Positions 1 to 64,000 of a stretch of DNA of 64,000 nucleotides are shown piece after piece. The stretch's first letter is position 1. Every line of letters begins with the position of its first letter. A program made the translations under genes and the position numbers. The notes beneath the pieces are model-generated. The model did no database searches, was not told where the DNA came from, and was given only the letters and a program-made list of their open reading frames with translations. The stretch lies in NCBI GenBank assembly GCA_965220965.1, contig OZ244852.1, positions 832,001 to 896,000 of the forward strand. The letters run 5' to 3'. Origin of the DNA: Candidatus Marinacidobacterium sp. (GTDB lineage Bacteria > Acidobacteriota > Vicinamibacteria > Marinacidobacterales > Marinacidobacteraceae).

Positions 1-2
1 CC

Positions 3-440
3 GAGATTCCCGAGCCGCTCATCGAGGTCGAACAGCACGGGGCGTTTTTCCGCTTCGCCACCCGCTTCGCACCGGCGGACGGGAGGGGTGCGGTCGATGG
101 CGCCGGCGTCCGTCCGGACGAACTCCAGGCGCGCGGCGATCAGATCCGGTCGGTGGACCAGGATTTTCGCGCCGATGACGCGACGCTCGAGGAGTTCTTC
201 CAGTTTCTCCTCGAGGAGGAGATCCCCCACGACCGCGCCGGTCTCGAGGACCACCGTGACCGCATCGCGCTCCGCATCGACTCCGAGGTACTGAGTCTCC
301 TCTGGGGACCGGGTCCGGCGCGCAGCGCCACGCTCGACCGGGACCCCCAGATCCGGGCCGCGCTCGAGGCCATGCCGCGCGCCGCGCTCCTCCTGAACGA
401 CCCCGAGGCGTTCATGGCGGGGGCGTCCGATAACCCTTAG
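3..440 (+). CDS. 5'-partial CDS, probable C-terminus of an S41 (CtpA/Prc-like) carboxyl-terminal protease
   Basis: Frame open from nt 3 (EIPEPLIEVEQHGAFFRFATRF...) to TAG at 440; tail 'DPQIRAALEAMPRAALLL' resembles S41 protease C-termini; catalytic region is outside the window. Confidence 0.5.
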   Translation, partial: EIPEPLIEVEQHGAFFRFATRFAPADGRGAVDGAGVRPDELQARGDQIRSVDQDFRADDATLEEFFQFLLEEEIPHDRAGLEDHRDRIALRIDSEVLSLLWGPGPARSATLDRDPQIRAALEAMPRAALLLNDPEAFMAGASDNP

Positions 441-450
441 GAAACACGCG

Positions 451-1758
451 GTGCGCCCGGCGCGGCTCCTGGCGGCGGCGCTGGCCGCCCTTGCGCTCTC
501 AGCCGGCCCAGCCGTGGCGTGGGCGGCCCAGTCGAGCGTCGAGGCGCTGTCCGCCCAGCTCGGCAGCAGCGACCCAAGGGTGCGCCGGGAGGCCGTCCGG
601 GCGCTCGCGGACGATCGTTCGGAGGCCGCGGTGGCTTCGCTGGGGCAGGTCGCGTCGGACTCCGACCGGGAGGTGCGGCGGGTCGCCATCGACGCGCTGA
701 CCGCGCTCCGCCGCCCCGACGCCGCGCCGGTCCTCGTCGGCTTTCTCGAGGACGAGGAGCGGGACCACCGCCGGAAAGTGGTGAGCGGCCTCGTCGCGAT
801 ATACCGGGCCGAGGCGCCTCCCGGCTTTTCGACGCGGGCGGTGAACTGGCTCATGCGGCGCGAGGCCGAGTTCGTGCTCGACCCGCTGCGGCCGGTGGAC
901 CCGGCAATCGTGGAGGCGGTCGTCGGACGACTCGGCGACGAGGACGACGAGGTGCGTCGTCGCGCGGCCGTCGGGCTGGGCGCTCTCCGCCAGGAGTCCA
1001 CCGCCGCGGCGCTGGCGCACGCCGCCTCGAACGACCCGGAGGACCGCGTGGCCCGCGAGGCGGTCCGTTCGCTCGGAGAACTGGGGACCGACGCGGCCGG
1101 CGCCCTGCTGCTCGGCTTCGTGGAGGAGGACCGGGTGCGAGAGGAAGCGCTCGCTGCGCTCGGGCGGTTCGCCTATGCCCCCGCGATCCCGAGGCTCATC
1201 CAGATCTACGACCACGATCCGGGGAATTCCAACGGACGCGCGGCGCTCGCCGCGCTCGCCCGGGCCGGGGCGCCGTTGGCGCGCGGGACCTTCTACCACG
1301 AACTCCGGAACCGGGACGCGCGTCGGCGGGCTTCCGCCGCCGCCGGCCTGGGGCGGCTCGATGACGCCTCGCTGGCCGACGGTCTGATCCGGGACTTCCT
1401 CCGCGAGGATGACCGCCGCGTGCAGCTCGCGTTCTGCTTCGCGCTGGTCCGGCTCGGCGAGACTCCGTTCATCGACCGCCTCGTGCTGTCGCTGGCCGAC
1501 TCCGACAGGGCCCCGGAGGCGCGCGACTACCTGCTCGAGCTGGGGCCCGGCGTCATCAACCAGCTCGCCGCTTACCTCGACGATCCCGATCCCGAGCTTC
1601 GCCTGGCGCTCATTGCGGTGCTGGAGCGCCTCGGAGATCCCGCGGCGGTCGCCGCGCTCTCCGGAGCGGCCGAGAGCGCGGATGACCGGACGGCGTCCCG
1701 CGCGCGCCTGGCGATCCGTCGTCTGCAGGCGTCCCCGACTCCTGACGTCGGCTCGTAG
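451..1758 (+). CDS. Exported HEAT-repeat (PBS lyase-like) protein
   Basis: Signal peptide (AVAWA) followed by many 'D.D..VRR.A..AL' HEAT units. Confidence 0.85.
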   Translation: MRPARLLAAALAALALSAGPAVAWAAQSSVEALSAQLGSSDPRVRREAVRALADDRSEAAVASLGQVASDSDREVRRVAIDALTALRRPDAAPVLVGFLEDEERDHRRKVVSGLVAIYRAEAPPGFSTRAVNWLMRREAEFVLDPLRPVDPAIVEAVVGRLGDEDDEVRRRAAVGLGALRQESTAAALAHAASNDPEDRVAREAVRSLGELGTDAAGALLLGFVEEDRVREEALAALGRFAYAPAIPRLIQIYDHDPGNSNGRAALAALARAGAPLARGTFYHELRNRDARRRASAAAGLGRLDDASLADGLIRDFLREDDRRVQLAFCFALVRLGETPFIDRLVLSLADSDRAPEARDYLLELGPGVINQLAAYLDDPDPELRLALIAVLERLGDPAAVAALSGAAESADDRTASRARLAIRRLQASPTPDVGS

Positions 1759-1869
1759 AGAGGCTCCGCCGGGGTAGGGGACCCGCCTCGGCAACAGCTT
1801 CCCGGGACCGGAAGGGCGGCAGGGCGTCCGGTACTCTCCGCCGCCGACCCGGCCCCCGGCGGAGCAACG

Positions 1870-3210
1870 ATGATCCAGCGTCTCGACCAGTACTTCCAGA
1901 TCAGCGCCCGGGGCGGCGCCTTCGGGCGCGAGGTCCTCGGCGGCGTCACGACCTTCGTGACGCTCTCCTACATCGTCCTGGTGAACCCGATCGTCCTGGG
2001 GACCACCGGGATGGATCCGGGCGCGGTGCTGGTGGCGACGGCGCTGGCGGCCGGGCTCGCCACCGCCGCCGCCGGGATCTTCGCCCGGCTCCCGGTCGCG
2101 CTGGCGCCCGGGATGGGGCTCAACTTCTTCTTCGCGTTCACGCTCTGCGCGCCGGTCGCCGCCGGCGGCTACGGCCTCACCTGGCAGCAGGCGCTGGCGG
2201 CGAGTTTCCTCGCCGGCGTGCTGTTCCTGGGCGCGACCGTGTTCCACCTGCGCTCGCGGCTGATCCGGACCGTGCCGGCGCCGCTGCGAAGCGCCATCGT
2301 GGCGGGGATCGGGCTCATGATCGCCGTCATCGGCCTGCGCTGGGCCGGCATCCTGGTCGCGACCCCGGGTTCCTATATCGGGCTTGGCGACCTTTCGGCG
2401 CCGCCGGTGGTCGCCGCCCTGGTGGGGCTGGGAGTGGGCGCCATCGCGGTCGTGCGAAAGATCCCGGGGGCGCTGATCCTCGGGGCGGGAGCCTCGGCGG
2501 CGGTCGCGGCGGGGCTCGGGCTGACCACGTTCACCGGGGTCGTCTCCGCGCCGGCGTCGCTCGCGCCGACGTTCCTGGCGCTCGACCTCGGGGGTCTGTT
2601 CGCCGCTCCCACCTGGGTTACGGCGATCATCATCCTCCTCCTCGTGGACATGTTCGACACCGTCGGGACCCTGGTGGGCGTCGGGACGCGGGCCGGCCTG
2701 ATGCGCGACGGCAGGATGGAGGGCGCCGAGGCGGCCTTCGCGGCCGACGCCGGCGGGACGGTCGCCGGGAGCCTCCTGGGGACCTCCACGGTCACGACCT
2801 ACATCGAGAGCGTCGCCGGCATCGCGGCGGGGGGCCGCACCGGGTTCGCCGCGCTCGTGACCGGCGCGCTGCTGCTGCTGTGCGTGTTCCTGAACCCGTT
2901 GCTCTCGCTGGTGGGCGGGACGCCGCTCGGGGACGAGACGATCTACCCGGTGGTGGCGCCGGTGCTCATCCTGGTCGGGGTCTTCATGATGCCGCAGATC
3001 CGCGACATCGCCTGGGACCGGCCGCTCGTCGCCATCCCGGCGTTCGTGACGGTCGCGGGCATGCCGCTCACCACGAGCATCACGACCGGGGTCAGCGCCG
3101 GCTTCATCGCCTGGTCGGCGCTCCACGTCGCGGCCGGCAAGGGGAAGCAGGTCTCCCTCGCCGTCCACGCGCTCGCGGTGGTCTTCCTCGTCCTGATGCT
3201 TCTCGAGTGA
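1870..3210 (+). CDS. NCS2/AzgA-family purine permease
   Basis: 'APGMGLNFFF', 'DMFDTVGTL', 'TTYIESVAGI..GGRTG' motifs; many TM segments; GGAG RBS. Confidence 0.92.
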   Translation: MIQRLDQYFQISARGGAFGREVLGGVTTFVTLSYIVLVNPIVLGTTGMDPGAVLVATALAAGLATAAAGIFARLPVALAPGMGLNFFFAFTLCAPVAAGGYGLTWQQALAASFLAGVLFLGATVFHLRSRLIRTVPAPLRSAIVAGIGLMIAVIGLRWAGILVATPGSYIGLGDLSAPPVVAALVGLGVGAIAVVRKIPGALILGAGASAAVAAGLGLTTFTGVVSAPASLAPTFLALDLGGLFAAPTWVTAIIILLLVDMFDTVGTLVGVGTRAGLMRDGRMEGAEAAFAADAGGTVAGSLLGTSTVTTYIESVAGIAAGGRTGFAALVTGALLLLCVFLNPLLSLVGGTPLGDETIYPVVAPVLILVGVFMMPQIRDIAWDRPLVAIPAFVTVAGMPLTTSITTGVSAGFIAWSALHVAAGKGKQVSLAVHALAVVFLVLMLLE

Positions 3211-3259
3211 AGCGCTGCGGGGCGGTCGCGGCGTCTCGCATTGCCGCCGCGAACGGGAT

Positions 3260-4702
3260 TTGAACCGCCCCGGAAACCGTGAGACGATCCCCGAAGTGAC
3301 TATCCAGGAATCCCGATCCGTCCTTCGCGTCTCCGGCTCCCCCCTTGTCGCCGGACTTGTCGCCGCCGTCCTGGTGGCGGGGACCGCCGCGGCGGAGCGC
3401 CCCTCGCGCGACCAGGTGTGGTCCGAGGTTCGGAGCGACGGAAAGTCGCTGGTCATCGGCCGTTTCGTCGGAAAGTTCGAGAGTCCCGACTTTCGTTCCC
3501 GCCGTCTCGTCGTCCGGAACCGCGACACCGGGAAGGAGGAGCGGCTCGCGATCGACGACGGCCTGGGCCTGATCCACGAGCTCGTCGAGCCCGGGGTCTA
3601 CGAAGTCCGCGCCATCGAGGCGGTCTACTTCCCGAACGTCCGCCCGATGAACCCCCGGCGGTTCCGCCCGATCCGGCAGCGCTTCGCGGTCGCTCCCCGC
3701 GCGCACGAGACGGCGGAGACGCTCATCGCCGTGCCCCAGGACCGGCCGGTCTACATCGGCACCATCCGGGCGGCGGCGGAGCGCCAGGGCATGGTCTACG
3801 AAGGGCAGAAGCTCCGCGTTCTGGACGACTTCGACGCCGCCATGGACCGGCTCTCGGTGACCTTCCCGGCGCTCGCCGCCAGCCTTTCGGAGGCGTCGGT
3901 GACCCCGCAGCGGCACTTCATGCTCCGGCCCACCCGCCCGGACCCGCCGCTCGAGATGGTCGTCGGCATGGAGGACCCGATTCGGCAGGCCCGCCAGTAC
4001 ATCGAGGACGGCAAGTTCGCCCAGGCGATCAACTGGCTCTCGACCTTCATGCCGGTCTCCGACCGCCATCGCAACGAGGTCCGGCTGCTCGTCGGGGAAG
4101 CGCACCTCGGGAGCCGCGACCTCGACCTCGCCATCGAGGAACTGGGCGAGGTGCTCCTGCAGAACCCCGCGAATCTCCGCGCCCTCCGGCTACTGGCGCG
4201 GGCCCATTCGCTGAACGGGAACCTGCTGGACGCCGAGAGCCTCTACCGCGCGCTGCTCGACCTGCGGCCGCGCGACGCGGAGGCGCACCTCCAGTTGGGA
4301 TTCCTGCATGCCCTCCGGGAGGAGGCCGCAGAGTCCGAGGCCTCGTTCGAGATCGCCTTCGAGACCGACTTCGACTACCTGATGCATGACCTCGCGCCCT
4401 TCCTGGTCGCGGTCCGGAGCAACGCCGCGGCGGAGGCCGAGTACGTCCCCGCGACTCTCAGGAGCACCGAGGTTCCGCTGCGGGGCGGTGGGGGGTCGCG
4501 CCGCTCGTCCGAGCGGGACGGCGTGATGCTGCTCATCGATCACACCGGGGACGTCAAGTCGGCCCACTTCAACCCGGAGAGCTCGAGCCGCCTCCACCAG
4601 ACGATGATGTCGCTGCTCCGCGGACGGTTCCGCCCGGCCACGCTGAACGGGATCGCCATCCCGTCCATCATGGCGTTCGGGAGCTTCACCGCGGACCCCT
4701 GA
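3260..4702 (+). CDS. TPR-repeat protein with C-terminal TonB_C-like domain (start uncertain)
   Basis: Hydrophobic signal-like N-terminus, central TPR helices (NPANLRALRLLARAH, RPRDAEAHLQLG), tail 'LLIDHTGDV...RFRPATLNGIAIP'. Confidence 0.65.
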   Translation: MNRPGNRETIPEVTIQESRSVLRVSGSPLVAGLVAAVLVAGTAAAERPSRDQVWSEVRSDGKSLVIGRFVGKFESPDFRSRRLVVRNRDTGKEERLAIDDGLGLIHELVEPGVYEVRAIEAVYFPNVRPMNPRRFRPIRQRFAVAPRAHETAETLIAVPQDRPVYIGTIRAAAERQGMVYEGQKLRVLDDFDAAMDRLSVTFPALAASLSEASVTPQRHFMLRPTRPDPPLEMVVGMEDPIRQARQYIEDGKFAQAINWLSTFMPVSDRHRNEVRLLVGEAHLGSRDLDLAIEELGEVLLQNPANLRALRLLARAHSLNGNLLDAESLYRALLDLRPRDAEAHLQLGFLHALREEAAESEASFEIAFETDFDYLMHDLAPFLVAVRSNAAAEAEYVPATLRSTEVPLRGGGGSRRSSERDGVMLLIDHTGDVKSAHFNPESSSRLHQTMMSLLRGRFRPATLNGIAIPSIMAFGSFTADP

Positions 4703-4738
4703 GGATCGCCGCCCTCTCGAGGCGCAACGCGAAGAACG

Positions 4739-4767
4739 GTCCCGTCCCGCGCGATGCGGGACGGGAC
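4739..4767. terminator. Perfect 12-bp hairpin between convergent genes, possible bidirectional terminator
   Basis: GTCCCGTCCCGC-gcgat-GCGGGACGGGAC; no clear U-tract. Confidence 0.5.
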
Positions 4768-4768
4768 G

Positions 4769-5527
4769 TCAGCGGCTGTCCAGCAGCCGGTCCACCTCGG
4801 CCTCCAGCACCGAGAACGGCTGGTCGGTGCTGGGCGCCGGATGGAGGAGGCCTTCGCGGTCGATCAGGAAGTTCGCCGGGTAGCGGGCCGTCTGGGTGAA
4901 GATGTCGGGCACGAAGCCGTCCTCCAGCGCCTCGGGGAGGAGGAGGGGGTAGTCCACCTGGACCATGTCGCGGCGGAACGTCTGCTGGACCTCCTCGTCC
5001 TCGGTGGAGATGCCGAACACCTGGAAGCCCTGATCGGCGCGTTCCTTCGCCAGCCGGTCCAGTTCGGGCATTTCGGCGCGGCAGGGTGGACACCAGGTGG
5101 CCCAGATGTTCACCAGTACGACCGAGCCGGCGTGGTCGGAGAGCCGGTGACGGTTTCCGTCGAGGTCGGCGGCGAGGAAGTCCGGGGCCGGGACCCCGGC
5201 GAGCGCCAGGTTCGCGGCCTGCCGGGCGCGGCGAACCGCGCCGCCGATCGGGGCCGCGACCAGACCGAGCGAGAGCAGCGCCACCGTGGCGCCGACCCAG
5301 CCGGCGCCGGTCATGGCGCCCGCCCGTCGGGCCTGGAGCGCGCGGCGCAGCGCGAAGACCGGGGGCAGGATCATGACCAGGGCGACGGCGGCGAGCCGGA
5401 AGAGGTAGTCCGAGTCCGGGTCCGGGCTGAGGCGGGTCAGAACCAGGTAGGTTCCGGCGCCGAGGACGGCGGCGACAAAGGGCGAGGCCAGGCCCGACCA
5501 GAGCGGAGAGGGCGCGGTTTTCGTCAT
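4769..5527 (-). CDS. Membrane-anchored TlpA/ResA-like thiol-disulfide oxidoreductase
   Basis: 'NIWATWCPPCRAEMPEL' CxxC motif; about 3 N-terminal TM helices; ATG at 5527 overlaps the upstream stop (ATGA). Confidence 0.88.
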   Translation of the reverse strand: MTKTAPSPLWSGLASPFVAAVLGAGTYLVLTRLSPDPDSDYLFRLAAVALVMILPPVFALRRALQARRAGAMTGAGWVGATVALLSLGLVAAPIGGAVRRARQAANLALAGVPAPDFLAADLDGNRHRLSDHAGSVVLVNIWATWCPPCRAEMPELDRLAKERADQGFQVFGISTEDEEVQQTFRRDMVQVDYPLLLPEALEDGFVPDIFTQTARYPANFLIDREGLLHPAPSTDQPFSVLEAEVDRLLDSR

Positions 5528-6537
5528 GGGGAAGCCTCCACGAGGTCCGCGGCCGCGTAGCGGGCGCGGATGCCAGGGACGAGATAGCGGGAGAAGAGGG
5601 TCTCCCGGTCGTGCTCCGGGGCCCAGCCGAAGTCGCGGCGGGCGGCGCTGTCGTCGACCGCCCCGGGCCAGCTCGCGACGATCCGGTCCCGCGCCTCGTC
5701 GACCGAGGAGCGCACCACGACTCCGGGAAAGTCGCGGCGGACGCGGGCGATGACCTCGTCCGCCGAGAAACTGGGGCCGCCGATGTTGTACGCGTGGCGC
5801 CGAAGATCGGCCTTGTCGGCGTCGGCGAGCTGGAGAAAGCCCCGCACCGCGTCCGGCATGGAGCAGAACGGCAGCCGGGCGTCCGCCCGCACGAAGAAGG
5901 CGTAGGGCTCCCCCCGGGCCGCGGCGTGGAGCAGTTCGGGCGCCCAGTCGCTGGTTCCGCCCTGCGGCGCGGTGTCGCAGGAGATCAGCCCCGGGAACCG
6001 GATGGCCCGGAAGTCGAGGCCGGCGCACTCGCGCTCCATCGCCGCCCCGAGCCGCTCGATGTAGAGCTTCTGGTCGCCGTAGAGCGTGATGGGATCCAGA
6101 TGGTCTCCCTCGCCGATCGCGCCCGCCTCCGCCTTGGCGGCCCGGGACCCGAATCCGTAGACCGCGATGGAACTCGGGAACAGGAAGCGGACCGGCGCAG
6201 CCGGGGTCGCGTCGCGCGCGGCCATCTCGAGCAGATGGGCCGCCCCCTCCACGTTGACCCGGTGGGCCAGCGCCGGGACGGTCTCGGCGCGGGTGGAGAG
6301 GATGGCCGCGAGGTGAAACACCGTCCGCGCCCGGTAGCGCGCGCCGAACGCCGCCCAGAGCTCCCGGTCGAGGATGTCCCCCTGGAAGTGTTCCGTCGGG
6401 AGGGCCGCGGCTGCGGCCGGCGGGGGACGCAGGTCCACCGTCACGACGGCCTCGCCCCGGGCGCGCAGCGAGGTGACCAGCGCGGTTCCGATTTCCCCGG
6501 CGGAGCCGGTGACGAGCGTGACCGCGCGGCGGCTCAT
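5524..6537 (-). CDS. Extended SDR, L-threonine 3-dehydrogenase-like NAD-dependent epimerase/dehydratase
   Basis: 'VTGSAGEIG', 'HLAAILS', 'PSSIAVYG', YxxxK (YGDQK), 'FPGLIS...GGTSD'. Confidence 0.82.
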   Translation of the reverse strand: MSRRAVTLVTGSAGEIGTALVTSLRARGEAVVTVDLRPPPAAAAALPTEHFQGDILDRELWAAFGARYRARTVFHLAAILSTRAETVPALAHRVNVEGAAHLLEMAARDATPAAPVRFLFPSSIAVYGFGSRAAKAEAGAIGEGDHLDPITLYGDQKLYIERLGAAMERECAGLDFRAIRFPGLISCDTAPQGGTSDWAPELLHAAARGEPYAFFVRADARLPFCSMPDAVRGFLQLADADKADLRRHAYNIGGPSFSADEVIARVRRDFPGVVVRSSVDEARDRIVASWPGAVDDSAARRDFGWAPEHDRETLFSRYLVPGIRARYAAADLVEASP

Positions 6538-7274
6538 GCGCCGCTCTCCTCCGACCCGGGTCGCCCCGCTTCGAGCGTCCGGCGCAGGAACGCTCCGAGA
6601 GCCCGGATTTCCTCCTCGCAGACCTCGTGACCCATGGCGTAGGAGCGGAAGTCCACGTTCCAGCCGTTCGCGCGGAGGGCGTCGCGGGTGGTGGTTCCAC
6701 CTGCGAAGGGGACGATCTCGTCGTGGAGTCCGTGCGCCAGGAAAACCGGCGCCGCCACCGGTCCGGCGGGCGCCGCTTCTTCGGGGAACGGGAGGTAGGA
6801 CGAGAGCGCGGCGAGTCCGGCGATGGCGGGCGGGGACGCGGCGTCGGGACCACGGGCGGCGGCCGCCGCGAGCGCCACCGCGCCCCCCTGCGAGAAGCCG
6901 ACGAGCGCGACCCGCTCCGGGGGGATCCCACGCTCGGCCTCGGCCGCGAGAAGAGCCCGGACCCCGGAAACGACCGCTTCCAGGTGTTCCCGGTTGAGGC
7001 GCCGCGAGTCGGCGATCGACTCGATGTCATACCAGGCGCGCATCCACATCCCGCCGTTCAGGGTGACCGGCCGGACCGGCGCCTCGGGGAACACGAAGCG
7101 GACTCCCAGTGCGGCGGGGAGGCGCAGCGCGGGCAGCACCGGGACGAAGTCCTGGCCATCGGCCCCGAGTCCATGGAGCCAGAACACGGTCGAGCGGTGG
7201 GCGCCGACCGGAGGGATCTCGACGAGATTCCACGCCGGGAGCGCGGCCGGAGCGGAAGCGGCCGTGGAGGTCAC
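6534..7274 (-). CDS. Phospholipase/carboxylesterase (alpha/beta hydrolase)
   Basis: 'WLHGLGADG', 'GFSQGG' nucleophile, 'HG..DEIVP', 'MGHEV'. Confidence 0.92.
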   Translation of the reverse strand: MTSTAASAPAALPAWNLVEIPPVGAHRSTVFWLHGLGADGQDFVPVLPALRLPAALGVRFVFPEAPVRPVTLNGGMWMRAWYDIESIADSRRLNREHLEAVVSGVRALLAAEAERGIPPERVALVGFSQGGAVALAAAAARGPDAASPPAIAGLAALSSYLPFPEEAAPAGPVAAPVFLAHGLHDEIVPFAGGTTTRDALRANGWNVDFRSYAMGHEVCEEEIRALGAFLRRTLEAGRPGSEESGA

Positions 7275-9694
7275 GCTGACTCGCTCAGGATCCGGTCGAG
7301 GACTTCGAGGTAGTGGTCGGCGTCATCGGCGCTGAAGGGCAGAGGGGGCTTGATCTTGATGACGTTCGCGTCCGCGCCGTCCGTGCTGTTCAGGATGTGC
7401 GCTCGCCGCATGCGATTCACCAGGCGGCTGGCCGTCCCGGTCGCGGGGTCGCGCGACCCGGGGTCGCTCACCAGTTCGAAACCGAGGAAGAGGCCGCGCC
7501 CCCGGACCTGCCCGATGACAGGGTACCGCTTCGCGAGTTCTTCGAGACCGGCGATGAGCCGTCCCCCGACGCGCTCGGCGTGCTCCGCCAGCCCTTCGTC
7601 CTCGAGAACGTCGAGCAACGCGAGCCCGGCGGCGCAGGAAACCGGATTGCCGCCGAAGGTGTTGAAGTACTCCATCCCGGTCTCGAACGAGCGCGCCAGC
7701 TCGCGGGTCGTCACGACCGCCCCCAGCGGGTGTCCGTTTCCGGCGGGCTTGCCCAGGGTCACGATGTCGGGAACGAGCGGCGGGGCGGCGTCCGGCGACG
7801 CCTGGACTTCGGCGAAGGCCCACATCGCGGGACCCACCCGCCCGAACCCGGTCTGGACTTCGTCGGCCACGATGACGCCGCCGGCCTCGCGGGCCGCCTG
7901 GTAGACGGCCCGCAGATACCCCGGAGGAGGAACGACCTGGCCTCCGCACCCCGGGATCGCCTCGGTGATCACCGTCGCCGCTCCCGCCTCGCTGATGCGG
8001 CGCTGCGCGTCCTCGATGAGCGAGCCGGGGAATCCGGGGTCTTCCTCGCGGAAGCGTCCGCGGAAGCCGTCGGGCAGCGGGAGCCGGTGGAGCCAGGGCG
8101 GTCCGGGCCGGCCGCCGGGGCCGTCCAGCTTGTACGGGCTGATCTCGATGAGCGAGGTGAGGTTGCCGTGGTAGGCGCCGTCGAAGACGACGGTGTCCGG
8201 GCGCCCGATCCGGCTCCTGGCGATCCGGAGCGCGAGGTCGTTCGCCTCGCTCCCGGAGTTCGTGAGGAACACGACCTCGAGCGGGTCCGGAAACGTCGCG
8301 AGCAGGCGTTCGGCGTAGTCGGTGAGCTGGCGATAGAGGTAGCGGGTGTTCGTGTTGAGCCGGGCGGCCTGGCGGGCGATCGCCTCCGCCACCCGGGGGT
8401 GGGCGTGGCCGACATGGCAGACGTTGTTCACCATGTCGAGGTAGGCGCGCCCATCCGCGTCGTAGAGCCGCGCCCCCTCGCCCCCCACCATGTGGATGGG
8501 CTCGTCGTAGGACACGCTGAGCGCCCCACTGAACCGCGCGCGCCGGCTGGCCAGGAGCGCCGCAGCGTCGGGCGCCGGCTCGCCCGGCTGCCGAGAGGAC
8601 GTTCCGGTTCCGTTGCTGGTGTGGCCCGCCGCATCGAGGAAGCGCGCGGCGGCGTCCGCTACCGTCGATCCATCGAGTTCCGCCAGCACCCGCCAGACTC
8701 CGCTCTCGCTGACCTGCAGGTCGCTCTCGCCCTCCGCGCCGGAGCCGGGACGCCGGCGGATCGCGGCGATGCCGGCGCTGACCAGCGCCCGCAAGGCGAG
8801 CGCCGTCCGGAACGCGGCCGCCTCCTCCCGCGTCAGCGGCCGCTCCCCGGCGAACCCCGCCAGAACCGAGGCGGCGGCGGTGAGGGGGCTCGCCGCGGGA
8901 CCGGCGAGATAGAGCGCCGCGGTGGCCGCCTCCACGATCCCCGGCGCCTCGAGCGCGTCCCCGAAGTCGAGCGCGGCCAGGTCTTCCGGACCGGCGTTGA
9001 CCGGCGAGCCGGCGGCCAGCAGCAGGTTGTCGTCGTTCAGGTCGTTGTGGAGCGCAGCCGGGGGAAGCTCGAGGAGACGGCCCAGATCGGAGCGGATCGA
9101 CTCCGCCACCCGGCGGTAGAGGCCGGCGCGCTCCGGGGAGGCGATGGCGGTCGCGCCGAGGGCGATGACCCGCCCGGCGTGGCGGGGGGCCCATGGAAGG
9201 TCCTGCGCTTCGAGCCCGGGATGTCGGAAGCCGGCCAGCGCGCGCTGGAGCCGCCCGGCGAACCGGCCGGCCGCCTCCAGCAGGGCGTCGGTGGGCCGAG
9301 GGAAGACCGACAGCGCGACTCCGTCCTGATGGTGGAGAAGCCGGACGGCGTGGACCCGTCCGGCGAACTCCCGGTGGACGAGGCCCTCGCCGCCGGGCGC
9401 CGGCGCGAGGCGGGGCAGGCGGAGGCGGGGATCCCGCCGCCGGGCGTGCGCCGGCATCGCCGTCTGGAGATCCAGCCGGTCGGCAATTTCCGCCGCGCCC
9501 GAGATCTTGAGTACGAACCGCTCCCCGGACGCGGAGGTCAGGAGGAAGTTCCGGTCGCGCTCGCCGGAGAGAGGGGTCGCCTCCGCTTCGATGCCCCAGA
9601 CCTCGCGGACGACCGCGGCCGCTCCGGCGGGATCGAGCGACGGACGTCCGGAGACCGGGTCGAGGAGCGACAGGGGGTCGGCCGGCGACGTCAT
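7271..9694 (-). CDS. APH-like kinase fused to class III aminotransferase-family phospho-lyase (hydroxylysine kinase / phosphohydroxylysine lyase-like)
   Basis: Kinase motifs 'GERDRNF','HNDLNDDNLL','LDFGD'; PLP domain 'NNVCHVGH','NSGSEAND','DEVQTGFGR','TLGKPAGNG'; ATG at 9694 overlaps the ALDH stop. Confidence 0.85.
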   Translation of the reverse strand: MTSPADPLSLLDPVSGRPSLDPAGAAAVVREVWGIEAEATPLSGERDRNFLLTSASGERFVLKISGAAEIADRLDLQTAMPAHARRRDPRLRLPRLAPAPGGEGLVHREFAGRVHAVRLLHHQDGVALSVFPRPTDALLEAAGRFAGRLQRALAGFRHPGLEAQDLPWAPRHAGRVIALGATAIASPERAGLYRRVAESIRSDLGRLLELPPAALHNDLNDDNLLLAAGSPVNAGPEDLAALDFGDALEAPGIVEAATAALYLAGPAASPLTAAASVLAGFAGERPLTREEAAAFRTALALRALVSAGIAAIRRRPGSGAEGESDLQVSESGVWRVLAELDGSTVADAAARFLDAAGHTSNGTGTSSRQPGEPAPDAAALLASRRARFSGALSVSYDEPIHMVGGEGARLYDADGRAYLDMVNNVCHVGHAHPRVAEAIARQAARLNTNTRYLYRQLTDYAERLLATFPDPLEVVFLTNSGSEANDLALRIARSRIGRPDTVVFDGAYHGNLTSLIEISPYKLDGPGGRPGPPWLHRLPLPDGFRGRFREEDPGFPGSLIEDAQRRISEAGAATVITEAIPGCGGQVVPPPGYLRAVYQAAREAGGVIVADEVQTGFGRVGPAMWAFAEVQASPDAAPPLVPDIVTLGKPAGNGHPLGAVVTTRELARSFETGMEYFNTFGGNPVSCAAGLALLDVLEDEGLAEHAERVGGRLIAGLEELAKRYPVIGQVRGRGLFLGFELVSDPGSRDPATGTASRLVNRMRRAHILNSTDGADANVIKIKPPLPFSADDADHYLEVLDRILSESA

Positions 9695-11070
9695 CAGCGG
9701 AGTACGCGCCGCAGCACCGAGAGCTTGCCGCCGTACGGCGGGTAGCGGAGCGGGACGTCCAGCCACCTCGAGGCGGAGAACCAGGCGCGCTGCTGCGAGA
9801 GCCGGTCGAAGCCGTGAACCCCGTGGTAAGCGCCGAAGCCGCTCCGGCCCACGCCCCCGAAGGGAAGCGCGGGGTTGGCGCAGTGGACGACCGCGTCGTT
9901 CACCAGCACCGCCCCCGAGCGCACCGCCGCCGCCGCGGCCCGGACGACCCGCCGGCGGCGGGAGAAGACGTGGAGGACCAGCGGATCGGGATGCCGGGCG
10001 AGTTCGGCGAGCGCGTCGTCCAGCTTCCGGTACGGCAGCAGCGGCAGGATGGGTCCGAAGAGCTCCTCGCTGGCGGCCGGATGCCCCTCCGGCCAGGGGC
10101 CCGTCACGGTGGGGGCGAAGCGGAGCGTTTCCCGGTCCCGCTCTCCCCCGCGGAGCAGCGGCAGGCCGTCCAGCATGCCGGTCAGCCGGTCGAAGTGGGC
10201 GCGGTGGACGATCCGGCCGAAGTCGGGACTGCTGGCGGGGTCCTCCCCGTAGAACCCGTCGAGTGCGCGGAACAGTTCGCTCCGGAAGCGGTCGTATTGG
10301 CTCGCCGGGACGAGGACGAAGTCGGGCGCTACGCAGGTCTGCCCCGCGTTCAGGAATTTCCCCCACGCCAACCGGCGGGCGGCCAGGCGGATATTGGCCT
10401 TCTCATCGATCAGGGCCGGACATTTTCCTCCCAATTCGAGCGTAACCGGGGTCAAAGTCCGTCCGGCGGCCTCGGCGACGCGCGCTCCCGCGGCGCGGCT
10501 CCCGGTGAAGACGATGTGGTCGAAGGAACCGGAGGAGGCGAGCGCGGCCCCGGTCCGGGCGTCCCCGGAAACGACCTCGATGTGCCCCTCGGCCAGGACT
10601 CCCGGAACCCGCGCCGCGAGCAGCCCCGCGGTCGCCGGGGCGTGTTCCGAGGGCTTCAGCACCACCGTGTTGCCCGCCGCGATCGCCGCGACCGCCGGCC
10701 CAAGGCTCAACTGCAGGGGGTAGTTCCAGGGGGCGATCACCAGGACGACCCCCAGGGGCTCGGAGGTGATCCGGCTGCGCGCCGGCATCGTGGCCAGCGC
10801 GGTGGAGACCCGCTGCGGGCGCATCCAGCGGCGCAGGTTTCGGCGGGCCTGGCGGGCCTCCTGGACGACGAGACCGGTCTGCGCCGCCCACGCCTCGAAC
10901 GGCGGACACCCGAGATCCTCCGCCAGCGCCCCCTCCCACGCCGCGCGGTCCTCCACCAGGAGGCGCTCGAGCGCCCGGAGCGCGCCGCGACGGAACGCGA
11001 TCTCCCGCGGAGCGCCCGAAGACGCGAGACTCCGGGCCCGCTCGACGGCTCGCGTCAGCCCCTCGTCCAC
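9694..11070 (-). CDS. Aldehyde dehydrogenase (ALDH3-like)
   Basis: 'PWNYP','LELGGKCP','NAGQTCVAPD','EELFGP','PFGGVGRSG'. Confidence 0.93.
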   Translation of the reverse strand: MDEGLTRAVERARSLASSGAPREIAFRRGALRALERLLVEDRAAWEGALAEDLGCPPFEAWAAQTGLVVQEARQARRNLRRWMRPQRVSTALATMPARSRITSEPLGVVLVIAPWNYPLQLSLGPAVAAIAAGNTVVLKPSEHAPATAGLLAARVPGVLAEGHIEVVSGDARTGAALASSGSFDHIVFTGSRAAGARVAEAAGRTLTPVTLELGGKCPALIDEKANIRLAARRLAWGKFLNAGQTCVAPDFVLVPASQYDRFRSELFRALDGFYGEDPASSPDFGRIVHRAHFDRLTGMLDGLPLLRGGERDRETLRFAPTVTGPWPEGHPAASEELFGPILPLLPYRKLDDALAELARHPDPLVLHVFSRRRRVVRAAAAAVRSGAVLVNDAVVHCANPALPFGGVGRSGFGAYHGVHGFDRLSQQRAWFSASRWLDVPLRYPPYGGKLSVLRRVLR

Positions 11071-11115
11071 CTCGGCCGCGCAGTATAGGGGGCGCGGGTA
11101 GACTCGCGGGCCGCC

Positions 11116-11784
11116 GTGTCGTATCCGATTCCTGACTCAGCTCTCCCGTCGCCACGGGCCGCGCTTCCTGGCCGCGCCGAGGCGATGCCGGTTCCCGCGC
11201 GCCACTTCGTGCTGGACGCCCCGCTCACTCCGCCCTGGCCCGAGGGCGTTGCGGAGACCTTCTTCGGCATGGGGTGCTTCTGGGGCGCCGAGCGGCTGTT
11301 CTGGAAGATTCCCGGGGTCTACACCACGGCCGTCGGCTTCGCGGGCGGCGTCACTCCGAACCCCTCCTACCGCGAGGTGTGCACCGGCGCCACCGGGCAC
11401 GCCGAGATCGTGCGCGTCGTCTTTCGACCGGAGCAGGTCTCGTTCGTCGAGCTGTTGCGCACCTTCTGGGAGCAGCACGACCCGACGCAGGGGATGCGGC
11501 AGGGGAACGACATCGGGACGCAGTACCGCTCCGCCATCTATGCCGTGGGCGGGGAGCAGCTCCGGGAGGCGCGCGCCGCGCAGGGCGTCTACGCCGAGCG
11601 GCTCGGCGCCGCCGGGTTCGGCGCGATCACGACCGAGATCCGCGACGCGCCGGACTTCTTCTACGCCGAGGAATACCACCAGCAGTACCTCGCGAAGAAC
11701 CCGGCCGGATACTGCGGGATCGGGGGAACCGGGGTGTCCTGCCCGGCGCCTCCCCCGAACGGCGCGGGCGCCAACGGGGCGTGA
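11116..11784 (+). CDS. msrA: Peptide methionine sulfoxide reductase MsrA
   Basis: 'GCFWG', 'GHAE', '[11 protein letters not shown]', 'AEEYHQQYL'. Confidence 0.96.
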
Positions 11785-12197
11785 GCGCCTCGTCCGCGAG
11801 CCCCGCCGGGACGGGGGACGCTGACCCCCGCGACGAGGCTTCGGAGGCCGCCCTCAAGGCCCGGTCGCTCGGGCTCGGCGGCGTCCGGCGGCACATCTTC
11901 CTGTGCGCCGACGCCTCGAACCCCAAGTGTTGCCCTCCGGACCTCGCCGACCGGTCCTGGCGCCACCTGAAGGCGCGCCTCGACGAGCTGGGCCTGGCCT
12001 GCGGGCCCGCCGGCGGCCCCGTCGCCCGCACCAAGGCCAATTGTCTGCGGATCTGCGCCGAGGGGCCGATCGCGGTCGTCTACCCGGAGGGCGTCTGGTA
12101 CCGGGGCATGACCCCCGAGGCGCTCGACCGGGTCATCGAGAGCCACCTCGCCGGCGGCGCGCCGGTTCCCGAGCACCGCATCCCGACGCCCCGCTGA
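11781..12197 (+). CDS. Thioredoxin-like [2Fe-2S] ferredoxin
   Basis: 'HIFLC...KCC', '[22 protein letters not shown]'; GTG at 11781 overlaps the msrA stop. Confidence 0.85.
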
Positions 12198-12213
12198 GCC
12201 CCGGGGGCCGCCG

Positions 12214-15200
12214 CTACAGGACGCGGCGGAGGAGCGTCTCCGCCTCGGCGGGCGTGATGCCGCGCCGGGCGGCGTAGTCCTCGAGCTGGTCCCTCCCGAT
12301 CCTGCCGACCGAGAAGTAGCGGGCCTCGGGGCTCGCGAAGTAGAGCCCGGCGACCGACGCGGTCGGGGTGATCGCGAAGGACTCGGTGAGACGGACGCCG
12401 ATCGCCGCCTCGGCGTCGAGGGCGTCGAAGATCTCGCGCGCGATCCCGGGGTCCGGGGTCCCCGGGTAGCCGGGAGCGGGCCGGATCCCGCGGTAGCGCT
12501 CGCGGAGGAGGTCCTCGGGTTCCAGGTTTTCCTCTTCGCCGTACCCCAGCTCGCGGCGCGCCGTCTCGTGGAGCTTCTCGGCGAGCGCCTCGGCGAGCCG
12601 GTCGGCGAGCGACCGCAGGAGGAGCGCGTCGTAGTCGTCGCTGGCGCGTTCGGCGGCGGCCACCGCCGTCTCGAGGCCGAGGCCGGCGGTGACGGCGAAC
12701 ATGCCGACCACATCCGCCCCTCCGGCGGCCGGGGCGCCGGCGCCGCCGTCCCCGAGGAAGTCGGCGAGCGCCAGGCGGGGCCCCTTCCGGTCTTCCTGCT
12801 GGCGAAGCGTCGGGATCCGGAACCGGGGCGGGCCGGACGCCGAGCGCGGTTCCCACACCAGGATGTCGTCGCCCTCCCGCGCGGCCGGGAAGAACCCGTA
12901 GACCGCGGCGGCGCGCAGTTCGTCGCCGGTGGCGAGCGCCGCGGCCCGGGCGCGGGCGGCGGCGAGCAGCTCGCGGGCCGCCGATCCGGAGTCCGGGTGA
13001 TCCAGCAACGCCGGGAAGGTTCCCCGGAACTGCCAGGCGTGGAAGAACGGGGTCCAGTCGATGTAGGGGAGCAGCTCCCGGATCGCGATCTCGCGCAGGA
13101 CGCGCACCCCCAGGAACCGGGGCCGGACATCCGTGGCCCGGGGGAAGCGGGGCGCGCGCCGGCGGGCCTCGGCGAGCGACAGCAGCGGCGGCCGCCCCTC
13201 CTCGCCGCGCTCGCGCAGCCGGCTCTGGGACCGCCGCAGTTCGGCGACATAGTCCTCCCGCTCGTCGCCCAGCAGGGACCGCGCGACCCCGGACGCCAGC
13301 GAGGCGTCCCGGACGTGGACCACCGGGCCGGAGCGGGTGGGGGCGAGGCGCAGCGCGGTGTGGCGCGCCGAGGTCGTGGCGCCGCCGATGAGGAGCGGCC
13401 GGTGGTCGCCGCGGCGCTCCATCTCGACGGCGAACCGCTCCATCTCGGCGAGCGACGGGGTGATGAGTCCGGAGAGCCCGACGAGCGCCGCGCCCCCGGC
13501 GTTGGCGCGCTCGAGGATCCGGTCGGCGGGGACCATGACCCCGAGGTCGTCGACCTCGTAGCCGTTGCACGCCAGCACGATCCCCACGATGCTCTTCCCG
13601 ATGTCGTGAACATCCCCCTTCACGGTGGCGAGGACGATCCGGTCGCGGCGATCCGCGGCCTGCTCGTCGTTCCGCATGAAGGGTTCGAGCCGGGCGACCG
13701 CCCGCTTCATGACGCGGGCGCTCTTGACCACCTGGGGCAGGAACATCCGTCCATCGCCGAACCGCTCGCCCACGACCCGCATCCCGTCCATCAGCGGTCC
13801 CTCGATCACCCCGAGGGCCGACCCGATCCCGGCGAGCGCCTCGTCGGTGTCGGCCTCGATGAAGTCGGTGAAGCCCTGAACGACGGCGTGGGCGAGCCGC
13901 TCTTCGACCGGCAGCGCGCGCCAGGCGTCGTCCGCGCCGCGGCTGGAAGCCTGGGCGCGGGCCTCCGAGGCCACCTCGAGAAGCCGCTCCGACGCGTCCG
14001 GTCGGCGCGCCAGGACCACATCCTCCACCCGCTCGCGCAGGTCTTCGGGGATGTCGTCGTAGGCCGGGAGGCGGCCGGCGTTCACGATCCCCATATCGAG
14101 GCCGGCGGCGATGGCGTGGTGGAGGAACACCGCGTTCATCGCCTGTCGCACGCCCTCGTTGCCGCGGAAGGCGAACGAGAGATTCGAGACCCCCCCGGAG
14201 AGCAGCGATCCGGGACAGGCCTCGCGGATCCGGGGAAGCGCGTTCAGGAACTCGAGCGCATAGCGGTCGTGCTCCGCGATCCCGGTGGCGACCGCGAGGA
14301 CGTTCGGGTCGAAGGCGATGTCCCCCGGCGGAACCCCGATGCCGGTGAGGAGGCGGTAGGCGCGGGCGCAGATCGCGGTCTTGCGGTCGGCGTCGACCGC
14401 CTGGCCCTCCTCGTCGAACGCCATCACGATGAGCGCGGCGCCGTAGCGGCGCACCCGCCGCGCGGAGTCGAGGAAAGCCTCCTCCCCGTCCTTGAGCGAG
14501 AGCGAGTTCACCACGCCCTTGCCGGGAAGCTGGCGGAGCCCGGCCTCGATCACGTCGAGGTCGGAGCTGTCCACGACCACCGGCAGCCGGGCGATGTCCG
14601 GCTCCATCGCCACCAGCCGCAGGAACCGGCTCATGCAGCCGGCCGAGTCGAGGAGCGCCTCGTCCATGTTGACGTCGATGAGGTTCGCGCCCCCGGCCAC
14701 CTGATCCTGCGCCACGCCGATGGCGGCCTCGAAGCGCTCGCGCCGGATGAGCCGCGCGAACCGGCGCGAGCCGGTGACGTTCGTGCGTTCGCCGACGATG
14801 AGGAAGGCCCGCTCCGGCCGCACCAGTGGCTCGTTTCCGGCGAGGCGCAGTCCGGACCGGGCGGCGGGGACCTCGCGCGGCGCCGCGCCCCGGAGCGCCT
14901 TCCGGACGGCGTCGATGTGCTCCGGCGTCGTGCCGCAGCAGCCCCCGGTGAAGTTGAGCAGGCCCTGGCGCGCGAGGTCCCGGAGCGCCGACGCGGTGGC
15001 GACGGGGATCTCGTCGTAGCCGCCGAGTTCGTTCGGCAGTCCGGCGTTCGGGACGGCGCCCACCGGGACCGGGGCGTAGCGCGCCATGCGCTCCAGGATC
15101 GGACCCATCGCCTCCGCGCCGAGCGAGCAGTTCACCCCGGCCGCCGTGACGCCGGCGTGCTCGACGGACACCCAGAACGCCTCGGCGTCCTGCCCCGTCA

Positions 15201-15870
15201 GGTTCCGGCCTCCCTGATCCACCGCGGTGAACGAGACCAGGAGCCCGGGGTCACCGGGGGCCTCGGACATCGCCTCGGCGCAGGCGTCGAGCGCCGCCTT
15301 GGCGTTCAGCGTGTCGAAGCAGGTCTCGACCAGCAGCAGGTCCGCCCCGCCGGCGAGGAGCCCTCGCGCCTGTTCCAGGTAGGCGGCGCGGAGTTCCTCC
15401 CAGCCGATGGCCCGGTACGCCGGATCGGCCACATCGGGCGACACGCTGAGCGTCCGGTTCGTCGGGCCCATCGAGCCCAGCACGAACACCGGCCGGTCGG
15501 GCTGGAACGCCTCGATGGCGCGACGGGCGACGCGGGCGCCGGCGCGGTTGATCTCGAACGCGAAGTCCTCGAGGCCGTAGTCGGTGAGGGAGACCGCGGT
15601 CCCGTTGAACGTGTTCGTGGTGAGCGCATCGGCGCCCGCCGCGAGGTAGTCCAGGTGGACGCGCTCCACGAGCTCCGGACCGGTGAGGCAGAGGACGTCG
15701 TGAAGCCCCGCGAGCGGTTTCGGGTGTTCCCGGAGCCGGTCGCCGCGGAAGGCGGACTCCTCCAGCCGCAGCGCCTGAAGCATCGTCCCGATCGCCCCGT
15801 CGAACACGAGGATGCGCTCGCCGAGCGCCTCCCGGAAGGCGGCCCGGCCGCCGCGCGCCGCGCCGCTCAT
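12214..15870 (-). CDS. metH: B12-dependent methionine synthase
   Basis: Hcy domain (GVNCS, GGCCGT), pterin domain (GERTNVTGS), B12-binding 'DVHDIG', reactivation domain 'GIRPAPGYP'. Confidence 0.96.
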
Positions 15871-16006
15871 GCTGGCGCGCAGTCTAGGGCGGCCCCAGTC
15901 GGTCTCCGGGCCGCCCGGTACCATCCCCGAGCCTCGCCGGATGGCCGGGCGGGCCGCTCCGGAGCCCGTCCCGCCCGGGCGGGCGTTGACAACAGGCTCC
16001 CCGCTC

Positions 16007-17245
16007 ATGCCCCTTCATCTCTGGGTCGCCGTCGCCATCGTGGGCGGCATCGCGACCGGCGTCGCGCTCGGCGAGACGGCGGCGCTCCTGCAGCCGATCG
16101 CGGACCTGTTCGTCCAGCTCCTGCGGATGCTCATCGCGCCGTTGATCTTCATCACGCTCTCGCTGGCGATCATCGGGATCCGCGGGCGCACCGCCGGGAG
16201 CATCGGTCTGCGGGTCTTCCTCTACAACCTCGCGACCCTCGGCGCGGCGCTCGTCATCGGGATCGGTTTCGCGGTCTGGATCGGGCCCGGCGTCGGCGTC
16301 GACCTGTCGGCGCTCGGAGGCGTACCGGATGACCCCGGAACCGGGGCGGCGCCCACCGGCCGATCCTTCGGCGACATCCTCGTCGGCATCGTGCCTTCGA
16401 GCATCGGTCGCGCCTTCGTGGAAGGCGATGTGCTCCAGGTCCTGTTCCTGTCGATCGTGTTCGGCTTCGCGGTGAACGCGTTGGGCGCCGAGCGGACAAA
16501 GCCGCTGGTGGCTGTCCTGCGCGCCGTGAACGACGTCCTCTACCGGGTCGTCGGGTGGGTCGTGCGGCTCGCGCCGCTGGGCGTCTTTGCGATCCTCGCC
16601 GCAGTCGTTGGCCAGTCGGGCCTCGGAGTGCTGGGCGCGCTCGGCTGGTACATGGGGGTCTGCCTCATCGCCGCGACCGTGCAGGTGGTGGGCGTTCACG
16701 GGGGCGCGGTGCGGCTCCTGGCCGGGCAACCGATCCGGAACATGCTGCGGGCGCTGCGCGAGCCGCTCCCGGTCGCGTTCGCCTCGGTCTCCACCGCCGC
16801 GGCCCTCCCGGTGTCCATGGCCTCGGTCCCGGAGGCGACCGGGATCTCCCGCCGGGTCGCGGGGTTCGCGCTCCCGTTCGGCGCGGCGGTGGGCCGCGAC
16901 TCGAGCGGGATCTACCAGGTCGTCTCGGTCGTCACGATCGCGCAGCTCGTCGGGGAGCCGCTCGCCGGCGTCCAGTTCGCGGTGCTCTGGGTCACCGCGA
17001 TCCTCAGCTCCTGGGCGGTGTCGGCGGTTCCCGGCGCCAGCTTCGTGAATCTCACGATCCTGCTCGGCGCGATGGGCCTACCGCTCCACCTCTCGGTCCT
17101 CGTCCTCGCGGTGGAGCGCCCGCTCGACCACCTGCGCACCTCGGGGAACCTCATCGGTCAGCTCTCGAACGCGGTCTTCACCGGGGCCACGTCCGGGGAG
17201 ATCGGCCCTCCGGGCCGGAGCAGGACCGCCGCTCCGGTGACCTGA
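16007..17245 (+). CDS. Dicarboxylate/amino acid:cation symporter (DAACS/GltP family); start may be 15941
   Basis: '[11 protein letters not shown]','[13 protein letters not shown]','APLGVF','DHLRTSGN'. Confidence 0.88.
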
Positions 17246-17258
17246 CCGGGGGCTGGCG

Positions 17259-18272
17259 ATGGTTCAGCGGGCGCGTCCGGTTCTGATCGCCCTGGCGTGG
17301 CTGGGTCTGCTGGCGGCGGGGTGCGGGGGCGACCCGGCCAGCGGGCCCGCGGTTCCCGCCGGACCGGTTCCGGCGGACGCCAGCGTCCGGGGGGTCGTGA
17401 CCGCCACCGTGACCGGCGGACCGGTGGCGGGGGCCGTCTTCACCGTCGGCGGGAGCGTGGCGGGCCGGTCGGGAAGCGACGGATCGTTCGGCCTCGAGCT
17501 TGCCGATGGCGTCCACCAGGTCACGGTTGCGGCGCCGGGCTACGTCGAGCGGGTCACGCGGATCCGGTCTCCCGCCACCGACGTTGCGGTGGACGTGATC
17601 CCCGAGGCGGCGCCGTGGACGCTCGAGTTCTATCGGGAACTGGCCCGGAACGGCGCCGGGGGCGGCGAACTCGAACCGCTCGTCCGGTGGGAGGTCGAAC
17701 CGGTCTTCTACATCGACACCCGCCCGGAGCCCGCCACCAGGGAGGCGATCCCGCCGGAGACCGTCGCCTTCGTCCGCGAGGCGATCCGGGTCTCGGTGTC
17801 GCTGCTCACCGGCGGCCGGTTCACCGGGGAACAGGTCCATGTGACCAATGAGCCGCCTCCGGATCTGACCCCCGGGACGGTCGTTCTTCGCTGGGACGCC
17901 AGGGAAGTGGCCGATGTCGCCGGGACCGCAAACGCCTTCGCCTTCCACGTCGGCGGTCCGGCGAATGTCGTGGTGTTCCGGCACATCGAGCAGACCTGGG
18001 CGGTCCACCATGAAATCGGCCACGTGATGGGGCTCTATCACCCGCTCGGGGGGTACCGCCCGACGCACATGTGGTACTCGGGCAACCTCGAGCCGCCCCA
18101 CTTCACCGAGTGGGATCTGTTCCACGCGCGGGTGCTCTACTCGCGCCCTCCGGGGAACGTGGATATCGACCGGGACCCTCCCGGCTTCGCGCTCGGCGGC
18201 CCGGCAGCGACGACGGGAGCGGTCGCCGCCCCGCGCGGTCCGGTGATCTGCCCGCCGTCGCCGGCGCGCTGA
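17259..18272 (+). CDS. Lipoprotein with carboxypeptidase-regulatory-like domain and metzincin Zn-protease motif
   Basis: Lipobox LAAGC; 'HEIGHVMGLYH' (HExxHxxGxxH) plus Met-turn 'THMWY'. Confidence 0.75.
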   Translation: MVQRARPVLIALAWLGLLAAGCGGDPASGPAVPAGPVPADASVRGVVTATVTGGPVAGAVFTVGGSVAGRSGSDGSFGLELADGVHQVTVAAPGYVERVTRIRSPATDVAVDVIPEAAPWTLEFYRELARNGAGGGELEPLVRWEVEPVFYIDTRPEPATREAIPPETVAFVREAIRVSVSLLTGGRFTGEQVHVTNEPPPDLTPGTVVLRWDAREVADVAGTANAFAFHVGGPANVVVFRHIEQTWAVHHEIGHVMGLYHPLGGYRPTHMWYSGNLEPPHFTEWDLFHARVLYSRPPGNVDIDRDPPGFALGGPAATTGAVAAPRGPVICPPSPAR

Positions 18273-18287
18273 CGAGAACGGACTGCG

Positions 18288-19940
18288 CTAGCCGAGCAGC
18301 AGGTTCCGGGCCCGCCGGTCGGCGCGCGGGTCCTCGAACGACGCGAGCAGCCAGTTCGCGAACCCGGGGCCGTAGCGGTTCCGGAAGACCGCCGGGCTGA
18401 GTCGGCGCTCCTGGGGGACGCCTTCGGGAAACAGACCGTTGCGGGCGCGCAGGAAGCGGGCCCGGCGCTCCTCGTCGCGCCGCTTGGCGGCGCGCACCGC
18501 CCGTTTTTCCAGTCCGTCCAGGATCGCGAGCATCTTCCCCCGGGTTCGTTGCGCCGTGGGGCCGAGGCTGTGGTCGAGCGCCTCGACGGCGGACTCGACG
18601 GCCCGAAGGCCGGCGTCGAGATCGGCGCGGGTGGCGGCGATCGCCGCGGCGACTCCGGGGTCTTCGGTCACCCGGTTCAGCGCCGCCTCGTCCCGGGCGG
18701 CCAGTTCGTCGAAATCGATCCCGTCGCGGTCCACGACGCGAAGCTGCGAGGCGTTCATCACCGTCACCTGGTGGCGGGGCGTGACCAGCGGGCGCGGGAT
18801 CCCGTGGAGCCCGTAGAGGCCGCCGATCTGGGCGTGGTAGGCGATCTCGGACGGGCCGGCGACGTAGGCGAGCGTCGGAAGCAGGAAGTCCTGGATCAGC
18901 GGGCGGAGCAGGACCGCGGCGCTGAGCCGCTCCGGCGCGGCCCGGAGCGCATCGGGCGCCAGCTCTTCGGCGCGCGCTCTCCGGCGGGCGCCCGACTCGT
19001 CGGTCACGAAGACGCCGTATCCCTCGGGCGTCGCCTGCCCGGAGTAGCCGGCGGCCTCGATGCGGGCGGTGCTCCTCCGGATGCGTCGACGCCCGTCCTC
19101 CCCGGCGGCGGCCCGTTCGTACACCGCCAGAGCGGACTGCTTGAAGACCGGAGCGCCGCCGTCCATCGCGACGAGCCCGGTTCCGCGGGTCAGGCGCAGG
19201 ACGAATCGGGTGAAGGCCTCGCCGAGGGAGTGGCCGGGCGCATAGGCGGCGTGAAGCGCCTCCGCGACCTCGCCCGAGAAGTCGGTCGCCGGAAGCGCTT
19301 CGGTGAAGGCGGAGACGAGGTCGGGGATCGACTCGTCCAGAAGTCGGCGGGCCGCCGGGAGGCGGAGCGCCGCGTCGGCGGGCTCGTAGCGGAACACGCG
19401 GGCTTCCCCGGCGGGGTCGAGCAGCCAGGCGTCGCGCACCTCTTCGAAGTCGTGGTCGTCCGACTCGACCCAGAAGACCGGAACGACCGGGTTCCCGACG
19501 ATGGCTTCGAGTTCGCGGGCGGTCGCGACCGCCGACATGGCCTTGGCCAGCGAGTAGAGCGGACCGCCGAAGAGGCCGGCCTGCTGTCCGGTGACGACCA
19601 CCAGGACGCCGGGCTCGGCGATCCGGGCGGCGGCGGCCACCGCGAGCGCGTCGCCGCCGAGGGTCTCGTTCGTGTGGACGAGCGCGGCTGCGGTGGCCTC
19701 GCGCGGATGGGGGAACGCGCTCACCGAGGCGGCCGTCCGCTCCGCCACCGCAGGATCGAACGGGTCGGGGAGCAGATCGGCGAAGGCTCCGGGGTCCGCG
19801 GCCCAGGCGGGGAAGAACCCGCGGGCGGCGCCGGGCGGAACGAGCGGCAGCGTGCGCAGGAAGCCGCTCCCGGCGGCTCCGGGGAGGCCCGCAGCGGGGG
19901 CGGCGGACTCGCGCGGCGAGGTGACGGCGCCTCCGTTCAT
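18288..19940 (-). CDS. bshC: Bacillithiol biosynthesis cysteine-adding enzyme BshC
   Basis: 'VVTGQQAGLFGGPLY','FWVESDDHDFEE','LRPLIQDFLLPT..YVAGPSEIAY','PQER'. Confidence 0.92.
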   Translation of the reverse strand: MNGGAVTSPRESAAPAAGLPGAAGSGFLRTLPLVPPGAARGFFPAWAADPGAFADLLPDPFDPAVAERTAASVSAFPHPREATAAALVHTNETLGGDALAVAAAARIAEPGVLVVVTGQQAGLFGGPLYSLAKAMSAVATARELEAIVGNPVVPVFWVESDDHDFEEVRDAWLLDPAGEARVFRYEPADAALRLPAARRLLDESIPDLVSAFTEALPATDFSGEVAEALHAAYAPGHSLGEAFTRFVLRLTRGTGLVAMDGGAPVFKQSALAVYERAAAGEDGRRRIRRSTARIEAAGYSGQATPEGYGVFVTDESGARRRARAEELAPDALRAAPERLSAAVLLRPLIQDFLLPTLAYVAGPSEIAYHAQIGGLYGLHGIPRPLVTPRHQVTVMNASQLRVVDRDGIDFDELAARDEAALNRVTEDPGVAAAIAATRADLDAGLRAVESAVEALDHSLGPTAQRTRGKMLAILDGLEKRAVRAAKRRDEERRARFLRARNGLFPEGVPQERRLSPAVFRNRYGPGFANWLLASFEDPRADRRARNLLLG

Positions 19941-20572
19941 CGACCGGTTCCTCCCGGCGGTTCGGGGTCCTCGCCGCACAGTTCGCGCGCCAGCGCGACC
20001 GCGGGGTCGATCCGCCCCATGCGCTCCGGCGGGTACACCCGCCACCTCGCCTTGCCCAGGATCAGCTCCTCGGGAAGCGGCCCCCAGTGGCGGCTGTCGC
20101 TGCTGCGGACCCGGTTGTCGCCGACCACGAAGTACTCGCCCGCATCCAGGGCGATCTCGACGCTCTCCGGACGATCCGCCAGAACGGACGCGCCGCCCCC
20201 GGAAGCCCCCGGACACGGCTGGAGGTTCGCTCCGGTCGGGGCGAGCACCAGCACCTCGTCCTCGTGGAAGCGCACGGTGTCCCCCGGCAGGCCGGCCACC
20301 CGCTTCACCAGGATAGCGCCGGATCCCCCGGGATCGCGGAACACGAGGACATCGCCGCGATCCAGCGCGCCGAACCGCACGGCGATCTTGTCGACGAGAA
20401 CCCGTTCGCCCGATTCGAGCGCGGGGTCCATGCTGGCCCCCTGGATCCGGAACACCTGAACTCCGTACGTCAGGACAAGCCAGGCGCAGATCCCGGACAG
20501 GGCGCCGGTCCGGGCCAGGCGGAGGGCGGACCGCCACCGGCGGCGACCGCTCCGAACCGGGGGAGGGATCAC
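19937..20572 (-). CDS. lepB: Signal peptidase I
   Basis: 'GASMDPAL' (Ser), 'VKRVAGLPGD' (Lys), 'GDNRVRSSDSRHWG'. Confidence 0.92.
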   Translation of the reverse strand: MIPPPVRSGRRRWRSALRLARTGALSGICAWLVLTYGVQVFRIQGASMDPALESGERVLVDKIAVRFGALDRGDVLVFRDPGGSGAILVKRVAGLPGDTVRFHEDEVLVLAPTGANLQPCPGASGGGASVLADRPESVEIALDAGEYFVVGDNRVRSSDSRHWGPLPEELILGKARWRVYPPERMGRIDPAVALARELCGEDPEPPGGTGR

Positions 20573-22497
20573 ATCCGCTCCGGGACCGGGATCCCCAGAA
20601 GCTCCAGCCCGAGTCGGTGCTGCCAGTAGAACATCGTCACGCCGTAGGCCCGGAGTTCCCGGACCTCGGGGTCGGGTTCTCCCGCCACCTGGTGGCGGTG
20701 GTAGAAGGCGTTGAACCGCTGCGCCCCCTCGTAGGCCCAGCGCGCGAGCACCTGGGGGTCCTCCTGTTCCGCCGCCCGCGCCGCCGCTGCGCCGAGGCCG
20801 GCTGCCTCGCGCAACAACACCCAGAGGTCCCCGGCGTCCTCCGGCGGGAGCGCGTCGAGGCGGGCGTCGAGGTCCGGGAGCGGGGCGGGGAAGCGCTCCG
20901 GAACCGGGATGTCGAGCCGGGCGAGGATGTTCTTCGCGCGAACCGCGGCGTACTGGAGGTAGGGGCCGGTGGCCCCGTCGAAGCTGAGCGCCTCCTCGAG
21001 GTCGAAGACGATGCCCTGGTTCTTCGTGACGCGGACCATAAGGTACCGGAGCGCGCCGACCGCGATGTCGCGGGCCAGTTCGGTGCGCCGTCCCTCGTCG
21101 AGGTCCGGGTTCCTCGAACCGACCTCGTTCCGGGCCCGGTCGATCAGCGCGTCCAGGAAGTCGTCCGCCTTGACCCCGACGCCCTTCCTTCCGGAGACCT
21201 CGACCGCGCCGTCGTCTCCGTCGTCGAGGCCGCCGAGACCAAGCGCCTCCACCGTCGCCCGGGTCAGCGACACCATCTCGTAAGCGAGGTGGCGGGTCCG
21301 CGCCCGGTCCGCCTCGGTGGTGAGGCGGGCGACCGCTTCCTGGACGATCTGCTGGGGATAGGTCTGGCGGGTGTCGATGACGTGGTGGGCGATCGCCGCT
21401 CCCCCGAAGCGGGGCGCCGGATCGTCACCGGTGTCCTCCGTCGTGATCCAGGCGTCGGCGGTTCCGCCTGCGGCGTCCTGGTACCCGAAGAACCGCCGGT
21501 AACGGAAGGCGCGGTCCAGGAGCCCGAGCTGCCACATGTGGTAAGCGATGTCCTTGCCGACGTAGGTGACGGTTCCGTTCGAGCGCACGATGACCTTCTC
21601 GCCGTCCTGCGCCAGATCGGTCTCCATGACCCAGCACCCGCGGTTCTTTCCGTCCTCGCGGTAGCGGACCGCGCCGGTCTCGCGCAGCCGCTCGAAGGCG
21701 TGGTCCCAGAAGGAGAGCCGCAGGATCGTCTTCTCGCAGGCGAGCAGGTCGTAGCGCACGCCGATCCGCTCCATCGTCTCGAGGTGGCGGCGCGCCACCG
21801 CCTCGGCTACGACCTCTCCGATGGCGGACCATGGCGGCTCGCCGCGTTCCATGCCGTGGAGCGCCTCGCGCCGCAGCGCGGCGGCCTTCGGGTCGGCGGC
21901 GATCCAGCGGGAGACCTCGGTGTAGAGATCCCAGCAGAGGTAGTCGAAACGCGGCGCTTCGGTGAGTTGCCTGACCTCGGCTTCGCCTTCCTTCCGGAGC
22001 GCCTGGAACCCGAGCGCCACGTCCGCCACCTGGACGCCGGTGTCGTCGATGTAGTTCTGGACTTCCACCCGGCGCCCCAGGTATCGCAGGATGCGGGCGA
22101 AGGAGTCCCCCAGCGCCGCGTTCCGCAGGTGGCCGATGTGCGCCGCCTTGTTCGGGTTGATGCTGGTGTGCTCGACGATGTGGACCCCGTCGTGCGGTTC
22201 CGGGTCGTTCGGCCGCTCGGCGGCGGCGAGCCACGCCGCCCGGCGCACGAAGACGTTCACGTAGCCGGGCCCGGCGACCTCGACCCGCGCCACCTCCGGG
22301 CGCGCCTCGAGCGCCCCGGCGATCAGCGGCGCGATGGCGCGCGGCGACTTCCTGAGGACCCGGGCCAGGCCGAAGGCTGCGGGGAACGCGATGTCGCCCA
22401 GCGCCGGGGAGGGCGGCGTCTCGGCCGCCACCGCAAAATCGGGCGCCCCCGCCTGCGCCGCCGCCCGCCGCACGACCTCTTCCAGAACAGACTGCAT
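20569..22497 (-). CDS. argS: Arginine--tRNA ligase
   Basis: 'EHTSINPNKAAHIGHLRNA' (HIGH), 'GPYLQYA', C-terminal 'LGIPVPERM'. Confidence 0.95.
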   Translation of the reverse strand: MQSVLEEVVRRAAAQAGAPDFAVAAETPPSPALGDIAFPAAFGLARVLRKSPRAIAPLIAGALEARPEVARVEVAGPGYVNVFVRRAAWLAAAERPNDPEPHDGVHIVEHTSINPNKAAHIGHLRNAALGDSFARILRYLGRRVEVQNYIDDTGVQVADVALGFQALRKEGEAEVRQLTEAPRFDYLCWDLYTEVSRWIAADPKAAALRREALHGMERGEPPWSAIGEVVAEAVARRHLETMERIGVRYDLLACEKTILRLSFWDHAFERLRETGAVRYREDGKNRGCWVMETDLAQDGEKVIVRSNGTVTYVGKDIAYHMWQLGLLDRAFRYRRFFGYQDAAGGTADAWITTEDTGDDPAPRFGGAAIAHHVIDTRQTYPQQIVQEAVARLTTEADRARTRHLAYEMVSLTRATVEALGLGGLDDGDDGAVEVSGRKGVGVKADDFLDALIDRARNEVGSRNPDLDEGRRTELARDIAVGALRYLMVRVTKNQGIVFDLEEALSFDGATGPYLQYAAVRAKNILARLDIPVPERFPAPLPDLDARLDALPPEDAGDLWVLLREAAGLGAAAARAAEQEDPQVLARWAYEGAQRFNAFYHRHQVAGEPDPEVRELRAYGVTMFYWQHRLGLELLGIPVPERM

Positions 22498-22592
22498 CGG
22501 CGGCGCGCCCGGGAGTGTAGTGGGATAACCGGGGCGGCCGACGCGGAGCGCCCCGCTCCCGATCTGTAAGCTCCCCGGACTCCGCCGGAACG

Positions 22593-24437
22593 ATGACCCG
22601 CGCCGAATTCACCGCGTTCCTGCGCGAACGCCCCCGGGTCGGCGACGGCGCGATGGGGACCGCGCTCTACAACGCGGGCGTCGGCGTCCGGCGATGCTTC
22701 GATGATCTGAACCGGTCCGAGGCGGACCGGGTTCGCGCGATCCACGCCGCCCACATCGAGGCTGGCGCCGACGTCGTCACGACGAACACCTTCGGCGCGA
22801 ACCGGATCAAGCTGTCGCGGCACGGTCTCGCCTCGGATGTCCGGGCGATCAACGCCGCCGGGGTGCGGGTGGCGCGGCGGGCGGCCGGGCCCGAGATCCT
22901 GGTTCTGGGTTCTGTCGGGCCCACCGGAGTCGAGGTGCGGCTCTCCGAAGCGGAGGTCAGGGAGTCGGTCGAGGGCGCCTTCCGGGAGCAGATCGAGGCT
23001 CTCGCCGAAGCCGGCGTCGACGCTCTGCTCATCGAGACCTTCACGAGCGTTGACGAGTGTGAACTCGCCCTGGAGACGGCGCGGGGAATCGCGCCCGACC
23101 TCGGGGTCGCGGCGCTCCTGACGCTGACCGACCAGGCCGAGACGCCGCTCGGGATGCGCGCCGAGGTGGCGGCCCACCGGCTCGTCGCCGCCGGGGCCGA
23201 CGCCGTGGGGCTGAACTGCGGGGTGGGGCCCGACAGCACGTTCACCGCGCTCCAGGCGATCAGCGGTTCGGTGAGCGTCCCGCTGATCGCGCAGCCGAAC
23301 GCCGGGATCCCGGCCACGCTCGAAGGGCGGTTCCTCTACCCCTCCTCGCCGGACTACGTGGCGCACTATGCGAAGCGCTACCTGCGCCTCGGGGTCTCGC
23401 TCATCGGGGGCTGCTGCGGCACCGGTCCCGAGCACATCGGGGCGGTCGCCGGCGTCGTCCGGGCCGCGACTGCGGGCCGTCCGGCGAAGCCGGTGGCGCC
23501 GACGCGCCCGGCGGAATCAGCGGCCGGCAAGGAGCCCGCGCCCCCGGCCGAGCGGTCCCGGCTCGCCCGGGAACTCACGGACGGGCGGTTCTGCGTCTCG
23601 GTGGAGATGGACCCGCCCCGGGGCGGCGACGCCGAGGTGTTTCGCGAGGCGGCGAGGCGACTCGCAGACGCCGGGATCCACTATGTGAACGTGGCCGACG
23701 GTCCGCGGGCGTCGGCGCGCATGAGCGCGATCGCGTTTGCGGCGCTGCTCGAGCGCGACGGGGCGGTCGAGACGATCCTCCACTACCAGTGCCGGGACCG
23801 GAACCTGATCGGCATCCAGGCGGACCTCCTCGGCGCTCACGCGCTCGGGATCCGGAACCTGCTCGCCGTGACCGGAGATCCGCCGAAGCTCGGGGACTAC
23901 CCGCACGCGACCGCCGTGTTCGACGTGGACTCCGTCGGGCTGGTCCGGATCGTGGAGGGGCTGAACCGCGGCCTCGATCTCGCCGGCAACGCGCTCCCGT
24001 CCGTGCTGCCCTTCTTCCCCGGAGTCGGAGTGAATCCGGCGGCGGCGGATCCCGAGGCGGAGATCCGCAAGTTCCACCGCAAGAAGGAGGCGGGCGCCCG
24101 GTACTGCCTGACGCAGCCGGTCTACGAACCGCGGCTTCTCGAGGACTTTCTGGATCGGATCGGCGGCCGGGACATCCCGGTGCTCGTGGGGATCCTGCCG
24201 CTCGTGAGTTCGCGGAACGCCGAGTTCCTCCACAACGAGGTTCCGGGCATGACGGTGCCCGACGCGGTCCGGCGGCGTCTGGCGGAGGCCGGAACCCGCA
24301 AGCAGGCGCGGGCCGTCGGCGTTGCGGTGGCGCGGGAGATGGTCGAGGCGGCGCGCGGGATCGCCGACGGCGCCTACATCATGCCGCCCTTCCAGCGCTT
24401 CGACCTCGCGGTCCGTTGCGTGGAGGGGCTGCTGTGA
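22593..24437 (+). CDS. yitJ: Bifunctional homocysteine S-methyltransferase / methylenetetrahydrofolate reductase (YitJ-like)
   Basis: 'DGAMGT','GLNCG','GGCCGTGP' followed by MTHFR motifs 'VEMDPP','CRDRNLIG','TGDPP','TQPVY'. Confidence 0.9.
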   Translation: MTRAEFTAFLRERPRVGDGAMGTALYNAGVGVRRCFDDLNRSEADRVRAIHAAHIEAGADVVTTNTFGANRIKLSRHGLASDVRAINAAGVRVARRAAGPEILVLGSVGPTGVEVRLSEAEVRESVEGAFREQIEALAEAGVDALLIETFTSVDECELALETARGIAPDLGVAALLTLTDQAETPLGMRAEVAAHRLVAAGADAVGLNCGVGPDSTFTALQAISGSVSVPLIAQPNAGIPATLEGRFLYPSSPDYVAHYAKRYLRLGVSLIGGCCGTGPEHIGAVAGVVRAATAGRPAKPVAPTRPAESAAGKEPAPPAERSRLARELTDGRFCVSVEMDPPRGGDAEVFREAARRLADAGIHYVNVADGPRASARMSAIAFAALLERDGAVETILHYQCRDRNLIGIQADLLGAHALGIRNLLAVTGDPPKLGDYPHATAVFDVDSVGLVRIVEGLNRGLDLAGNALPSVLPFFPGVGVNPAAADPEAEIRKFHRKKEAGARYCLTQPVYEPRLLEDFLDRIGGRDIPVLVGILPLVSSRNAEFLHNEVPGMTVPDAVRRRLAEAGTRKQARAVGVAVAREMVEAARGIADGAYIMPPFQRFDLAVRCVEGLL

Positions 24438-24481
24438 GCGGCGGCGGCCCGGAATGAAGCGAAGGTGAAAGAATCGGAGGG

Positions 24482-25501
24482 GTGAACTCCGGCCCTGTTC
24501 CCGCCCGGCGTCCCGGGCGGACAGCCTTCTGGTGGGGAGCGGGCGTGACGTCTCTTGCCCTTGCGTTCGCCGCAACCGCCGCCGGCGGCGGCGCGCAGCA
24601 GGTCTTCCAGTTCGAGTCGGGAGTCGATCTGGTCTCCGTCCCGGTGGCGGTGATCGGCGAGGACGGCGCCTTCATCGGCGGACTCGAGGTCTCCGACTTC
24701 CGGGTGCTCGAGGACGGGGTGGAGCAGGAAATCGTGGTGTTCGGCGCCGGGCTCGACGAGTCCTGGGTGGATCTTCCCCCGGACCAGAAGGAAGAGCTCT
24801 CCCGGCGGCAGGTGATCGGGCTGCTGCTCGACGCCTCGGGCAGCATGGAGGAGGACATGTCGCTCCTCCACGAGGCCGCGATCAAGTTCCTCACGAACAT
24901 CCCCCGCACCGAGCATCTGTTCGTGATCAGCTTCGACGAGAACATCCGCCTCTCCGAGTACTCCTCCGATGACCAGCGGACCATCTCGAACCGGATCTAC
25001 GACATCGAGGCGGAGGGCTGGACCGCGCTCTACGACGCGGTCGCGACGTTCCTGGACCGCGTCTGGGATTACGACGGCCGCAAGACGCTCGCGGTGTTCA
25101 GCGACGGGGCGGACTCGCGCTCGACGCTGAGCTACGCCGACGCGCTGGACCTGGTGCGGCTCGGCGACGCCACGATCCACTCGATCCATTTCGGGGACCG
25201 CACGCGCCACTCCGAGGTGTTCCAGAACGCGCGGTTCCTGCGCGCGATCTCGGAGACCACCGGGGGTTCCTACGCGCTCGCCTCATCGCTCGAACAGATC
25301 GACGAGCTCTACGACCGGATCCTCGACGAGCTCTACAGCCAGTACAGCATCGGCTACGTCTCGAACAACCTGCGCCGCGAAGGGCGCTACCGCGAGATCG
25401 AGGTCGAACTGACCCGTCCCGATCTCAGGGACGCCGAGGTCCGCGCCCGAAAGGGCTATTACGGACCACTCGATCCGCCTGAGCCGCCTGGAAGCCGATA
25501 G
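24482..25501 (+). CDS. Exported VWA-domain protein (Acidobacteria VWFA-related type)
   Basis: 'DLVSVPVAV', MIDAS 'DASGSM','TALYDA','SDGAD', tail 'QYSIGY...VRARKGYY'. Confidence 0.88.
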   Translation: MNSGPVPARRPGRTAFWWGAGVTSLALAFAATAAGGGAQQVFQFESGVDLVSVPVAVIGEDGAFIGGLEVSDFRVLEDGVEQEIVVFGAGLDESWVDLPPDQKEELSRRQVIGLLLDASGSMEEDMSLLHEAAIKFLTNIPRTEHLFVISFDENIRLSEYSSDDQRTISNRIYDIEAEGWTALYDAVATFLDRVWDYDGRKTLAVFSDGADSRSTLSYADALDLVRLGDATIHSIHFGDRTRHSEVFQNARFLRAISETTGGSYALASSLEQIDELYDRILDELYSQYSIGYVSNNLRREGRYREIEVELTRPDLRDAEVRARKGYYGPLDPPEPPGSR

Positions 25502-25549
25502 CGATACGGCCGGAACGCCGGGGACGCTCGGCCCGGAGGAAGCGCCTCC

Positions 25550-25870
25550 TCAGCCGGCGTCGTATCCCGTGACCCAGCGGTGGTCCACGATGAAGTCGAA
25601 GCCGCTTCGCAGCGGCCTCAGGCCGAGTTCCGCCACGAAGGAGCGGGCGAACGCCGCGCCCAGCACGTCGTCGGCGCCGCCGCGCTTCCCGGCTTCCTCG
25701 ACGGCCAGGTCGGTGACCTGCAGCCGCCCTTCGATCGGGCCCGGGTCAGCGTCGGGACCGCTCGCCTGGATGCGGACGGTCCAGGGGTTGTGCTTGTCGT
25801 CTTCCGACTTCTCGGCCGGTGCGGCCTCGCCGCGGTAGGTGAGGCCGCGGCCCTCGAAGCTGAATTCCAT
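25550..25870 (-). CDS. Hypothetical protein (106 aa)
   Basis: Host-like codon usage; follows the ccp gene on the same strand; no motif recognised. Confidence 0.55.
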   Translation of the reverse strand: MEFSFEGRGLTYRGEAAPAEKSEDDKHNPWTVRIQASGPDADPGPIEGRLQVTDLAVEEAGKRGGADDVLGAAFARSFVAELGLRPLRSGFDFIVDHRWVTGYDAG

Positions 25871-25901
25871 CGGTTCGGTCCTTGCGCCGTGTTCCGTTCG
25901 G

Positions 25902-26987
25902 TTACGGGAGGTCGGGGGGGCTGAAGATCTGCGCGCCGCTCTGGCACTCGAGCGTGCCGAGGAACGCCAGGATGTCGGCGATCTGAGCGTCGTCCAGGTT
26001 GCGGTCCTGCAGCTCGTCGCGGTCGATGTAGGGGTTGTCGAGGCCGCCGCTGGCCATGATCCGCACCGCCTCTTCCAGCGTCGCCACGCTGCCGTTGTGG
26101 AAGTAGGGGGCGCTCTTCGTGATGTCCCGCAGCGTGGGCGTCTTGAACGCTCCCTGGCAGGCCTCGTCCTCCGTCGTGCTGCACCGGTCGGCTTCGGTGA
26201 CGACCCATCGGCCCAGATCGGGATCCTCGGCGTCCATCCCGATCCCCACGTTGTGGTAGAGCATGTCGGTGAACAGCACGCCGGAGTGGCACACCGCGCA
26301 TCCGGCCTCCGCGGTGAAGAGTTCGGCGCCCCGCTGGGCCGCTTCAGGGATGGTCGACTCGCCGCGGCGCCAGCCGTCGTAGGCGGTGTCGCCGCAATAG
26401 AAGGCGTCGCGCTCGAACGAGGCGATGGCCTGCACGACGTTCTCGGGAGTGGCCGGACCGCCGAACACCGCCTCGAACTGCTCCCGGTACCCGGGGATGG
26501 CGTTCAGCGATTCGACGACCGCGTCCGCGTCGGCGCCCATGTTGCCGCCGGTCCAGGCCGCCATCGCCTGCGCCTCGAGCGAGCCGCTGCGCCCGTCCCA
26601 GTAGAACTCGGTGTGGTAGGCGATGTTCCAGAGCGTCGGGCTGGAGCGCGTGAGCACCCGGCCGAGAGCCCCTTCCGCGACCGGCAATCCGTCGGTCAGC
26701 CCGTTCTCGACGAGGTGGCAGCTATAGCAGGAGCGCGTCCCATCGGCGGAGAGCCGGGTGTCGAAGTAGAGCTGCTTGCCGAGCGCCACCTTTTCGGGCG
26801 TCTGCGGATTGTCCGGCGGGATGACCGGCGCCGCGAAGTCGGCGGGAGGTCCGGGAACGAACGCCGTCTCCTCGGGGACATCCTCCGCGACCGGATCCTC
26901 GCCGGCCGGCGCGCAGCCGATCACGAAGCCGCCGACGGCGAGTGCGATCCCCAGGGACAGGAGGGCAAACAGGACGAATGGACGCAT
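25902..26987 (-). CDS. Di-heme cytochrome c peroxidase (CcP/MauG superfamily), probable lipoprotein
   Basis: CYSCH and CAVCH heme motifs, 'WDGR', 'FKTPTLRD..APYFHNG', 'LEEAVRIM'; GGAGG RBS. Confidence 0.9.
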   Translation of the reverse strand: MRPFVLFALLSLGIALAVGGFVIGCAPAGEDPVAEDVPEETAFVPGPPADFAAPVIPPDNPQTPEKVALGKQLYFDTRLSADGTRSCYSCHLVENGLTDGLPVAEGALGRVLTRSSPTLWNIAYHTEFYWDGRSGSLEAQAMAAWTGGNMGADADAVVESLNAIPGYREQFEAVFGGPATPENVVQAIASFERDAFYCGDTAYDGWRRGESTIPEAAQRGAELFTAEAGCAVCHSGVLFTDMLYHNVGIGMDAEDPDLGRWVVTEADRCSTTEDEACQGAFKTPTLRDITKSAPYFHNGSVATLEEAVRIMASGGLDNPYIDRDELQDRNLDDAQIADILAFLGTLECQSGAQIFSPPDLP

Positions 26988-27126
26988 GAAGTGGAACCTC
27001 CTGGGGATCCCGGGGAGACGGGACCCGGGCGCGGGAACGCGAAATGCTACCAGCCGTTCCGGCCGGTTCCGGGGCGTTCCGCCGTTGCTGGAACGGCCCC
27101 CGCCGTTCCGCGATAGGCTCTGCTTC

Positions 27127-28023
27127 GTGCGTCGCCCGGCCCGCGGAAGAGTCATCGGGGGCGGCCTGTTGCTTGTGGCGCTCGCGGCCGCGGGGGTCGC
27201 CGCCTCGGGCGCGCTTTCGCCGTTCACCGCGTGGCAGGCGCCGCCGCCGCCGGCCGCGCCCTCGGGCCTCGCCCTCCAGCCCAGCAGGCAGGAGCTTCGC
27301 GAGATGATCGCGGCGGCCACCGGAAGAGGGCGCCGGGGGCGCGACCGGGACCCGTTCGGGGTGGGCCCGAAGGGCATCCACGACTTCTATTTCACCCGCG
27401 CCGCCTACTCGAGTTACGGATGGCGGGGCTGGCAGGTGGACTACCCGAAGGCCGACCGGCAATTCCTGATCGGCCTCCAGCGCCTGACCAATCTGGACTC
27501 CTACGCGATGGAAAACGGGGTCCTGCTCACCGACCCCGACCTGGGCCGCTTCCCCTTCCTCTACGCGGTCGAGGTGGGCCACATGCAGATGTCCGAGCCC
27601 GAGGTTCTGGCGCTCCGCCGGTATCTGCATCAGGGCGGCTTCCTGGTGGTGGACGACTTCTGGGGAACCTACGAGTGGCTCAACTTCGCGGGTGAAATGG
27701 GCCGCGTCCTCCCGGGCCGCCCGATCGAGGACATCCCGCTCGACCACCCGCTGTTCCACTCGTTCTACCAGGTGGACGAGATCGTTCAGGTGCCCAACGT
27801 GGGGCAGGGGATCCGGGGCGGTCCGACCTGGGAGCGGGATGGCTACACCCCGGTGGTCCGGGGCATCTTCGACGACGAGCGGCGGCTCATGGTGCTCATC
27901 AACTGGAACACCGACCTCGGGGACGCCTGGGAGTGGGCCGAGGACCCGCGTTACCCGCTGACGTATTCGCTCTACGCCTACGAGATGGGAATCAACTTCA
28001 TCATCTACGCCATGACCCACTGA
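27127..28023 (+). CDS. DUF4159-domain protein (copy 1)
   Basis: 'W..DYPKAD','PFLY..EVG','GGFLVVDDFWG','HPLFHSFY','DLGDAWE','GINFIIYAMTH'; GTG start inferred. Confidence 0.85.
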   Translation: MRRPARGRVIGGGLLLVALAAAGVAASGALSPFTAWQAPPPPAAPSGLALQPSRQELREMIAAATGRGRRGRDRDPFGVGPKGIHDFYFTRAAYSSYGWRGWQVDYPKADRQFLIGLQRLTNLDSYAMENGVLLTDPDLGRFPFLYAVEVGHMQMSEPEVLALRRYLHQGGFLVVDDFWGTYEWLNFAGEMGRVLPGRPIEDIPLDHPLFHSFYQVDEIVQVPNVGQGIRGGPTWERDGYTPVVRGIFDDERRLMVLINWNTDLGDAWEWAEDPRYPLTYSLYAYEMGINFIIYAMTH

Positions 28024-28072
28024 GCGCCCCCCGGCGGCGGTGCGCTCTCTCTCGTAAATCCGGTCCGGATCG

Positions 28073-30412
28073 ATGTTCTCCCGCGCGGTCGAGTGGCTCT
28101 TCGGAAGCCCCCCGGTCGCCTTCTCCCGGGGAGATCTCGACCTCCTCGTGGCGTGGCCGGCGTATTTCGCGGGCGTCGTCCTCATCGCGGCGGTCGTGTG
28201 GTTCCTCCTCGGGTATCGCGCCGCCGGCGTCCGGGTCCGGCCCGTCGAGCGCATCCTGCTGGCCGCGGCCCGGGCGGGCGCGATCGCGCTCGCCGCGCTG
28301 TGCCTGCTTCGGCCCCAGCTCGTGGTGTCGCTCACCGTGCCGCAGGAGAACCTCGTCGCGGTCCTCCTCGACGACTCGGCCAGCATGGGAATCCGCGATG
28401 TCGCGGGCGGCGAACAGGCCCGGAGCGACGCGCTGCTGGCGGCGTTCCCGGCCGACCCGGACGAGGACCCCGATGCGCTGGGACCCCGCCTCGAAGAGGA
28501 GTTCGTCACCCGCTTCTTCCGTTTCGCCGGGGACTCGGGACGGATCGACTCGCCCCGGGACCTCACGTTCTCCGGCGCGCGCACCGACCTCGCCCGCGCG
28601 CTCACCCGCGCGGTGGACGAGCTGGCATCGCTGCCGCTCGCTGGCGTCGTCCTGCTGACCGACGGGGCGCAGACGGTCGGAGGCGAGGCGGACGAGGGGC
28701 TCGAGGAGGCGCTGCTCGACCTGCGGGGACGCGGATTGCGCGTCTACCCGGTGGCGTTCGGGGAGTCGAGCGCGGAGGCCGACCTGGAACTGGTCAGCCC
28801 GGATCTCCCGGCGCGCGTCGTCCAGGGCTCGCTCGTCGAGGTGCGGGCGCGGATCCGCGCCCGGGGACTCGCCGGCCGGACGGCGCGCTTCGAGGTGCTC
28901 GACGAAGGGCGCATCCTGACCCAGGAGACGGTCCGCTTCGGCTCGGACGACGAAGAGACGACCGTTGTCGCGTTCGCCCCGGCGAACGACCCGGGCGCCC
29001 GGCGACTCCGGCTTCGCGTCGCCCCGTTCACCGGGGAGACCGTCGTGCGGAACAACGAGCAGCGCGCGCTCCTGCTCGTCGAGGATCGCCCGGCGCGGAT
29101 CCTCTACTTCGAGGGGCAGCCCCGCTGGGAGATGAAGTTCCTGCGGCGCGCCGTCGAGGCGGATGAGGGACTCCAGGTCGCGAGCCTGCTCCGGACCGCG
29201 GAGGGCAAGTTCTACCGGCTGGGCGTCAGCGGACCCGACGAGCTCGCCGGAGGCTTCCCGGACACCCGGGAGGAGCTGTTCGAATACGACGCCATCATCC
29301 TCGGGGGCGTCGAGGCCGGGTTCTTCACCCAGGACCAGCTCAACATGCTCCGCGACTTCGTCAGCCAGCGCGGCGGCGGCCTGCTCACCCTCGGCAGCGG
29401 GCGCTCCTACGGGAGGGGCGGGTACCGGGGCACGCCGCTCGCCGAGATCCTCCCGCTGACGCTCCCCGACGCCATGGAGACCGGGTCCGGGCCGCGTCCG
29501 GAGGATCTCCGCGAACTGCAGGTCCAGCCGACCCGGGCGGGGGCCAGCCATCCGGTCGTGCGGCTCGACCCCGATCCCGGACTCAACGCCTCCCGCTACC
29601 GCGAGCTGCCCCTGCTGTCCACGGTGAACCTGGCGATGACCGCGAAACCCGGCGCCATCACCCTGCTCGAGGGGACCGGACCCGGCGGGGAGAGCGAGCC
29701 GGTCCTGCTGTTCCAGCGCTTTGGCCGCGGCCGGGTGGCGAGTCTCACCGTCCAGGACCTCTGGCTCTGGCAGATGGACGTCTCGGTCCCGCTCGAGGAC
29801 GAGACACACGAGACGCTCTGGAGGCGGCTGCTGCGCTGGCTGGCGGCCGACGCGCCCCGCCGGGTCGAGGCCTCGCTGGCGCCGGTCCGGTCGCTCCCGG
29901 GAGAGCCGGTGACGATCCGGGCGCGCGTCGAGGACGAACGGTTCCTCGCGGTGAACAACGCCGAGGTCGAGGCGTGGATCACCGCGCCCGACGGCGAGTC
30001 GCCGCCGGTCCCGCTCCTGTGGACGGGCGAGGCCGACGGCGAGTACTCCGGAGTCTTCGTCCCGGCCACCGCCGGGCTCCACCAGGTCGAGGTGCGCGCC
30101 GCCGGCGGCTTCGTCGGGGAGGGCGCGGCGCCGGGGAGCGCCGAGGCCTGGGCCGAGGTCGGGGCGGTGGATGACGAGTTCTTCGGCGCCGGGACCGACC
30201 GGGAGCTGCTTCGCCGGATCGCCGACTCGACCGGAGGCCAGATGTTCGAGGTGGACGGCGCCGAGGACCTGGTGGACCATCTGAGCATCGGCGAATCGGG
30301 CGCCACCGTCGTGGAGCGGCGCGATCTGTGGAACCAGCCCGGGGTGTTCCTCCTGCTGCTTGCGCTTCTCGCGGCGGAGTGGTGCGGTCGCTCGCTCCGC
30401 GGGATGGCCTGA
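28073..30412 (+). CDS. Membrane protein with VWA and glutamine amidotransferase-like domains
   Basis: N-terminal TMs, 'DDSASM','LLTDG','YFEGQPRWEMKFLRR','YDAIILG','GGGLL','GRGRV', C-terminal 'EW..R'. Confidence 0.8.
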   Translation: MFSRAVEWLFGSPPVAFSRGDLDLLVAWPAYFAGVVLIAAVVWFLLGYRAAGVRVRPVERILLAAARAGAIALAALCLLRPQLVVSLTVPQENLVAVLLDDSASMGIRDVAGGEQARSDALLAAFPADPDEDPDALGPRLEEEFVTRFFRFAGDSGRIDSPRDLTFSGARTDLARALTRAVDELASLPLAGVVLLTDGAQTVGGEADEGLEEALLDLRGRGLRVYPVAFGESSAEADLELVSPDLPARVVQGSLVEVRARIRARGLAGRTARFEVLDEGRILTQETVRFGSDDEETTVVAFAPANDPGARRLRLRVAPFTGETVVRNNEQRALLLVEDRPARILYFEGQPRWEMKFLRRAVEADEGLQVASLLRTAEGKFYRLGVSGPDELAGGFPDTREELFEYDAIILGGVEAGFFTQDQLNMLRDFVSQRGGGLLTLGSGRSYGRGGYRGTPLAEILPLTLPDAMETGSGPRPEDLRELQVQPTRAGASHPVVRLDPDPGLNASRYRELPLLSTVNLAMTAKPGAITLLEGTGPGGESEPVLLFQRFGRGRVASLTVQDLWLWQMDVSVPLEDETHETLWRRLLRWLAADAPRRVEASLAPVRSLPGEPVTIRARVEDERFLAVNNAEVEAWITAPDGESPPVPLLWTGEADGEYSGVFVPATAGLHQVEVRAAGGFVGEGAAPGSAEAWAEVGAVDDEFFGAGTDRELLRRIADSTGGQMFEVDGAEDLVDHLSIGESGATVVERRDLWNQPGVFLLLLALLAAEWCGRSLRGMA

Positions 30413-31422
30413 TGATCGCGGCCGCGGCGCTGATCGCCGGCCTCTCGCTGGCCCCGTCCGCGGCGATGGCGAGCGACCGGGCTCTCATCGTCGTGGCCGG
30501 CGTCGGGGGCAGCCCCGAGCACCGCGAGCGGTTCACCGGCTGGGCGGTCTCGCTGTGTGAGGCCGCGCACCTCGGCCCCCGACCGCCGCGAGTCGAGCTG
30601 CTGGTCGAGCGGCCCGACCCCGAGGCTTCGGGCGTGTGCGCCCCCACCGGGCGCAGCCGCCGCGAGGAGATCGCCGCCCGGCTCTCCGCCGCCCGCGAGG
30701 ACGAGGAGCTGATGCTCGTGCTCATCGGGCACGGCAGCCGCGATCCCGGGGCGCGCTTCAACCTTCCCGGGCCCGACCTCTCGCCCGCCGATCTTGCCGG
30801 CATGCTCGACGGCTACGGCGGCGAGGTCACGGTGGCGCACCTCGGAAGCGCCTCCGGCGCGTTCCTCCCCGCGCTCTCCGGTCCGCGGCGGGTCATCCTC
30901 ACCGCGACCACCGCCACCCAGGCGAACGAGACCCGGTTCCCGAAGCATTTCGTCGAGGCGCTCACCGCGCGCGACGGGGAGGACGACCTCGACGCCGACC
31001 GGAACAAGGACGGGGTGCTGACCGCCCTCGAGGCCTTCGACTTCGCCCGCGCCGCGGTGGAGCGCGAGTACGAGGAGGCCGGCCTGCTGCGGACCGAGCA
31101 CCCGCTCCTCGACGACAACGGCGATGGCGCGGGCAGCCGCGAGCCCGGAACCGATCCGGGCGCGGACGGCGTTCTCGCCTCCCGCACCGCCGTGCTCCTC
31201 CTCGAGGGGACCGCGGCGCTCGAGGCGGCGGCGGCGGAAGACAACGAGGAGTTGCGCGCGCTCCTCGAGCGGCGCGACGAGCTGGCGGCGCAGGTGGACG
31301 TGCTCCGGGCGACGCGCGACGCGATCGACGAGGAGACCTACCTCAACGAACTGGAGGATCTGCTCCTCGAGATCGCCGCTCTCAACGAGGAGATCAGCGC
31401 CCTCCGGGAGCCGGGCTCGTGA
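30412..31422 (+). CDS. Exported caspase/legumain-like-fold hypothetical protein with EF-hand-like loop
   Basis: 'LIGHGS','FNLPGPD','GSASG','DRNKDGVLTALE'; C-terminal coiled coil; ATG overlaps the previous stop. Confidence 0.6.
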   Translation: MIAAAALIAGLSLAPSAAMASDRALIVVAGVGGSPEHRERFTGWAVSLCEAAHLGPRPPRVELLVERPDPEASGVCAPTGRSRREEIAARLSAAREDEELMLVLIGHGSRDPGARFNLPGPDLSPADLAGMLDGYGGEVTVAHLGSASGAFLPALSGPRRVILTATTATQANETRFPKHFVEALTARDGEDDLDADRNKDGVLTALEAFDFARAAVEREYEEAGLLRTEHPLLDDNGDGAGSREPGTDPGADGVLASRTAVLLLEGTAALEAAAAEDNEELRALLERRDELAAQVDVLRATRDAIDEETYLNELEDLLLEIAALNEEISALREPGS

Positions 31423-34148
31423 GGCTCGGACTCTTCGCGCTCGCCGGGGCGCTCGGGTTCGGCCTGTCGGGCCCGTCGGCGGCGTCCGGCTGGCCGGAGG
31501 GACCGGAGGCGGCGGCCGCGGCCCTGCGAAGCGGGGACTGGGAGGCCGCCGAACGCGAGTACCGCGGCTTCGTGGAGGGCCCTGGCTGCGCGCGCGACGC
31601 GGCCGCTGGCGAGAGCTGCATCGCGGCGCGCCGCGGCCTCGCCGAGACGCTGCGCCTCACCGGTCGCTACGCCGACGCCGTCGAGGTCCTCGAAGCGGAG
31701 GCGGCGTCGTCGTCGCCCGGCGTCCTGCTGGACCGGGCCCGGATCCATCTGGAGGTCGGGGAAGCGGGCGCCGCGTCCGGGCTGCTCCGGCGGCTGCTGG
31801 TGGCGCCCGGCCCCGGTTCGCTCTCCGAGACGGTCGAGGCGGCGTCGCTTCTCGGGCGCCTCGAACTGCGGCTCGGGGAGCGCGAGTCCGGGCTGGCCCG
31901 CCTCGACGGGGTGCTGGACGCCTACAACACCGCGCCGGTCGCGGCGTTCACGCCGCGCGGCCTGGTCGCGGTGGGGACCGCGGCGGCGACCCTCGGCTTC
32001 CAGAGCTCGGGCCTCTTCCGCGACGCGCTTCGCGTCTTCGACGACGCGGCGGCGCTCGATCCCGACGACCCGGCCCCCCGCATCGCCGCCGGGGAGCTTC
32101 TCCTGTCCAAGTTCAACAGCGCCGAGGCGCTCGAGAGCTTCCAGGCGGTCCTTTCCGGGAACCCCCGGCATCCGGAGGCGCTCTTCGGTGTGGCGCGGAT
32201 CCCGGCGGCGATGCGCGGCCCCCAGATCCCCGGCGCCGCGCCCGACGGGGCCGGCGGCCCCCTGGAGCGGGCGCTCGAGGCGAACCCGGTCCACCCGCCG
32301 GCGCGGGCGCTCGAGATCCACCGGCTCCTCGAGGCCGGACGCCTCGAAGAAGCCCGGGCCCGGGCGGAGGATGCGGCGGAGGCGCTGCCGAAGGCCTCCG
32401 AAGTCCTGGTCGCGCTCGGCGCGGTTCGGTTCGTCGGTGACGACCAGGACGCGCTGCGGGACATCGAGGCGCGATTCGTCGCGGCGTGGCCGGGCGACCC
32501 GGCGTTCCACATCGGGATGGCGGAGGCGGCGGAACGCCAGCGCCTCTACCGGGAGGCGGGGGAACGGGCGAGGGCGGCGCTCGCGCTGGCGCCCGCTTCG
32601 GCGGGGGCGGCGCGGCTCCTCGGGCTGAACCAGCTTCGTCTCGGCGACATCGAGGACGGCCGGCAGACCCTCGCCGCCGCCTTCGAGCGGGATCCGTTCG
32701 ACGCGCTGCTCAAGAACAACCTCGACCTGCTCGACGAGCTCGCCGGGTTCGAGGCGCTGGAGGCGCCGCCGTTCGACATCGCGCTGCCCGCCGACGAGGC
32801 GGAGCTTCTCGGCCCCTACGTCGCCGAGGTCGCCGCCGAGGCGCTCGAGACGTTCCGGGACCGCTACGGATTCGAGCCGCAGGAGACGATCCGGATCGAG
32901 ATGTACGACCGGTCGGCGGATTTCTCGGTGCGCACCGTCGGCATCCCGGGCATCGGGGCCCACGGGGTCTGTTTCGGAGTGGTGGTCGCGATGGAGTCGC
33001 CCTCGGCGCGCGAGGTGGGGAGCTACCACTGGGCATCCACGCTGTGGCACGAGCTGGCCCATGCGGTCCACATGGGCATGACCGGCAACCGGGTTCCGCG
33101 CTGGTTCACCGAGGGCCTCAGCGTCCTTGAGGAGCGTCGCCGCTTCGGCGACGGCGCTCCGTTCCTCTTCTACGCGGCGCTTCGCGACGACCGGCTGCTC
33201 GACCTGCCGCACCTCGACGAGGGCTTCATCCGTCCGACATGGCCGGGGCAGGTGGGCGTGTCCTACTTCCACGCCTCGCTGGTGCTCGAGACGATGGAGG
33301 ACCTCTACGGCTTCGGGTCGATTCTCGCGGCGCTCAAGGGCTTCCGCGAGGGGCGCGACTTTTCGGAGACGCTCCAGGAGACCGCCGGAGTGTCCGCCGA
33401 GGAGCTCGACGAGCTGGTGGACGCGGTGATCGAGGAGCGCTACGGCGCGGCGGCCCGGAACCTCTCGCAGCCTCCGGGCCCGCGCGGCGGGGTTGGGCCG
33501 CCGGCGCCGGCGGCTCCGGCGCAAGGGGCGGTTGGCGGTCCGGACGAGCTGCTGGCGGCGGCCGACGCCGCGCCGGAGGACTTCGTGCGCCAGTTGCGCG
33601 CCGGAGCGGCGCTCGCCGAGGCCGGGCGGGACGAGGAGGCGGAGGAGCGCCTGATGCGCGCGCTGGAGATCGCCCCCGGCTACGGGGGAGCGGACGGGCC
33701 CCGGCTCTTCCTGTCGCGGATCCACGAGCGCGCCGGGCGAACCCTCGAGGCGGAGCGGGCGCTCTCGGAACATCTGGCCCGGGCGCCGGCCGCTTACGAG
33801 GAGTGGGTCCGGCTCGCCGCCTTGCGCCGCGACGCCGGCAACCTCCGCGGGGCGGCGGCCGCGCTGACCGCCGCCGGGGGGGCGTACCCGTTCTTTCCCG
33901 AGTCCCACATCCAGCTCGCGGATCTGGCGGCCGAACTCGGTGAGACCGGTCTCGAGATCAGGGAGCGCGAGGCGGTTCTCGCCTCGGGCGCTCCCGACCG
34001 CGCCGAAGCCCTCTACCGCCTGGCGCTCGCCCACGCCCGCGCCGGGGAACCGGCGAGAGCTCGTCGCCGGGTTCTCGAGGCGCTCGAGATCGCGCCGACC
34101 TACGACCCGGCGCTGCGGCTGCTGGTGGATCTCCGGAGCGCGCGATGA
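31419..34148 (+). CDS. TPR-repeat protein with gluzincin (peptidase MA-like) domain
   Basis: Many TPRs flanking 'HELAH...PRWFTEGLS'; GTGA overlap with the upstream gene. Confidence 0.8.
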   Translation: MRLGLFALAGALGFGLSGPSAASGWPEGPEAAAAALRSGDWEAAEREYRGFVEGPGCARDAAAGESCIAARRGLAETLRLTGRYADAVEVLEAEAASSSPGVLLDRARIHLEVGEAGAASGLLRRLLVAPGPGSLSETVEAASLLGRLELRLGERESGLARLDGVLDAYNTAPVAAFTPRGLVAVGTAAATLGFQSSGLFRDALRVFDDAAALDPDDPAPRIAAGELLLSKFNSAEALESFQAVLSGNPRHPEALFGVARIPAAMRGPQIPGAAPDGAGGPLERALEANPVHPPARALEIHRLLEAGRLEEARARAEDAAEALPKASEVLVALGAVRFVGDDQDALRDIEARFVAAWPGDPAFHIGMAEAAERQRLYREAGERARAALALAPASAGAARLLGLNQLRLGDIEDGRQTLAAAFERDPFDALLKNNLDLLDELAGFEALEAPPFDIALPADEAELLGPYVAEVAAEALETFRDRYGFEPQETIRIEMYDRSADFSVRTVGIPGIGAHGVCFGVVVAMESPSAREVGSYHWASTLWHELAHAVHMGMTGNRVPRWFTEGLSVLEERRRFGDGAPFLFYAALRDDRLLDLPHLDEGFIRPTWPGQVGVSYFHASLVLETMEDLYGFGSILAALKGFREGRDFSETLQETAGVSAEELDELVDAVIEERYGAAARNLSQPPGPRGGVGPPAPAAPAQGAVGGPDELLAAADAAPEDFVRQLRAGAALAEAGRDEEAEERLMRALEIAPGYGGADGPRLFLSRIHERAGRTLEAERALSEHLARAPAAYEEWVRLAALRRDAGNLRGAAAALTAAGGAYPFFPESHIQLADLAAELGETGLEIREREAVLASGAPDRAEALYRLALAHARAGEPARARRRVLEALEIAPTYDPALRLLVDLRSAR

Positions 34149-35014
34149 GACCCCGGCTCGTCGTCGTCGCGGTGGTCGCCGCCCTGCTCGTCGGCGCCGG
34201 CGGTCTGGTCGCGGCGGGCTGGGCCACCGCCGGCTGGAGCGTGGCCGGGCTGCCCGGAATCGGGGTGGCCGGATCCGGCGCCGACGAGCTGACCGCGACC
34301 TTCCGCCCCGATCCGAACGCTGTAGAGCTGCCTCTCGACTACGAGAACCGGCGCTACGACGATGAGTTCACCTTCGCGCGCATCCGGTTCGAGCCGCCCG
34401 CCTACCGCCGGGGCCGGTTCTACTGGGGCCTCGACCTGAAGTGGAACCACGACTACCCCTGGGGCGAGGAGAACCTTGCGCTCATCCTCTCCGAGTACAC
34501 GTCGATCCAGGTGAAGCAGGGCGTGGGGGATATCTGGTCCCTCAACGAGCCCGAACTCTTCCGCCGTCCCTTCGCCTACCTCTGCGAGGTGGGGTTCTGG
34601 CATCCGAGCCCGCAGGAGGCCGAGAACCTGCGGGCCTGGCTCCTCAAGGGGGGCTTCCTCGTCGTGGACGACTTCTTCGAGCCGTTCGCGCTCGGGAACT
34701 TTCTCGAGCAGATGGAGCTGGTTCTGCCCGGCTACGATGCGGTGAGGCTGGACGTGACCCATCCGGTCTTCGACTCCTTCTTCCACATCGAGACCCTCGA
34801 TTTCGAGCACCCGGGGCTGCCCCACCTCGTTCCCGAGTACTACGGTTTCTTCGAGGACAACGATCCGACCCGGCGACTCATGCTGATCGCCAACTACAAC
34901 CACGACATCGGCGACTACTGGGAGCACTCGGGGAGCGACTTCTGGCCGGTCGCGCTGACGAACGAGGCGTTCAAGTTCGGTGTCAACTACGTCATCTACG
35001 GGATGACGCACTGA
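34145..35014 (+). CDS. DUF4159-domain protein (copy 2)
   Basis: 'WNHDYP','GGFLVVDDF','HPVFDSFF','DIGDYWE','GVNYVIYGMTH'. Confidence 0.85.
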   Translation: MRPRLVVVAVVAALLVGAGGLVAAGWATAGWSVAGLPGIGVAGSGADELTATFRPDPNAVELPLDYENRRYDDEFTFARIRFEPPAYRRGRFYWGLDLKWNHDYPWGEENLALILSEYTSIQVKQGVGDIWSLNEPELFRRPFAYLCEVGFWHPSPQEAENLRAWLLKGGFLVVDDFFEPFALGNFLEQMELVLPGYDAVRLDVTHPVFDSFFHIETLDFEHPGLPHLVPEYYGFFEDNDPTRRLMLIANYNHDIGDYWEHSGSDFWPVALTNEAFKFGVNYVIYGMTH

Positions 35015-35044
35015 CGGGCCCTGAGCCCGGACAAGGAGATCTCC

Positions 35045-36136
35045 TTGACTGAAGACGCAAGGGAAGCCGGCGGCGCCGCGCTCGCCGCCGCCCCCGACGA
35101 GACCGCGATCGAGGCTCCCGCCGGGGGGGCCCTCACCGTGTCCGACGCCGATATCGCCGGACAACTGCGGGACGCCACCGAGCGGATCACCGCCGAGATC
35201 GGCAAGCGGATCATCGGCCAGGAGACAGCGCTCGAGCAGGTCCTCATCAGCCTCTTCGTCGGGGGCAACAGCATCATCACCGGCGTTCCCGGCCTCGCCA
35301 AGACGCTCATCGTGCAGACGCTCTCCGAGGTGCTGTCGCTCGATTTCCGGCGCATCCAGTTCACCCCGGACCTGATGCCCTCGGACATCACCGGCACCGA
35401 CATCATCCAGGAGAACCCCGAGACCGGGAAGCGGAACCTGGTCTTCGTGAAGGGCCCGGTCTTCTCGAACATCGTGCTGGCGGACGAAATCAACCGGACG
35501 CCTCCGAAGACGCAGTCGGCGCTCCTGGAGGCGATGCAGGAGCACCAGGTCACGGTGCAGGGCCGGACCTACCCGCTCCCCGAGCCCTACTTCGTCTTCG
35601 CCACGCAGAACCCCATCGAGCTCGAGGGGACCTACCCGCTCCCCGAGGCCCAGCTCGACCGTTTCCTGTTCAACATCATCATCGACTACCTGCCGGTGGA
35701 GCAGGAACGCGAGGTCGTGCGCGAGACGACCTCGGACGAGACCGCCGAGCTCCGGCAGGTCCTCTCCGGCGAGCAGATCGTCGAGTTCCAGCATCTGGTC
35801 CGCCGGGTGCCGGTGACCGATGCGGTGCTGGCCTACGCGGTGGATCTGGCGCGGCGCACCCGGCCCGGATCGTCGGCGGCGCCGGCGTTCATCCGCGAGC
35901 AGGTGGAGTACGGCGCGAGCGTCCGGGCGGCCCAGTTCGCCATCCTCGCCGGGAAGGCGCGCGCGCTCATGCGGGGCCGTCATCACGTGGCGGTCGAGGA
36001 CATCCGCGCGCTCGCCGCGCCCATCTTCCGCCACCGCATCCTGCCCAGCTTCCAGGCGCGGGCCGAGAAGATCGACTCCGAGGCGATCATCGCCCGCGTT
36101 CTCGAGGAGACGCCGCTCCCGGCGTCCCGGATGTAG
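35045..36136 (+). CDS. MoxR-family AAA+ ATPase
   Basis: 'GVPGLAKT','RIQFTPDLMPSDITG','LADEINRTPPKTQSALLE','ATQNPIE','EAQLDRF'. Confidence 0.95.
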   Translation: MTEDAREAGGAALAAAPDETAIEAPAGGALTVSDADIAGQLRDATERITAEIGKRIIGQETALEQVLISLFVGGNSIITGVPGLAKTLIVQTLSEVLSLDFRRIQFTPDLMPSDITGTDIIQENPETGKRNLVFVKGPVFSNIVLADEINRTPPKTQSALLEAMQEHQVTVQGRTYPLPEPYFVFATQNPIELEGTYPLPEAQLDRFLFNIIIDYLPVEQEREVVRETTSDETAELRQVLSGEQIVEFQHLVRRVPVTDAVLAYAVDLARRTRPGSSAAPAFIREQVEYGASVRAAQFAILAGKARALMRGRHHVAVEDIRALAAPIFRHRILPSFQARAEKIDSEAIIARVLEETPLPASRM

Positions 36137-36188
36137 GAATCGGGCTTGAACTCCAGCGCTCGTCGGCGCGCGGTATCCGCGAGGAACG

Positions 36189-37142
36189 ATGGATAGCGCC
36201 CGGTTCGTGGACCCGGTCGCGCTCGCGCGGATCGGCAACCTGTCGCTGGTGGCCCGGATGGTCGTCCAGGGGTTCATCAGCGGGCTTCACCGCTCCTCGG
36301 TTCTGGGCCGCTCGATCGACTTCGCCGAGCACCGGCCCTACATGCCGGGGGACGACATCCGCCGCCTCGACTGGCGGCTGTTCGCACGCTCCGACCGGTT
36401 CCACGTGAAGGAGTTCGAGGCGGACACCAACGCCAACTTCGTGGTGGCGCTCGACGCTTCGCGCTCGATGGACTACGGCCTCGCCGGCGCCAGAAAACTC
36501 GACTACGCCCGGATGCTGGCGGGCAGCCTGACGGCCTTCTCCCGCTCGCAGCGCGACCGGGTGGGCCTCGGGGTGTTCGACGACGACCTGCTCGAGTTCG
36601 TCCCGCCGTCGGCCCGCCATCTGGACACCGTGCTCGAGCATCTGGCGCGCGCGGAGCCTCCCCCGGGCGCCGCCTCGGGCGGGGAGGGGTCGCGGCTCTC
36701 CCGGCCGCTCCGGAGCCTGGGGGCCGCGCTCGGCCGGCGAGGCCTGGTGGCGGTCGTCTCTGACCTCTACGAGTCGCCGGAGGACATCCTCACCGCGTTC
36801 GACGCGCTGCGGGCCACCGGCCACGACCTTATGGTCTTCCACGTCCTCGACCCCTCCGAGCTGGACCTCGATCTGAGCGGAACCCCCGGCTTCGAGGAGT
36901 CGGGCGCGCGGTTCCAGGATCTGGAGTCCGGCGCGGTGCTCGACCTGTCCCCCTCGAAAGCGCGCGCCGCCTATCGGTCCGCGATGGAGGAGCACATCGC
37001 CGAGTTGCGCGCCGGCTTCGGCCGCGCCGGCGTGGACTACATCCTGACGGACACTTCGGTCCCGCTCGACTTCGTGCTGTTCCGCTATCTCGTCGAGCGC
37101 GAGAACCGGATCGGCGCCCGGAGAGGGGCCCAGCGGCAGTGA
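36189..37142 (+). CDS. DUF58 (VWA-like) MoxR-associated protein
   Basis: 'GLHRS...DFAEHRPY.PGDDIRRLDW','DASRSM','VSDL'. Confidence 0.92.
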   Translation: MDSARFVDPVALARIGNLSLVARMVVQGFISGLHRSSVLGRSIDFAEHRPYMPGDDIRRLDWRLFARSDRFHVKEFEADTNANFVVALDASRSMDYGLAGARKLDYARMLAGSLTAFSRSQRDRVGLGVFDDDLLEFVPPSARHLDTVLEHLARAEPPPGAASGGEGSRLSRPLRSLGAALGRRGLVAVVSDLYESPEDILTAFDALRATGHDLMVFHVLDPSELDLDLSGTPGFEESGARFQDLESGAVLDLSPSKARAAYRSAMEEHIAELRAGFGRAGVDYILTDTSVPLDFVLFRYLVERENRIGARRGAQRQ

Positions 37143-39214
37143 GTTTCCTCGCCCCCCTCTTCCTGCTCGGCGGCCTGCTCGTCGCGCTCCCCATCGTCCT
37201 GCATCTGACGCGGCGGCGCCGCGAGCCGATCCCGTTCCCGTCGTTCCTGCTGCTCCGCGCCACGGCGGCCACCGCCCGCTGGAAGCGCCGGCGGTTCCGC
37301 CACATCCCGCTCCTGATCCTGCGCTGCCTCGCGCTCGCGCTCATCGCCGCCGCCTTCGCCCGGCCGCTGATGGAGCGGGACGAGACGGATCCGGCCAGCG
37401 CCGCGGCGCCGCTGGACCTCGCAGTGCTGCTCGACCGCTCGGCGAGCATGGCGATCCCGGGGCGCATGGACGCGGCGCGGGCGGCCGCGCTCGAGGAGCT
37501 CGGCGCGCTCGGCCGCGGAGACCGCGCGCTCGTCGCCTCCTTCGCCGACCGGGCGGTGGGGCTCTCGGAACTCACCGAGGACATCGACGCGCTCCGCGCT
37601 GAAGTCGACCGGATCGTCCCCGGCGACGGCGCCACCCGGTTCTCGGCGGCGCTCGGCCTCGCCGGAAGACTGCTCCCCGCAACCCGCGGCCGGCGGCGGG
37701 AGGTCGTGTTGATTTCCGACCTGCAGCGCACCGGTTTCGAGGACGGGATCCCGTCCCCGAGCCTGCCGCCGGGCGTCGGGCTTCGCGTCCGCCGGGTCGG
37801 AGGCGAGCCGCCGCGCAACCTCGGGGTTCGCGAGGTCCAGGTCGCGGCCGACGGCGGAGATCGGATCGCGGTCACCGCCTCGCTCCAGGTCGCCGGCGTC
37901 GCACCGGAGGAGACGGTCGAGGCCACGGCGGAGCTTTGGGTCGCGGGCGAGGCGGTGGACCGGCAGACGGTTTCGCTCGCCGGGGACCGCGCCGCGAGCG
38001 TGCGGTTTGCCTCGACCCCCGCGCCCACCGAGGCGCGCGAGGCCGAGGTCCGGCTGCCCGAAGATGCGTTCGCCGCGGACAACCGGTTGCGGTTCGTGAT
38101 CCCGAGCGAGGCCGCGCTTCCGGTCACCGATCTCGGGGACGCGGACGCGCTCCACGTCCGTGAGGCGCTCGCGGTCGGGGTCGCTCCGGCCTTCGCGGTG
38201 TCCTCGGGACCGCTTCGGGGCGAGTCGGCGGTGGGCGCGGCGCTCGGCGGCGCCCGCGCGGCGCTCCTTCGGGATCCGGGTCGGCTGGACACCGGGGGCG
38301 CCCGCGCCGTGGCCGATTTCGTGCGCGGCGGCGGCGGAGTCGTGGCGGCGGTCGGATCCCGACGCATCCCGGATGCGGTGTGGGCGGAGCTCGAGGGGGT
38401 GTTTCCGGCGGCGGTCGGCGGCGTCGTGGACCGGGAGCCCGCCGGGCGCATCGGCGAGCTGAGCCGGCACCCGGTGTTCGCTCCGTTCACCGGGGAAGCG
38501 GCGTCTTCGCTGTCCCGCTCCGCGGTGTACCGCTACCGGGCGCTCTCCGAGCTGGCGGAAGGCGTCGAGACGCTGGCCCGCTTCGACGACGGCCGCCCGG
38601 CGCTTCTTTCGCGACGGACCGGAGAGGGGGTCGTCCTGCTGTTCGCCTCCTCGCTGGACGCCCGCTGGAACGATCTGCCGCGCCGACCGGCGTTCGTGCC
38701 GTTCCTGCACCGGATGGTGGAAGTGGCGGCCCGCCACGAGCGCCTCCCGGTGGCCTATCGGGTGGGCGACAGCGTCGAGCCGGTCCGGGCGTTCGGGTTG
38801 TCCGCGCCCGACGGCGACGCCGAGGTCCTCGTCGAGTCCCCCTCCGGCGAACGGGTCGTGATCCCGGACGCCGGCGCGCTGCGGATGGAGGAGGCCGGGT
38901 TCTTCCGCGGCCGGCGGACCGGCGCGGTGGGCGGAGCCCCGATTGCGGCGAACCCCGCTCCCGGGGAGGCCGACCTGCGGGTCTTCGACGTCGAGGAGGT
39001 TCGCCTCGGGGCGGCGGCGCGGGGGGTGGAGGCTGGTCCGGAGGGCGAGGCGGACGCCGCCGCGGACGCCGGATTCCTCCCGGGGACTCCGCTCTGGTGG
39101 GCGCTCCTCGTGGTCCTCGGCTTGCTCCTCGTGGTCGAGGTCATGACCGCGAACCGTTTCACGCCGTCGCGCGCCCGCGCCGGGCGCGATCCCGGCTCCT
39201 ATACTGTGGCCTGA
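37139..39214 (+). CDS. BatA-domain / VWA membrane protein
   Basis: 'FLAPLFL...LPIVLHL' BatA N-terminus, 'AFARP','DRSASM','ISDLQ', C-terminal TM 'LWW..LL.VE'. Confidence 0.85.
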   Translation: MSFLAPLFLLGGLLVALPIVLHLTRRRREPIPFPSFLLLRATAATARWKRRRFRHIPLLILRCLALALIAAAFARPLMERDETDPASAAAPLDLAVLLDRSASMAIPGRMDAARAAALEELGALGRGDRALVASFADRAVGLSELTEDIDALRAEVDRIVPGDGATRFSAALGLAGRLLPATRGRRREVVLISDLQRTGFEDGIPSPSLPPGVGLRVRRVGGEPPRNLGVREVQVAADGGDRIAVTASLQVAGVAPEETVEATAELWVAGEAVDRQTVSLAGDRAASVRFASTPAPTEAREAEVRLPEDAFAADNRLRFVIPSEAALPVTDLGDADALHVREALAVGVAPAFAVSSGPLRGESAVGAALGGARAALLRDPGRLDTGGARAVADFVRGGGGVVAAVGSRRIPDAVWAELEGVFPAAVGGVVDREPAGRIGELSRHPVFAPFTGEAASSLSRSAVYRYRALSELAEGVETLARFDDGRPALLSRRTGEGVVLLFASSLDARWNDLPRRPAFVPFLHRMVEVAARHERLPVAYRVGDSVEPVRAFGLSAPDGDAEVLVESPSGERVVIPDAGALRMEEAGFFRGRRTGAVGGAPIAANPAPGEADLRVFDVEEVRLGAAARGVEAGPEGEADAAADAGFLPGTPLWWALLVVLGLLLVVEVMTANRFTPSRARAGRDPGSYTVA

Positions 39215-39235
39215 CCGGCAAGGAGCGCCCCTTCC

Positions 39236-42200
39236 ATGGAGACCCTCGGGCTCGACCCCACTCCCCGCAGTCCTTTCGAACCGACGCCCGGGGAGCGGTA
39301 TGAGGAGCTGATCCGGGTCATCCGGCGCGTGCGCTCGCGCTGGCGCACCCGGCGGCTGCTCCTCGGCGGCGCGGCGCTCGCGGTGGCGGGGGTGGTGCTG
39401 GTCGGCGGTTCGTCGGCCATCCTCGAGGCGGCGCGCTATGCGCCGTGGGCGGTCCGGGGGCTCGCGGCGCTGACCTGGACGCTGCTCGCCATCGCGGTCT
39501 GGCGGTTCGTTGCGAGGCCGCTCCGCTCCCGGGTGAGCGACCGGCGGGTCGCGCTCTACGTCGAGGAGCACGACCCGACGCTTCGCGAGGCGGTCATCAG
39601 CGGCGTCGAGCTGGGGAAGGAGCTCGACCACAAGGGAGGGGCGAGGCCGGGGTTCTCCCCGGAGCTGACCCGGCTGGTCGTCGAGGAGGCGATCCGGCGC
39701 TGTGAGGAGATGGACGCCGGCCGGAACATCGAGACCGGCGGCCTCCGCCGCGCCGCGGGCGCGCTCGCCACCGCGGTGGGCGTGGCCTTCGTGGCCTCCA
39801 TCCTCGCGCCGTCCGACCTCTGGCGCGGGGTTTCGCTGCTGGTCGCTCCCTGGGGGGACATCGACGACCGGAACCCCTACCGGGTTCTCGTCGAGCCGGG
39901 CGATGCGGCGATCGCGCGGGGATCCGACATGTGGATCTCGGCGACCCTCGAGGGCTTCGACACCGAGAGGGTGGATCTCCACCTCCAGGCGGCGGACGGG
40001 GAAGGCTGGGAGGTCCTCGGGATGACTCCGGACCCCGAAGCGGGCGGGTTCCGCCATCTGCTGCTTGGCGTGCCGGAGGCCACCGATTACTTCGTCGACG
40101 CCGATGGCGTCCGGTCCCCGACCTTCCGGATCGAGGTTGAGGACGCGCCCTACGTGGCGCGCATCGGGGTGCGCTACGAGTATCCGGCGCACACCGGGCT
40201 GACGCCGCGCGAGGTCGAAGAGGGCGGCGACCTGGTCGCGGTCGGGGGCACCCGGGTCACGCTCCACGTGGAGTCGACGATCCCGGCGTCCAGCGGCGTG
40301 CTGCGGCTGGATCCGGGTGAAGAAGAGCTGCCGCTCGTTCCGGTGGCGCCCGACGAAGAGGCCGCGCCGGCCGGAAGCCGTCCGGCGATGACCGCCGAAC
40401 TCGTGCTGCGCGAGAGCGGCGCCTACCGGATCTCGCTCGCCGGCCCGGATGGCGCGCTCCGGACCGCCTCGCGCGACTACCGCATCGAGGTGCTGGAGGA
40501 TCTCCCCCCGATCGTCCGGTTCCTGCGGCCCGGAAGGGATCTGACCTCGAGTCCGGTGGAGGAGGTCTTCACCGAGGTCGCCGCCGAGGACGACTTCGCG
40601 CTGGACCGGGTCGAGATCCGGCTCTCGGTCAACGGGGGAGAGGAGAGCGGGTTCGTGCTGGCTTCGGGCGGCGCCCGTTCCGAAGTCCAGTCGGGGCACA
40701 CCATCTTCCTCGAGGAGCACGACCTCGTTCCCGGGGATCTCGTCTCGTATTACGCGCTGGCGCGCGACGGGGCCGGCGCCGAGTCCTCGACCGACATGTA
40801 TTTCGTGGCGGTGCGGCCGTTCGACCGGACCTACCGCCAGGCGGATGCGATGCCCGGCGGTGGGGGCGGCGCCGGTGGCGGGGAAGGGCTCGACGGGACG
40901 CTCACCCTGCGGCAGCGGCAGATCGTGGTGGCGACCTTCAAGGTGCTGCGCGACCGCGAGCGGATGACCGACGCGGCGGTTTCGGAGACGGTCGCCACGC
41001 TCGGGCTCGCCCAGGGCCGGCTCCGCGAGCAGGTCGGCACGCTGAACCGGCGGCTCCAGAACCGCGGCATCGGCCTCTCGCCGGAGTTCGGCGAGATCGT
41101 CCAGCACCTCGACGCCGGGCTCATCGAGATGACAGCCGCCGAGGAGTCCCTGGTCGGCGGCGACCCGGAGGCCGCGCTCCCGAGGGAACAGAAGGCCTTG
41201 ACCCACCTGCAGCGCGCCGACGCAGTGTTCCGGGATGTCCAGGTCGCCTTCAACCAGGGCGGCGGTGGAGGCGGTGGCGGCGGCGCTCCGCCCCAGGCGG
41301 AGGATCTGGCCGATCTCTTCGAGCTCGAGATGGACAAGCTCCGGAACCAGTACGAGACGGTGGAGCAGTCCCAGCGGGCTTCGTCCGACAACGAGGTGGA
41401 CGAGATCCTCGAACGGCTCGCGGAGCTGGCGCGCCGTCAGGAGCAGGAGAACGAGCGGCTCCGCCGGGGCATGCAGGCGCCTCCCGGCGCGGGCGGCGGC
41501 AACGGGCAGGATCAGCTCGCCGCCGAGACCGAGGACATGGCCCGCCGGCTGGAGCGCCTCGCCCGTGAGCGGTCCCGTCCGGACCTCGCGGCCGTCTCCC
41601 GGCGCCTGCGGGAAGCGGCCTCGGAGATGCGGGCGGCGAACAGCCGGAACCCCGGCGAGGGCCTCGAGAGCGGCATGTCGGCCGCCAGTTCGCTGCGCGG
41701 CGCGCGGCGCGATCTGGACCGCGGGCGGCGGGATCGTCTCGCTCGCGACGTGGAGTCCGCCGAGGAGGAGGCCAAGCGCCTCCGGTCGGCGCAGGACCGG
41801 ATCCGTTCGGCGGTGCAGGATCTCGAGGGCGAGCGGACCCGCCAGGCCGTCGACGCGATCTCGGAGCAGAAGGAAGAGCTTGTGGAGCGCGTCCAGGATC
41901 TGGAGCGGCGCCTCGACGAGGTCAGCCGCGACTGGAGCGGCGACGAGCCCGAGGCCGCGCGCGCGGTGGGCGCCGCCGCCGACGGCATCCGCGACCGGAA
42001 ACTGAAGGAGAAGATCCACTACTCCCGGGGGGTGGCCGCCCAGCGCTCGACCGACTACGCCGACCAGTTCGAGGAGATGATCGGCCGCGACCTCGAGGCG
42101 CTCGAGGAAGATCTCGCCTCCGCGCGCCGCGCGGTCGAGGGCTCGGACCGGGCGGAGCAGGATTCGGTGCTCGAGCGCGCCGAGTCGCTGGTGCGCGGTC

Positions 42201-42781
42201 TGGAGGCCATGCGGAACCGGCTCGCCGAACGCAAGGAGCCGGGACGCGAGAGCCGGGAGGGGCAGGAGGGCTCGTCCGGGCAGCAGGGTGAGGCGCAATC
42301 CGGAGAGGGCCAATCTGGCGAGGGGCAGTTCGGGGAAGGACAGGCCGGCGAGGGGCAGCCCGGGGAAGCGGCCTCCCGGCAGGCCGATGGGCGCGGTGGA
42401 GGCGGCGGCCCCGGCGGATCCCGCAACGAAGTCCGCCAGCTCCGGAGCGAACTGGACCGCCGGGTCCGCGACGCCGAGGCGCTCCGGCGCGAGATGACCG
42501 GCATCGGCGCCTCCGGGGAGTTCGGCGCCGAGCGGCTGGATCAGGTCGCCGCCGCGCTCAGGGGACTGAACCCGGAGCGGCTCATCGGCGACCCCCGGGG
42601 CATGGAGATCCTCGAGGCCGAAGTCCTCGACACCCTGCGCGAGCTCGAGTTCGACCTGAGGCGGGCGCTCACCGGCGGCGAGGTCGCCGATGTCCTCACC
42701 GGGGACGCCGGCCGCGCCCCCGAGGCCTACCGCGAGATGGTCGAGGAGTACTTCCGCAACCTGAGCCGCAACCCGGGGTAG
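39236..42781 (+). CDS. Large DUF4175-like membrane / Ig-like / coiled-coil protein
   Basis: Three N-terminal TMs, 'YPAHTGL', 'EDDFAL', 'YYALARD', long coiled coil, tail 'P..YREMVEEYFRNL'. Confidence 0.8.
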   Translation: METLGLDPTPRSPFEPTPGERYEELIRVIRRVRSRWRTRRLLLGGAALAVAGVVLVGGSSAILEAARYAPWAVRGLAALTWTLLAIAVWRFVARPLRSRVSDRRVALYVEEHDPTLREAVISGVELGKELDHKGGARPGFSPELTRLVVEEAIRRCEEMDAGRNIETGGLRRAAGALATAVGVAFVASILAPSDLWRGVSLLVAPWGDIDDRNPYRVLVEPGDAAIARGSDMWISATLEGFDTERVDLHLQAADGEGWEVLGMTPDPEAGGFRHLLLGVPEATDYFVDADGVRSPTFRIEVEDAPYVARIGVRYEYPAHTGLTPREVEEGGDLVAVGGTRVTLHVESTIPASSGVLRLDPGEEELPLVPVAPDEEAAPAGSRPAMTAELVLRESGAYRISLAGPDGALRTASRDYRIEVLEDLPPIVRFLRPGRDLTSSPVEEVFTEVAAEDDFALDRVEIRLSVNGGEESGFVLASGGARSEVQSGHTIFLEEHDLVPGDLVSYYALARDGAGAESSTDMYFVAVRPFDRTYRQADAMPGGGGGAGGGEGLDGTLTLRQRQIVVATFKVLRDRERMTDAAVSETVATLGLAQGRLREQVGTLNRRLQNRGIGLSPEFGEIVQHLDAGLIEMTAAEESLVGGDPEAALPREQKALTHLQRADAVFRDVQVAFNQGGGGGGGGGAPPQAEDLADLFELEMDKLRNQYETVEQSQRASSDNEVDEILERLAELARRQEQENERLRRGMQAPPGAGGGNGQDQLAAETEDMARRLERLARERSRPDLAAVSRRLREAASEMRAANSRNPGEGLESGMSAASSLRGARRDLDRGRRDRLARDVESAEEEAKRLRSAQDRIRSAVQDLEGERTRQAVDAISEQKEELVERVQDLERRLDEVSRDWSGDEPEAARAVGAAADGIRDRKLKEKIHYSRGVAAQRSTDYADQFEEMIGRDLEALEEDLASARRAVEGSDRAEQDSVLERAESLVRGLEAMRNRLAERKEPGRESREGQEGSSGQQGEAQSGEGQSGEGQFGEGQAGEGQPGEAASRQADGRGGGGGPGGSRNEVRQLRSELDRRVRDAEALRREMTGIGASGEFGAERLDQVAAALRGLNPERLIGDPRGMEILEAEVLDTLRELEFDLRRALTGGEVADVLTGDAGRAPEAYREMVEEYFRNLSRNPG
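42287..42361 (+). repeat. Five degenerate 15-bp tandem units encoding GE(G/A)Qx
   Basis: ggtgaggcgcaatcc / ggagagggccaatct / ggcgaggggcagttc / ggggaaggacaggcc / ggcgaggggcagccc. Confidence 0.75.
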
Positions 42782-43060
42782 CCGGCCTGCCCGCGGTTAC
42801 AGTGCGAGTGCGGAACAAGACGGCGACATCGAGCGGCGAGGCGGCGGGAGTCCCACAGAGCCTCCCTTGGTGACGGGTTGGAGGGCGGAGCGCGACGCCA
42901 TCCAGTCGAACCAGGCTCAGCTTGCGGTGACTCGGCTCCGTTGTGAGCGACCATCGGACCTCCAGACACTGCGACGGCGTTCCTTTTGTGGTCGTGGGAT
43001 GCGGGCCGCCTTGGGACACGATCTTGACCTCGATGAGTCAGACGAAATGAACTCTCAGCC

Positions 43061-44752
43061 GTGATTCGCGGAGTGTGGAGCGACTTCGGTCGGTGGAAGG
43101 ATGGTTGGGATGAAATCCAGACAGTGGGCGGCGGTGGACAGGGGAACGGTTACCGTGCGCGTCGCCAGTCAGATGGCCGGGAGGCCTTCGTCAAGGTGAT
43201 CAAGTCCAAGCGCGACGCCGAGCGTCGGAGACGCTTCTTTCGCGAGGCGACAGCCTATGACACGGTTCGCAGCAGTGGCGTTCCGCGACTGATCGAGAGC
43301 AACGCCCATCTCCACGAAGCCGCAGAGATCGAGCCGTATATCGCGACAGAGTTCATCGAGGGGCCAACGTTGAGAATCTGGCGGGACGGACGGCATGAGG
43401 TTGAACTCGCCACCGCCCTAAGATTGGTCCGGTCTCTCCTCGCGGCGATCGGCGACTGTCACCACGGCGGTGTCGTTCACCGCGACATCAAGCCAGACAA
43501 CATCATCCTGAGAGGTGGGAATCCGTCCCAGCCTGTGCTTCTGGATTTTGGCCTGAGCTTCAAGGTGACGCAGACCAGTGAGGCCGTGACCGAAGACGGG
43601 CAGGAAATCGGCAATCGTTTTCTGCGCTTGCATGAGCTCTCCGCCGGTAGTCAACTTAAGCAGGATCCCCGGTCGGACTTGTCGTTTGCTGGTGGAATCC
43701 TGTTCTACTCCCTGACGGGCAGGAATCCCGACATCCCAGAGGATGCGGAGGGTCGTCTCCCTCACCAACGGAGGGATGTGCGTTCGCAGCTTCGACACAT
43801 CGCCGGTGAGCGGTTGGAGCGGTTGCTGTCCATATTCGACAGCGCCTTCGCACCAAGAATCCACGACCGGTTCGTGAACGTCGAGGCAATGGTTGCAAGT
43901 CTGGAGAACCTCACGGAATCGCGGCGTGTTGTGGTGGGCACGTTGGATCATGATCGAGACGCCATCCGTGAGGCGTTGAACACTGCGTCGGCACAGCGGT
44001 CATCAGAGAGTCTTGACAGACTCACGCACGCTCTCGAAGAGCTGCATCGAGTTGACGATGAAGCAGCGACGTGGTTGGACTGTCCTCTAACTCTGACACG
44101 AGGCGGACGGCACGTAGATGCCGACTTGGGAAGAAACACTGTGTCCTGGCGTAAGCGAGGAATGACCGACGATGTGTTACGAGTACAGCAGGAGGTCCGG
44201 GAGGTAGGCGGTGAACTCGTCATCAAGCTGTCGGGCGAAGCGGTCTGGCGGACGGCGGTGAACGCACCGACGTATGGAGAGTGCTTTGCCGAGAGAATTC
44301 GGAGATGGCTGGTCGGGAGACTCCGCGAGGCTATCGCGAATCCGGAGGCGCTGCCGCCCGAGGCCAGCTATTTCCAGGAAGAGCCGCCGCTCGGGTCGCT
44401 AACGGAAGCGCAGGAGCGAGCGCGCCGAGAGGACCGCCACGTTCTGGCGTTCGTGTATGACCCGGCGCAGAAGGAGCGCGGCGAACGCGGCAAATTGGAG
44501 TGGTGTCTGAGCAACTTCCTTGAGAACCGCAGGACGCGCGAAACGCTCCGCGCAGCGTTTGTTCTAGCGCTCGTGCCACTGTCTCAAGTAAGTGCGGTCA
44601 CAGACGAGCTCAGTGGCGAGTCGATGGAGACTTCACGCTGGGTCGTCTTTGATGCGGACCTCGCACCCAAGCGGCACGAAGTCATCTATGCGAACCCGCA
44701 GATGGCGGAGAGTCTCGCCGGTGAGCTGTCCGACGAGTTCGGTCGCCGATAG
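43061..44752 (+). CDS. Hanks-type Ser/Thr protein kinase with C-terminal thioredoxin/UAS-like domain
   Basis: 'GGGGQG','FVKVI','FFREA','HRDIKPDNII','LDFGLS','RSDL'; no TM; codon usage AT-richer than neighbours. Confidence 0.88.
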   Translation: MIRGVWSDFGRWKDGWDEIQTVGGGGQGNGYRARRQSDGREAFVKVIKSKRDAERRRRFFREATAYDTVRSSGVPRLIESNAHLHEAAEIEPYIATEFIEGPTLRIWRDGRHEVELATALRLVRSLLAAIGDCHHGGVVHRDIKPDNIILRGGNPSQPVLLDFGLSFKVTQTSEAVTEDGQEIGNRFLRLHELSAGSQLKQDPRSDLSFAGGILFYSLTGRNPDIPEDAEGRLPHQRRDVRSQLRHIAGERLERLLSIFDSAFAPRIHDRFVNVEAMVASLENLTESRRVVVGTLDHDRDAIREALNTASAQRSSESLDRLTHALEELHRVDDEAATWLDCPLTLTRGGRHVDADLGRNTVSWRKRGMTDDVLRVQQEVREVGGELVIKLSGEAVWRTAVNAPTYGECFAERIRRWLVGRLREAIANPEALPPEASYFQEEPPLGSLTEAQERARREDRHVLAFVYDPAQKERGERGKLEWCLSNFLENRRTRETLRAAFVLALVPLSQVSAVTDELSGESMETSRWVVFDADLAPKRHEVIYANPQMAESLAGELSDEFGRR

Positions 44753-44969
44753 GTCGGTACCAACGGGCCTGGTCCGGCGTCTGCTCGCGATGCCGTCCGC
44801 TGCTGTTGGGGTACAGGCCTCGCTCGAACGATCCCCGACGCCGGGCGGCCCGTGCGATGCGGGGGCTCCATCTCCGTCCGACGCGCAGGCGCAAAGCGCC
44901 GCGGATGAGGCACCCGGTCACGGGATGTCCCAGACTCGCCTCGGCGGGCTGGCGGCGTCCCGGCCCCCG

Positions 44970-45461
44970 TCAGGACGACGTGTGGTCGTGGGCGATCCGG
45001 AGGCCCTCGGGGGTCTTCTCGAAGAGGAGCGTGAAGAGGCCGGTCGGGGCGTCGGCCTCGCGCTCCAGGTTGTAGCGCCCGAACACGAACACGAACTCCG
45101 GCGACAGCACCCGGATGTCGAGGTCGGAGAAGTGGAGCTGGCCCATGGCGGCCCGGTCGGGGTAGTTGGTCTGGTAGCGCTCGAGCAGATCCGCGGTTCC
45201 CATCCGCACCGTGTTGCCCGAGACGAACCGCATCCGGGGTGAGTCGAGGTAGTCGCTGACGAAGGTCGGCAGGTCCCCCTCGTTCCAGGCCCGGGTCTGG
45301 CGTTCGAGCACCTCGCGGACTTCGGCGGCGAGGGCGTCGCGCTCCTCGGTCGTGAGCGCGACCCGGGTCGGGGCGGCGGAGGTGGTCTCCGGCGGGGCCG
45401 CGCCCGGCCCGGCGCAGGCCAGCGAGAGCAGCAGGAGCGAGGCGGGAAGAACGTGTCGCAT
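44970..45461 (-). CDS. NTF2/SnoaL-like (DUF4440/YybH) lipoprotein
   Basis: Lipobox LSLAC; 'AWNEGDL..F..Y','MGQL.F','GLFTLLF','DHTS'. Confidence 0.85.
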   Translation of the reverse strand: MRHVLPASLLLLSLACAGPGAAPPETTSAAPTRVALTTEERDALAAEVREVLERQTRAWNEGDLPTFVSDYLDSPRMRFVSGNTVRMGTADLLERYQTNYPDRAAMGQLHFSDLDIRVLSPEFVFVFGRYNLEREADAPTGLFTLLFEKTPEGLRIAHDHTSS

Positions 45462-45521
45462 CTGGAGAGACTACAGAACCCCCGCGCTACGATTCGTTCC
45501 CGGTTCGGGGAGGAGTTTGCG

Positions 45522-46619
45522 ATGGCGCTTTATGGAAATTCGGGAGGCAACGGGCCGTGGGATCGGTCCGGCGGCTCCCGCCCGGAGGTCCCGGGGCTCC
45601 AGGATCTGGAGGCCCTGATCTCCCGGTTCGGCGGGATGCGCCGGGCGATCGGATGGGGGGCCGGCGGACTCGCCGCGCTCATCCTGTTCTTCGCCTCGGT
45701 CTACCAGATCCAGCCCGACGAGGCCGGGGTCGTCACCCGGTTCGGCCGCTACGTCCGGGTGAGCGATCCGGGGCTCCACTTCATCGTCCCCTTCGTGGAG
45801 AACGTCACGAAGGTCCCGGTGGAGCGGCAGCTCAAGGAGGAGTTCGGCTTCCGCACCGCGGAGGCGGGCGTCCGCACGGTCTACGACCAGCGGAACTTCC
45901 TCGAGGAGTCGCTCATGCTGACCGGCGACCTGAACGTCGCCGTCGTCGAGTGGATCGTCCAGTTCAAGGTGCAGGACCCCCGGGCCTACCTCTTCAACGT
46001 CCGGGACATCCAGTCCACCTTCCGCGACATGAGCGAGGCGGCGATGCGGGACGTCGTCGGCGACCACAGCGTGGATGAGGTCCTCACCGTCGGACGCGAG
46101 CGGATCGCGGCCCAGGCGAAGGACCTGCTCCAGGACATGAACGACCGCTACGAGACCGGGATCAGCGTCCAGCAGCTCGTGCTTCAGGACGTGAACCCGC
46201 CCGACCTCGTGAAGCCTTCCTTCAACGAAGTGAACGAGGCGATCCAGGAGAAGGAGCGGCTCACCAACGAGGCCCTCGCCGAATACAACCAGGCGATCCC
46301 GAGAGCCCGGGGTGACGCCCAGCGCGTCATCCAGGAGGCCGAGGGATACGCCGCCGAGCGGGTGAACCGCGCCCAGGGCGAGGCCACCCGGTTCGAGGCG
46401 ATCTACGCCGAGTACCGGAACGCGCCGAGGGTGACCCGGTCGCGGATGTACCTCGAGACGCTCTCCGAGGTCATGCCGAAGCTTGGCCAGAAGGTCATCC
46501 TCGACGAGAGCGGCGCGAACGTGCTCCCGCTCCTGAACCTGACGAACGGACAGTCGCCGGCCCGGCCCAGCGGCTCGTCCGGCGGACCGGGGAACGACCC
46601 CGGGGAGGACCGGCGATGA
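45522..46619 (+). CDS. hflK: FtsH protease modulator HflK
   Basis: SPFH motifs 'GVVTRFG','PGLHF','MLTGDLN','IPRARG','YLET'; GAGGAG RBS. Confidence 0.93.
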   Translation: MALYGNSGGNGPWDRSGGSRPEVPGLQDLEALISRFGGMRRAIGWGAGGLAALILFFASVYQIQPDEAGVVTRFGRYVRVSDPGLHFIVPFVENVTKVPVERQLKEEFGFRTAEAGVRTVYDQRNFLEESLMLTGDLNVAVVEWIVQFKVQDPRAYLFNVRDIQSTFRDMSEAAMRDVVGDHSVDEVLTVGRERIAAQAKDLLQDMNDRYETGISVQQLVLQDVNPPDLVKPSFNEVNEAIQEKERLTNEALAEYNQAIPRARGDAQRVIQEAEGYAAERVNRAQGEATRFEAIYAEYRNAPRVTRSRMYLETLSEVMPKLGQKVILDESGANVLPLLNLTNGQSPARPSGSSGGPGNDPGEDRR

Positions 46620-47554
46620 AGACGCGCGGCATCACCCTCGCGGGATCGGTCCTCGGACTGGTCCTCCTCTTCGCATCCACCTACACGATCCGGGAGACCG
46701 AGCAGGCGATCATCACCCAGTTCGGCGAGCCGGTCGGCGGAGCGGTGACCGACCCCGGTCTCCACTTCAAGCTCCCCTTCATCCACACGGTGACCCGCTT
46801 CGACCAGCGCTGGCTGCCGTGGGACGGGGACGCGAACCAGATCACCACCCGCGACAAGAAGTTCATCTGGGTGGACACCTACGCCCGCTGGCGGATCTCG
46901 GACCCGCTGCTCTTCTTCCAGTCGGTGCGCGACGAACGCGGCGCGCAGAGCCGTCTCGACGACATCATCGACGGGGAGACCCGGAACGCGGTCGCGACCT
47001 ACGACCTGATCGAGATCGTCCGGATCACGAACCGGGACTTCGAGATCACCGAGGACCTGGTCTCGTTCGCGAGCGAGGGCGAGGAGCCGGTGGGCGAGAT
47101 TGAGTTCGGCAGGAACGCCATCACCCGCAGCATCCTCGAGAAGGCGTCCGAGGTGACGCCCAGCTTCGGGATCGAGCTGGTGGATGTGCGGATCAAGCGC
47201 GTGAACTACGTCGAGGAGGTCCGCGCCAAGGTCTACGAGCGGATGATCTCCGAGCGCCAGCGGATCGCCGAGCGGAGCCGTTCCGAAGGGCAGGGAAGGG
47301 CCGCCGAGATCCGGGGCCAGCGCGAGCGCGAGCTCAAGTCGATCGAGTCGGAGGCGTTCCGGCAGGCCGAGGAGGTCCGCGGCCGCGCCGACGCCGAGGC
47401 CTCCGCGATCTACGCCAGCGCCTACCAGCGGGACGCCGACTTCTACCGCTTCATGAAGTCGCTCGAGACCTACCGGTCGGCGCTCGATGAGGGCGTGACG
47501 CTCGTCATCGGCAGCGACAGCGAGTTCCTCGACTTCCTCCGGCGTTCCCGCTAA
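46616..47554 (+). CDS. hflC: FtsH protease modulator HflC
   Basis: 'QFGEP','PGLHFKLPF','RWRISDP','RMISERQRIA','DFYRF.KSLE.Y'. Confidence 0.93.
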   Translation: MKTRGITLAGSVLGLVLLFASTYTIRETEQAIITQFGEPVGGAVTDPGLHFKLPFIHTVTRFDQRWLPWDGDANQITTRDKKFIWVDTYARWRISDPLLFFQSVRDERGAQSRLDDIIDGETRNAVATYDLIEIVRITNRDFEITEDLVSFASEGEEPVGEIEFGRNAITRSILEKASEVTPSFGIELVDVRIKRVNYVEEVRAKVYERMISERQRIAERSRSEGQGRAAEIRGQRERELKSIESEAFRQAEEVRGRADAEASAIYASAYQRDADFYRFMKSLETYRSALDEGVTLVIGSDSEFLDFLRRSR

Positions 47555-47567
47555 GCGGGCCGGGGCG

Positions 47568-48407
47568 GTGAGCCGGGACGATCGGATCGTCCTGCTCACC
47601 GCTCCGGACGACCCGGAGTTCGAAGCCTGGGCCGAGGGGCTGCTCGGCCCCGCCGACCGCGCCCGCGCCGCAAGGCGGCGGCATCCGGTGGGGCGTCGCC
47701 GGACGGTGATCTCGAGGGGTCTTCTGCGCGTGCTGGCGGGGGAGCTTCTGGGGGTCGAACCTTCCGACGTCTGGACCGGGACGAGCCCGGGCGGGGCGCC
47801 CCAGGCGGGGGAGGCGGAGCCCGAAGGAGGGAGGCCCCCACGGCGCCTCGGCATCAGCATCGCCCACACCGTCTCCACCGTTGTGGTGGCGGCGAGCTTC
47901 TCGGAGCGCCGCCTGGGAGTGGATGTCGAGCTCCTCGACCGGCGCACCCGCCCCGAGGCGCTCGCCCGCCGCTACTACGCCCCGGGAGAGGCGGAAGAGC
48001 TCGAAGCGCTTCCCGCGCCGCGTCGTCCGGCGGCGTTCCTCCGCGCCTGGACGCTCAAGGAGGCGTGGGGGAAGGCGGCCGGCGTCGGGGTCCCGCGCGC
48101 CCTACCGCTCGTGGGGTTCTCGATGGGCGAGCTCGCCGGTTCGCGGGCGCTCACCGCGCGGAGGCTCCACTTCGTCGACCCGGCGGCGGCTTCGCGCGCG
48201 GGCGACGGGTGGCGGTTCTGGACGGTCGCGGCGGGGACCGCCTCCTTCGGCGTGGTGGCCGGTGAGATCTCCCGGGAGCCCACCGATGGGGAGCGGCCGT
48301 TGCCCCTTTTCGCCGGTTCCGCCATGATTGAACGGTTCGACAGCGGCTGGCCGGACCCCTCCGGCGCGCCGGTCGAAGTCTTCCGGATGGTTTCGCCTCC
48401 CCCCTGA
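47568..48407 (+). CDS. Sfp-type 4'-phosphopantetheinyl transferase
   Basis: 'SIAH','LGVDVE','WTLKEAWGKA.G.G'. Confidence 0.85.
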   Translation: MSRDDRIVLLTAPDDPEFEAWAEGLLGPADRARAARRRHPVGRRRTVISRGLLRVLAGELLGVEPSDVWTGTSPGGAPQAGEAEPEGGRPPRRLGISIAHTVSTVVVAASFSERRLGVDVELLDRRTRPEALARRYYAPGEAEELEALPAPRRPAAFLRAWTLKEAWGKAAGVGVPRALPLVGFSMGELAGSRALTARRLHFVDPAAASRAGDGWRFWTVAAGTASFGVVAGEISREPTDGERPLPLFAGSAMIERFDSGWPDPSGAPVEVFRMVSPPP

Positions 48408-48436
48408 ACTCCCGCTACCGGGAAAGGACCCACTTC

Positions 48437-51028
48437 ATGTCGCAGCTTCGCCGTTTCCGGTTCCGGGTCGCGCTCCTCGCCGTCGCTTCTCTGCTGGTCG
48501 CCGGGTTGGCCGGCGCGCAGGACGCGCCGCCGGCCATCCCGTCGATCGCGGACAAGACCTCCGGCATGACAGCGATCGACGGCTTCGTCCCGCTCCACTG
48601 GGACGAACGCACCGGGAAGATCTACGCCGAGCTGGGTCCGATGGAGGAGGAGTTCCTCTACCAGGTCTCGGCCGGTTCGGGCCTCGGCAGCAACCCGGTC
48701 GGTCTGGACCGCGGCCAGTTGAGCATGACGGCGGTGCTCCGTCCGATGCGGATCGGGCCGCGGGTGCTCCTCATGGAGCCCAACTACCGGTTCCGCGCGA
48801 TCAGCGACAACCCCGACGAGGTCCGCGCCGTCCGCGATGCGTTCGCGCCCTCGGTGCACTGGGGATTCCAGGTGGAGGCCGAGACCGGAGACCGGGTCCT
48901 GGTGGACATGACCGACTTCTTCCTGCGCGACACCCACGGCGCCATCGCCCGGCTGGCCCGCGCCCGGCAGGGGACCTACCGGCTCGACCGCGACCGCAGC
49001 GCCTTCTACCTGGAGAACACCAAGGGCTTCCCCGACAACACCGAGGTCGAGACCCTGCTCACGTTCACTTCGGACAATCCGGGACCGCTCGTCCAGGCGA
49101 CGGCCGCCAGCGGGGAAGCGGTGACGCTGCGCCAGCACCACTCGCTCGTCCGCCTTCCCGGCCCCGGCTTCGAAATGCGCATCGCCGACCCGAGGATCGG
49201 CGTGAACGGCCCGCAGTACATGGACTACGCGACCGCGATCGACGAGCCGATGACCGTCCGGCTCACCGCCCGGCACCGCCTCGAGAAGCGCGATCCCTCG
49301 GCGGAGCGTTCCGAGGTGGTCGAGCCGATCGTCTACTACCTCGACCGGGGCGCTCCCGAGCCGATCCGGAGCGCGCTCCTCGAGGGGGCCCGCTGGTGGA
49401 ACGAGGCGTTCGAGGCGGCCGGCTTCATCGACGGCTACCGGGTCGAGGTCCTTCCGGAAGGCGCCGACGCCCAGGACGTCCGCTACAACATGATCCACTG
49501 GACGCACCGGCGAACTCGCGGCTGGTCCTATGGCGGTTCGGTCCAGGACCCGCGCACCGGGGAGATCATCAAGGGGAACGTGAACCTCGGGAGCCTGCGG
49601 CTGCGGCAGGACCACCTCCTCGGGGTCGGCATGGTCGCGCCGTATGTCGGGGGCTCGGGCGCCGCGCCGGCCGGCCACGACCACGGGATGCACGGCCTTC
49701 CGCCGGACCCCGGCGGCCCGCACTCCTGCGGCCTCTCCGCGACGCCGGGATTCGGGTATCTGGCGCAGATCAGCCCGGACGCCGACCCGGTGGAGCTGGC
49801 GCTGGCCCGCGTGCGGCAGCTCTCCGCCCATGAGGTGGGCCACACGCTGGGATTCCCGCACAACTACATGTCGTCCACCTACGACGGCCGCGCCAGTGTC
49901 ATGGACTATCCGGCGCCGCTGGCGACGCTGGAAGACGACGGGACGGTCTCGCTGAGCGACGCCTACGGCGTCGGCGTGGGCTCCTACGACATCCTCTCGG
50001 TCCGCTGGGCCTACGCCCACGTCCCGCCCGCCGAGACTGCGGCCACGCTCGACCGGATCATGCAGGAAGGGCTCATGGCGGAGACCCGGTTCATGGCCCA
50101 CACCGACAACTACATCGGGGCGGGCGCGCACCCGCTGGCCTCCGTCTGGGACAACGGCGGCGATCTGGTCCGCCACCTCGGCCGCGAGATCGACATCCGG
50201 CAGGCGGGTCTGGACGCCTTCGGCGAGCGCGTGATCCGGGTGGGCGAACCGATGTCACGGCTCGAGCCGGTTCTGATGCCGCTCTATCTCCACCACCGCT
50301 TCCAGATGAAGGCGGCGATGAACACCATCGGCGGGCAGGAGTACTACTACGCGGTCCGGGGCGACGGGCAACGCCCGGTGAACGCCGTCCCCGGCGACCG
50401 CCAGCGCGAAGCCCTTGACACCGTCCTGAGGACGCTCGACACGAGCTTCCTGGCCCTTCCGAGGCGCATCGTCGAGATGATCCCCCCGCCTGCCTACCGG
50501 GAGCGGGGAACGGAGACCTTCGACGGGCACACCGGCGTCGTCTTCGACCCGCTGGCGGCGGCGGACACTTCCGCCGACTACACCGTCGAGCTGCTGCTCC
50601 ACCCCGAGCGGATGGCGCGGCTGGTGAACAACCACGCGCTCGACCCGGACCAGCCCGGACTGAGCGAGGTCCTCGACCGGCTCACAGAGGCCACCTGGGG
50701 AGAGGACGAGCCGGATGACACCTACCACCGCGCCGTCCAGGACGCCGCCGAGCGCAGCGTGCTGAACGGGATGATGCGGGAAGCGCTGAACCCGGACAAC
50801 CCGGCGCGCGTTCGCGCCGTCATCGAGGACCGGCTCGTCGCCCTCGGAGAGAGCCTGGGCGAGATGGACGACCGCAGCCCGCACGAGGAGCTGGCGTGGA
50901 TGGACATCGACCGCTTCCTCGACCGGGACGACAGTCTCGACCCCAACGCCCGCCGTCCGGCCCTCCCGCCGGGCTCCCCCATCGGCGGCGCCTCGGCGTC
51001 AGGGGAGCGCATCCACCCGGGCCACTGA
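48437..51028 (+). CDS. Exported zinc metalloprotease (DUF5117/DUF4953, EcxA-like metzincin)
   Basis: Signal peptide; 'PIVYYLD','WNEAFE','DPRTGEI','HEVGHTLGFPHN','SVMDY'. Confidence 0.9.
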   Translation: MSQLRRFRFRVALLAVASLLVAGLAGAQDAPPAIPSIADKTSGMTAIDGFVPLHWDERTGKIYAELGPMEEEFLYQVSAGSGLGSNPVGLDRGQLSMTAVLRPMRIGPRVLLMEPNYRFRAISDNPDEVRAVRDAFAPSVHWGFQVEAETGDRVLVDMTDFFLRDTHGAIARLARARQGTYRLDRDRSAFYLENTKGFPDNTEVETLLTFTSDNPGPLVQATAASGEAVTLRQHHSLVRLPGPGFEMRIADPRIGVNGPQYMDYATAIDEPMTVRLTARHRLEKRDPSAERSEVVEPIVYYLDRGAPEPIRSALLEGARWWNEAFEAAGFIDGYRVEVLPEGADAQDVRYNMIHWTHRRTRGWSYGGSVQDPRTGEIIKGNVNLGSLRLRQDHLLGVGMVAPYVGGSGAAPAGHDHGMHGLPPDPGGPHSCGLSATPGFGYLAQISPDADPVELALARVRQLSAHEVGHTLGFPHNYMSSTYDGRASVMDYPAPLATLEDDGTVSLSDAYGVGVGSYDILSVRWAYAHVPPAETAATLDRIMQEGLMAETRFMAHTDNYIGAGAHPLASVWDNGGDLVRHLGREIDIRQAGLDAFGERVIRVGEPMSRLEPVLMPLYLHHRFQMKAAMNTIGGQEYYYAVRGDGQRPVNAVPGDRQREALDTVLRTLDTSFLALPRRIVEMIPPPAYRERGTETFDGHTGVVFDPLAAADTSADYTVELLLHPERMARLVNNHALDPDQPGLSEVLDRLTEATWGEDEPDDTYHRAVQDAAERSVLNGMMREALNPDNPARVRAVIEDRLVALGESLGEMDDRSPHEELAWMDIDRFLDRDDSLDPNARRPALPPGSPIGGASASGERIHPGH

Positions 51029-51038
51029 GCGGCTCACG

Positions 51039-51070
51039 GGACCTCCCGGAGCCAAGACTCCGGGAGTTCC
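51039..51070. terminator. Hairpin between convergent protease and helicase genes
   Basis: GGAcCTCCCGGAG-ccaaga-CTCCGGGAGtTCC: 9-bp perfect stem plus 3 bp after one mismatch. Confidence 0.45.
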
Positions 51071-51101
51071 GCTCCGCGGTCAGAGGTTCAGGTCCGCCCA
51101 C

Positions 51102-54100
51102 CTATCCGCGGGATAGCGCCTGTTCGATCTCATTCAGGGCGAATTTGCGGTTCAGGTGTGGGTGCAGCCACTGATTCCGATAACTCCTGAGGCACCCATA
51201 GCAGCTCGCGTCGCAACCGCAGTCGCCGCGCACACGCGTTCGCGCAAGTTCCAGCACGAGGCGGAAACTCTCCCTGTTGGTGAGTTGGCCTACGAGTCCA
51301 GCGCCGCCAGGAACATCGTCGTAGAGAACCACTCCGTCCACGGTAAGGGTGACGTTCAGGTCGCGTTCGGGGACGGCAACGGCATCGGCAGCTCCATGGA
51401 GAAGCGCGTACCCGAGCGAATACCGAACCCACTTCTGGCGCCCCGGCAGCTCAACCTTGACCACATCTGTGACAAGCTCGTGACCCAACGCGTAGCTGGA
51501 GAAGGTACCTCGGCAGGGACGCCCGTCCGCTGTCTTGTGGCCGCGCGCCCGTGGGTTCGCGTCGTGTAGTCCGCAGTCCTCGCACAGCAAGAAGTTGCGC
51601 TGACCCTGACCCTCACAGAGAACCACTAACCTGCCTGGCAGAGCCTCTGCGACATCGAGCCCGAAGAGTCTCTTCTTGTGGGCCTTGCGCGCCCCAGCGG
51701 AATACCCCTGGAAGAACGGCTTCGTCGTATACTGACGGCGCGGTCGGCGCACCGGAGGGCGTGGGTCGGTCTGGAGGTCGGTAGTAAAGCCCCAACGTGG
51801 GACGAGATAGCGACCTGAGTACTGTGCACCTTCCTCCTTCTCCGCGTCATTTGAGGATTCGAAGGCGCCCTCCTCGTTCCAGAAGTACCAGCGGACGGTG
51901 GGAGCCTGCCCCTCGACCCTCCGAATACCCACAGACTTCCACTCCAGCTTGTCGGCGACTACGCTGCTCCCAGGCGCGTATTCGGCAAGCGCGAGTGAGA
52001 GATCACGGTCGAGCTCTATGTTCTGGCCATTCTTGGTCGCTCCCGTTTGCAGCTCGACCACATCCACCGGAAATCCGTATTTTGGGATGATGGCGTGTCG
52101 CGCCAGAAACGAAATCGCCATCTCCCGCTCCATCGCGTTCAATCGGTCCTCCAACCGATAGCGCCTCCTTCGTTCAGTGCGAGTGGCATTCAGATCCGCC
52201 AGGATCCGTTCGATCTGAAGATACTCGGCGCACCGATCGGCGACGGCGCGGGCGAGTCTGCTCTCGCTCCCGGTAAGCCGTCGAACCCATTTCTGTCCAT
52301 CGACCCCGACGCTCTCCCGCAGCGTCGCCGGAACGACGTCGTGCAGGACTCGCGGCAGCGCGTCGTCGTTGCGGCAGAACTCGCCGAAAGCATCACACAC
52401 ATCGGGGTGTCGCCAGTCCTCGCCAATGAAATCCTTGACTCGTCCGGCGCGAATACGATGCGCCGGCTGCCGGAAGAAGTGTGATAGGGCGACCGCGGTC
52501 ATGTGCCTTTGGACGATCTGAGGATTTGTCAGGCGAAGGATCGGCGGTCGGACCCGACCAGAGATCATCTCCTGCTGATGTCGGAAGTAGTGGAGGTCAT
52601 GGGAGTTGCGGCGACAGTAGGTGACGGCAAGACCTGCCTTCCCCCGCCGGCCGGCGCGGCCGACTCGTTGTGTGTAGTTGAACGGTTCGGGTGGCACGTT
52701 ACGAAGAAACGTCAGGCGAAGATCACCGAGGTCGACACCGACTTCGAACGTAGTGGACGAACTGAGCAGGTGCACCCGATCCCGCTGAAAATCGCGCTGG
52801 ACGCTGCGCGCTTCCTCCGGAGTCAACTGCGCTGTGTGTTCGGCCGTTCTGAAGTCTGCTGGAAGGTCCGATGCGAGGTAGAGGCGTCGGTAGTGGTTGT
52901 CCTCGTGCGTGCTCTTCACCCGACCGAGTCGTCCCGTGCAGCGAGGACGGGGACAGAGGCCGCGAAGGGCTATGGCAGTGACCCGGTCGCACCTACGACA
53001 CCGCCAGAGGTCGGATGACGAGGCCGGACGGACACGGAGCCACTCGGCGCGCAGCCGGAAGCCGTTAGTCCTGCGATCGATGGACAGGAGAGCGGCGCTG
53101 GACGAGCGTCGCGACTGAGCGACGAGGTGATCCCAGACACGAACCATCACATCTTGGGCGGCGAACACGGGGTCCGTCTCACCATTGACTAGTTTGGGAA
53201 GATAGTCGCGAACAAGGCCGCCCTGCGGTGAGCCCCACTGGCGCAGATGACGGCGTCCGTGCGGACGATCTTGGCTGAAGGCGAGTTGGGGCCTCTCTGG
53301 CTTTATGACGGACCACGTGGGCAGATCCGGATCGGTGGAGGGCAGCTCCACCGCGTCGTTTCTGAGGAACTCGGCGAGCAGCAATTGCAGGAGCGCACTG
53401 GCCTCCGCCGGGTTCAACCGCCAGGGAGTCTCCTGGAACACTGGCGGGAGATTCATGCCCGGAGGCAGTGCGACATGCCAGCGGCAGAGGCCGACCCCCG
53501 CCAGCGACAGCCGCGTGTCATCGGTCACGGCTTCACGAAGCACTGCCGCATAGGCATCTCTGTAGCGCTGTGCTCCAGTCTCCGACGGTGCGTGAACCCC
53601 CAGCTCCGACCGGACTCTCTCGAGTCTCTGCGCGAGATCGGCCACGGACAACTCGCAGTGACTCGCGCCACGCGGTGAAGCCTTCTGTCGAAGGGCGCGG
53701 AGCAACAGGTTGCGCGTGAGCAGAGTCCGGTAGGAGTCCTCCGCATACCAAGCAAAGAAAGCTGCGTCCTGTCGGCTATCCGCGAAGGCAAGGATCTTCT
53801 TCTCATCCTCGGGAAGAAACCGGTGCATGGCCGTAGCCAGAACGGCGTTGGGGGCGTCGGCGCCGTGGACGATCGCCTGAACGGGATCGCCAACGCCACC
53901 TCGGCTGTAGCTACAGACCGCGCACCTCTTCAGTTGATCCCGGTACTCCGGTTGCTGTCGGTTCTCACTCCGTTCAACACGGATCGCCGCTCCACAGCGG
54001 CACGTCAGCTCGTCGCTCAGCGCACCGCAGATACGGCAGAGCAGAAGGGAACCCTCCTCGGCGGGCAGGTAGAACTCGACCCCGAACTCCTCGCGCGACG

Positions 54101-55358
54101 GATCCCGGCAGGCTTCCAGGAGGAACCCTCCGGTACGGCGGCCAACGTAGTAGTGCTGGCCACACTCGCGGCACAGCGCTATCTCGATATAGGCCGACTT
54201 GCCAGCCTCATCCCCGACATGACCGCGGTTCAGCGTGACCCGGTCCTGCCCATGATGGTGATGCAGGAAAGCGCCTTCAAGCGCCCTTGCAAACACGTGG
54301 TAGCGACGTACGTGCGCACTCGTCCTGGCCCGTGTAGTGTCCTCCTGACCGAAGATCACGCACTCGGGAGCGAAGGGCTCACCGAACAGGGCACTCGCAA
54401 ATCGAGCCACGGATGCCCGAGCATCGGCATCGTGTGTCGACGCGATGGTGGCGCTCGTGGCGACGCATCGAAATGACCCCGACCGGCCGCCTCGCCGCAG
54501 TCGATTCGTGAGACGGCGCAGCAGCATCGCCATCTCGATCCCCCTTGCACCGCGATACATGTGCGCCTCGTCGAGGACCAGAAACCGCCAGTGAGCGGCC
54601 CGGCCGGCATCGAACAAAGGGCTGTCATCCGGCCGGAGGAGCAGATGCTCGAGCATCGAGTAGTTGGTAAACAGAAGGTGCGGCGGCCGCGCCCGCATAT
54701 CCTCGCGGAATACTGTTTCGCCGGGGAGCGCGCTCTCAGCGCGCGCGCGACCGTGCCGGCGTCGGTCTCTGATGTTCTCCGGTGTCTGCCCGATGTACTG
54801 TCCAAAGGAGAATCGGAAGTCGGAGCGGTCCGCAGCGAGGTTGCCGCAGAGCGCGCCGATCCGCTCGCGCTGGTCGTTGACCAGGGCGTTCATGGGATAG
54901 AGAACGAGGGCGCGGACGCCGGGGTCGCCCAGCGTGCCGGCCAGGTGTTCTCCGTAGAGGGAGAACAGAATGGGATAAAGGAAGCACTCGGTCTTCCCGC
55001 TGGCTGTGCCGCTCGCCACGGCGATGTTGGACTGTGCGAACGCGCTCTGTCGAATGGCCTCCTCCTGATGTGCATAGAGCGCGCCGGAGTGCAGAGCAGG
55101 TAAGAGCGCGCCTGCCCGGCCAGGAAACGCCGCCTCGGCGAGAGCGGGAGCCTCGACCCCGAGCCGAAAATACCGGCCGTATTCCGGAACAGGTTCGGTG
55201 ACCAGTGTGCCCTCGGCTTCGAGCGCGGTGCGGAAGGACTCGCGTAGTTGGGGATCTCGGAAATGGAAAGATGTTGTGAGGTACCTGAGGTAGCTCGAAC
55301 GCAGACGTCGGACCCACCCGGCGATCTCCGCGTCGGAATGGGGTTGGGTGACGCTCAT
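51102..55358 (-). CDS. Large SF2 DEAH helicase with Zn-binding motifs and C-terminal DUF1998 (DruE/MrfA-like)
   Basis: 'LYAHQEEAI','SGTASGKT','YPMNALVNDQ','TNYSMLE','LDEAH','TSAT','FADSRQDAA','TFEVGVD','QRVGRAGRR','YDDVPGGAG','CGCDASCYGCL'. Confidence 0.93.
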   Translation of the reverse strand: MSVTQPHSDAEIAGWVRRLRSSYLRYLTTSFHFRDPQLRESFRTALEAEGTLVTEPVPEYGRYFRLGVEAPALAEAAFPGRAGALLPALHSGALYAHQEEAIRQSAFAQSNIAVASGTASGKTECFLYPILFSLYGEHLAGTLGDPGVRALVLYPMNALVNDQRERIGALCGNLAADRSDFRFSFGQYIGQTPENIRDRRRHGRARAESALPGETVFREDMRARPPHLLFTNYSMLEHLLLRPDDSPLFDAGRAAHWRFLVLDEAHMYRGARGIEMAMLLRRLTNRLRRGGRSGSFRCVATSATIASTHDADARASVARFASALFGEPFAPECVIFGQEDTTRARTSAHVRRYHVFARALEGAFLHHHHGQDRVTLNRGHVGDEAGKSAYIEIALCRECGQHYYVGRRTGGFLLEACRDPSREEFGVEFYLPAEEGSLLLCRICGALSDELTCRCGAAIRVERSENRQQPEYRDQLKRCAVCSYSRGGVGDPVQAIVHGADAPNAVLATAMHRFLPEDEKKILAFADSRQDAAFFAWYAEDSYRTLLTRNLLLRALRQKASPRGASHCELSVADLAQRLERVRSELGVHAPSETGAQRYRDAYAAVLREAVTDDTRLSLAGVGLCRWHVALPPGMNLPPVFQETPWRLNPAEASALLQLLLAEFLRNDAVELPSTDPDLPTWSVIKPERPQLAFSQDRPHGRRHLRQWGSPQGGLVRDYLPKLVNGETDPVFAAQDVMVRVWDHLVAQSRRSSSAALLSIDRRTNGFRLRAEWLRVRPASSSDLWRCRRCDRVTAIALRGLCPRPRCTGRLGRVKSTHEDNHYRRLYLASDLPADFRTAEHTAQLTPEEARSVQRDFQRDRVHLLSSSTTFEVGVDLGDLRLTFLRNVPPEPFNYTQRVGRAGRRGKAGLAVTYCRRNSHDLHYFRHQQEMISGRVRPPILRLTNPQIVQRHMTAVALSHFFRQPAHRIRAGRVKDFIGEDWRHPDVCDAFGEFCRNDDALPRVLHDVVPATLRESVGVDGQKWVRRLTGSESRLARAVADRCAEYLQIERILADLNATRTERRRRYRLEDRLNAMEREMAISFLARHAIIPKYGFPVDVVELQTGATKNGQNIELDRDLSLALAEYAPGSSVVADKLEWKSVGIRRVEGQAPTVRWYFWNEEGAFESSNDAEKEEGAQYSGRYLVPRWGFTTDLQTDPRPPVRRPRRQYTTKPFFQGYSAGARKAHKKRLFGLDVAEALPGRLVVLCEGQGQRNFLLCEDCGLHDANPRARGHKTADGRPCRGTFSSYALGHELVTDVVKVELPGRQKWVRYSLGYALLHGAADAVAVPERDLNVTLTVDGVVLYDDVPGGAGLVGQLTNRESFRLVLELARTRVRGDCGCDASCYGCLRSYRNQWLHPHLNRKFALNEIEQALSRG

Positions 55359-55407
55359 CGATCCGTGGCGCGGAGCATCCGATCGCAGACCCGGGTCCAG
55401 GCGTGCC

Positions 55408-57957
55408 TCATCGGGACGTGAGGGCCCGAAGGGCCGCGACGGCGGCGTTGACGACGTGGGCGCGGGACCCGATGGAACGAACGCGAATGCTTCGGATGCC
55501 TGCGGTCTCCAAGAGCGCCCGTAGACGGCCACGGGCGTGAACGCCCGAGTCGGCGCTCGCGGGCCGCAGCAGAAGGCGCGAGGAGCCATAGGCGCCAACC
55601 GTGGCGCGCGGAATGGTGTTGTGGGAGATCGGGACGACGAACAGGGCGCGTCGAGCCCGATGCTCGGCCCGGGCACATGCTCTTCGAGGTGTGCTCTCGC
55701 ATGCGCGTCCGACGCCGAGTCGGCCGTTGCGATCACCCACGGCTACGAGCGCCACGAATCGTCGGTGTCGAGGCGCTACGGCCCGCCGTGAGAGCGGTCG
55801 GAGCGTGAGAAGGCGAGGGGTCAGCGCCGGTGGAGATTGGGAGGGGGACGGGTGGGAAGGAAGTTCGAGGAGGAGTGCCGGCAGAGTGTGCGAGCCAGCC
55901 CGTAGCCTGAGTTCCCCGGACGCTGGCTCGGATTGGACAGAGAGGAGGTCGGCGAAAGAGCCCAGCGGAATCGAGACGGCCGTCTTGTGCGGAAACTGGG
56001 CAGCAAGGCCACTGTCGGCCTCGTGGCGGTAGCGTCCGGGCTGACCGTCAGCGAAGGCCGCCTCGATCGTCCGCTCCGTGGGTGGCGCCAGAACCTCCAG
56101 TGCGGCGTGTCGCCGATAGGTTCGGCGAAGCGGTCGTCGCTCCCAGCAGGAGTCACCCGCCATCCGCCACCAGAGGCGCGGCAGATCCAGGACAATCGGG
56201 AGGCTGTCGTCGCCGTCGCGCAGTTCAAGGCGCACCCGATCGGTCTTGGGGGAGTACGGCACCCGCGCCTCTCGAGTGCGAACGGCCACATCGCGCGTGC
56301 CGGTGTTGAGCTGCAGCGACCGACCATGGCTGTCTTCGATCGTGATGTAGTCCTCGTCGCGGTCGTCTGGCAAGAGGAGTCGGAGACCCTCGAATGGCAG
56401 TCCGTTCACCAGAATCCTCTTGAGGCCTGGCCAGTAGCGGAACGTGGTCGTGTCGGCGAGATGAGTGTGGCCGCTCTGATACGTGCGAAGAAAGAACTCG
56501 CCGCGCCTGTTCCCAATGCGCACGGGTGTTGGCTGCTCTGTGAGTTCGAAGTTCTTGCCCTTCCACGGTTCGTCGGCTGGCCCCGCGTGGCGCCCGGCGG
56601 CGCGGGGGTGCTCCTCTCCGACGCGAGCCCAGACTATCCCGGGCGCGGGCCAGAGTCTGGGAGGATCCCCGACGAAGAGCTCATCGTCATCGCTGTCGAG
56701 GACCGTGGTCCCCTCGAGGCGCGCACTCTTGTCGGAGCCGACGGGATAGTCCCCAAGTGTGCCCAGGGAGTCGGCGTCGTCCGAGGGCCGGATTTCGTAG
56801 TGATGACAATGTAGGCTCGGATCCGTGCAGAGCTCCGACGCTCGGAACTTCTGTTGACTGCGCTTCCAATTCGGCGGCGCAAAGGCGAGGAAACGGCCAC
56901 GACGGAGGGTCCGTGAGAGCTCCCCGCGCAGGTCGGGCTCGGTTCCGGAGAGCCTGAAGAAGAGCGGTCTCTGGTTGTCGAACAGCGGAATGTCAAGCGG
57001 ATCTCCGTTCGATGGGAAAAGACGCACGGGCTGCCGCAACCGGGAGAGAAACAGGCGACCGTCCACCAGGTCCATTTCCTCGTTGCCCTGGGTCGCCCTC
57101 TCTATGTTGCGCTCGCGCGGAATCTCGATCACGACGCGCCATCGATTCCTGTGGCGCGTGCACTTCACGCGTACCGGAGGGAGACGCGGCCCGGTATCGC
57201 CGGTGGGGTTGGGGCGGCGCCGGGGACCGATGCGCCGAGGTTCCCCTGGCTGGCGCGGAAGTTCGTAGTCGAGCCGTGCGCGTGAGCGCCTGATTTCTGT
57301 CGCGTGTAGGGTGACTTGTCCAGGGGATTCCCGCCGCTCGTCGGCAGACTCCGCGCCGTCGTTCGACATTGGATCGGGAGGCGAAGAGTGGTCTCGATCT
57401 TCGTCCGCGCGGGCCGTGGACATACTGGCGTCGACGGCCAACCCGGCGCCTCTGGCCGGTCCTGGAGGGGGATGTTGATCGTGATGGCTGTGCGTGCTGT
57501 CCGGAGGACGTCGGAGTGCTTCGCTGGCGTCTGGCTCCGGAGAGTCGGGGGTGCTCTCCGGGAAGTGCTCATGGGCCGGCTCGTCGGTGTCCCCCTCGAC
57601 CAGGGGTGGCTCCTGGACTGAAGAGGCCACTGTACGGACGATGTCTGATGGTGCGTCAGGCGTCGCGCGTTCCAGATCGGGTGGCCGATTGGTCGATTTG
57701 GGCGGCGTCTCGAGGGTCGGCGAGTGGGGGCCGTCAGACACGGAGAGCTGCGGTGCGACGTGCGGCGCCGACGAGGTCTCGGCTTCGGATGAGGAAGGCG
57801 CCGGTGTCTTCTGGTCATGTGGGATCGTCCGGTGCGAGGCGCCCTTCAACGCGCCGTGGGTCCGAACCGCCGGCTCCCGCTCCACGGGAGGTCGCGGCTT
57901 GATCCGCACCCACGCCAACAGGCGCTGAAGCGGCGCGATGAGCCACCGGAAGGCCAT
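55408..57957 (-). CDS. 849-aa helicase-associated protein: amphipathic N-terminus, low-complexity linker, beta-rich unknown core, C-terminal ribosomal protein uS5-like domain
   Basis: AAGGAG RBS 13 nt before ATG; residues about 714-849 contain 'FVALVAVGDRNGRLGVG','TIP...G..GSSRLLLRPAS..SGV.A.G.LRALLETAGI...RSIGS'. Confidence 0.8.
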   Translation of the reverse strand: MAFRWLIAPLQRLLAWVRIKPRPPVEREPAVRTHGALKGASHRTIPHDQKTPAPSSSEAETSSAPHVAPQLSVSDGPHSPTLETPPKSTNRPPDLERATPDAPSDIVRTVASSVQEPPLVEGDTDEPAHEHFPESTPDSPEPDASEALRRPPDSTHSHHDQHPPPGPARGAGLAVDASMSTARADEDRDHSSPPDPMSNDGAESADERRESPGQVTLHATEIRRSRARLDYELPRQPGEPRRIGPRRRPNPTGDTGPRLPPVRVKCTRHRNRWRVVIEIPRERNIERATQGNEEMDLVDGRLFLSRLRQPVRLFPSNGDPLDIPLFDNQRPLFFRLSGTEPDLRGELSRTLRRGRFLAFAPPNWKRSQQKFRASELCTDPSLHCHHYEIRPSDDADSLGTLGDYPVGSDKSARLEGTTVLDSDDDELFVGDPPRLWPAPGIVWARVGEEHPRAAGRHAGPADEPWKGKNFELTEQPTPVRIGNRRGEFFLRTYQSGHTHLADTTTFRYWPGLKRILVNGLPFEGLRLLLPDDRDEDYITIEDSHGRSLQLNTGTRDVAVRTREARVPYSPKTDRVRLELRDGDDSLPIVLDLPRLWWRMAGDSCWERRPLRRTYRRHAALEVLAPPTERTIEAAFADGQPGRYRHEADSGLAAQFPHKTAVSIPLGSFADLLSVQSEPASGELRLRAGSHTLPALLLELPSHPSPSQSPPALTPRLLTLRPLSRRAVAPRHRRFVALVAVGDRNGRLGVGRACESTPRRACARAEHRARRALFVVPISHNTIPRATVGAYGSSRLLLRPASADSGVHARGRLRALLETAGIRSIRVRSIGSRAHVVNAAVAALRALTSR

Positions 57958-58261
57958 GCTCAGCCGAGGTCTCCTTGGGTGTGAGTTGGACCCAGCGCCG
58001 CGCGCGCTCCGGCGGCCGAGGCTCTCTTGAAGGGTGTGATCGGTGCGCGCGCCTGTCGTGCGAGATGCGAACCAGCCTCGGCGAAGAGGGACACGGCCCG
58101 ATTATGCGGCAGTCCCTCGTCTGCCGGTCGGCGGTCTGGGCTCCGGCCGGTCAGCCTGATGGACGCACGCGTCCGATCTCCGCCAGCCGCTCAGAGAAGG
58201 CGAAAACTTCGGACCCGACGCCTGCTCCAAATCGGCGCTCACCGCGCGGGGGCGGGCACAC

Positions 58262-58330
58262 AGATGGAGCGCTATGTTCCGCTTGGACGATGGCGAGGCC
58301 ACTGACGTGGACCTGATCAACCAACATTGA
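58262..58330 (+). pseudogene. higB: 3' remnant of a HigB (RelE-family plasmid-killer) toxin gene
   Basis: Frame reads RWSAMFRLDDGEATDVDLINQH*, resembling the HigB tail 'FRFEDG.A.DVD..DYH'; lies directly upstream of higA; upstream codons show no HigB similarity. Confidence 0.65.
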
Positions 58331-58344
58331 CAGGAGCGGTGACC

Positions 58345-58656
58345 ATGAACCACGCGAGCACCCGGATCGGTCCGATGCGGAACCCGCCGCACCTCGGCGA
58401 GCTCATCTGCGAGAGCATGGACGATCTGGGCTTGAGCGTGACCGAGACGGCGACGCGCTTGGGCTGCGAGCGCGCAACCCTGTCCCGCCTTCTGAACGGC
58501 AAGGCGGCGATGTCGGCCCGCATGGCGCTGGCGCTGGAAGCGATCGGCTGGGGGACCGCCGAACACTGGATGCGGATGCAGGCGAGCTACGAGCTCGCGC
58601 AGGCGCGTCGGACCCGGAGCGCCGCCGGGGGAAGTCCGGCGCCACCTCGGTGCTGA
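58345..58656 (+). CDS. higA: HigA-family addiction module antidote (XRE HTH)
   Basis: 'NPPHLGELI','LSVTETATRLG..RATLSRLLNG','MALAL','AEHWMRMQASYEL'; AGGAG RBS. Confidence 0.9.
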   Translation: MNHASTRIGPMRNPPHLGELICESMDDLGLSVTETATRLGCERATLSRLLNGKAAMSARMALALEAIGWGTAEHWMRMQASYELAQARRTRSAAGGSPAPPRC

Positions 58657-58725
58657 TCGGGCGGAGCACGCTGATCAGGTGGAGATGCGCGGCGCAATCA
58701 CGCTGAGGCGCTGTGCGCCGGGTCC

Positions 58726-61140
58726 TCAGAAGTTCAGGTCGAGTTCGATTCCGAGCGTCCTCGGGGCGCCGGCTCTCCCGAGGCGGCCGAAGCCAGGGAT
58801 CTCGGACTGCCAGGTCTGGAGCAGGTAGGGCTCGTCCAGCAGGTTCCGCGCGAAGGCGAAGAGTCCCCACGAACCGAACTGGTAGCCCAGCCGGGCGTTG
58901 ACGAGGGTGCGGCCTTCCGCGAGGAACCGGGGGTCGTTGGCCGCGGTGGCGAATGCTTCCGGCTGGGCGGTGAGTTCGGCTCTTCCGGTCCAGACGCCGC
59001 CGAAGCGGTCCTGGCTGGGCGCGCGGTAGAAGGCGCCCGCCGTTGCGGACCACGACGGGGCAAAGGGGAACTCGTTGCCGGTGAGGTCGCGCTCGCTGTC
59101 GGCGAAGGAATCGAACCGGGTCTCGAGCAGGCCCGCGGAGGCGTAGAGCTCGAGGCCTCGGACCGGGTGGTAGCCGGCTTCCAGCTCGGCCCCGGACAGC
59201 GTTGACTCCCCGGCGTTTACGGTGACGTTGTCGACCGGGAGCCCGAGCTGGGTCAGCACCCGGACCTGCTGGTCGGTCCAGTCGGTCCGGAACACGTTCG
59301 CGGCGAGCCGCCAGCGCCGGTCCGGGGCGCTGGCGCGGAGGGCGAACTCCAGGTTGTTCGTGAACTCGGGGTCGAAGTCGCTCGTCTGCGCCGAGAGCAC
59401 GGCGACCGAGCGCCCACCGGCGCGGTAGCCGCGCTGCCAGGAGACGGATGTCGAGAACGTGTCGCTCCACCGCCGGGTGAGGGCGGTCTTCGGCAGGAAC
59501 GCGCCGTAGCTCGCCGAAACGATGTCTTCGGGGCTCGTCTCGCCGGAGAGGCCGGGCAGGACCGGGTCGGAGAGCAGACCCTGGCTGTTCCTCGTCTCGC
59601 GGGTCTCGCGGTCGTAGCGGCCGCCGAGCGTCAGGATCCAGTCCCGCGCCTCGCCGAGGTTGAAGTCGAATTCGCTGTAGACGGCGTTGTTCGTCGTGGT
59701 CTCGCCGGTCAGGAAGAACGCCGTCAGGCTGAATCCCGGCGGGAGGCCGGCGAGCTCGCCAGGCCCGGCGGCGTCGGCGCGAAGGCTGTCTTCGAGATCG
59801 GCGGTGTAGACGCCGATGACGCCCCGCGTCCGTCCGCCCGGATCGACTCGCAGCCGGAGCTCGCCGGTGGTCCACCGGTCGTCGGTCTCGTAATCGAGAA
59901 CGCCTGCCGGGACCGGGGTCTGGTCCAGGTCCTCGCTCTGTCGGAACTCGTGGAAGTAGATGGTTCCGGTGGACTCGAGCGACAGCGAATCCGTCAGTTG
60001 GTAACCCAGATCGATCACGGCCGTCCGGTGCAGTGAGCCGTCCTGCGGTTCGTGATCCGAAAGGTTGAGGCGCTGTTCCGGGAAGAGATCCGCGCTGACC
60101 GTGCTGTCGCCGCCGCGGCTGTCCGACTGCGACAGCGTCACCATCCCCCGGAAGCGGGCCGTGGGATCGAAGCGCAGCTTGGCCCGCAGGTGGAGCGCCT
60201 CGCGGAAGTCGTGCGCCTCGCCGCGGGTCGGGTTCGTGACGAAGCCGTCGCTCACCTGCCGGTCCACCGAGAGGCGCAGCGCCGCGCGGTTCGTGACCAG
60301 CGGGACGTTGACCGCCGCCGCGAGCTGCTGCGAGGCGTAGTCGCCCAGACGGGCGCGCCCCCGGAACTCGGTCCGGTAGGTGGGGTCGCGGCTCGAGAGC
60401 ACGACCGCGCCGGCGAGGGCGTTCCGCCCCTGCTGGGTGGACTGCGGGCCCCGGAACACTTCCACCCGGTCGAGGTCCCAGGTGCTGTAGGGCCCGAAGA
60501 AGGTGCCCTGGTAGCCCTGGACCGCGGCCCCGTCCACCATGGTGGTGACGAGCAGGCCGCTCCCCGCGCCGAAGCCGCCCTGGCTGATGCCCCGGATCGA
60601 GAAGCCGCGACGGTCCGAGGAGGTCGTCAGGTTCGGGACGGTGGCGACGAGGTCGTAGAGGTCGGTGTCGGTCGCGGTGGCGAGGCGGTCGCGGTCGAGC
60701 ACCGCGACGCTTCCCGGCTCGTCACGCAGCGGCCGCTCCTGGATCTGCCCGGTCACCGAGATCTCCTCGGAGAACGCGAGCGACAGGGGAATGCGGATCC
60801 GGACTTCGCCGCCGGCGCCGACGTCGATCTCCACCGTGCGCTCGGCGAAGCCCTCGCGGCGAACCGTGAGCCGGTGTTCGCCCTCGGGGAGGGTGTCGAA
60901 CCGGAAGAGGCCGGCGGCTTCGCTCGTCGTCAGTCGGGTCGTGCCGTCGGCGAGGGTGAGCATGACCTCGGCCCCGGCGACCGCGCCGCCCTCGGGACCC
61001 ACGACCTCGCCGATGATCTCGTTGATCGCGAGGGGAGGCGCCGCCGCCACGCTCCACGGCAGGAGCAGACACGCGGCGGCGGCGAGGATCCGCCGGCGGA
61101 ACCGGGGTTGCGGGGCGAGGGAAGTCGTCGGCTCGGCCAT
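58726..61140 (-). CDS. TonB-dependent receptor with N-terminal carboxypeptidase-regulatory-like domain
   Basis: 'EEISVTG' TonB box, plug 'RVEVFRGPQST..GRNALAG', beta-barrel, C-terminal F. Confidence 0.92.
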   Translation of the reverse strand: MAEPTTSLAPQPRFRRRILAAAACLLLPWSVAAAPPLAINEIIGEVVGPEGGAVAGAEVMLTLADGTTRLTTSEAAGLFRFDTLPEGEHRLTVRREGFAERTVEIDVGAGGEVRIRIPLSLAFSEEISVTGQIQERPLRDEPGSVAVLDRDRLATATDTDLYDLVATVPNLTTSSDRRGFSIRGISQGGFGAGSGLLVTTMVDGAAVQGYQGTFFGPYSTWDLDRVEVFRGPQSTQQGRNALAGAVVLSSRDPTYRTEFRGRARLGDYASQQLAAAVNVPLVTNRAALRLSVDRQVSDGFVTNPTRGEAHDFREALHLRAKLRFDPTARFRGMVTLSQSDSRGGDSTVSADLFPEQRLNLSDHEPQDGSLHRTAVIDLGYQLTDSLSLESTGTIYFHEFRQSEDLDQTPVPAGVLDYETDDRWTTGELRLRVDPGGRTRGVIGVYTADLEDSLRADAAGPGELAGLPPGFSLTAFFLTGETTTNNAVYSEFDFNLGEARDWILTLGGRYDRETRETRNSQGLLSDPVLPGLSGETSPEDIVSASYGAFLPKTALTRRWSDTFSTSVSWQRGYRAGGRSVAVLSAQTSDFDPEFTNNLEFALRASAPDRRWRLAANVFRTDWTDQQVRVLTQLGLPVDNVTVNAGESTLSGAELEAGYHPVRGLELYASAGLLETRFDSFADSERDLTGNEFPFAPSWSATAGAFYRAPSQDRFGGVWTGRAELTAQPEAFATAANDPRFLAEGRTLVNARLGYQFGSWGLFAFARNLLDEPYLLQTWQSEIPGFGRLGRAGAPRTLGIELDLNF

Positions 61141-61186
61141 GAACGGGAACGATAAACGGCCGGAACCGGCCCGGTAGAATCGCGCC

Positions 61187-61642
61187 GTGGAAATCAGTGG
61201 CACAGAGATCATCCGGCTCCCCCGGGCCGACGTGTGGAAGAGCATCACCGACGCCGATCTGGTGGCGTCCTGCATGCCGGGCGTCGAGTCCATGAAGACG
61301 CTGGAGCCGAACAAGCGGTTCGAGGTCGTCGGCGGGGTCAAGCTGGGGGCCGCGGGGGTGAAGGCGAAGACCCGGCTGGAGTGGGTCGAGCTGGTCGAGC
61401 CCGAAATGGCCCGGATGTCGCTCCACGGGGCCGGTCCGGGCGTCACCATCGACGGGAGCACGGATCTTCGGCTCCGCGACGTGGACGAGGGCACCGCCCT
61501 CGACTGGACGGCGAACGTCACGGTGCGCGGCACGGTGGCGATGCTCGCCGGGCGACTCATGAAGCCGGTCATGGAGAAGATGAACCGGGAGTTCTTCGCC
61601 CGCATCAAGGAAAAGATCGAACCCGACGGCGCAGCCTCCTGA
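61187..61642 (+). CDS. CoxG/SRPBCC-family protein
   Basis: 'VW..ITD...VASCMPG', 'GT.LDW.A.V...G..A..AGRLM'. Confidence 0.85.
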   Translation: MEISGTEIIRLPRADVWKSITDADLVASCMPGVESMKTLEPNKRFEVVGGVKLGAAGVKAKTRLEWVELVEPEMARMSLHGAGPGVTIDGSTDLRLRDVDEGTALDWTANVTVRGTVAMLAGRLMKPVMEKMNREFFARIKEKIEPDGAAS

Positions 61643-61704
61643 GGCCGCCCCTTCGGGCTGACACGGGGCCGCGGGCTTTCGCCCGGCGGCCGGGAGGAAA
61701 CGGG

Positions 61705-62919
61705 ATGAACCTGAAGATCTGGCGCACCGCCGCCCTGGCGGCGCTTTGCGGGCTCGTCGCCGCGCTCGCGTGGGCGCAGCCCACCTACTTTCCCGAGCGC
61801 CACGAATGGGGGACGCAGACCCCCGAGGAGGCGGGCTTCGACGCCGCGGCGCTCCAGGAGGCCGTCGACTTCGCGGTGGCGTCCGAATCGGGCGCCCCGA
61901 GGGATCTCGCGCTGAACCACGAACTCACCTTCGGGAGCGAGCCCTTCGGCAGCCGGGTCGGCCCGACGACGGTCCGCGGCGCGCTCAGCGGGATGGTCGT
62001 TCGCGACGGCTACATCGTTCAGGAATGGGGTCCGGTCCACAAGGTGGACATGACGTTCAGCGTCTCGAAGACCTTCCTGTCGACCGCGGTGGGGCTGCTC
62101 TACGACGACGGCCTGATCGCCTCGGTGGACGACCGGGTCGGCCCCTACATGCCCGATGACGAACTCTTCGGCTCGGACCACAACGCCCCGATCACCTGGG
62201 ACCACCTGCTCCGGCAGACCAGCGACTGGCAGGGGACGCTGTGGGGGAAGCCCGACTGGGCCGACCGGCCGGTCGGAGACCACCCCTTCGAGTATCCCGA
62301 CCGGCCGATGCACCCGCCCGGAACCTTCTACAAGTACAACGATGTTCGGGTGAACCTGCTGGCGCTGGCCGCCCTCCACGTCGTGCGGGATCCGCTTCCG
62401 GTCCTGCTCCGGGAGCGCATCATGAACCCGATCGGGGCCTCGAGCCGGTGGCGCTGGCACGGCTACGAGAACTCGTGGATCATGATCGACGGCCGCAACG
62501 TCCAGTCGGTGAGCGGCGGCGGCCACTGGGGCGGGGGCATGCACATCAGCGCCCGCGACCTCGCGCGCTTCGGGCTTCTCTTCCTGCGGAACGGAAGCTG
62601 GAACGGCGAGCAACTCCTCTCCGAGGACTGGATCGCGATGGCCCGGACGCCGGGCGACGTGAACCCGTCCTACGGCTACATGAACTGGTTCCTGAACGGT
62701 CCGGTGGAGCGGAACGGCGAGATGGTCAAGTCCATCCCGGCGGCGCCGGACACCGCGGTGACCTTCCGCGGCGCCGGGAGCAACATCGTCTACGTGGACT
62801 GGGAGAACGACCTCGTGGTCGTGGTGCGCTGGATCCAGGGGGGCGCGGTCTCCGAGTTCATCGGGAAGGTCCTCGCGGCGCTCGATGACGCGCAGCCGAC
62901 GGACTCCGCCGGACGATGA
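61705..62919 (+). CDS. Exported serine hydrolase (beta-lactamase class C / NylB-like)
   Basis: Signal peptide; SxxK 'FSVSK', 'YND', 'SARDLARFG', 'YGYMNW'; GGAGG RBS. Confidence 0.88.
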   Translation: MNLKIWRTAALAALCGLVAALAWAQPTYFPERHEWGTQTPEEAGFDAAALQEAVDFAVASESGAPRDLALNHELTFGSEPFGSRVGPTTVRGALSGMVVRDGYIVQEWGPVHKVDMTFSVSKTFLSTAVGLLYDDGLIASVDDRVGPYMPDDELFGSDHNAPITWDHLLRQTSDWQGTLWGKPDWADRPVGDHPFEYPDRPMHPPGTFYKYNDVRVNLLALAALHVVRDPLPVLLRERIMNPIGASSRWRWHGYENSWIMIDGRNVQSVSGGGHWGGGMHISARDLARFGLLFLRNGSWNGEQLLSEDWIAMARTPGDVNPSYGYMNWFLNGPVERNGEMVKSIPAAPDTAVTFRGAGSNIVYVDWENDLVVVVRWIQGGAVSEFIGKVLAALDDAQPTDSAGR

Positions 62920-62951
62920 GCCTTCACCCTGCTCGCAGGAAGGACTCCCTG

Positions 62952-63986
62952 ATGACCCGCGTTCCGGTCACCGTCGCCATCGCCGCGCTCGCGCTGGCCG
63001 CCCTCGCCGGTTGCGGCGCGCCGCCCGCCGAAGCGCCACCGCCGGCGCCGGCCGAACCGGCCCTCCCGACGCCCGACTTCACGCTCCCGGCGGACAACAC
63101 CCATAACCGCTGGAGCGCGACGATCCCACCGGTCCTGACCGTGCCGTCGGGGGCGGTCGTCGAGATCCACACCAAGGAAGCCTCCGACGGGCAGATCACG
63201 CCGGAGACGACCGCCGACGACCTGGCGTCCGTCGACTTCGACCTGATCCACGCGCTCACCGGCCCGATCCGGGTCGAGGGCGCCCAGCCGGGTGACCTGC
63301 TGGCGGTCACGATCCACGAGGTCGAGGTCACCGGCTGGGGCTGGGCCACGATCCTGCCCGGGTTCGGGTTCCTCGCCGACGAGTTCACTGAGCCCTGGAT
63401 CCGCGGCTTCGAGCTCGGTCCGGGATCCACCGAAGCGGCCTTCAACGACCAGATCAGCATCCCGCTCTCGCCGTTCCCGGGCGTGCTCGGTGTCGCGCCG
63501 GCGACCGACGAGATGCTCGTCACGATCCCGCCCCGTGAGAACGGCGGCAACATGGACAACCGCTACATGAAGGCGGGGACCACGGTCTACCTGCCGGTCC
63601 AGGTCGAGGGGGCGAATTTCTCCGTCGGGGACGCCCACGCGATGCAGGGCGACGGCGAGGTCTCCGGGACCGCGATCGAGGTCCCGACCCGCATCCTGCT
63701 GACCCTCGAAGTGATGGAGAACCCTCGGGGGATCACCGAGGCCGAATACGAGACCGACGAGTACTACGGGACGACCGGGTTCGCGACGACGATCGACGAG
63801 GCGGCCAGGAAGGCCACCCGGGCGATGATCGGCTACCTGGTGGCGGAGCGCGGCGTCACGCCGGAGGAGGCCTACGTGCTCGCCTCGCTCGCCGGGGACC
63901 TGAAGATCTCCGAGACAGTCGACGTGCCCCACATGCTCGTCAGCATGCACATGCCCAAGTCGATCTTCGGGGCTGGCGGGGAGTAG
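62952..63986 (+). CDS. Acetamidase/formamidase-family protein with lipoprotein signal
   Basis: 'HALTGPI.VEGA.PGD','NGGNMD','GDAHAMQGDGEVSGTAIE'; lipobox LAGC. Confidence 0.9.
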   Translation: MTRVPVTVAIAALALAALAGCGAPPAEAPPPAPAEPALPTPDFTLPADNTHNRWSATIPPVLTVPSGAVVEIHTKEASDGQITPETTADDLASVDFDLIHALTGPIRVEGAQPGDLLAVTIHEVEVTGWGWATILPGFGFLADEFTEPWIRGFELGPGSTEAAFNDQISIPLSPFPGVLGVAPATDEMLVTIPPRENGGNMDNRYMKAGTTVYLPVQVEGANFSVGDAHAMQGDGEVSGTAIEVPTRILLTLEVMENPRGITEAEYETDEYYGTTGFATTIDEAARKATRAMIGYLVAERGVTPEEAYVLASLAGDLKISETVDVPHMLVSMHMPKSIFGAGGE

Positions 63987-64000
63987 GACGGGGAGACGGG

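Follow-up and report, generated by a model that had tools for sequence, protein, structure and literature searches.

A large DruE-like helicase encoded next to a protein that ends in a copy of ribosomal protein uS5 raises the question of whether the two genes form an anti-phage system and, if so, whether this system is already known. The window that was analysed is a stretch of 64,000 nucleotides from Candidatus Marinacidobacterium sp. (Acidobacteriota). Both genes are on its minus strand, the partner gene (55408-57957, 849 aa) coming first and the helicase gene (51102-55358, 1418 aa) following after a gap of 49 bp. The initial annotation had noticed two co-oriented genes at this distance, and the ORF list and translations confirm this. 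The locus comprises:

55408..57957, minus strand: partner gene, 849 aa with ATG start, first gene of the pair (ORF and translation)
55359..55407, minus strand: intergenic spacer of 49 bp between partner and helicase
51102..55358, minus strand: DruE-like YprA-family helicase without nuclease domain (PADLOC DruE models, PDB DruE chains)
58327..58656, plus strand: small HTH_31/Xre-type gene, divergent from the partner gene and a doubtful member of the unit (Pfam HTH_31, 2.4e-6)

The ATG of the partner gene is preceded by an AAGGAG motif. For the helicase, the longest ORF spans 51102-55736, but relatives align from residue 4-10 of the 1418 aa form and the ATG at 55358 was thus assigned as the conserved start. 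At other loci, the junction between the two genes ranges from an overlap of 4-8 nt to a separation of about 180 nt. The AT-shifted islet that had been described is real: the GC content is 0.62-0.675 over 51000-57500 and 0.70-0.72 on either side, a drop of 5-8 points. The neighbours of the pair are a Met-zincin (48437-51028), the small HTH_31 gene and a TonB-dependent receptor, so that it is indeed accompanied by no methylase, nuclease or PLD gene. An HTH match did not recur among the adjacent ORFs of the other loci in a Pfam scan. The window yielded no genes in a tRNA scan and nothing useful in a promoter and terminator scan.

The helicase has a modular structure, which could be annotated as follows:

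54435..55073, minus strand: RecA1 lobe (residues 96-308) with Walker A K122 and DEAH 263-266 (Pfam DEAD, 1.6e-17)
53913..54173, minus strand: Cys-rich zinc-binding insertion (residues 396-482) with eight invariant Cys (41-sequence alignment)
52938..53000, minus strand: second four-Cys ribbon (C787, C790, C802, C807), invariant in 41 sequences
52641..52859, minus strand: RecA2 lobe, Helicase_C (residues 834-906), with motif VI (Pfam, 2.6e-10)
51189..51413, minus strand: MZB/DUF1998 zinc domain (residues 1316-1390) at the C-terminal end (Pfam MZB, 4.8e-10)

The SF2 motifs are intact, as had been claimed: Walker A (GTASGKT, with K122), DEAH (263-266) and motif VI (QRVGRAGRR) are all retained, and their residues are invariant or nearly so among 41 members of the clade. 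The Cys clusters listed in the initial annotation are present as well. Every one of these Cys is invariant across the 41 sequences (C396/399, C441/444, C453/455, C479/482, C787/790/802/807, C1259/1262/1282 and C1380/1382/1386/1389), and the last four represent the predicted four-Cys tail of DUF1998. For DruE-branch helicases, a "ZBM beta-barrel" is listed in the accessible part of Table S2 of Bell et al. (PMC12458937), and the insertion at 396-482 probably corresponds to it by position. After the MZB domain only 28 residues remain, too few to accommodate a PLD or Vsr nuclease. Consistent with this, Pfam detects no PLD match in the helicase, and the C-terminal PLD-like domains that are a feature of subtype III-A are absent.

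Within the YprA/MrfA-like helicases, our protein falls into the DruE branch; it has retained all ATPase motifs and zinc modules and lacks a nuclease. Its designation as DruE-like is borne out by PADLOC, where DruE1 (7.1e-144) is followed by DruE3 (4.2e-135), DruE2 (1.5e-124) and DruE4 (3.9e-111). The scores against the four models are about equal (371-480 bits) and the matches fragmentary, while DpdJ, DrmA and BrxH reach at most 70 bits. Among PDB entries, the DruE chains 9tu7_Y (2.7e-65) and 9wae_A (1.2e-49) are matched far better than YprA (6znp, 1.4e-18). The clade is large: of the candidates that were scored, 6095 proteins reach E<=1e-50. The best 120 homologues are full-length (1395-1435 aa, 48-58% identity, 98-100% coverage) and nearly all of metagenomic source. 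Clade members are named no more specifically than "DEAD/DEAH box helicase", and five contig accessions of the clade were not found in the accessible part of Table S1 of Bell et al. (PMC12458937).

The partner protein has the following regions:

57892..57957, minus strand: N-terminal amphipathic, Trp-containing helix (residues 1-22; M1 and W16 invariant in alignment A1)
57247..57891, minus strand: low-complexity linker rich in Pro, Ser, Glu, Asp and His (residues ~23-237; from the sequence)
57202..57246, minus strand: basic motif (residues 238-252), consensus PRxIGGRR, just N-terminal to the core (consensus of alignments A2, A5 and A6)
55843..57198, minus strand: conserved all-beta core (residues 254-705) of about four Ig/FN3-like sandwiches (confident structure model)
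55411..55842, minus strand: strongly diverged C-terminal two-domain uS5 copy (residues 706-849; Pfam, structure superposition)

A similar W-containing N-terminal stretch occurs in the full-length members of alignment A3, and the helix is predicted to have a role in docking or membrane contact. Among relatives the linker varies in length and cannot be aligned; with about 230 residues of low complexity it is probably disordered. The core matched no Pfam or PADLOC family. At the C-terminus both uS5 domains are recognized by Pfam, so that the description of the partner as a uS5 fusion stands, and the precomputed Pfam annotation consists of the two S5 domains alone, with neither PF27205 nor PF27201. 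An ordinary stand-alone rpsE was rejected, as the module is the tail of an 849 aa protein and scores 84.2 bits against the rpsE equivalog TIGR01021, for which the cut-off is 164.

The idea of a candidate new system requires a partner distinct from DruH, and this is upheld: none of 5027 PADLOC models, including those for DruH (PDLC00038-50; the STY4851/ECs_5259 family), is matched, even at E<=10, and none of 59 family representatives has a PADLOC match. Full-length matches to DruE and DruH, which would make the pair a known system, are thereby excluded, as the helicase is matched in fragments and the partner is unmatched. By hhalign, the partner aligns to one DruH with a probability of 2.8%, while the core aligns to a 30-member DruH profile over 229 columns in mid-DruH (E 6.5e-4, probability 27%). 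DruH 9tud was absent from the Foldseek and VIA lists of both partner models, but the libraries may lack this entry.

Taken together, the partner evolves fast and is built from four parts. A helix at the N-terminus is followed by a long disordered tether and then by a rigid chain of Ig/FN3-like domains, and an exchangeable module for binding nucleic acid forms the C-terminus. In the same genome pairs, identity is only 32-37% for the partner and 51-57% for the helicase, and the partner thus evolves much faster. A word-indexed search with the whole partner found just two relatives because its first 250 residues are of low complexity, while an exhaustive search found thousands. No description of the family was found in the full-text literature searched.

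Partner and helicase travel together across phyla. The partner is directly followed by the helicase in all six same-family genomes that have it, and the same holds for 15 of 17 contig loci from five phyla. These loci were retrieved with an 8-row partner alignment (A4), and two of them (L010, L011) duplicate two others (L004, L005). The exceptions are L021, which carries a C-terminal helicase remnant, and L025, which has no helicase. In an even sample of 300 further genomes of the phylum, the partner and the helicase clade occur in the same single genome, where they are adjacent. Family members are found in Acidobacteriota, Chloroflexota, Alpha- and Gammaproteobacteria and a Salinispira. The view of the pair as a conserved two-gene unit is supported. 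Other large DruE-like helicases in relatives (L027-L029) have no obvious large same-strand partner in the ORF lists.

The pair is accessory and not part of a syntenic core. It is missing from both other genomes of the genus, is present in 6 of 24 genomes of the same family and occurs in none of 16 from other families. In the same-genus genome G002, the space between the equivalent flanking genes is occupied not by the pair but by RimK, a spermine-synthase-TPR gene and a second TonB receptor. Some copies are disrupted, by an IS element in L017 and by a cassette of type II RM and PDC-S06 within the helicase gene of L021. Such disruptions are tolerated only in dispensable genes. Among viral contigs, none of 28 candidate partner stretches was confirmed. 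On plasmids, the partner core is absent (the partner search matched rpsE genes alone, in 27 records) and no helicase match covers at least 80% of the length.

Defence genes occur in the vicinity of some copies. At E<=1e-5, PADLOC matches 19 of 132 flanking ORFs, distributed over 11 of 16 loci, these being raw counts without background control. Strong matches (E<=1e-30) are found at six loci and comprise a type I REase, type II MTase and REase, HerA, PglZ and BrxA, PDC-S68, mad3 and PDC-S01, so that some copies adjoin RM or BREX genes. In the window, a full-length PD-T4-6 kinase (7e-196) is encoded at a distance of 6.3 kb from the pair. Several of the flanking matches are generic (methylases, RecD-like helicases, AAA ATPases), five of the 16 loci have none, and across loci most immediate neighbours are ordinary metabolic genes.

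We consider it rather likely that the two genes make up an anti-phage module that is self-contained and horizontally mobile, built like type III Druantia but with a different partner; its role in defence is deduced from homology and context. By analogy to DruH-DruE of E. coli and M. smegmatis, the helicase would be loaded onto replicating phage DNA where this is single-stranded or has a 3′ end, and unwinding would proceed in 3′-to-5′ direction. The partner may fill the role of DruH, binding single-stranded nucleic acid via its C-terminal module and acting as a gate or sensor. This assignment is based on architecture, as there is no significant sequence link to DruH. A nuclease fold is lacking in both proteins, so that protection would rely on unwinding combined with sequestration, or on host nucleases.

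The structure of the E. coli proteins illustrates the parallel. According to the accessible part of 10.64898/2026.05.12.722862, DruH of E. coli has an N-terminal domain followed by six Ig-like subdomains and, at the C-terminus, a domain that binds ssDNA. This III-A DruH (PDB 9tud), with an Ig-like chain and an ssDNA-binding end, follows the same logic as the core and tail of our partner, but there is no detectable sequence similarity between the two, and the partner family has borrowed a ribosomal or KH module as its nucleic-acid-binding end. The corresponding DruE (PDB 9tu7) is homologous to our helicase. However, as far as the accessible parts of 10.64898/2026.05.12.722862 and 10.64898/2026.05.13.724758 go, it is a protein of 2108 aa with two PLD-like domains, of which our helicase has none.

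The tail of the partner family is modular. Among 173 members, 125 have an eL13-like tail, 12 a uS5 tail, three a NusA-type KH tail and one a bS6 tail. On the core tree, tails have been replaced by at least four changes and uS5 has been gained at least twice independently: once in a 13-row clade with a support of 100*, and separately in P0012 and P0109, which are nested with 99* among eL13 forms. These counts were taken from the core tree because the tree of the uS5 module is too unresolved, with 12 of its 22 branches left open and three rows that are very long.

The uS5 tails themselves have had diverse histories. In relatives G006 and G010, the fused uS5 and the rpsE of the host have 91% and 90% identity over 160-168 residues. 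The fused copy evolves under purifying selection, with a dN/dS of 0.05-0.13 which is close to that of genuine rpsE (0.03-0.04) and implies that the same surfaces are constrained. For G006, dS to the host rpsE is 0.38, far below the 1.0-1.4 found between genera, and this points to a recent capture or to gene conversion from the host. Several other uS5 tails, including that of the window, have drifted to 34-57% identity with the host protein. The window copy, at 34% to the rpsE of its own genome (which is located 1.77 Mb from the pair), has lost the GKA.EV..AI.KA stretch; its fold superposes on solved uS5. Most likely, this degenerate tail acts as a generic RNA- or ssDNA-binding fold and is not part of a ribosome. 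A generic role in nucleic acid binding does, however, not explain why G006 and G010 maintain a near-canonical uS5 under strong purifying selection.

The partner family might, as a tentative and rather improbable reading, be an immune sensor which has repeatedly captured whole ribosomal or transcription proteins of the host, either as baits or as modules for docking to the ribosome or to RNA. If this were true, a DruE-type helicase would be coupled to the state of the translation machinery, and the family would parallel, in prokaryotes, the integrated decoys found in immune receptors of plants. Captured in this way would be uS5 (at least twice), bS6 and NusA-KH, and also an eL13-like domain that is otherwise known only from archaea and eukaryotes. 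The near-exact host uS5 that some copies retain under purifying selection makes a link between DNA-helicase defence and the ribosome directly testable.

Two more specific versions of such a role have to be weighed. The first, which we regard as unlikely, is that the unit is directed at the ribosome or at RNA. With a uS5 or bS6 tail, docking would be to 16S rRNA or the 30S subunit, and with a NusA-KH tail to nascent RNA. In this way, the translation or transcription machinery would be reached by both the Ig chain and the helicase, and the unit would watch or act upon RNA and not phage DNA. All four tail types derive from RNA-binding parts of the ribosome or the transcription apparatus, which fits, as do the independent gains of uS5 and, in G006 and G010, the close identity to host rpsE and the selection regime. 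However, the eL13-like form accounts for 125 of the 173 tails, and eL13 is a ribosomal protein of archaea and eukaryotes with no known site on the bacterial ribosome. The drift of the window copy also speaks against docking. Moreover, the DruE helicases characterised so far work on DNA, according to the accessible parts of the reports on them.

The second version, quite unlikely in our view, is that of an integrated decoy, where the tail is a bait copy of host uS5, bS6 or NusA and a phage factor, by binding or modifying it, frees or activates the helicase. The near-identical rpsE copies in two relatives, the low dS of G006, the repeated replacement of tails and the rapid divergence of the partner speak for this version. 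On the other hand, the commonest tail has no known counterpart in a bacterial host, an identity of 34-57% would spoil mimicry, and a phage factor targeting uS5 was not found in the literature examined.

For a module of Druantia-like build, the closest comparison is type III-B Druantia. This type is represented by MSMEG_1253/1254 of M. smegmatis (PMC13316683, accessible part) and by the acidobacterial loci L034 and L035, and it is a two-gene operon with the partner first, as is our pair. Common features are a helicase with SF2 core, Cys-rich zinc insertion, C-terminal MZB/DUF1998 and no nuclease, a partner rich in beta-sandwiches and an accessory distribution. In the accessible part of 10.64898/2026.05.13.724758, the III-B DruE is likewise compact and nuclease-free. 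The pair could then be an ordinary III-B system with a very divergent DruH, a reading to which the Ig-like domains of the partner and the hhalign match of 229 core columns would lend themselves. It is nevertheless very unlikely. True acidobacterial type III DruH proteins match 9-11 PADLOC DruH models (down to 1e-109) as well as PF27205 and PF27201, while our partner matches none of these. The bona fide DruE of L035 matches DruE3 (PDLC00037) in a single full-length stretch (5-1695 to 2-1673) with 2016.7 bits, and our helicase with 450 bits in two stretches. Our helicase forms a clade of its own, with an identity to III-B DruE of 25% in the C-terminal half and 39% in RecA1. Sizes also differ, being 849 and 1418 aa here and about 1135-1144 and 1670-1697 aa in acidobacterial type III systems. 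Compared to III-B, the helicase is about 250-280 aa shorter and the partner about 300 aa shorter. The partner begins with a disordered tether where DruH has a globular domain, and its end is a module of ribosomal-protein type. Canonical DruH (PDLC00038) was not found in the genome of the window.

Least likely of all is a housekeeping pair for DNA repair (as MrfA/YprA) or for ribosome or RNA metabolism, since the SF2-MZB architecture with its match to 6znp and the metabolic genes adjoining many loci are outweighed by the sporadic distribution with absence from the closest relatives, the low-GC islet, DruE scores far above those of YprA-type models, and the copies broken by an IS element and an RM cassette.

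The pair is thus probably a Druantia-like defence variant with a partner family that is undescribed in the literature found. Druantia-type helicases are under active structural and mechanistic study, with the job of the non-helicase partner as the question at issue. With its exchanged tails (uS5, bS6, KH, eL13-like), the family offers a natural set of domain swaps for asking what the partner needs to bind. It also became evident from this family that the eL13-like domain is common in bacterial proteins.

Other relatives of the helicase differ more strongly. MrfA/YprA (PDB 6znp) has the SF2 core and the four-Cys MZB zinc domain in common with it, but the match is restricted to RecA1 and the proteins have only about 750 aa; in the accessible part of Bell et al. 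(PMC12458937) they have no conserved partner or are paired with MrfB. DISARM was rejected, as DrmA is only weakly matched (1.4e-17, RecA2 only) and no PLD or methylase gene is found beside the pair. ARMADA, BRIGADE and TALON are assigned, in the accessible part of Bell et al. 2025 (PMC12458937), to the same "defence" branch of YprA-like helicases as ours. None of their BrxHII-like helicase, PglX methylase, NERD nuclease, TPR-CSD or TBP genes is present in the window, and no ARMADA partners occur next to the pair in the flanks scanned, as judged at the domain level (PADLOC v2.0 has no ARMADA models). In the accessible main text of that paper (PMC12458937), "ribosom" does not occur. TALON likewise pairs a helicase with binders from core information processing, namely a fusion of TPR and cold-shock domain and TATA-binding proteins (PMC12458937, accessible part).

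The pair lies on the minus strand in a 62-67% GC stretch of the window (GC about 70%; host genome 3.25 Mb), in agreement with the initial annotation, which described two co-oriented genes in an AT-shifted islet.

55408-57957, minus strand: partner gene, upstream in the pair, 849 aa
51102-55358, minus strand: helicase gene, downstream in the pair, 1418 aa (ORF open to 55736, start at the ATG at 55358)

The helicase start was placed at 55358 because relatives and the clade alignment begin there, and this start gives the 49 bp spacing reported before. The helicase has intact SF2 motifs (Walker A K122, DEAH 263-266, motif VI), an MZB/DUF1998 region at the C-terminus and all of the Cys clusters noted, with every Cys invariant in 41 clade members. 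The uS5 fusion is equally real, a two-domain uS5 module terminating the partner, and no methylase, nuclease or PLD gene is found beside the pair in the window.

The helicase had been called DruE-like, and the defence-gene profile models of PADLOC do place it with DruE (DruE1 7.1e-144, DruE3 4.2e-135, DruE2 1.5e-124, DruE4 3.9e-111), the DpdJ, DrmA and BrxH models reaching at most 70 bits. The best PDB matches are likewise DruE entries (9tu7_Y, 2.7e-65; 9wae_A, 1.2e-49), followed by YprA (6znp, 1.4e-18). Full-length matches of both genes to known DruE and DruH models would have made this a known system, but the helicase matches DruE3 only in fragments. The window helicase and three clade members of other phyla score 440-517 bits in such fragments, about equally for DruE1 and DruE3; DruE3 matches the bona fide type III DruE of another acidobacterium (locus L035) along its full length in a single stretch, at 2016.7 bits. 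With that DruE the window helicase shares 39% identity in RecA1 and 25% in the C-terminal half. Assignment to any of the four DruE subfamilies was rejected, the matches being fragmentary and about equal to DruE1 and DruE3. The clade itself is large and uniform. The best 120 homologues listed, almost all metagenomic, have 1395-1435 aa and 48-58% identity over 98-100% of the window helicase, and none of these 120 carries a name more specific than 'DEAD/DEAH box helicase'; mean column identity in the alignment of 41 members is 67%. A second, larger DruE-like helicase (ORFs of 1820-2149 aa) occurs elsewhere in three pair-bearing genomes of the family, G010, G014 and G005 (loci L027, L028 and L029).

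The two genes form a conserved unit, as had been proposed. The partner core was found in six same-family genomes among 40 relatives searched, and the helicase (51-57% identity) is directly downstream in all six. A genome-collection scan yielded 17 loci (two being duplicates of relatives already counted) from Acidobacteriota, Dehalococcoidia, Alpha- and Gammaproteobacteria and a Salinispira, and in 15 of the 17 a full helicase is found just downstream of the partner; related acidobacterial loci include Vicinamibacteria and other Acidobacteriota. At the gammaproteobacterial locus L021 (12264-16712), genes for a type II methylase and REase and a PDC-S06 gene separate the partner from a C-terminal helicase remnant, a case of one defence cassette inserted into another. 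At L025 the partner is truncated and the helicase absent. The helicase of the Salinispira locus L017 is interrupted by an IS-type integrase (rve, HTH_21; L017:13206-14553), with a type II RM pair directly downstream, and at L012, L022 and L026 the helicase match is split in two pieces. In an even sample of 300 further genomes of the phylum, the partner (a lower bound, from a stricter first look) and the helicase clade occur once each, adjacent in the same genome. In that genome, G109, the helicase match at G109:C8:457356-462721 ends at residue 1106 and residues 890-1411 are matched on a separate contig (G109:C9:1273935-1275506); the gene may be split, a second partial copy may exist, or the assembly may be at fault.

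That the pair might be syntenic core genome is refuted by its patchy presence: six of the 24 genomes from its family have it, and it was found in neither same-genus genome and in none of 16 genomes from two sister families. Its distribution is accessory and mobile. In G002, a complete genome of the same genus, 9.9 kb separates the Met-zincin gene from the TonB-receptor gene, the two flanking genes of the window pair. The site (L036, G002:C1:1334500-1345500) is occupied instead by RimK, a gene for a spermine-synthase-TPR protein and another TonB receptor; gene content at this position differs between close relatives. RimK glutamylates ribosomal protein bS6.

Neighbouring genes were compared with the PADLOC models. 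At 16 loci, the sequence up to about 6 kb from the pair contains 132 ORFs, 19 of which match PADLOC at E<=1e-5, and these come from 11 loci; the flanks of the other five have no such match, and the immediate neighbours are often metabolic genes. Six loci have matches at E<=1e-30: a type I REase (L010), PDC-S01, an AAA_14 + DUF4143 ATPase (L013, L017, L023), a type II MTase and REase (L017), mad3 (L018), and HerA, PglZ, BrxA and PDC-S68 (L020). These matches are no more than suggestive of a defence context. Two further genes of the window are to be mentioned here.

43061-44752, plus strand: Ser/Thr kinase, full-length match to PADLOC PD-T4-6 (7.4e-196; 4-560 to 6-558 of 564)
58327-58656, plus strand: small HTH_31/Xre-type gene, divergent from the partner

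The kinase is a second acquired defence gene, in a separate low-GC patch (0.60) 6.3 kb from the pair. The HTH_31 gene could be a local regulator; a Pfam scan gave no HTH match in the adjacent ORFs of other loci.

For the partner, a full-length match to DruH, again the mark of a known system, was not obtained: no PADLOC model matched even at E<=10, nor did any match among 59 representatives of its family. Pfam recognises the uS5 tail alone. The core is preceded by a short amphipathic helix with Trp, about 215 low-complexity residues and a basic PRxIGGRR-type motif. When residues 260-849 were used in an exhaustive HMMER search, 2593 proteins came up at E<=1e-3, of which 52 reach E<=1e-30; the similarity falls in residues about 260-700. 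In the family member P0007 (1173 aa) the Ig-like core occurs twice in tandem, followed by an eL13-like tail.

E. coli DruH is reported to begin with a globular domain, continue with six Ig-like subdomains and end in an ssDNA-binding domain that is inhibited by ATP (10.64898/2026.05.12.722862). In M. smegmatis, the 1132-aa DruH is reported to interact with the 1667-aa DruE, and both are required (PMC13316683). Two acidobacterial type III pairs (L034, L035) have a DruH of 1135-1144 aa, matching 9-11 PADLOC DruH models, and a DruE of about 1670-1697 aa; Pfam PF27205 and PF27201 are present in homologues of the L035 DruH. Unlike these, the window partner has neither PADLOC DruH matches nor PF27205/PF27201, and sizes differ. 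Profile comparison of the partner core gave a probability of 2.8% with a single DruH and of 27% with 30 DruH sequences (profile-profile, E 6.5e-4; the alignment covers 229 columns of the Ig region). A chain of beta-sandwiches with a nucleic-acid-binding end is common to both, and the partner thus resembles DruH in plan, but the comparisons do not establish it as a member of that family.

The tail of the partner is exchangeable. Pfam assigns Ribosomal_L13e to 31 of the 59 representatives, uS5 to 4, NusA-type KH_5 to 3, Ribosomal_S6 to 1 and nothing to 19; one has an N-terminal DUF4389. A census of 173 members, made with phmmer and with an HMM built from the eL13-like block, assigned an eL13-like tail to 125, uS5 to 12, KH to 3 and bS6 to 1; no tail was detected in the other 32, of which some may be truncated. 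The eL13-like domain, the commonest tail, aligns to Ribosomal_L13e positions about 34-113 (e.g. in P0013, P0014 and P0025), and a PDB search with the family profile returned eL13 chains alone (best 2.9e-10). On core trees (IQ-TREE quick, 50 rows; FastTree, 169 rows) the window partner belongs to a clade of 13 rows with support 100, comprising 10 uS5 and 3 nested KH forms. The uS5 forms P0012 and P0109 cluster with one eL13 form (support 99) deep among eL13 forms, and the bS6 form stands apart. At least four tail changes are required, at least two of them involving uS5. No description of the partner family, or of ribosomal-protein tails on a Druantia-type partner, was found in the literature searched, and ribosome vocabulary has 0 occurrences in the main text of the Druantia/YprA papers checked.

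The analysis shows the family assignments, the architecture, the gene pairing, an accessory and mobile occurrence and the exchangeable tail. A role in phage defence, exerted as type III Druantia does, is inferred. The helicase would engage single-stranded regions of phage DNA and then unwind them; the partner would bind nucleic acid via its tail and serve as sensor or clamp, and the unit would act without a nuclease of its own. Two bolder readings of the tail, as bait for a phage factor or as a ribosome or RNA docking module, are kept alive by near-canonical uS5 copies. A strictly ribosomal target is disfavoured by the predominance of the eL13-like tail; to our knowledge, eL13 has no place on the bacterial ribosome.

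Near-canonical copies occur in two genomes of the family, where fused uS5 matches the host's own rpsE at 91% identity in G006 (168 residues) and at 90% in G010 (160 residues); the fused uS5 of P0003 is 88% identical to G006 rpsE. Nei-Gojobori estimates of dS and dN/dS are 1.38 and 0.06 between the fused copies of G006 and G010, 0.38 and 0.13 between fused G006 and its own rpsE, and 1.0-1.3 and 0.03-0.04 between rpsE of different genera. From identities and dN/dS, therefore, some lineages retain a faithful uS5 under constraint, and the G006 copy seems to stem from a recent capture of the host gene or from conversion by it. Elsewhere identity to host rpsE is lower (G005 57%, G014 39%, G017 35%), and the window copy, at 34%, has diverged far from it.

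Follow-up and report, generated by a model that had tools for sequence, protein, structure and literature searches.

Genetic organization of the locus

The window, that is, the whole stretch of 64,000 nucleotides of Candidatus Marinacidobacterium sp. DNA that was analysed, carries two co-directional genes on the reverse strand that are the only ones between a TonB-dependent receptor gene and a Met-zincin gene. The upstream one, in the position of druH (partner gene; 55408..57957, -), was defined from the list of open reading frames and its translation and consists of 849 codons plus TGA (55408-55410), with a reading frame uninterrupted throughout; its Trp/Leu-rich N-terminal start lined up in the alignment with the starts of its relatives. 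After a spacer of 49 nt, read from the sequence between the partner stop codon and the next ATG (55359..55407, -), follows the gene for a compact DruE-like helicase of the YprA family (1418 aa; 51102..55358, -), whose start (ATG at 55358-55356, MSVTQPH...) was picked by alignment to the DruE of relatives, with the frame checked. The helicase matched the PADLOC models DruE1 (1.3e-143) and DruE3 (7e-135) and displayed the Pfam domains DEAD, Helicase_C, and MZB, the protein stopping just past MZB; these matches agree with an earlier note made from the sequence, which had called the neighbour a defence-type helicase. No nuclease domain was found in it with Pfam, including the two C-terminal PLD domains of Druantia type III-A DruE.

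Base composition was lower in GC along a region of about the extent of the pair (51000..58000, no strand) than in its flanks (0.61-0.69 within vs. 0.70-0.73 outside), and the GC content at third codon positions followed the same trend (0.75 in the partner gene and 0.72 in druE vs. 0.93 in rpsE, 0.86 in the TonB receptor gene, and 0.93 in the zincin gene). The pair was absent from both same-genus genomes searched; in one of them (G419) the homologues of the flanking genes were separated by 9.9 kb of DNA with unrelated genes, and no clean island boundary was drawn. The two genes form an island that resembles Druantia type III, and by this analogy its function would be anti-phage.

Layout of the partner protein

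The partner begins with a predicted helix (residues 2-17; 57907..57954, -; helix H2-17 by DSSP of the AlphaFold2 model, pLDDT about 70) whose W...L pattern is kept in the consensus of the partner family. It is followed by a region rich in Pro, Ser, Asp, and Glu (residues 18-235; 57253..57906, -), predicted to be disordered (pLDDT < 50 for 19-234), which closes with the basic motif PRRIGPRRRP (PRxIGGRR in the family consensus); the net charge of residues 1-235 is -12. The core (residues 236-704; 55846..57252, -) was modelled on its own by AlphaFold2 as an all-beta string of tandem Ig-like sandwich domains (pLDDT 88, pTM 0.79). Its Foldseek matches in the PDB were multi-Ig proteins (LILRB3, titin, ICAM-5, complement MG domains) with E values of 6.5e-6 and weaker and low TM, and the search of the PDB and of viral models gave such generic multi-Ig matches only, with DruH not found. 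The core had no match in Pfam or PADLOC, and a search of the ESM Atlas with it gave no usable match. A flexible linker (residues 705-731; 55765..55845, -; pLDDT < 50) reaches into the start of the uS5 homology region, and the stretch 705-733 contains seven Arg and no acidic residues.

The final 136 codons of the partner gene and its stop (55408-55818) encode the C-terminal tail, in which Pfam places a uS5 N-terminal, dsRBD-like domain (PF00333; residues 715-776; 55630..55815, -) and a uS5 C-terminal domain of the S5 domain 2 type (PF03719; residues 788-847; 55417..55596, -).

Identity of the C-terminal tail

Residues 714-849 are a complete two-domain uS5. The isolated tail scored 40.2 bits against Ribosomal_S5 (PF00333, cut-off 27.1, residues 717-776) and 45.2 bits against Ribosomal_S5_C (PF03719, cut-off 21.5, residues 788-847), and the whole partner protein 36.5 and 41.8 bits, respectively. 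With TIGR01021 (rpsE_bact) the tail reached 84-89 bits (E 2.4e-25), under the equivalog cut-off of 164. A phmmer search of PDB sequences gave 153 distinct uS5 chains at E ≤ 1e-3, headed by 7nhn_f (E 5.4e-22, query residues 2-131). AlphaFold2 modelled residues 734-848 with a pLDDT of about 90, and when the full model was compared with the PDB by Foldseek the best 50 matches were all uS5 (target TM up to 0.74), the leading one being uS5 of Thermus thermophilus (1fjg_E; E 3e-8, target TM 0.72).

The tail shares 34% identity with the rpsE product of the same genome. Alignment of both showed KGGK replaced by VAPR and GLGKAREVPAA by GRACESTPRRA, and alignment to seven rpsE genes of the same bacterial family placed VAPR and ACESTP where the KGGK/R loop and the GKAxEV segment stand, two parts of the uS5 N-domain that presumably contact rRNA. 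The tail contains no Lys, 28 Arg, and five acidic residues (net charge +23, pI 12) and is more basic than real uS5, the matching region of the host rpsE product having a net charge of +12. Hydrophobic core and glycine motifs were retained. The earlier note had read, by eye, a full uS5 fused to the C-terminus of the partner of a helicase, with both the dsRBD-like and the S5 domain 2 halves present, the structural glycines and hydrophobic core kept, the loop changed to VAPR, the GKA.EV segment lost, and an Arg-rich composition without Lys; all these features were recovered here by profile, structure, and alignment comparisons.

Partner family and swapped C-terminal modules

An exhaustive HMMER search with the core (residues 215-713) gave 342 homologues, counted as representatives at the level of 50% identity. 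A word-indexed protein search with residues 250-849 had returned the query itself only, and the alignment of a seven-protein clade added two proteins. Family members share a disordered N-terminus and the tandem Ig-like core, which a linker joins to a C-terminal module that is open to swapping. Typing of the best 150 of the 342 homologues by purpose-built HMMs, with assignments confirmed by Pfam, yielded 113 eL13-like tails, five uS5, three NusA KH1-KH2, two bS6, and one bS18, the remaining 26 having other tails or none. TrcR-like and MacB_PCD tails also occur in the family. All identified tails are nucleic-acid-binding domains with the exception of MacB_PCD, and those of the uS5, bS6, bS18, and NusA types are whole copies of host machinery parts and not fragments; the S5 domain 2-type part is retained in every uS5-type tail. 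Tails of the uS5 and NusA KH1-KH2 types alternate inside a single clade of seven proteins (support 100 in the core tree). Modules at the C-terminal position are swapped, uS5 being one of several, which answers a question of the earlier note as to whether uS5 is constant among homologues.

The majority tail, with the motif GxGFSxxEL...D.RRRS, matched Pfam Ribosomal_L13e in 19 of 60 members (best E 1e-10), and its best match among PDB eL13 chains was 9e6q_AH (1.9e-7). The ribosomes of most host bacteria lack eL13; therefore, this tail cannot be copied from a host ribosomal protein.

Of 69 genome loci, spread over many phyla, 63 had a DruE-like gene immediately downstream of the partner gene and co-directional with it; the loci were fetched with peptide patterns of eL13-type members, a sample in which other tail types are under-represented. 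The same arrangement was found in all six relatives from the bacterial family of the window organism. The DruE of the uS5-tail relatives and of one eL13-like-tail relative scored 1396-1663 bits against the DruE of the window. A literature search that stopped short of supplementary tables found no published description of the partner family, in agreement with the view of the earlier note that the fusion is undescribed. The main texts of the Druantia III papers and of a survey of YprA helicases (10.1101/2025.09.15.676423) did not contain the string "ribosom".

Origin of the uS5 tail

Normally, rpsE is a small stand-alone gene of the spc operon. A genuine rpsE is present elsewhere on the chromosome (215 bits on TIGR01021), between genes with Ribosomal_L18p and L15 (Ribosomal_L27A) domains. 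The same continuous core-uS5 reading frame occurs upstream of druE in at least five other genomes of the same bacterial family, a floor set by the stricter first look of the order-level genome search, and the architecture is found in further metagenomic proteins as well.

Within the bacterial family the uS5 tails ranged from 92% identity to the carrier's own rpsE down to 29-35%. The tails of G414 and G416 are each 92% identical to their own rpsE, and that of P0154 is 88% identical to the rpsE of the window organism over 169 residues. The nearest synonymous neighbour of the G414 tail is its own rpsE (dS 0.37, next 0.61; pairwise dS values over 139 codons are rough). These near-native tails (88-93% identical to real rpsE; dN/dS against rpsE 0.13 and 0.05) retain the KGGK loop and the full uS5 length. 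In the pair G433-G426, dN/dS was 0.38 for the tail vs. 0.018 for their rpsE, on equally rough estimates. On the core tree the uS5 label needs at least three changes, which indicates that uS5 was acquired more than once. A protein tree of the S5 region (30 rows, 139 columns) was obtained; it remained largely unresolved, with two starred and 19 open branches, and gave the tail of the window, on a very long branch (6.48 changes per column), no resolved position.

Judged by sequence, the tail derives from rpsE, in the lineage of the window probably from a gene of the same bacterial family. The capture and repurposing of uS5 proposed in the earlier note is supported by the separate genuine rpsE, by the sister tails with 92% identity to it, and by the tail of the window itself, which at 34% identity has lost the KGGK loop. 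The copy in the window has been remodelled, with the loop lost, all Lys replaced, and the charge doubled to +23 while the fold was kept.

Possible roles of the tail

In E. coli DruH, according to the available part of the source, ssDNA is bound at the interface of Ig5 and the C-terminal domain (10.64898/2026.05.12.722862). The texts at hand describe the C-terminal domain of canonical DruH as alpha-helical, with the Stalk of DruE as its contact in P. aeruginosa. Since these contacts are made at the C-terminal end, the tail occupies the end of a tandem-Ig partner at which nucleic acid and DruE are met. We lean, with somewhat less than even confidence, toward the partner being a sensor or adaptor of a horizontally acquired Druantia III-like pair, with the tail as an exapted nucleic-acid-binding module. 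The uS5 tail would then stand in for the ssDNA-binding C-terminal domain of canonical DruH and hold RNA, or single-stranded or structured nucleic acid arising from infection, beside the Ig-like scaffold; DruE might thereby be recruited or licensed, and phage nucleic acid unwound. The gene identities, the architecture and fold of the partner, its family, the adjacency of the two genes, the swapping of tails, and the derivation of this tail from rpsE are established by the data; nucleic-acid binding, a link to DruE activation, and an anti-phage function of the pair are what we infer. The earlier note had put forward an RNA-binding module, a ribosome tether, and an integrated decoy for phage proteins that target the 30S subunit; the data lean to a nucleic-acid-binding module, the tether and the decoy being less probable. 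Nucleic-acid binding is the simplest property common to the unrelated tail folds, which favours a binding module, and so does the fact that the fold was kept (pLDDT about 90) despite 34% identity, with a charge above that of real uS5.

Other observations sit less well with a binding module. Its role is drawn from analogy and charge. The near-native tails are more conserved than a generic binder needs, unless they reflect recent capture or gene conversion with rpsE. Several tails come from interacting pairs (uS5 and NusA KH1; bS6 and bS18, which physically interact) and, with the weak uS5 tail-NusA model presented below, hint at specific docking. The MacB_PCD tail is no nucleic-acid binder.

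The long branch of the tail, its odd composition, and the absence of a close relative could also point to an artefact of frame or of chimeric assembly or to the relic of a functionless, pseudogenised second rpsE, an explanation that is hardly credible given the open frame of 849 codons, the same architecture in five other genomes and further metagenomic proteins, and the retained hydrophobic core and glycine motifs with a confidently predicted fold. Moreover, contigs from two public runs belonging to two studies, one of which may be the source of the window, were identical over 55200-56400; together with the five other genomes they show that the fusion is no assembly artefact, a possibility that the earlier note had wished to see checked. 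The tail might alternatively be a DruE-binding adaptor with no ligand of its own, a role that the helical C-terminal domain has in DruH of P. aeruginosa. It is likewise C-terminal, and the part of the gene encoding it borders directly on druE; however, unrelated folds (eL13-like, uS5, bS6, bS18, KH, TrcR-like) interchange there while DruE is highly conserved, which argues against a specific interface between tail and DruE and makes such an adaptor very unlikely.

A role as integrated bait seems improbable to us at present. The tail would mimic a host component of translation or transcription (uS5, bS6, bS18, or NusA) that phage proteins bind or modify, upon which the Ig-like sensor would change and DruE would be released or activated, a bacterial counterpart to the integrated decoys of plant NLR receptors. 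This would fit tails that are whole copies of host machinery, several of them near-native and matching the bacterial family of their carrier (G414, G416, P0154), as well as the repeated gain of uS5 on the core tree and the fast evolution of the G433-G426 tails after capture. We know of no phage effector of uS5, and the literature search found no paper joining ribosomal protein, integrated decoy, and phage defense. In the available part of a preprint (10.64898/2026.05.12.724681), DruH itself is proposed to sense the phage, and positive selection is described for its Ig-like domains. Nevertheless, the majority tail is eL13-like in bacteria that have no eL13 to mimic, the tail of the window is a poor mimic that has lost conserved surface loops, and gene conversion by rpsE could yield near-native copies without selection. 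To a similarly low degree of likelihood, the tail may set the sensor-helicase pair on the transcription-translation machinery and survey phage transcripts or transcribed DNA in place; uS5 and NusA-KH tails would bind each other's natural partner at the interface of RNA polymerase and ribosome, and native-like uS5, bS6, and bS18 tails might assemble into 30S subunits. Here the alternation of uS5 and NusA KH1-KH2 tails in one clade and the KGGK loop and full length of the native-like tails are suggestive, but bS6 and bS18 sit on the 30S platform, far from NusA, eL13-like tails have no site on the bacterial ribosome, and assembly into 30S is unlikely for the tail of the window, which has no rRNA loop. 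In coupled complexes of E. coli, NusA KH1 touches ribosomal proteins S2 and S5, as the accessible part of the report states (10.1101/2020.03.01.972380), a contact in line with docking. Complex prediction of the tail (714-849) with S1-KH1-KH2 of NusA from this genome scored 0.60 (best of three controls 0.01), with runs sharing at least 98% of contacts and a partner pLDDT of at least 86. This is weak support: the mark is reached by 51 of 78 solved complexes and two of 108 mismatched pairs, but with scores of no more than 0.60 by only five of the 78 and by all four passing mismatches (of 180), so a positive result in this range is more likely to be false than true, except where the pairing was probable to begin with, and since NusA-uS5 complexes are already solved the score may reflect memory of them and mean likeness only. 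Known Druantia III, moreover, acts on DNA forks and 3' ssDNA according to the portions of the literature available. The broader reading that the family is an integrated-bait or docking receptor, repeatedly capturing whole parts of the gene-expression apparatus of the cell (uS5, bS6, bS18, and NusA KH1-KH2) and keeping them flexibly tethered beside an Ig-like sensor, appears to us rather unlikely.

Relevance and comparison with known systems

Druantia is widespread, and the biochemistry of its two-gene type III has been explained only in preprints of 2025-2026. The locus extends this picture in that compact DruE helicases also pair, in many phyla, with a second large partner family for which there was no Pfam, PADLOC, or found literature record. 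Its C-terminal position is a natural domain-swap experiment, with repeated capture of whole ribosomal proteins and of NusA KH domains; in some genomes the capture was recent enough, or the tail conserved enough, for an identity of 92% to the cell's own rpsE to persist. To our knowledge, no anti-phage system with ribosomal proteins as fused modules has been described. As the tails of one bacterial family grade from native-like to remodelled, the roles of binder, bait, and dock can be tested directly, and the locus shows the recruitment of housekeeping genes into immunity. Should a bait or dock receptor prove right in place of the favoured binding module, the coupling interface of ribosome and RNA polymerase would pass its state on to a defence built around a DNA helicase: the captured copy would register when a phage takes over translation or NusA, and DruE would be triggered. 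The near-native uS5 tails, conserved as the rpsE of the cell is, would in that case be the working mimics, the hyper-basic tail of the window representing a later specialisation.

Compared with uS5 itself, the tail has both Pfam domains in order and the full length of the fold, but it is the C-terminus of an 849-aa protein beside a helicase and not a gene of the L18-S5-L15 cluster, and it differs in the loss of the KGGK loop, the GKAxEV segment, and Lys, and in scoring below the TIGR01021 equivalog cut-off. The majority tail shares a conserved motif with archaeal and eukaryotic eL13, although in the partner family it spans only about 55 residues, is always C-terminal, and is carried by bacteria. 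The integrated decoys of plant NLR receptors are alike in that the immune sensor carries, as a fusion, a host-protein copy that varies among lineages and was acquired repeatedly; here there is no known effector, and the majority eL13-like tail is not a host protein, so the likeness is one of logic only.

As in Druantia III, two genes make up the operon, and the partner precedes a helicase of the DruE/YprA family with MZB (DUF1998). The Druantia III-B helicase is described, in the available part of the source (10.64898/2026.05.13.724758), without a PLD nuclease domain, and by Pfam the helicase of the window likewise has none. Neither the partner of the window nor any of 60 family members scanned matched a PADLOC model at E ≤ 0.01, and the core had no match among PDB sequences in a copy without the DruH structures 29DR and 29DP; the comparison with DruH comprised the PADLOC models and the PDB. 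As homology between core and DruH was not detected in these sets, the likeness of the partner to DruH is best regarded as architectural only. It would consist in a predicted string of Ig-like domains followed by a separate C-terminal domain, as in the E. coli and P. aeruginosa DruH structures so far as their descriptions were available. The two ends of the protein differ: the N-terminus of canonical DruH is, in the same partial sources, a helical (exonuclease) domain, whereas that of the partner is disordered, and where DruH carries a C-terminal helical domain the partner family carries ribosomal-protein-like or NusA-like modules.

Identification of a uS5 domain in the partner protein

The last 136 residues of the 849-codon partner open reading frame (55408..57957, minus strand) constitute a genuine two-domain uS5. 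Pfam matches exceeded the gathering scores both in the whole protein (36.5 bits for Ribosomal_S5 and 41.8 bits for Ribosomal_S5_C) and in the tail alone (40.2 and 45.2 bits, respectively); the bacterial rpsE model TIGR01021 gave 84-89 bits, well short of the 164 bits set as its equivalog cut-off. Searching all PDB sequences with phmmer retrieved 153 distinct uS5 chains (best E 5.4e-22, aligned over tail residues 2-131), residues 734-848 had a pLDDT of about 90 when AlphaFold2 was run with 93 family sequences, and the top 50 Foldseek matches in the PDB were all uS5 (target TM up to 0.74). All these analyses agreed with the earlier note, which had recognized both halves of uS5 by eye. Its remarks on an altered KGGR loop, a missing GKA.EV segment and an Arg-rich, Lys-free composition were borne out as well: aligned with seven rpsE genes from its bacterial family, the tail had VAPR in place of KGGK and had lost GKAREVPAA, and it contained 0 Lys, 28 Arg and 5 acidic residues (net charge +23 and pI 12, vs. 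+12 for the same region of the host uS5). The uS5 fold was kept in a tail about twice as basic as real uS5.

The rpsE model also matched another gene of the genome (3.25 Mb, two contigs) at 215 bits; this gene lies between genes with L18 and L15 domains and is the housekeeping uS5 of the cell. Between the TGA stop codon of the partner (55408-55410, minus strand) and the ATG of the downstream gene lie 49 nt. Regarding the possibility of a chimera, contigs from two public runs of two studies, one of them possibly the source of the window itself, spanned 55200-56400 with 0 differences and 0 gaps; stronger evidence came from the recurrence of the same unbroken core-uS5 architecture in other genomes. 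The uS5 fusion is real, and more general than could be seen in the earlier note.

Architecture of the partner family

The core (residues 215-713) had no match in Pfam, NCBIfam or PADLOC, and a word-indexed protein search with the partner returned only the query itself. HMMER, run exhaustively over 1.84 billion representatives, yielded 342 proteins at E ≤ 1e-3, 66 of them at E ≤ 1e-30; the best 150 of the 342 were inspected for plan and tails. From N- to C-terminus, the family plan comprises a Trp/Leu-rich helix, a Pro/Ser/acidic region, a basic PRxIGGRR motif, an all-beta part of about 470 residues, a linker and a small C-terminal domain. The long Pro/Ser/acidic region of the partner was disordered in the model, whereas the approximately 470 residues of the core, modelled alone, folded as all-beta domains (pLDDT 88, pTM 0.79) for which the only Foldseek matches, with low TM, were arrays of Ig-like domains (LILRB3, titin, ICAM-5, complement MG domains and phage BIG2/tail proteins). 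None of 60 family members scanned with PADLOC matched any model, DruH included. In the window, the conserved Trp/Leu-rich helix is followed by about 220 disordered Pro/Ser/Asp/Glu-rich residues (18-235; 57253-57906, minus strand) with a basic PRRIGPRRRP motif, and these three features recur family-wide. A different arrangement was observed in P0155, a family protein from a Longimicrobiales MAG (locus L060, ORF 6594-11888), where an Ig-like core is joined in 1572 aa to a C-terminal SNF2-type helicase (SNF2 N-terminal and Helicase_C domains); this enzyme occupies the tail position, and a DruE-like gene is still next.

The earlier note had asked whether uS5 is constant or swapped among homologues, and it is swapped. 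Typing with HMMs built from the tails assigned, among the best 150 of the 342 representatives, a GxGFSxxEL...DxRRRS (eL13-like) module to 113, uS5 to five, a NusA-type KH tail to three, bS6 to two and bS18 to one, the other 26 having another tail or none, some being fragments. The majority module was recognized by Pfam as Ribosomal_L13e in 19 of the 60 members scanned (best E 1e-10) and also matched eL13 chains of the PDB (best 9e6q_AH, 1.9e-7). Ribosomal_S5_C scored 46-68 bits in the family proteins P0005, P0010, P0020 and P0079, the last two also having the S5 N-domain; the values were 81-88 bits for Ribosomal_S6 on bS6 tails, 49.6 bits for Ribosomal_S18 on the bS18 tail and 57-68 bits for KH_5 on KH tails. 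Pfam further revealed TrcR-like and MacB_PCD tails, and gave no match in six of ten proteins with "other" tails. KH tails aligned to KH1-KH2 of the NusA of the window's genome at 82-94 bits. This NusA (G000:C1:1591169-1595170, minus strand) lies in a 764-codon open frame matching TIGR01953 at 232 bits, below the cut-off of 253, and appears to be extended by a long basic stretch at its C-terminus and to carry an Arg/Pro-rich insertion separating KH1 from KH2. The uS5 fusion is one case of a family-wide habit, in which modules derived from ribosomal proteins and NusA are fused to the partner of a compact DruE.

Association with a DruE-type helicase

Downstream of the partner, PADLOC and Pfam identified a DruE-type helicase of the YprA family (1418 aa; 51102..55358, minus strand; DruE1 1.3e-143 and DruE3 7e-135 in PADLOC), with DEAD, Helicase_C and MrfA Zn-binding domains and no nuclease domain by Pfam. 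The GC content of the two-gene block was 0.61-0.69 vs. 0.70-0.73 in its flanks, and GC3 was 0.75 and 0.72 for partner and DruE, respectively, vs. 0.93 for rpsE and 0.86-0.93 for flanking genes. The block is flanked by genes for a TonB-dependent receptor and a Met-zincin, and was absent from both same-genus genomes searched. In one of these (G419), 9.9 kb of DNA with unrelated genes separates the homologous flanks, and a clean empty site could thus not be delimited. The pair appears to have been acquired horizontally. The pair-less interval (G419:C1:1335000-1345200; 500-1582 (+)) carries RimK-type ATP-grasp, spermine-synthase/TPR, TonB-dependent receptor and CitMHS transporter genes. RimK of E. 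coli modifies ribosomal protein bS6; the presence of a RimK-type gene here is probably a coincidence.

A pattern scan with one genome per species gave 69 loci, all from MAGs, spanning Latescibacterota, Chloroflexota, Acidobacteriota, Rhodothermales, Poribacteria, Proteobacteria, Binatia, Gemmatimonadota, Spirochaetia and Nitrospinales. A DruE-like ORF on the same strand was located at or just after the partner stop in 63 of them (phmmer E ≤ 1e-100), being split over two or three frames in eight loci; one further locus had only DruE fragments, and the five without DruE corresponded to two short contigs, two truncated partners and one intact partner. Tails were eL13-like in 53/69 loci and uS5 in 0/69, a distribution that reflects the peptide patterns chosen. 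Poribacteria, Poriferihabitaceae, Latescibacterota or SAR202 appear in several record titles, and several isolate labels follow one naming style, which suggests a possible bias of the family to marine, host-associated bacteria. In one acidobacterial locus (G069:C8:450000-469000), a second, larger and divergently oriented DruE-like helicase (1666 aa, with MZB; 1498-6498 (-)) lies 0.7 kb from the partner-DruE pair (7243-12995 (+)), whose partner is broken into two frames that overlap (7243-8025 and 7979-9463), perhaps by a frameshift or a sequencing error.

Origin and divergence of the uS5 tails

Within the order, 55 genomes were searched, 28 of them from the window's family. The partner was found in at least seven of these 28, the window's genome counted, all seven with a separate rpsE, and DruE was directly downstream in all six relatives. 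Five relatives had uS5 tails and one (G428) an eL13-like tail (partner at 1773-3977 (+) of G428:C1:2599500-2611000), so both types circulate among close relatives.

Tails were compared with the rpsE of their own genome over the region aligned to 139 rpsE codons. Amino acid identity was 92% in genomes G414 (dN 0.048, dS 0.37) and G416 (dN 0.054, dS 1.10), 58% in G415 (dN 0.293, dS 1.10), 35% in G433 (dN 0.709, dS 1.33), 34% in the window (dN 0.814, dS 1.43) and 29% in G426 (dN 0.875, dS 2.21). In the metagenomic family protein P0154, 169 residues of the tail match the rpsE product of the window organism at 88% identity. At synonymous sites the G414 tail was nearest to its own rpsE (0.37, next 0.61), with which it shares an AHQVVG variant; own rpsE was not the closest for the G416 tail. 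For the G433-G426 pair, dN/dS was 0.38 between tails vs. 0.018 between rpsE genes. The phylogeny with rpsE proposed in the earlier note was informative in part: native-like tails fell inside an unresolved group of same-family rpsE, separated from outgroup families in the protein tree (91/75), whereas diverged tails could not be placed. In a FastTree phylogeny of 149 cores, the window's protein stood on a long branch inside a clade (support 100) made up of four uS5 and three KH proteins, and P0079, the fifth uS5 protein, fell within the eL13-type clade, so that three changes are required for the uS5 label. In our reading, rpsE of the window's bacterial family was the source of the uS5 tail, which was either captured more than once or refreshed by gene conversion and diverges quickly once freed of conversion. 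Repeated capture, gene conversion and long-term constraint would all fit these data.

Possible role of the tail

For the function of the partner-DruE pair and its tail, we infer, tentatively, an exapted nucleic-acid-binding module that would bind infection-derived nucleic acid and present it to DruE. This is favoured by the property common to the identified tails other than MacB_PCD, nucleic-acid binding, by the basic character and kept fold of the window's tail, and by its position which, by analogy with canonical DruH, would correspond to the end of the Ig scaffold that binds ssDNA and DruE. It is also favoured by the distribution of eL13: this protein is not known from bacteria, and the commonest tail therefore cannot have been copied from a host component. 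A tail acting purely as an adaptor for DruE is at odds with the interchange of unrelated tail folds while DruE stays conserved (1396-1663 bits).

Two other roles appear unlikely. The tail could be a bait for phage factors aimed at the translation or transcription machinery; in favour of this are the existence of near-native uS5 tails that were acquired repeatedly, and the speed at which tails evolve once captured. About equally improbable is a docking module on the transcription-translation machinery. Contact between uS5 and NusA KH1 is described for coupled transcription-translation complexes of E. coli (10.1101/2020.03.01.972380), and uS5 and NusA-KH tails alternate within one clade. Complex prediction of the window's tail with S1-KH1-KH2 of this genome's NusA also gave docking weak support (score 0.60, the best of three controls reaching 0.01; runs sharing at least 98% of contacts, NusA pLDDT at least 86). 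The mark applied was reached by 51/78 solved complexes and 2/108 mismatched pairs, yet scores up to 0.60 comprised only 5/78 solved complexes and all four passing mismatches (of 180). Since NusA-uS5 complexes have already been solved, the score may show likeness to them and not binding by the window's copy.

Comparison with Druantia type III

As described in recent preprints, E. coli DruH has six Ig-like subdomains between a globular N-terminal domain and a C-terminal domain, and binds ssDNA between Ig5 and the latter (10.64898/2026.05.12.722862); it has been proposed as a phage sensor (10.64898/2026.05.12.724681), and subtype III-B has a compact DruE without PLD domains (10.64898/2026.05.13.724758). 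"Ribosom" and "L13e" were absent from the main texts of these preprints, of PMC13316683 (M. smegmatis) and of a YprA survey (10.1101/2025.09.15.676423); a component-modularity preprint (10.1101/2025.09.30.679545) contained neither "ribosomal protein" nor "L13e", and a literature search, supplements excluded, gave nothing relevant on L13e in defence, ribosomal-protein integrated decoys, or DUF1998 with ribosomal protein S5. The window's pair resembles subtype III-B in that a compact DruE is preceded by a single partner gene, whose product is based on Ig-like repeats. The partner departs from DruH in three respects: no sequence relation between the two could be detected, the helical domain at the N-terminus is missing, and the C-terminal module is a different, swappable one. 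The pair can be grouped with the known Druantia-like helicase systems.
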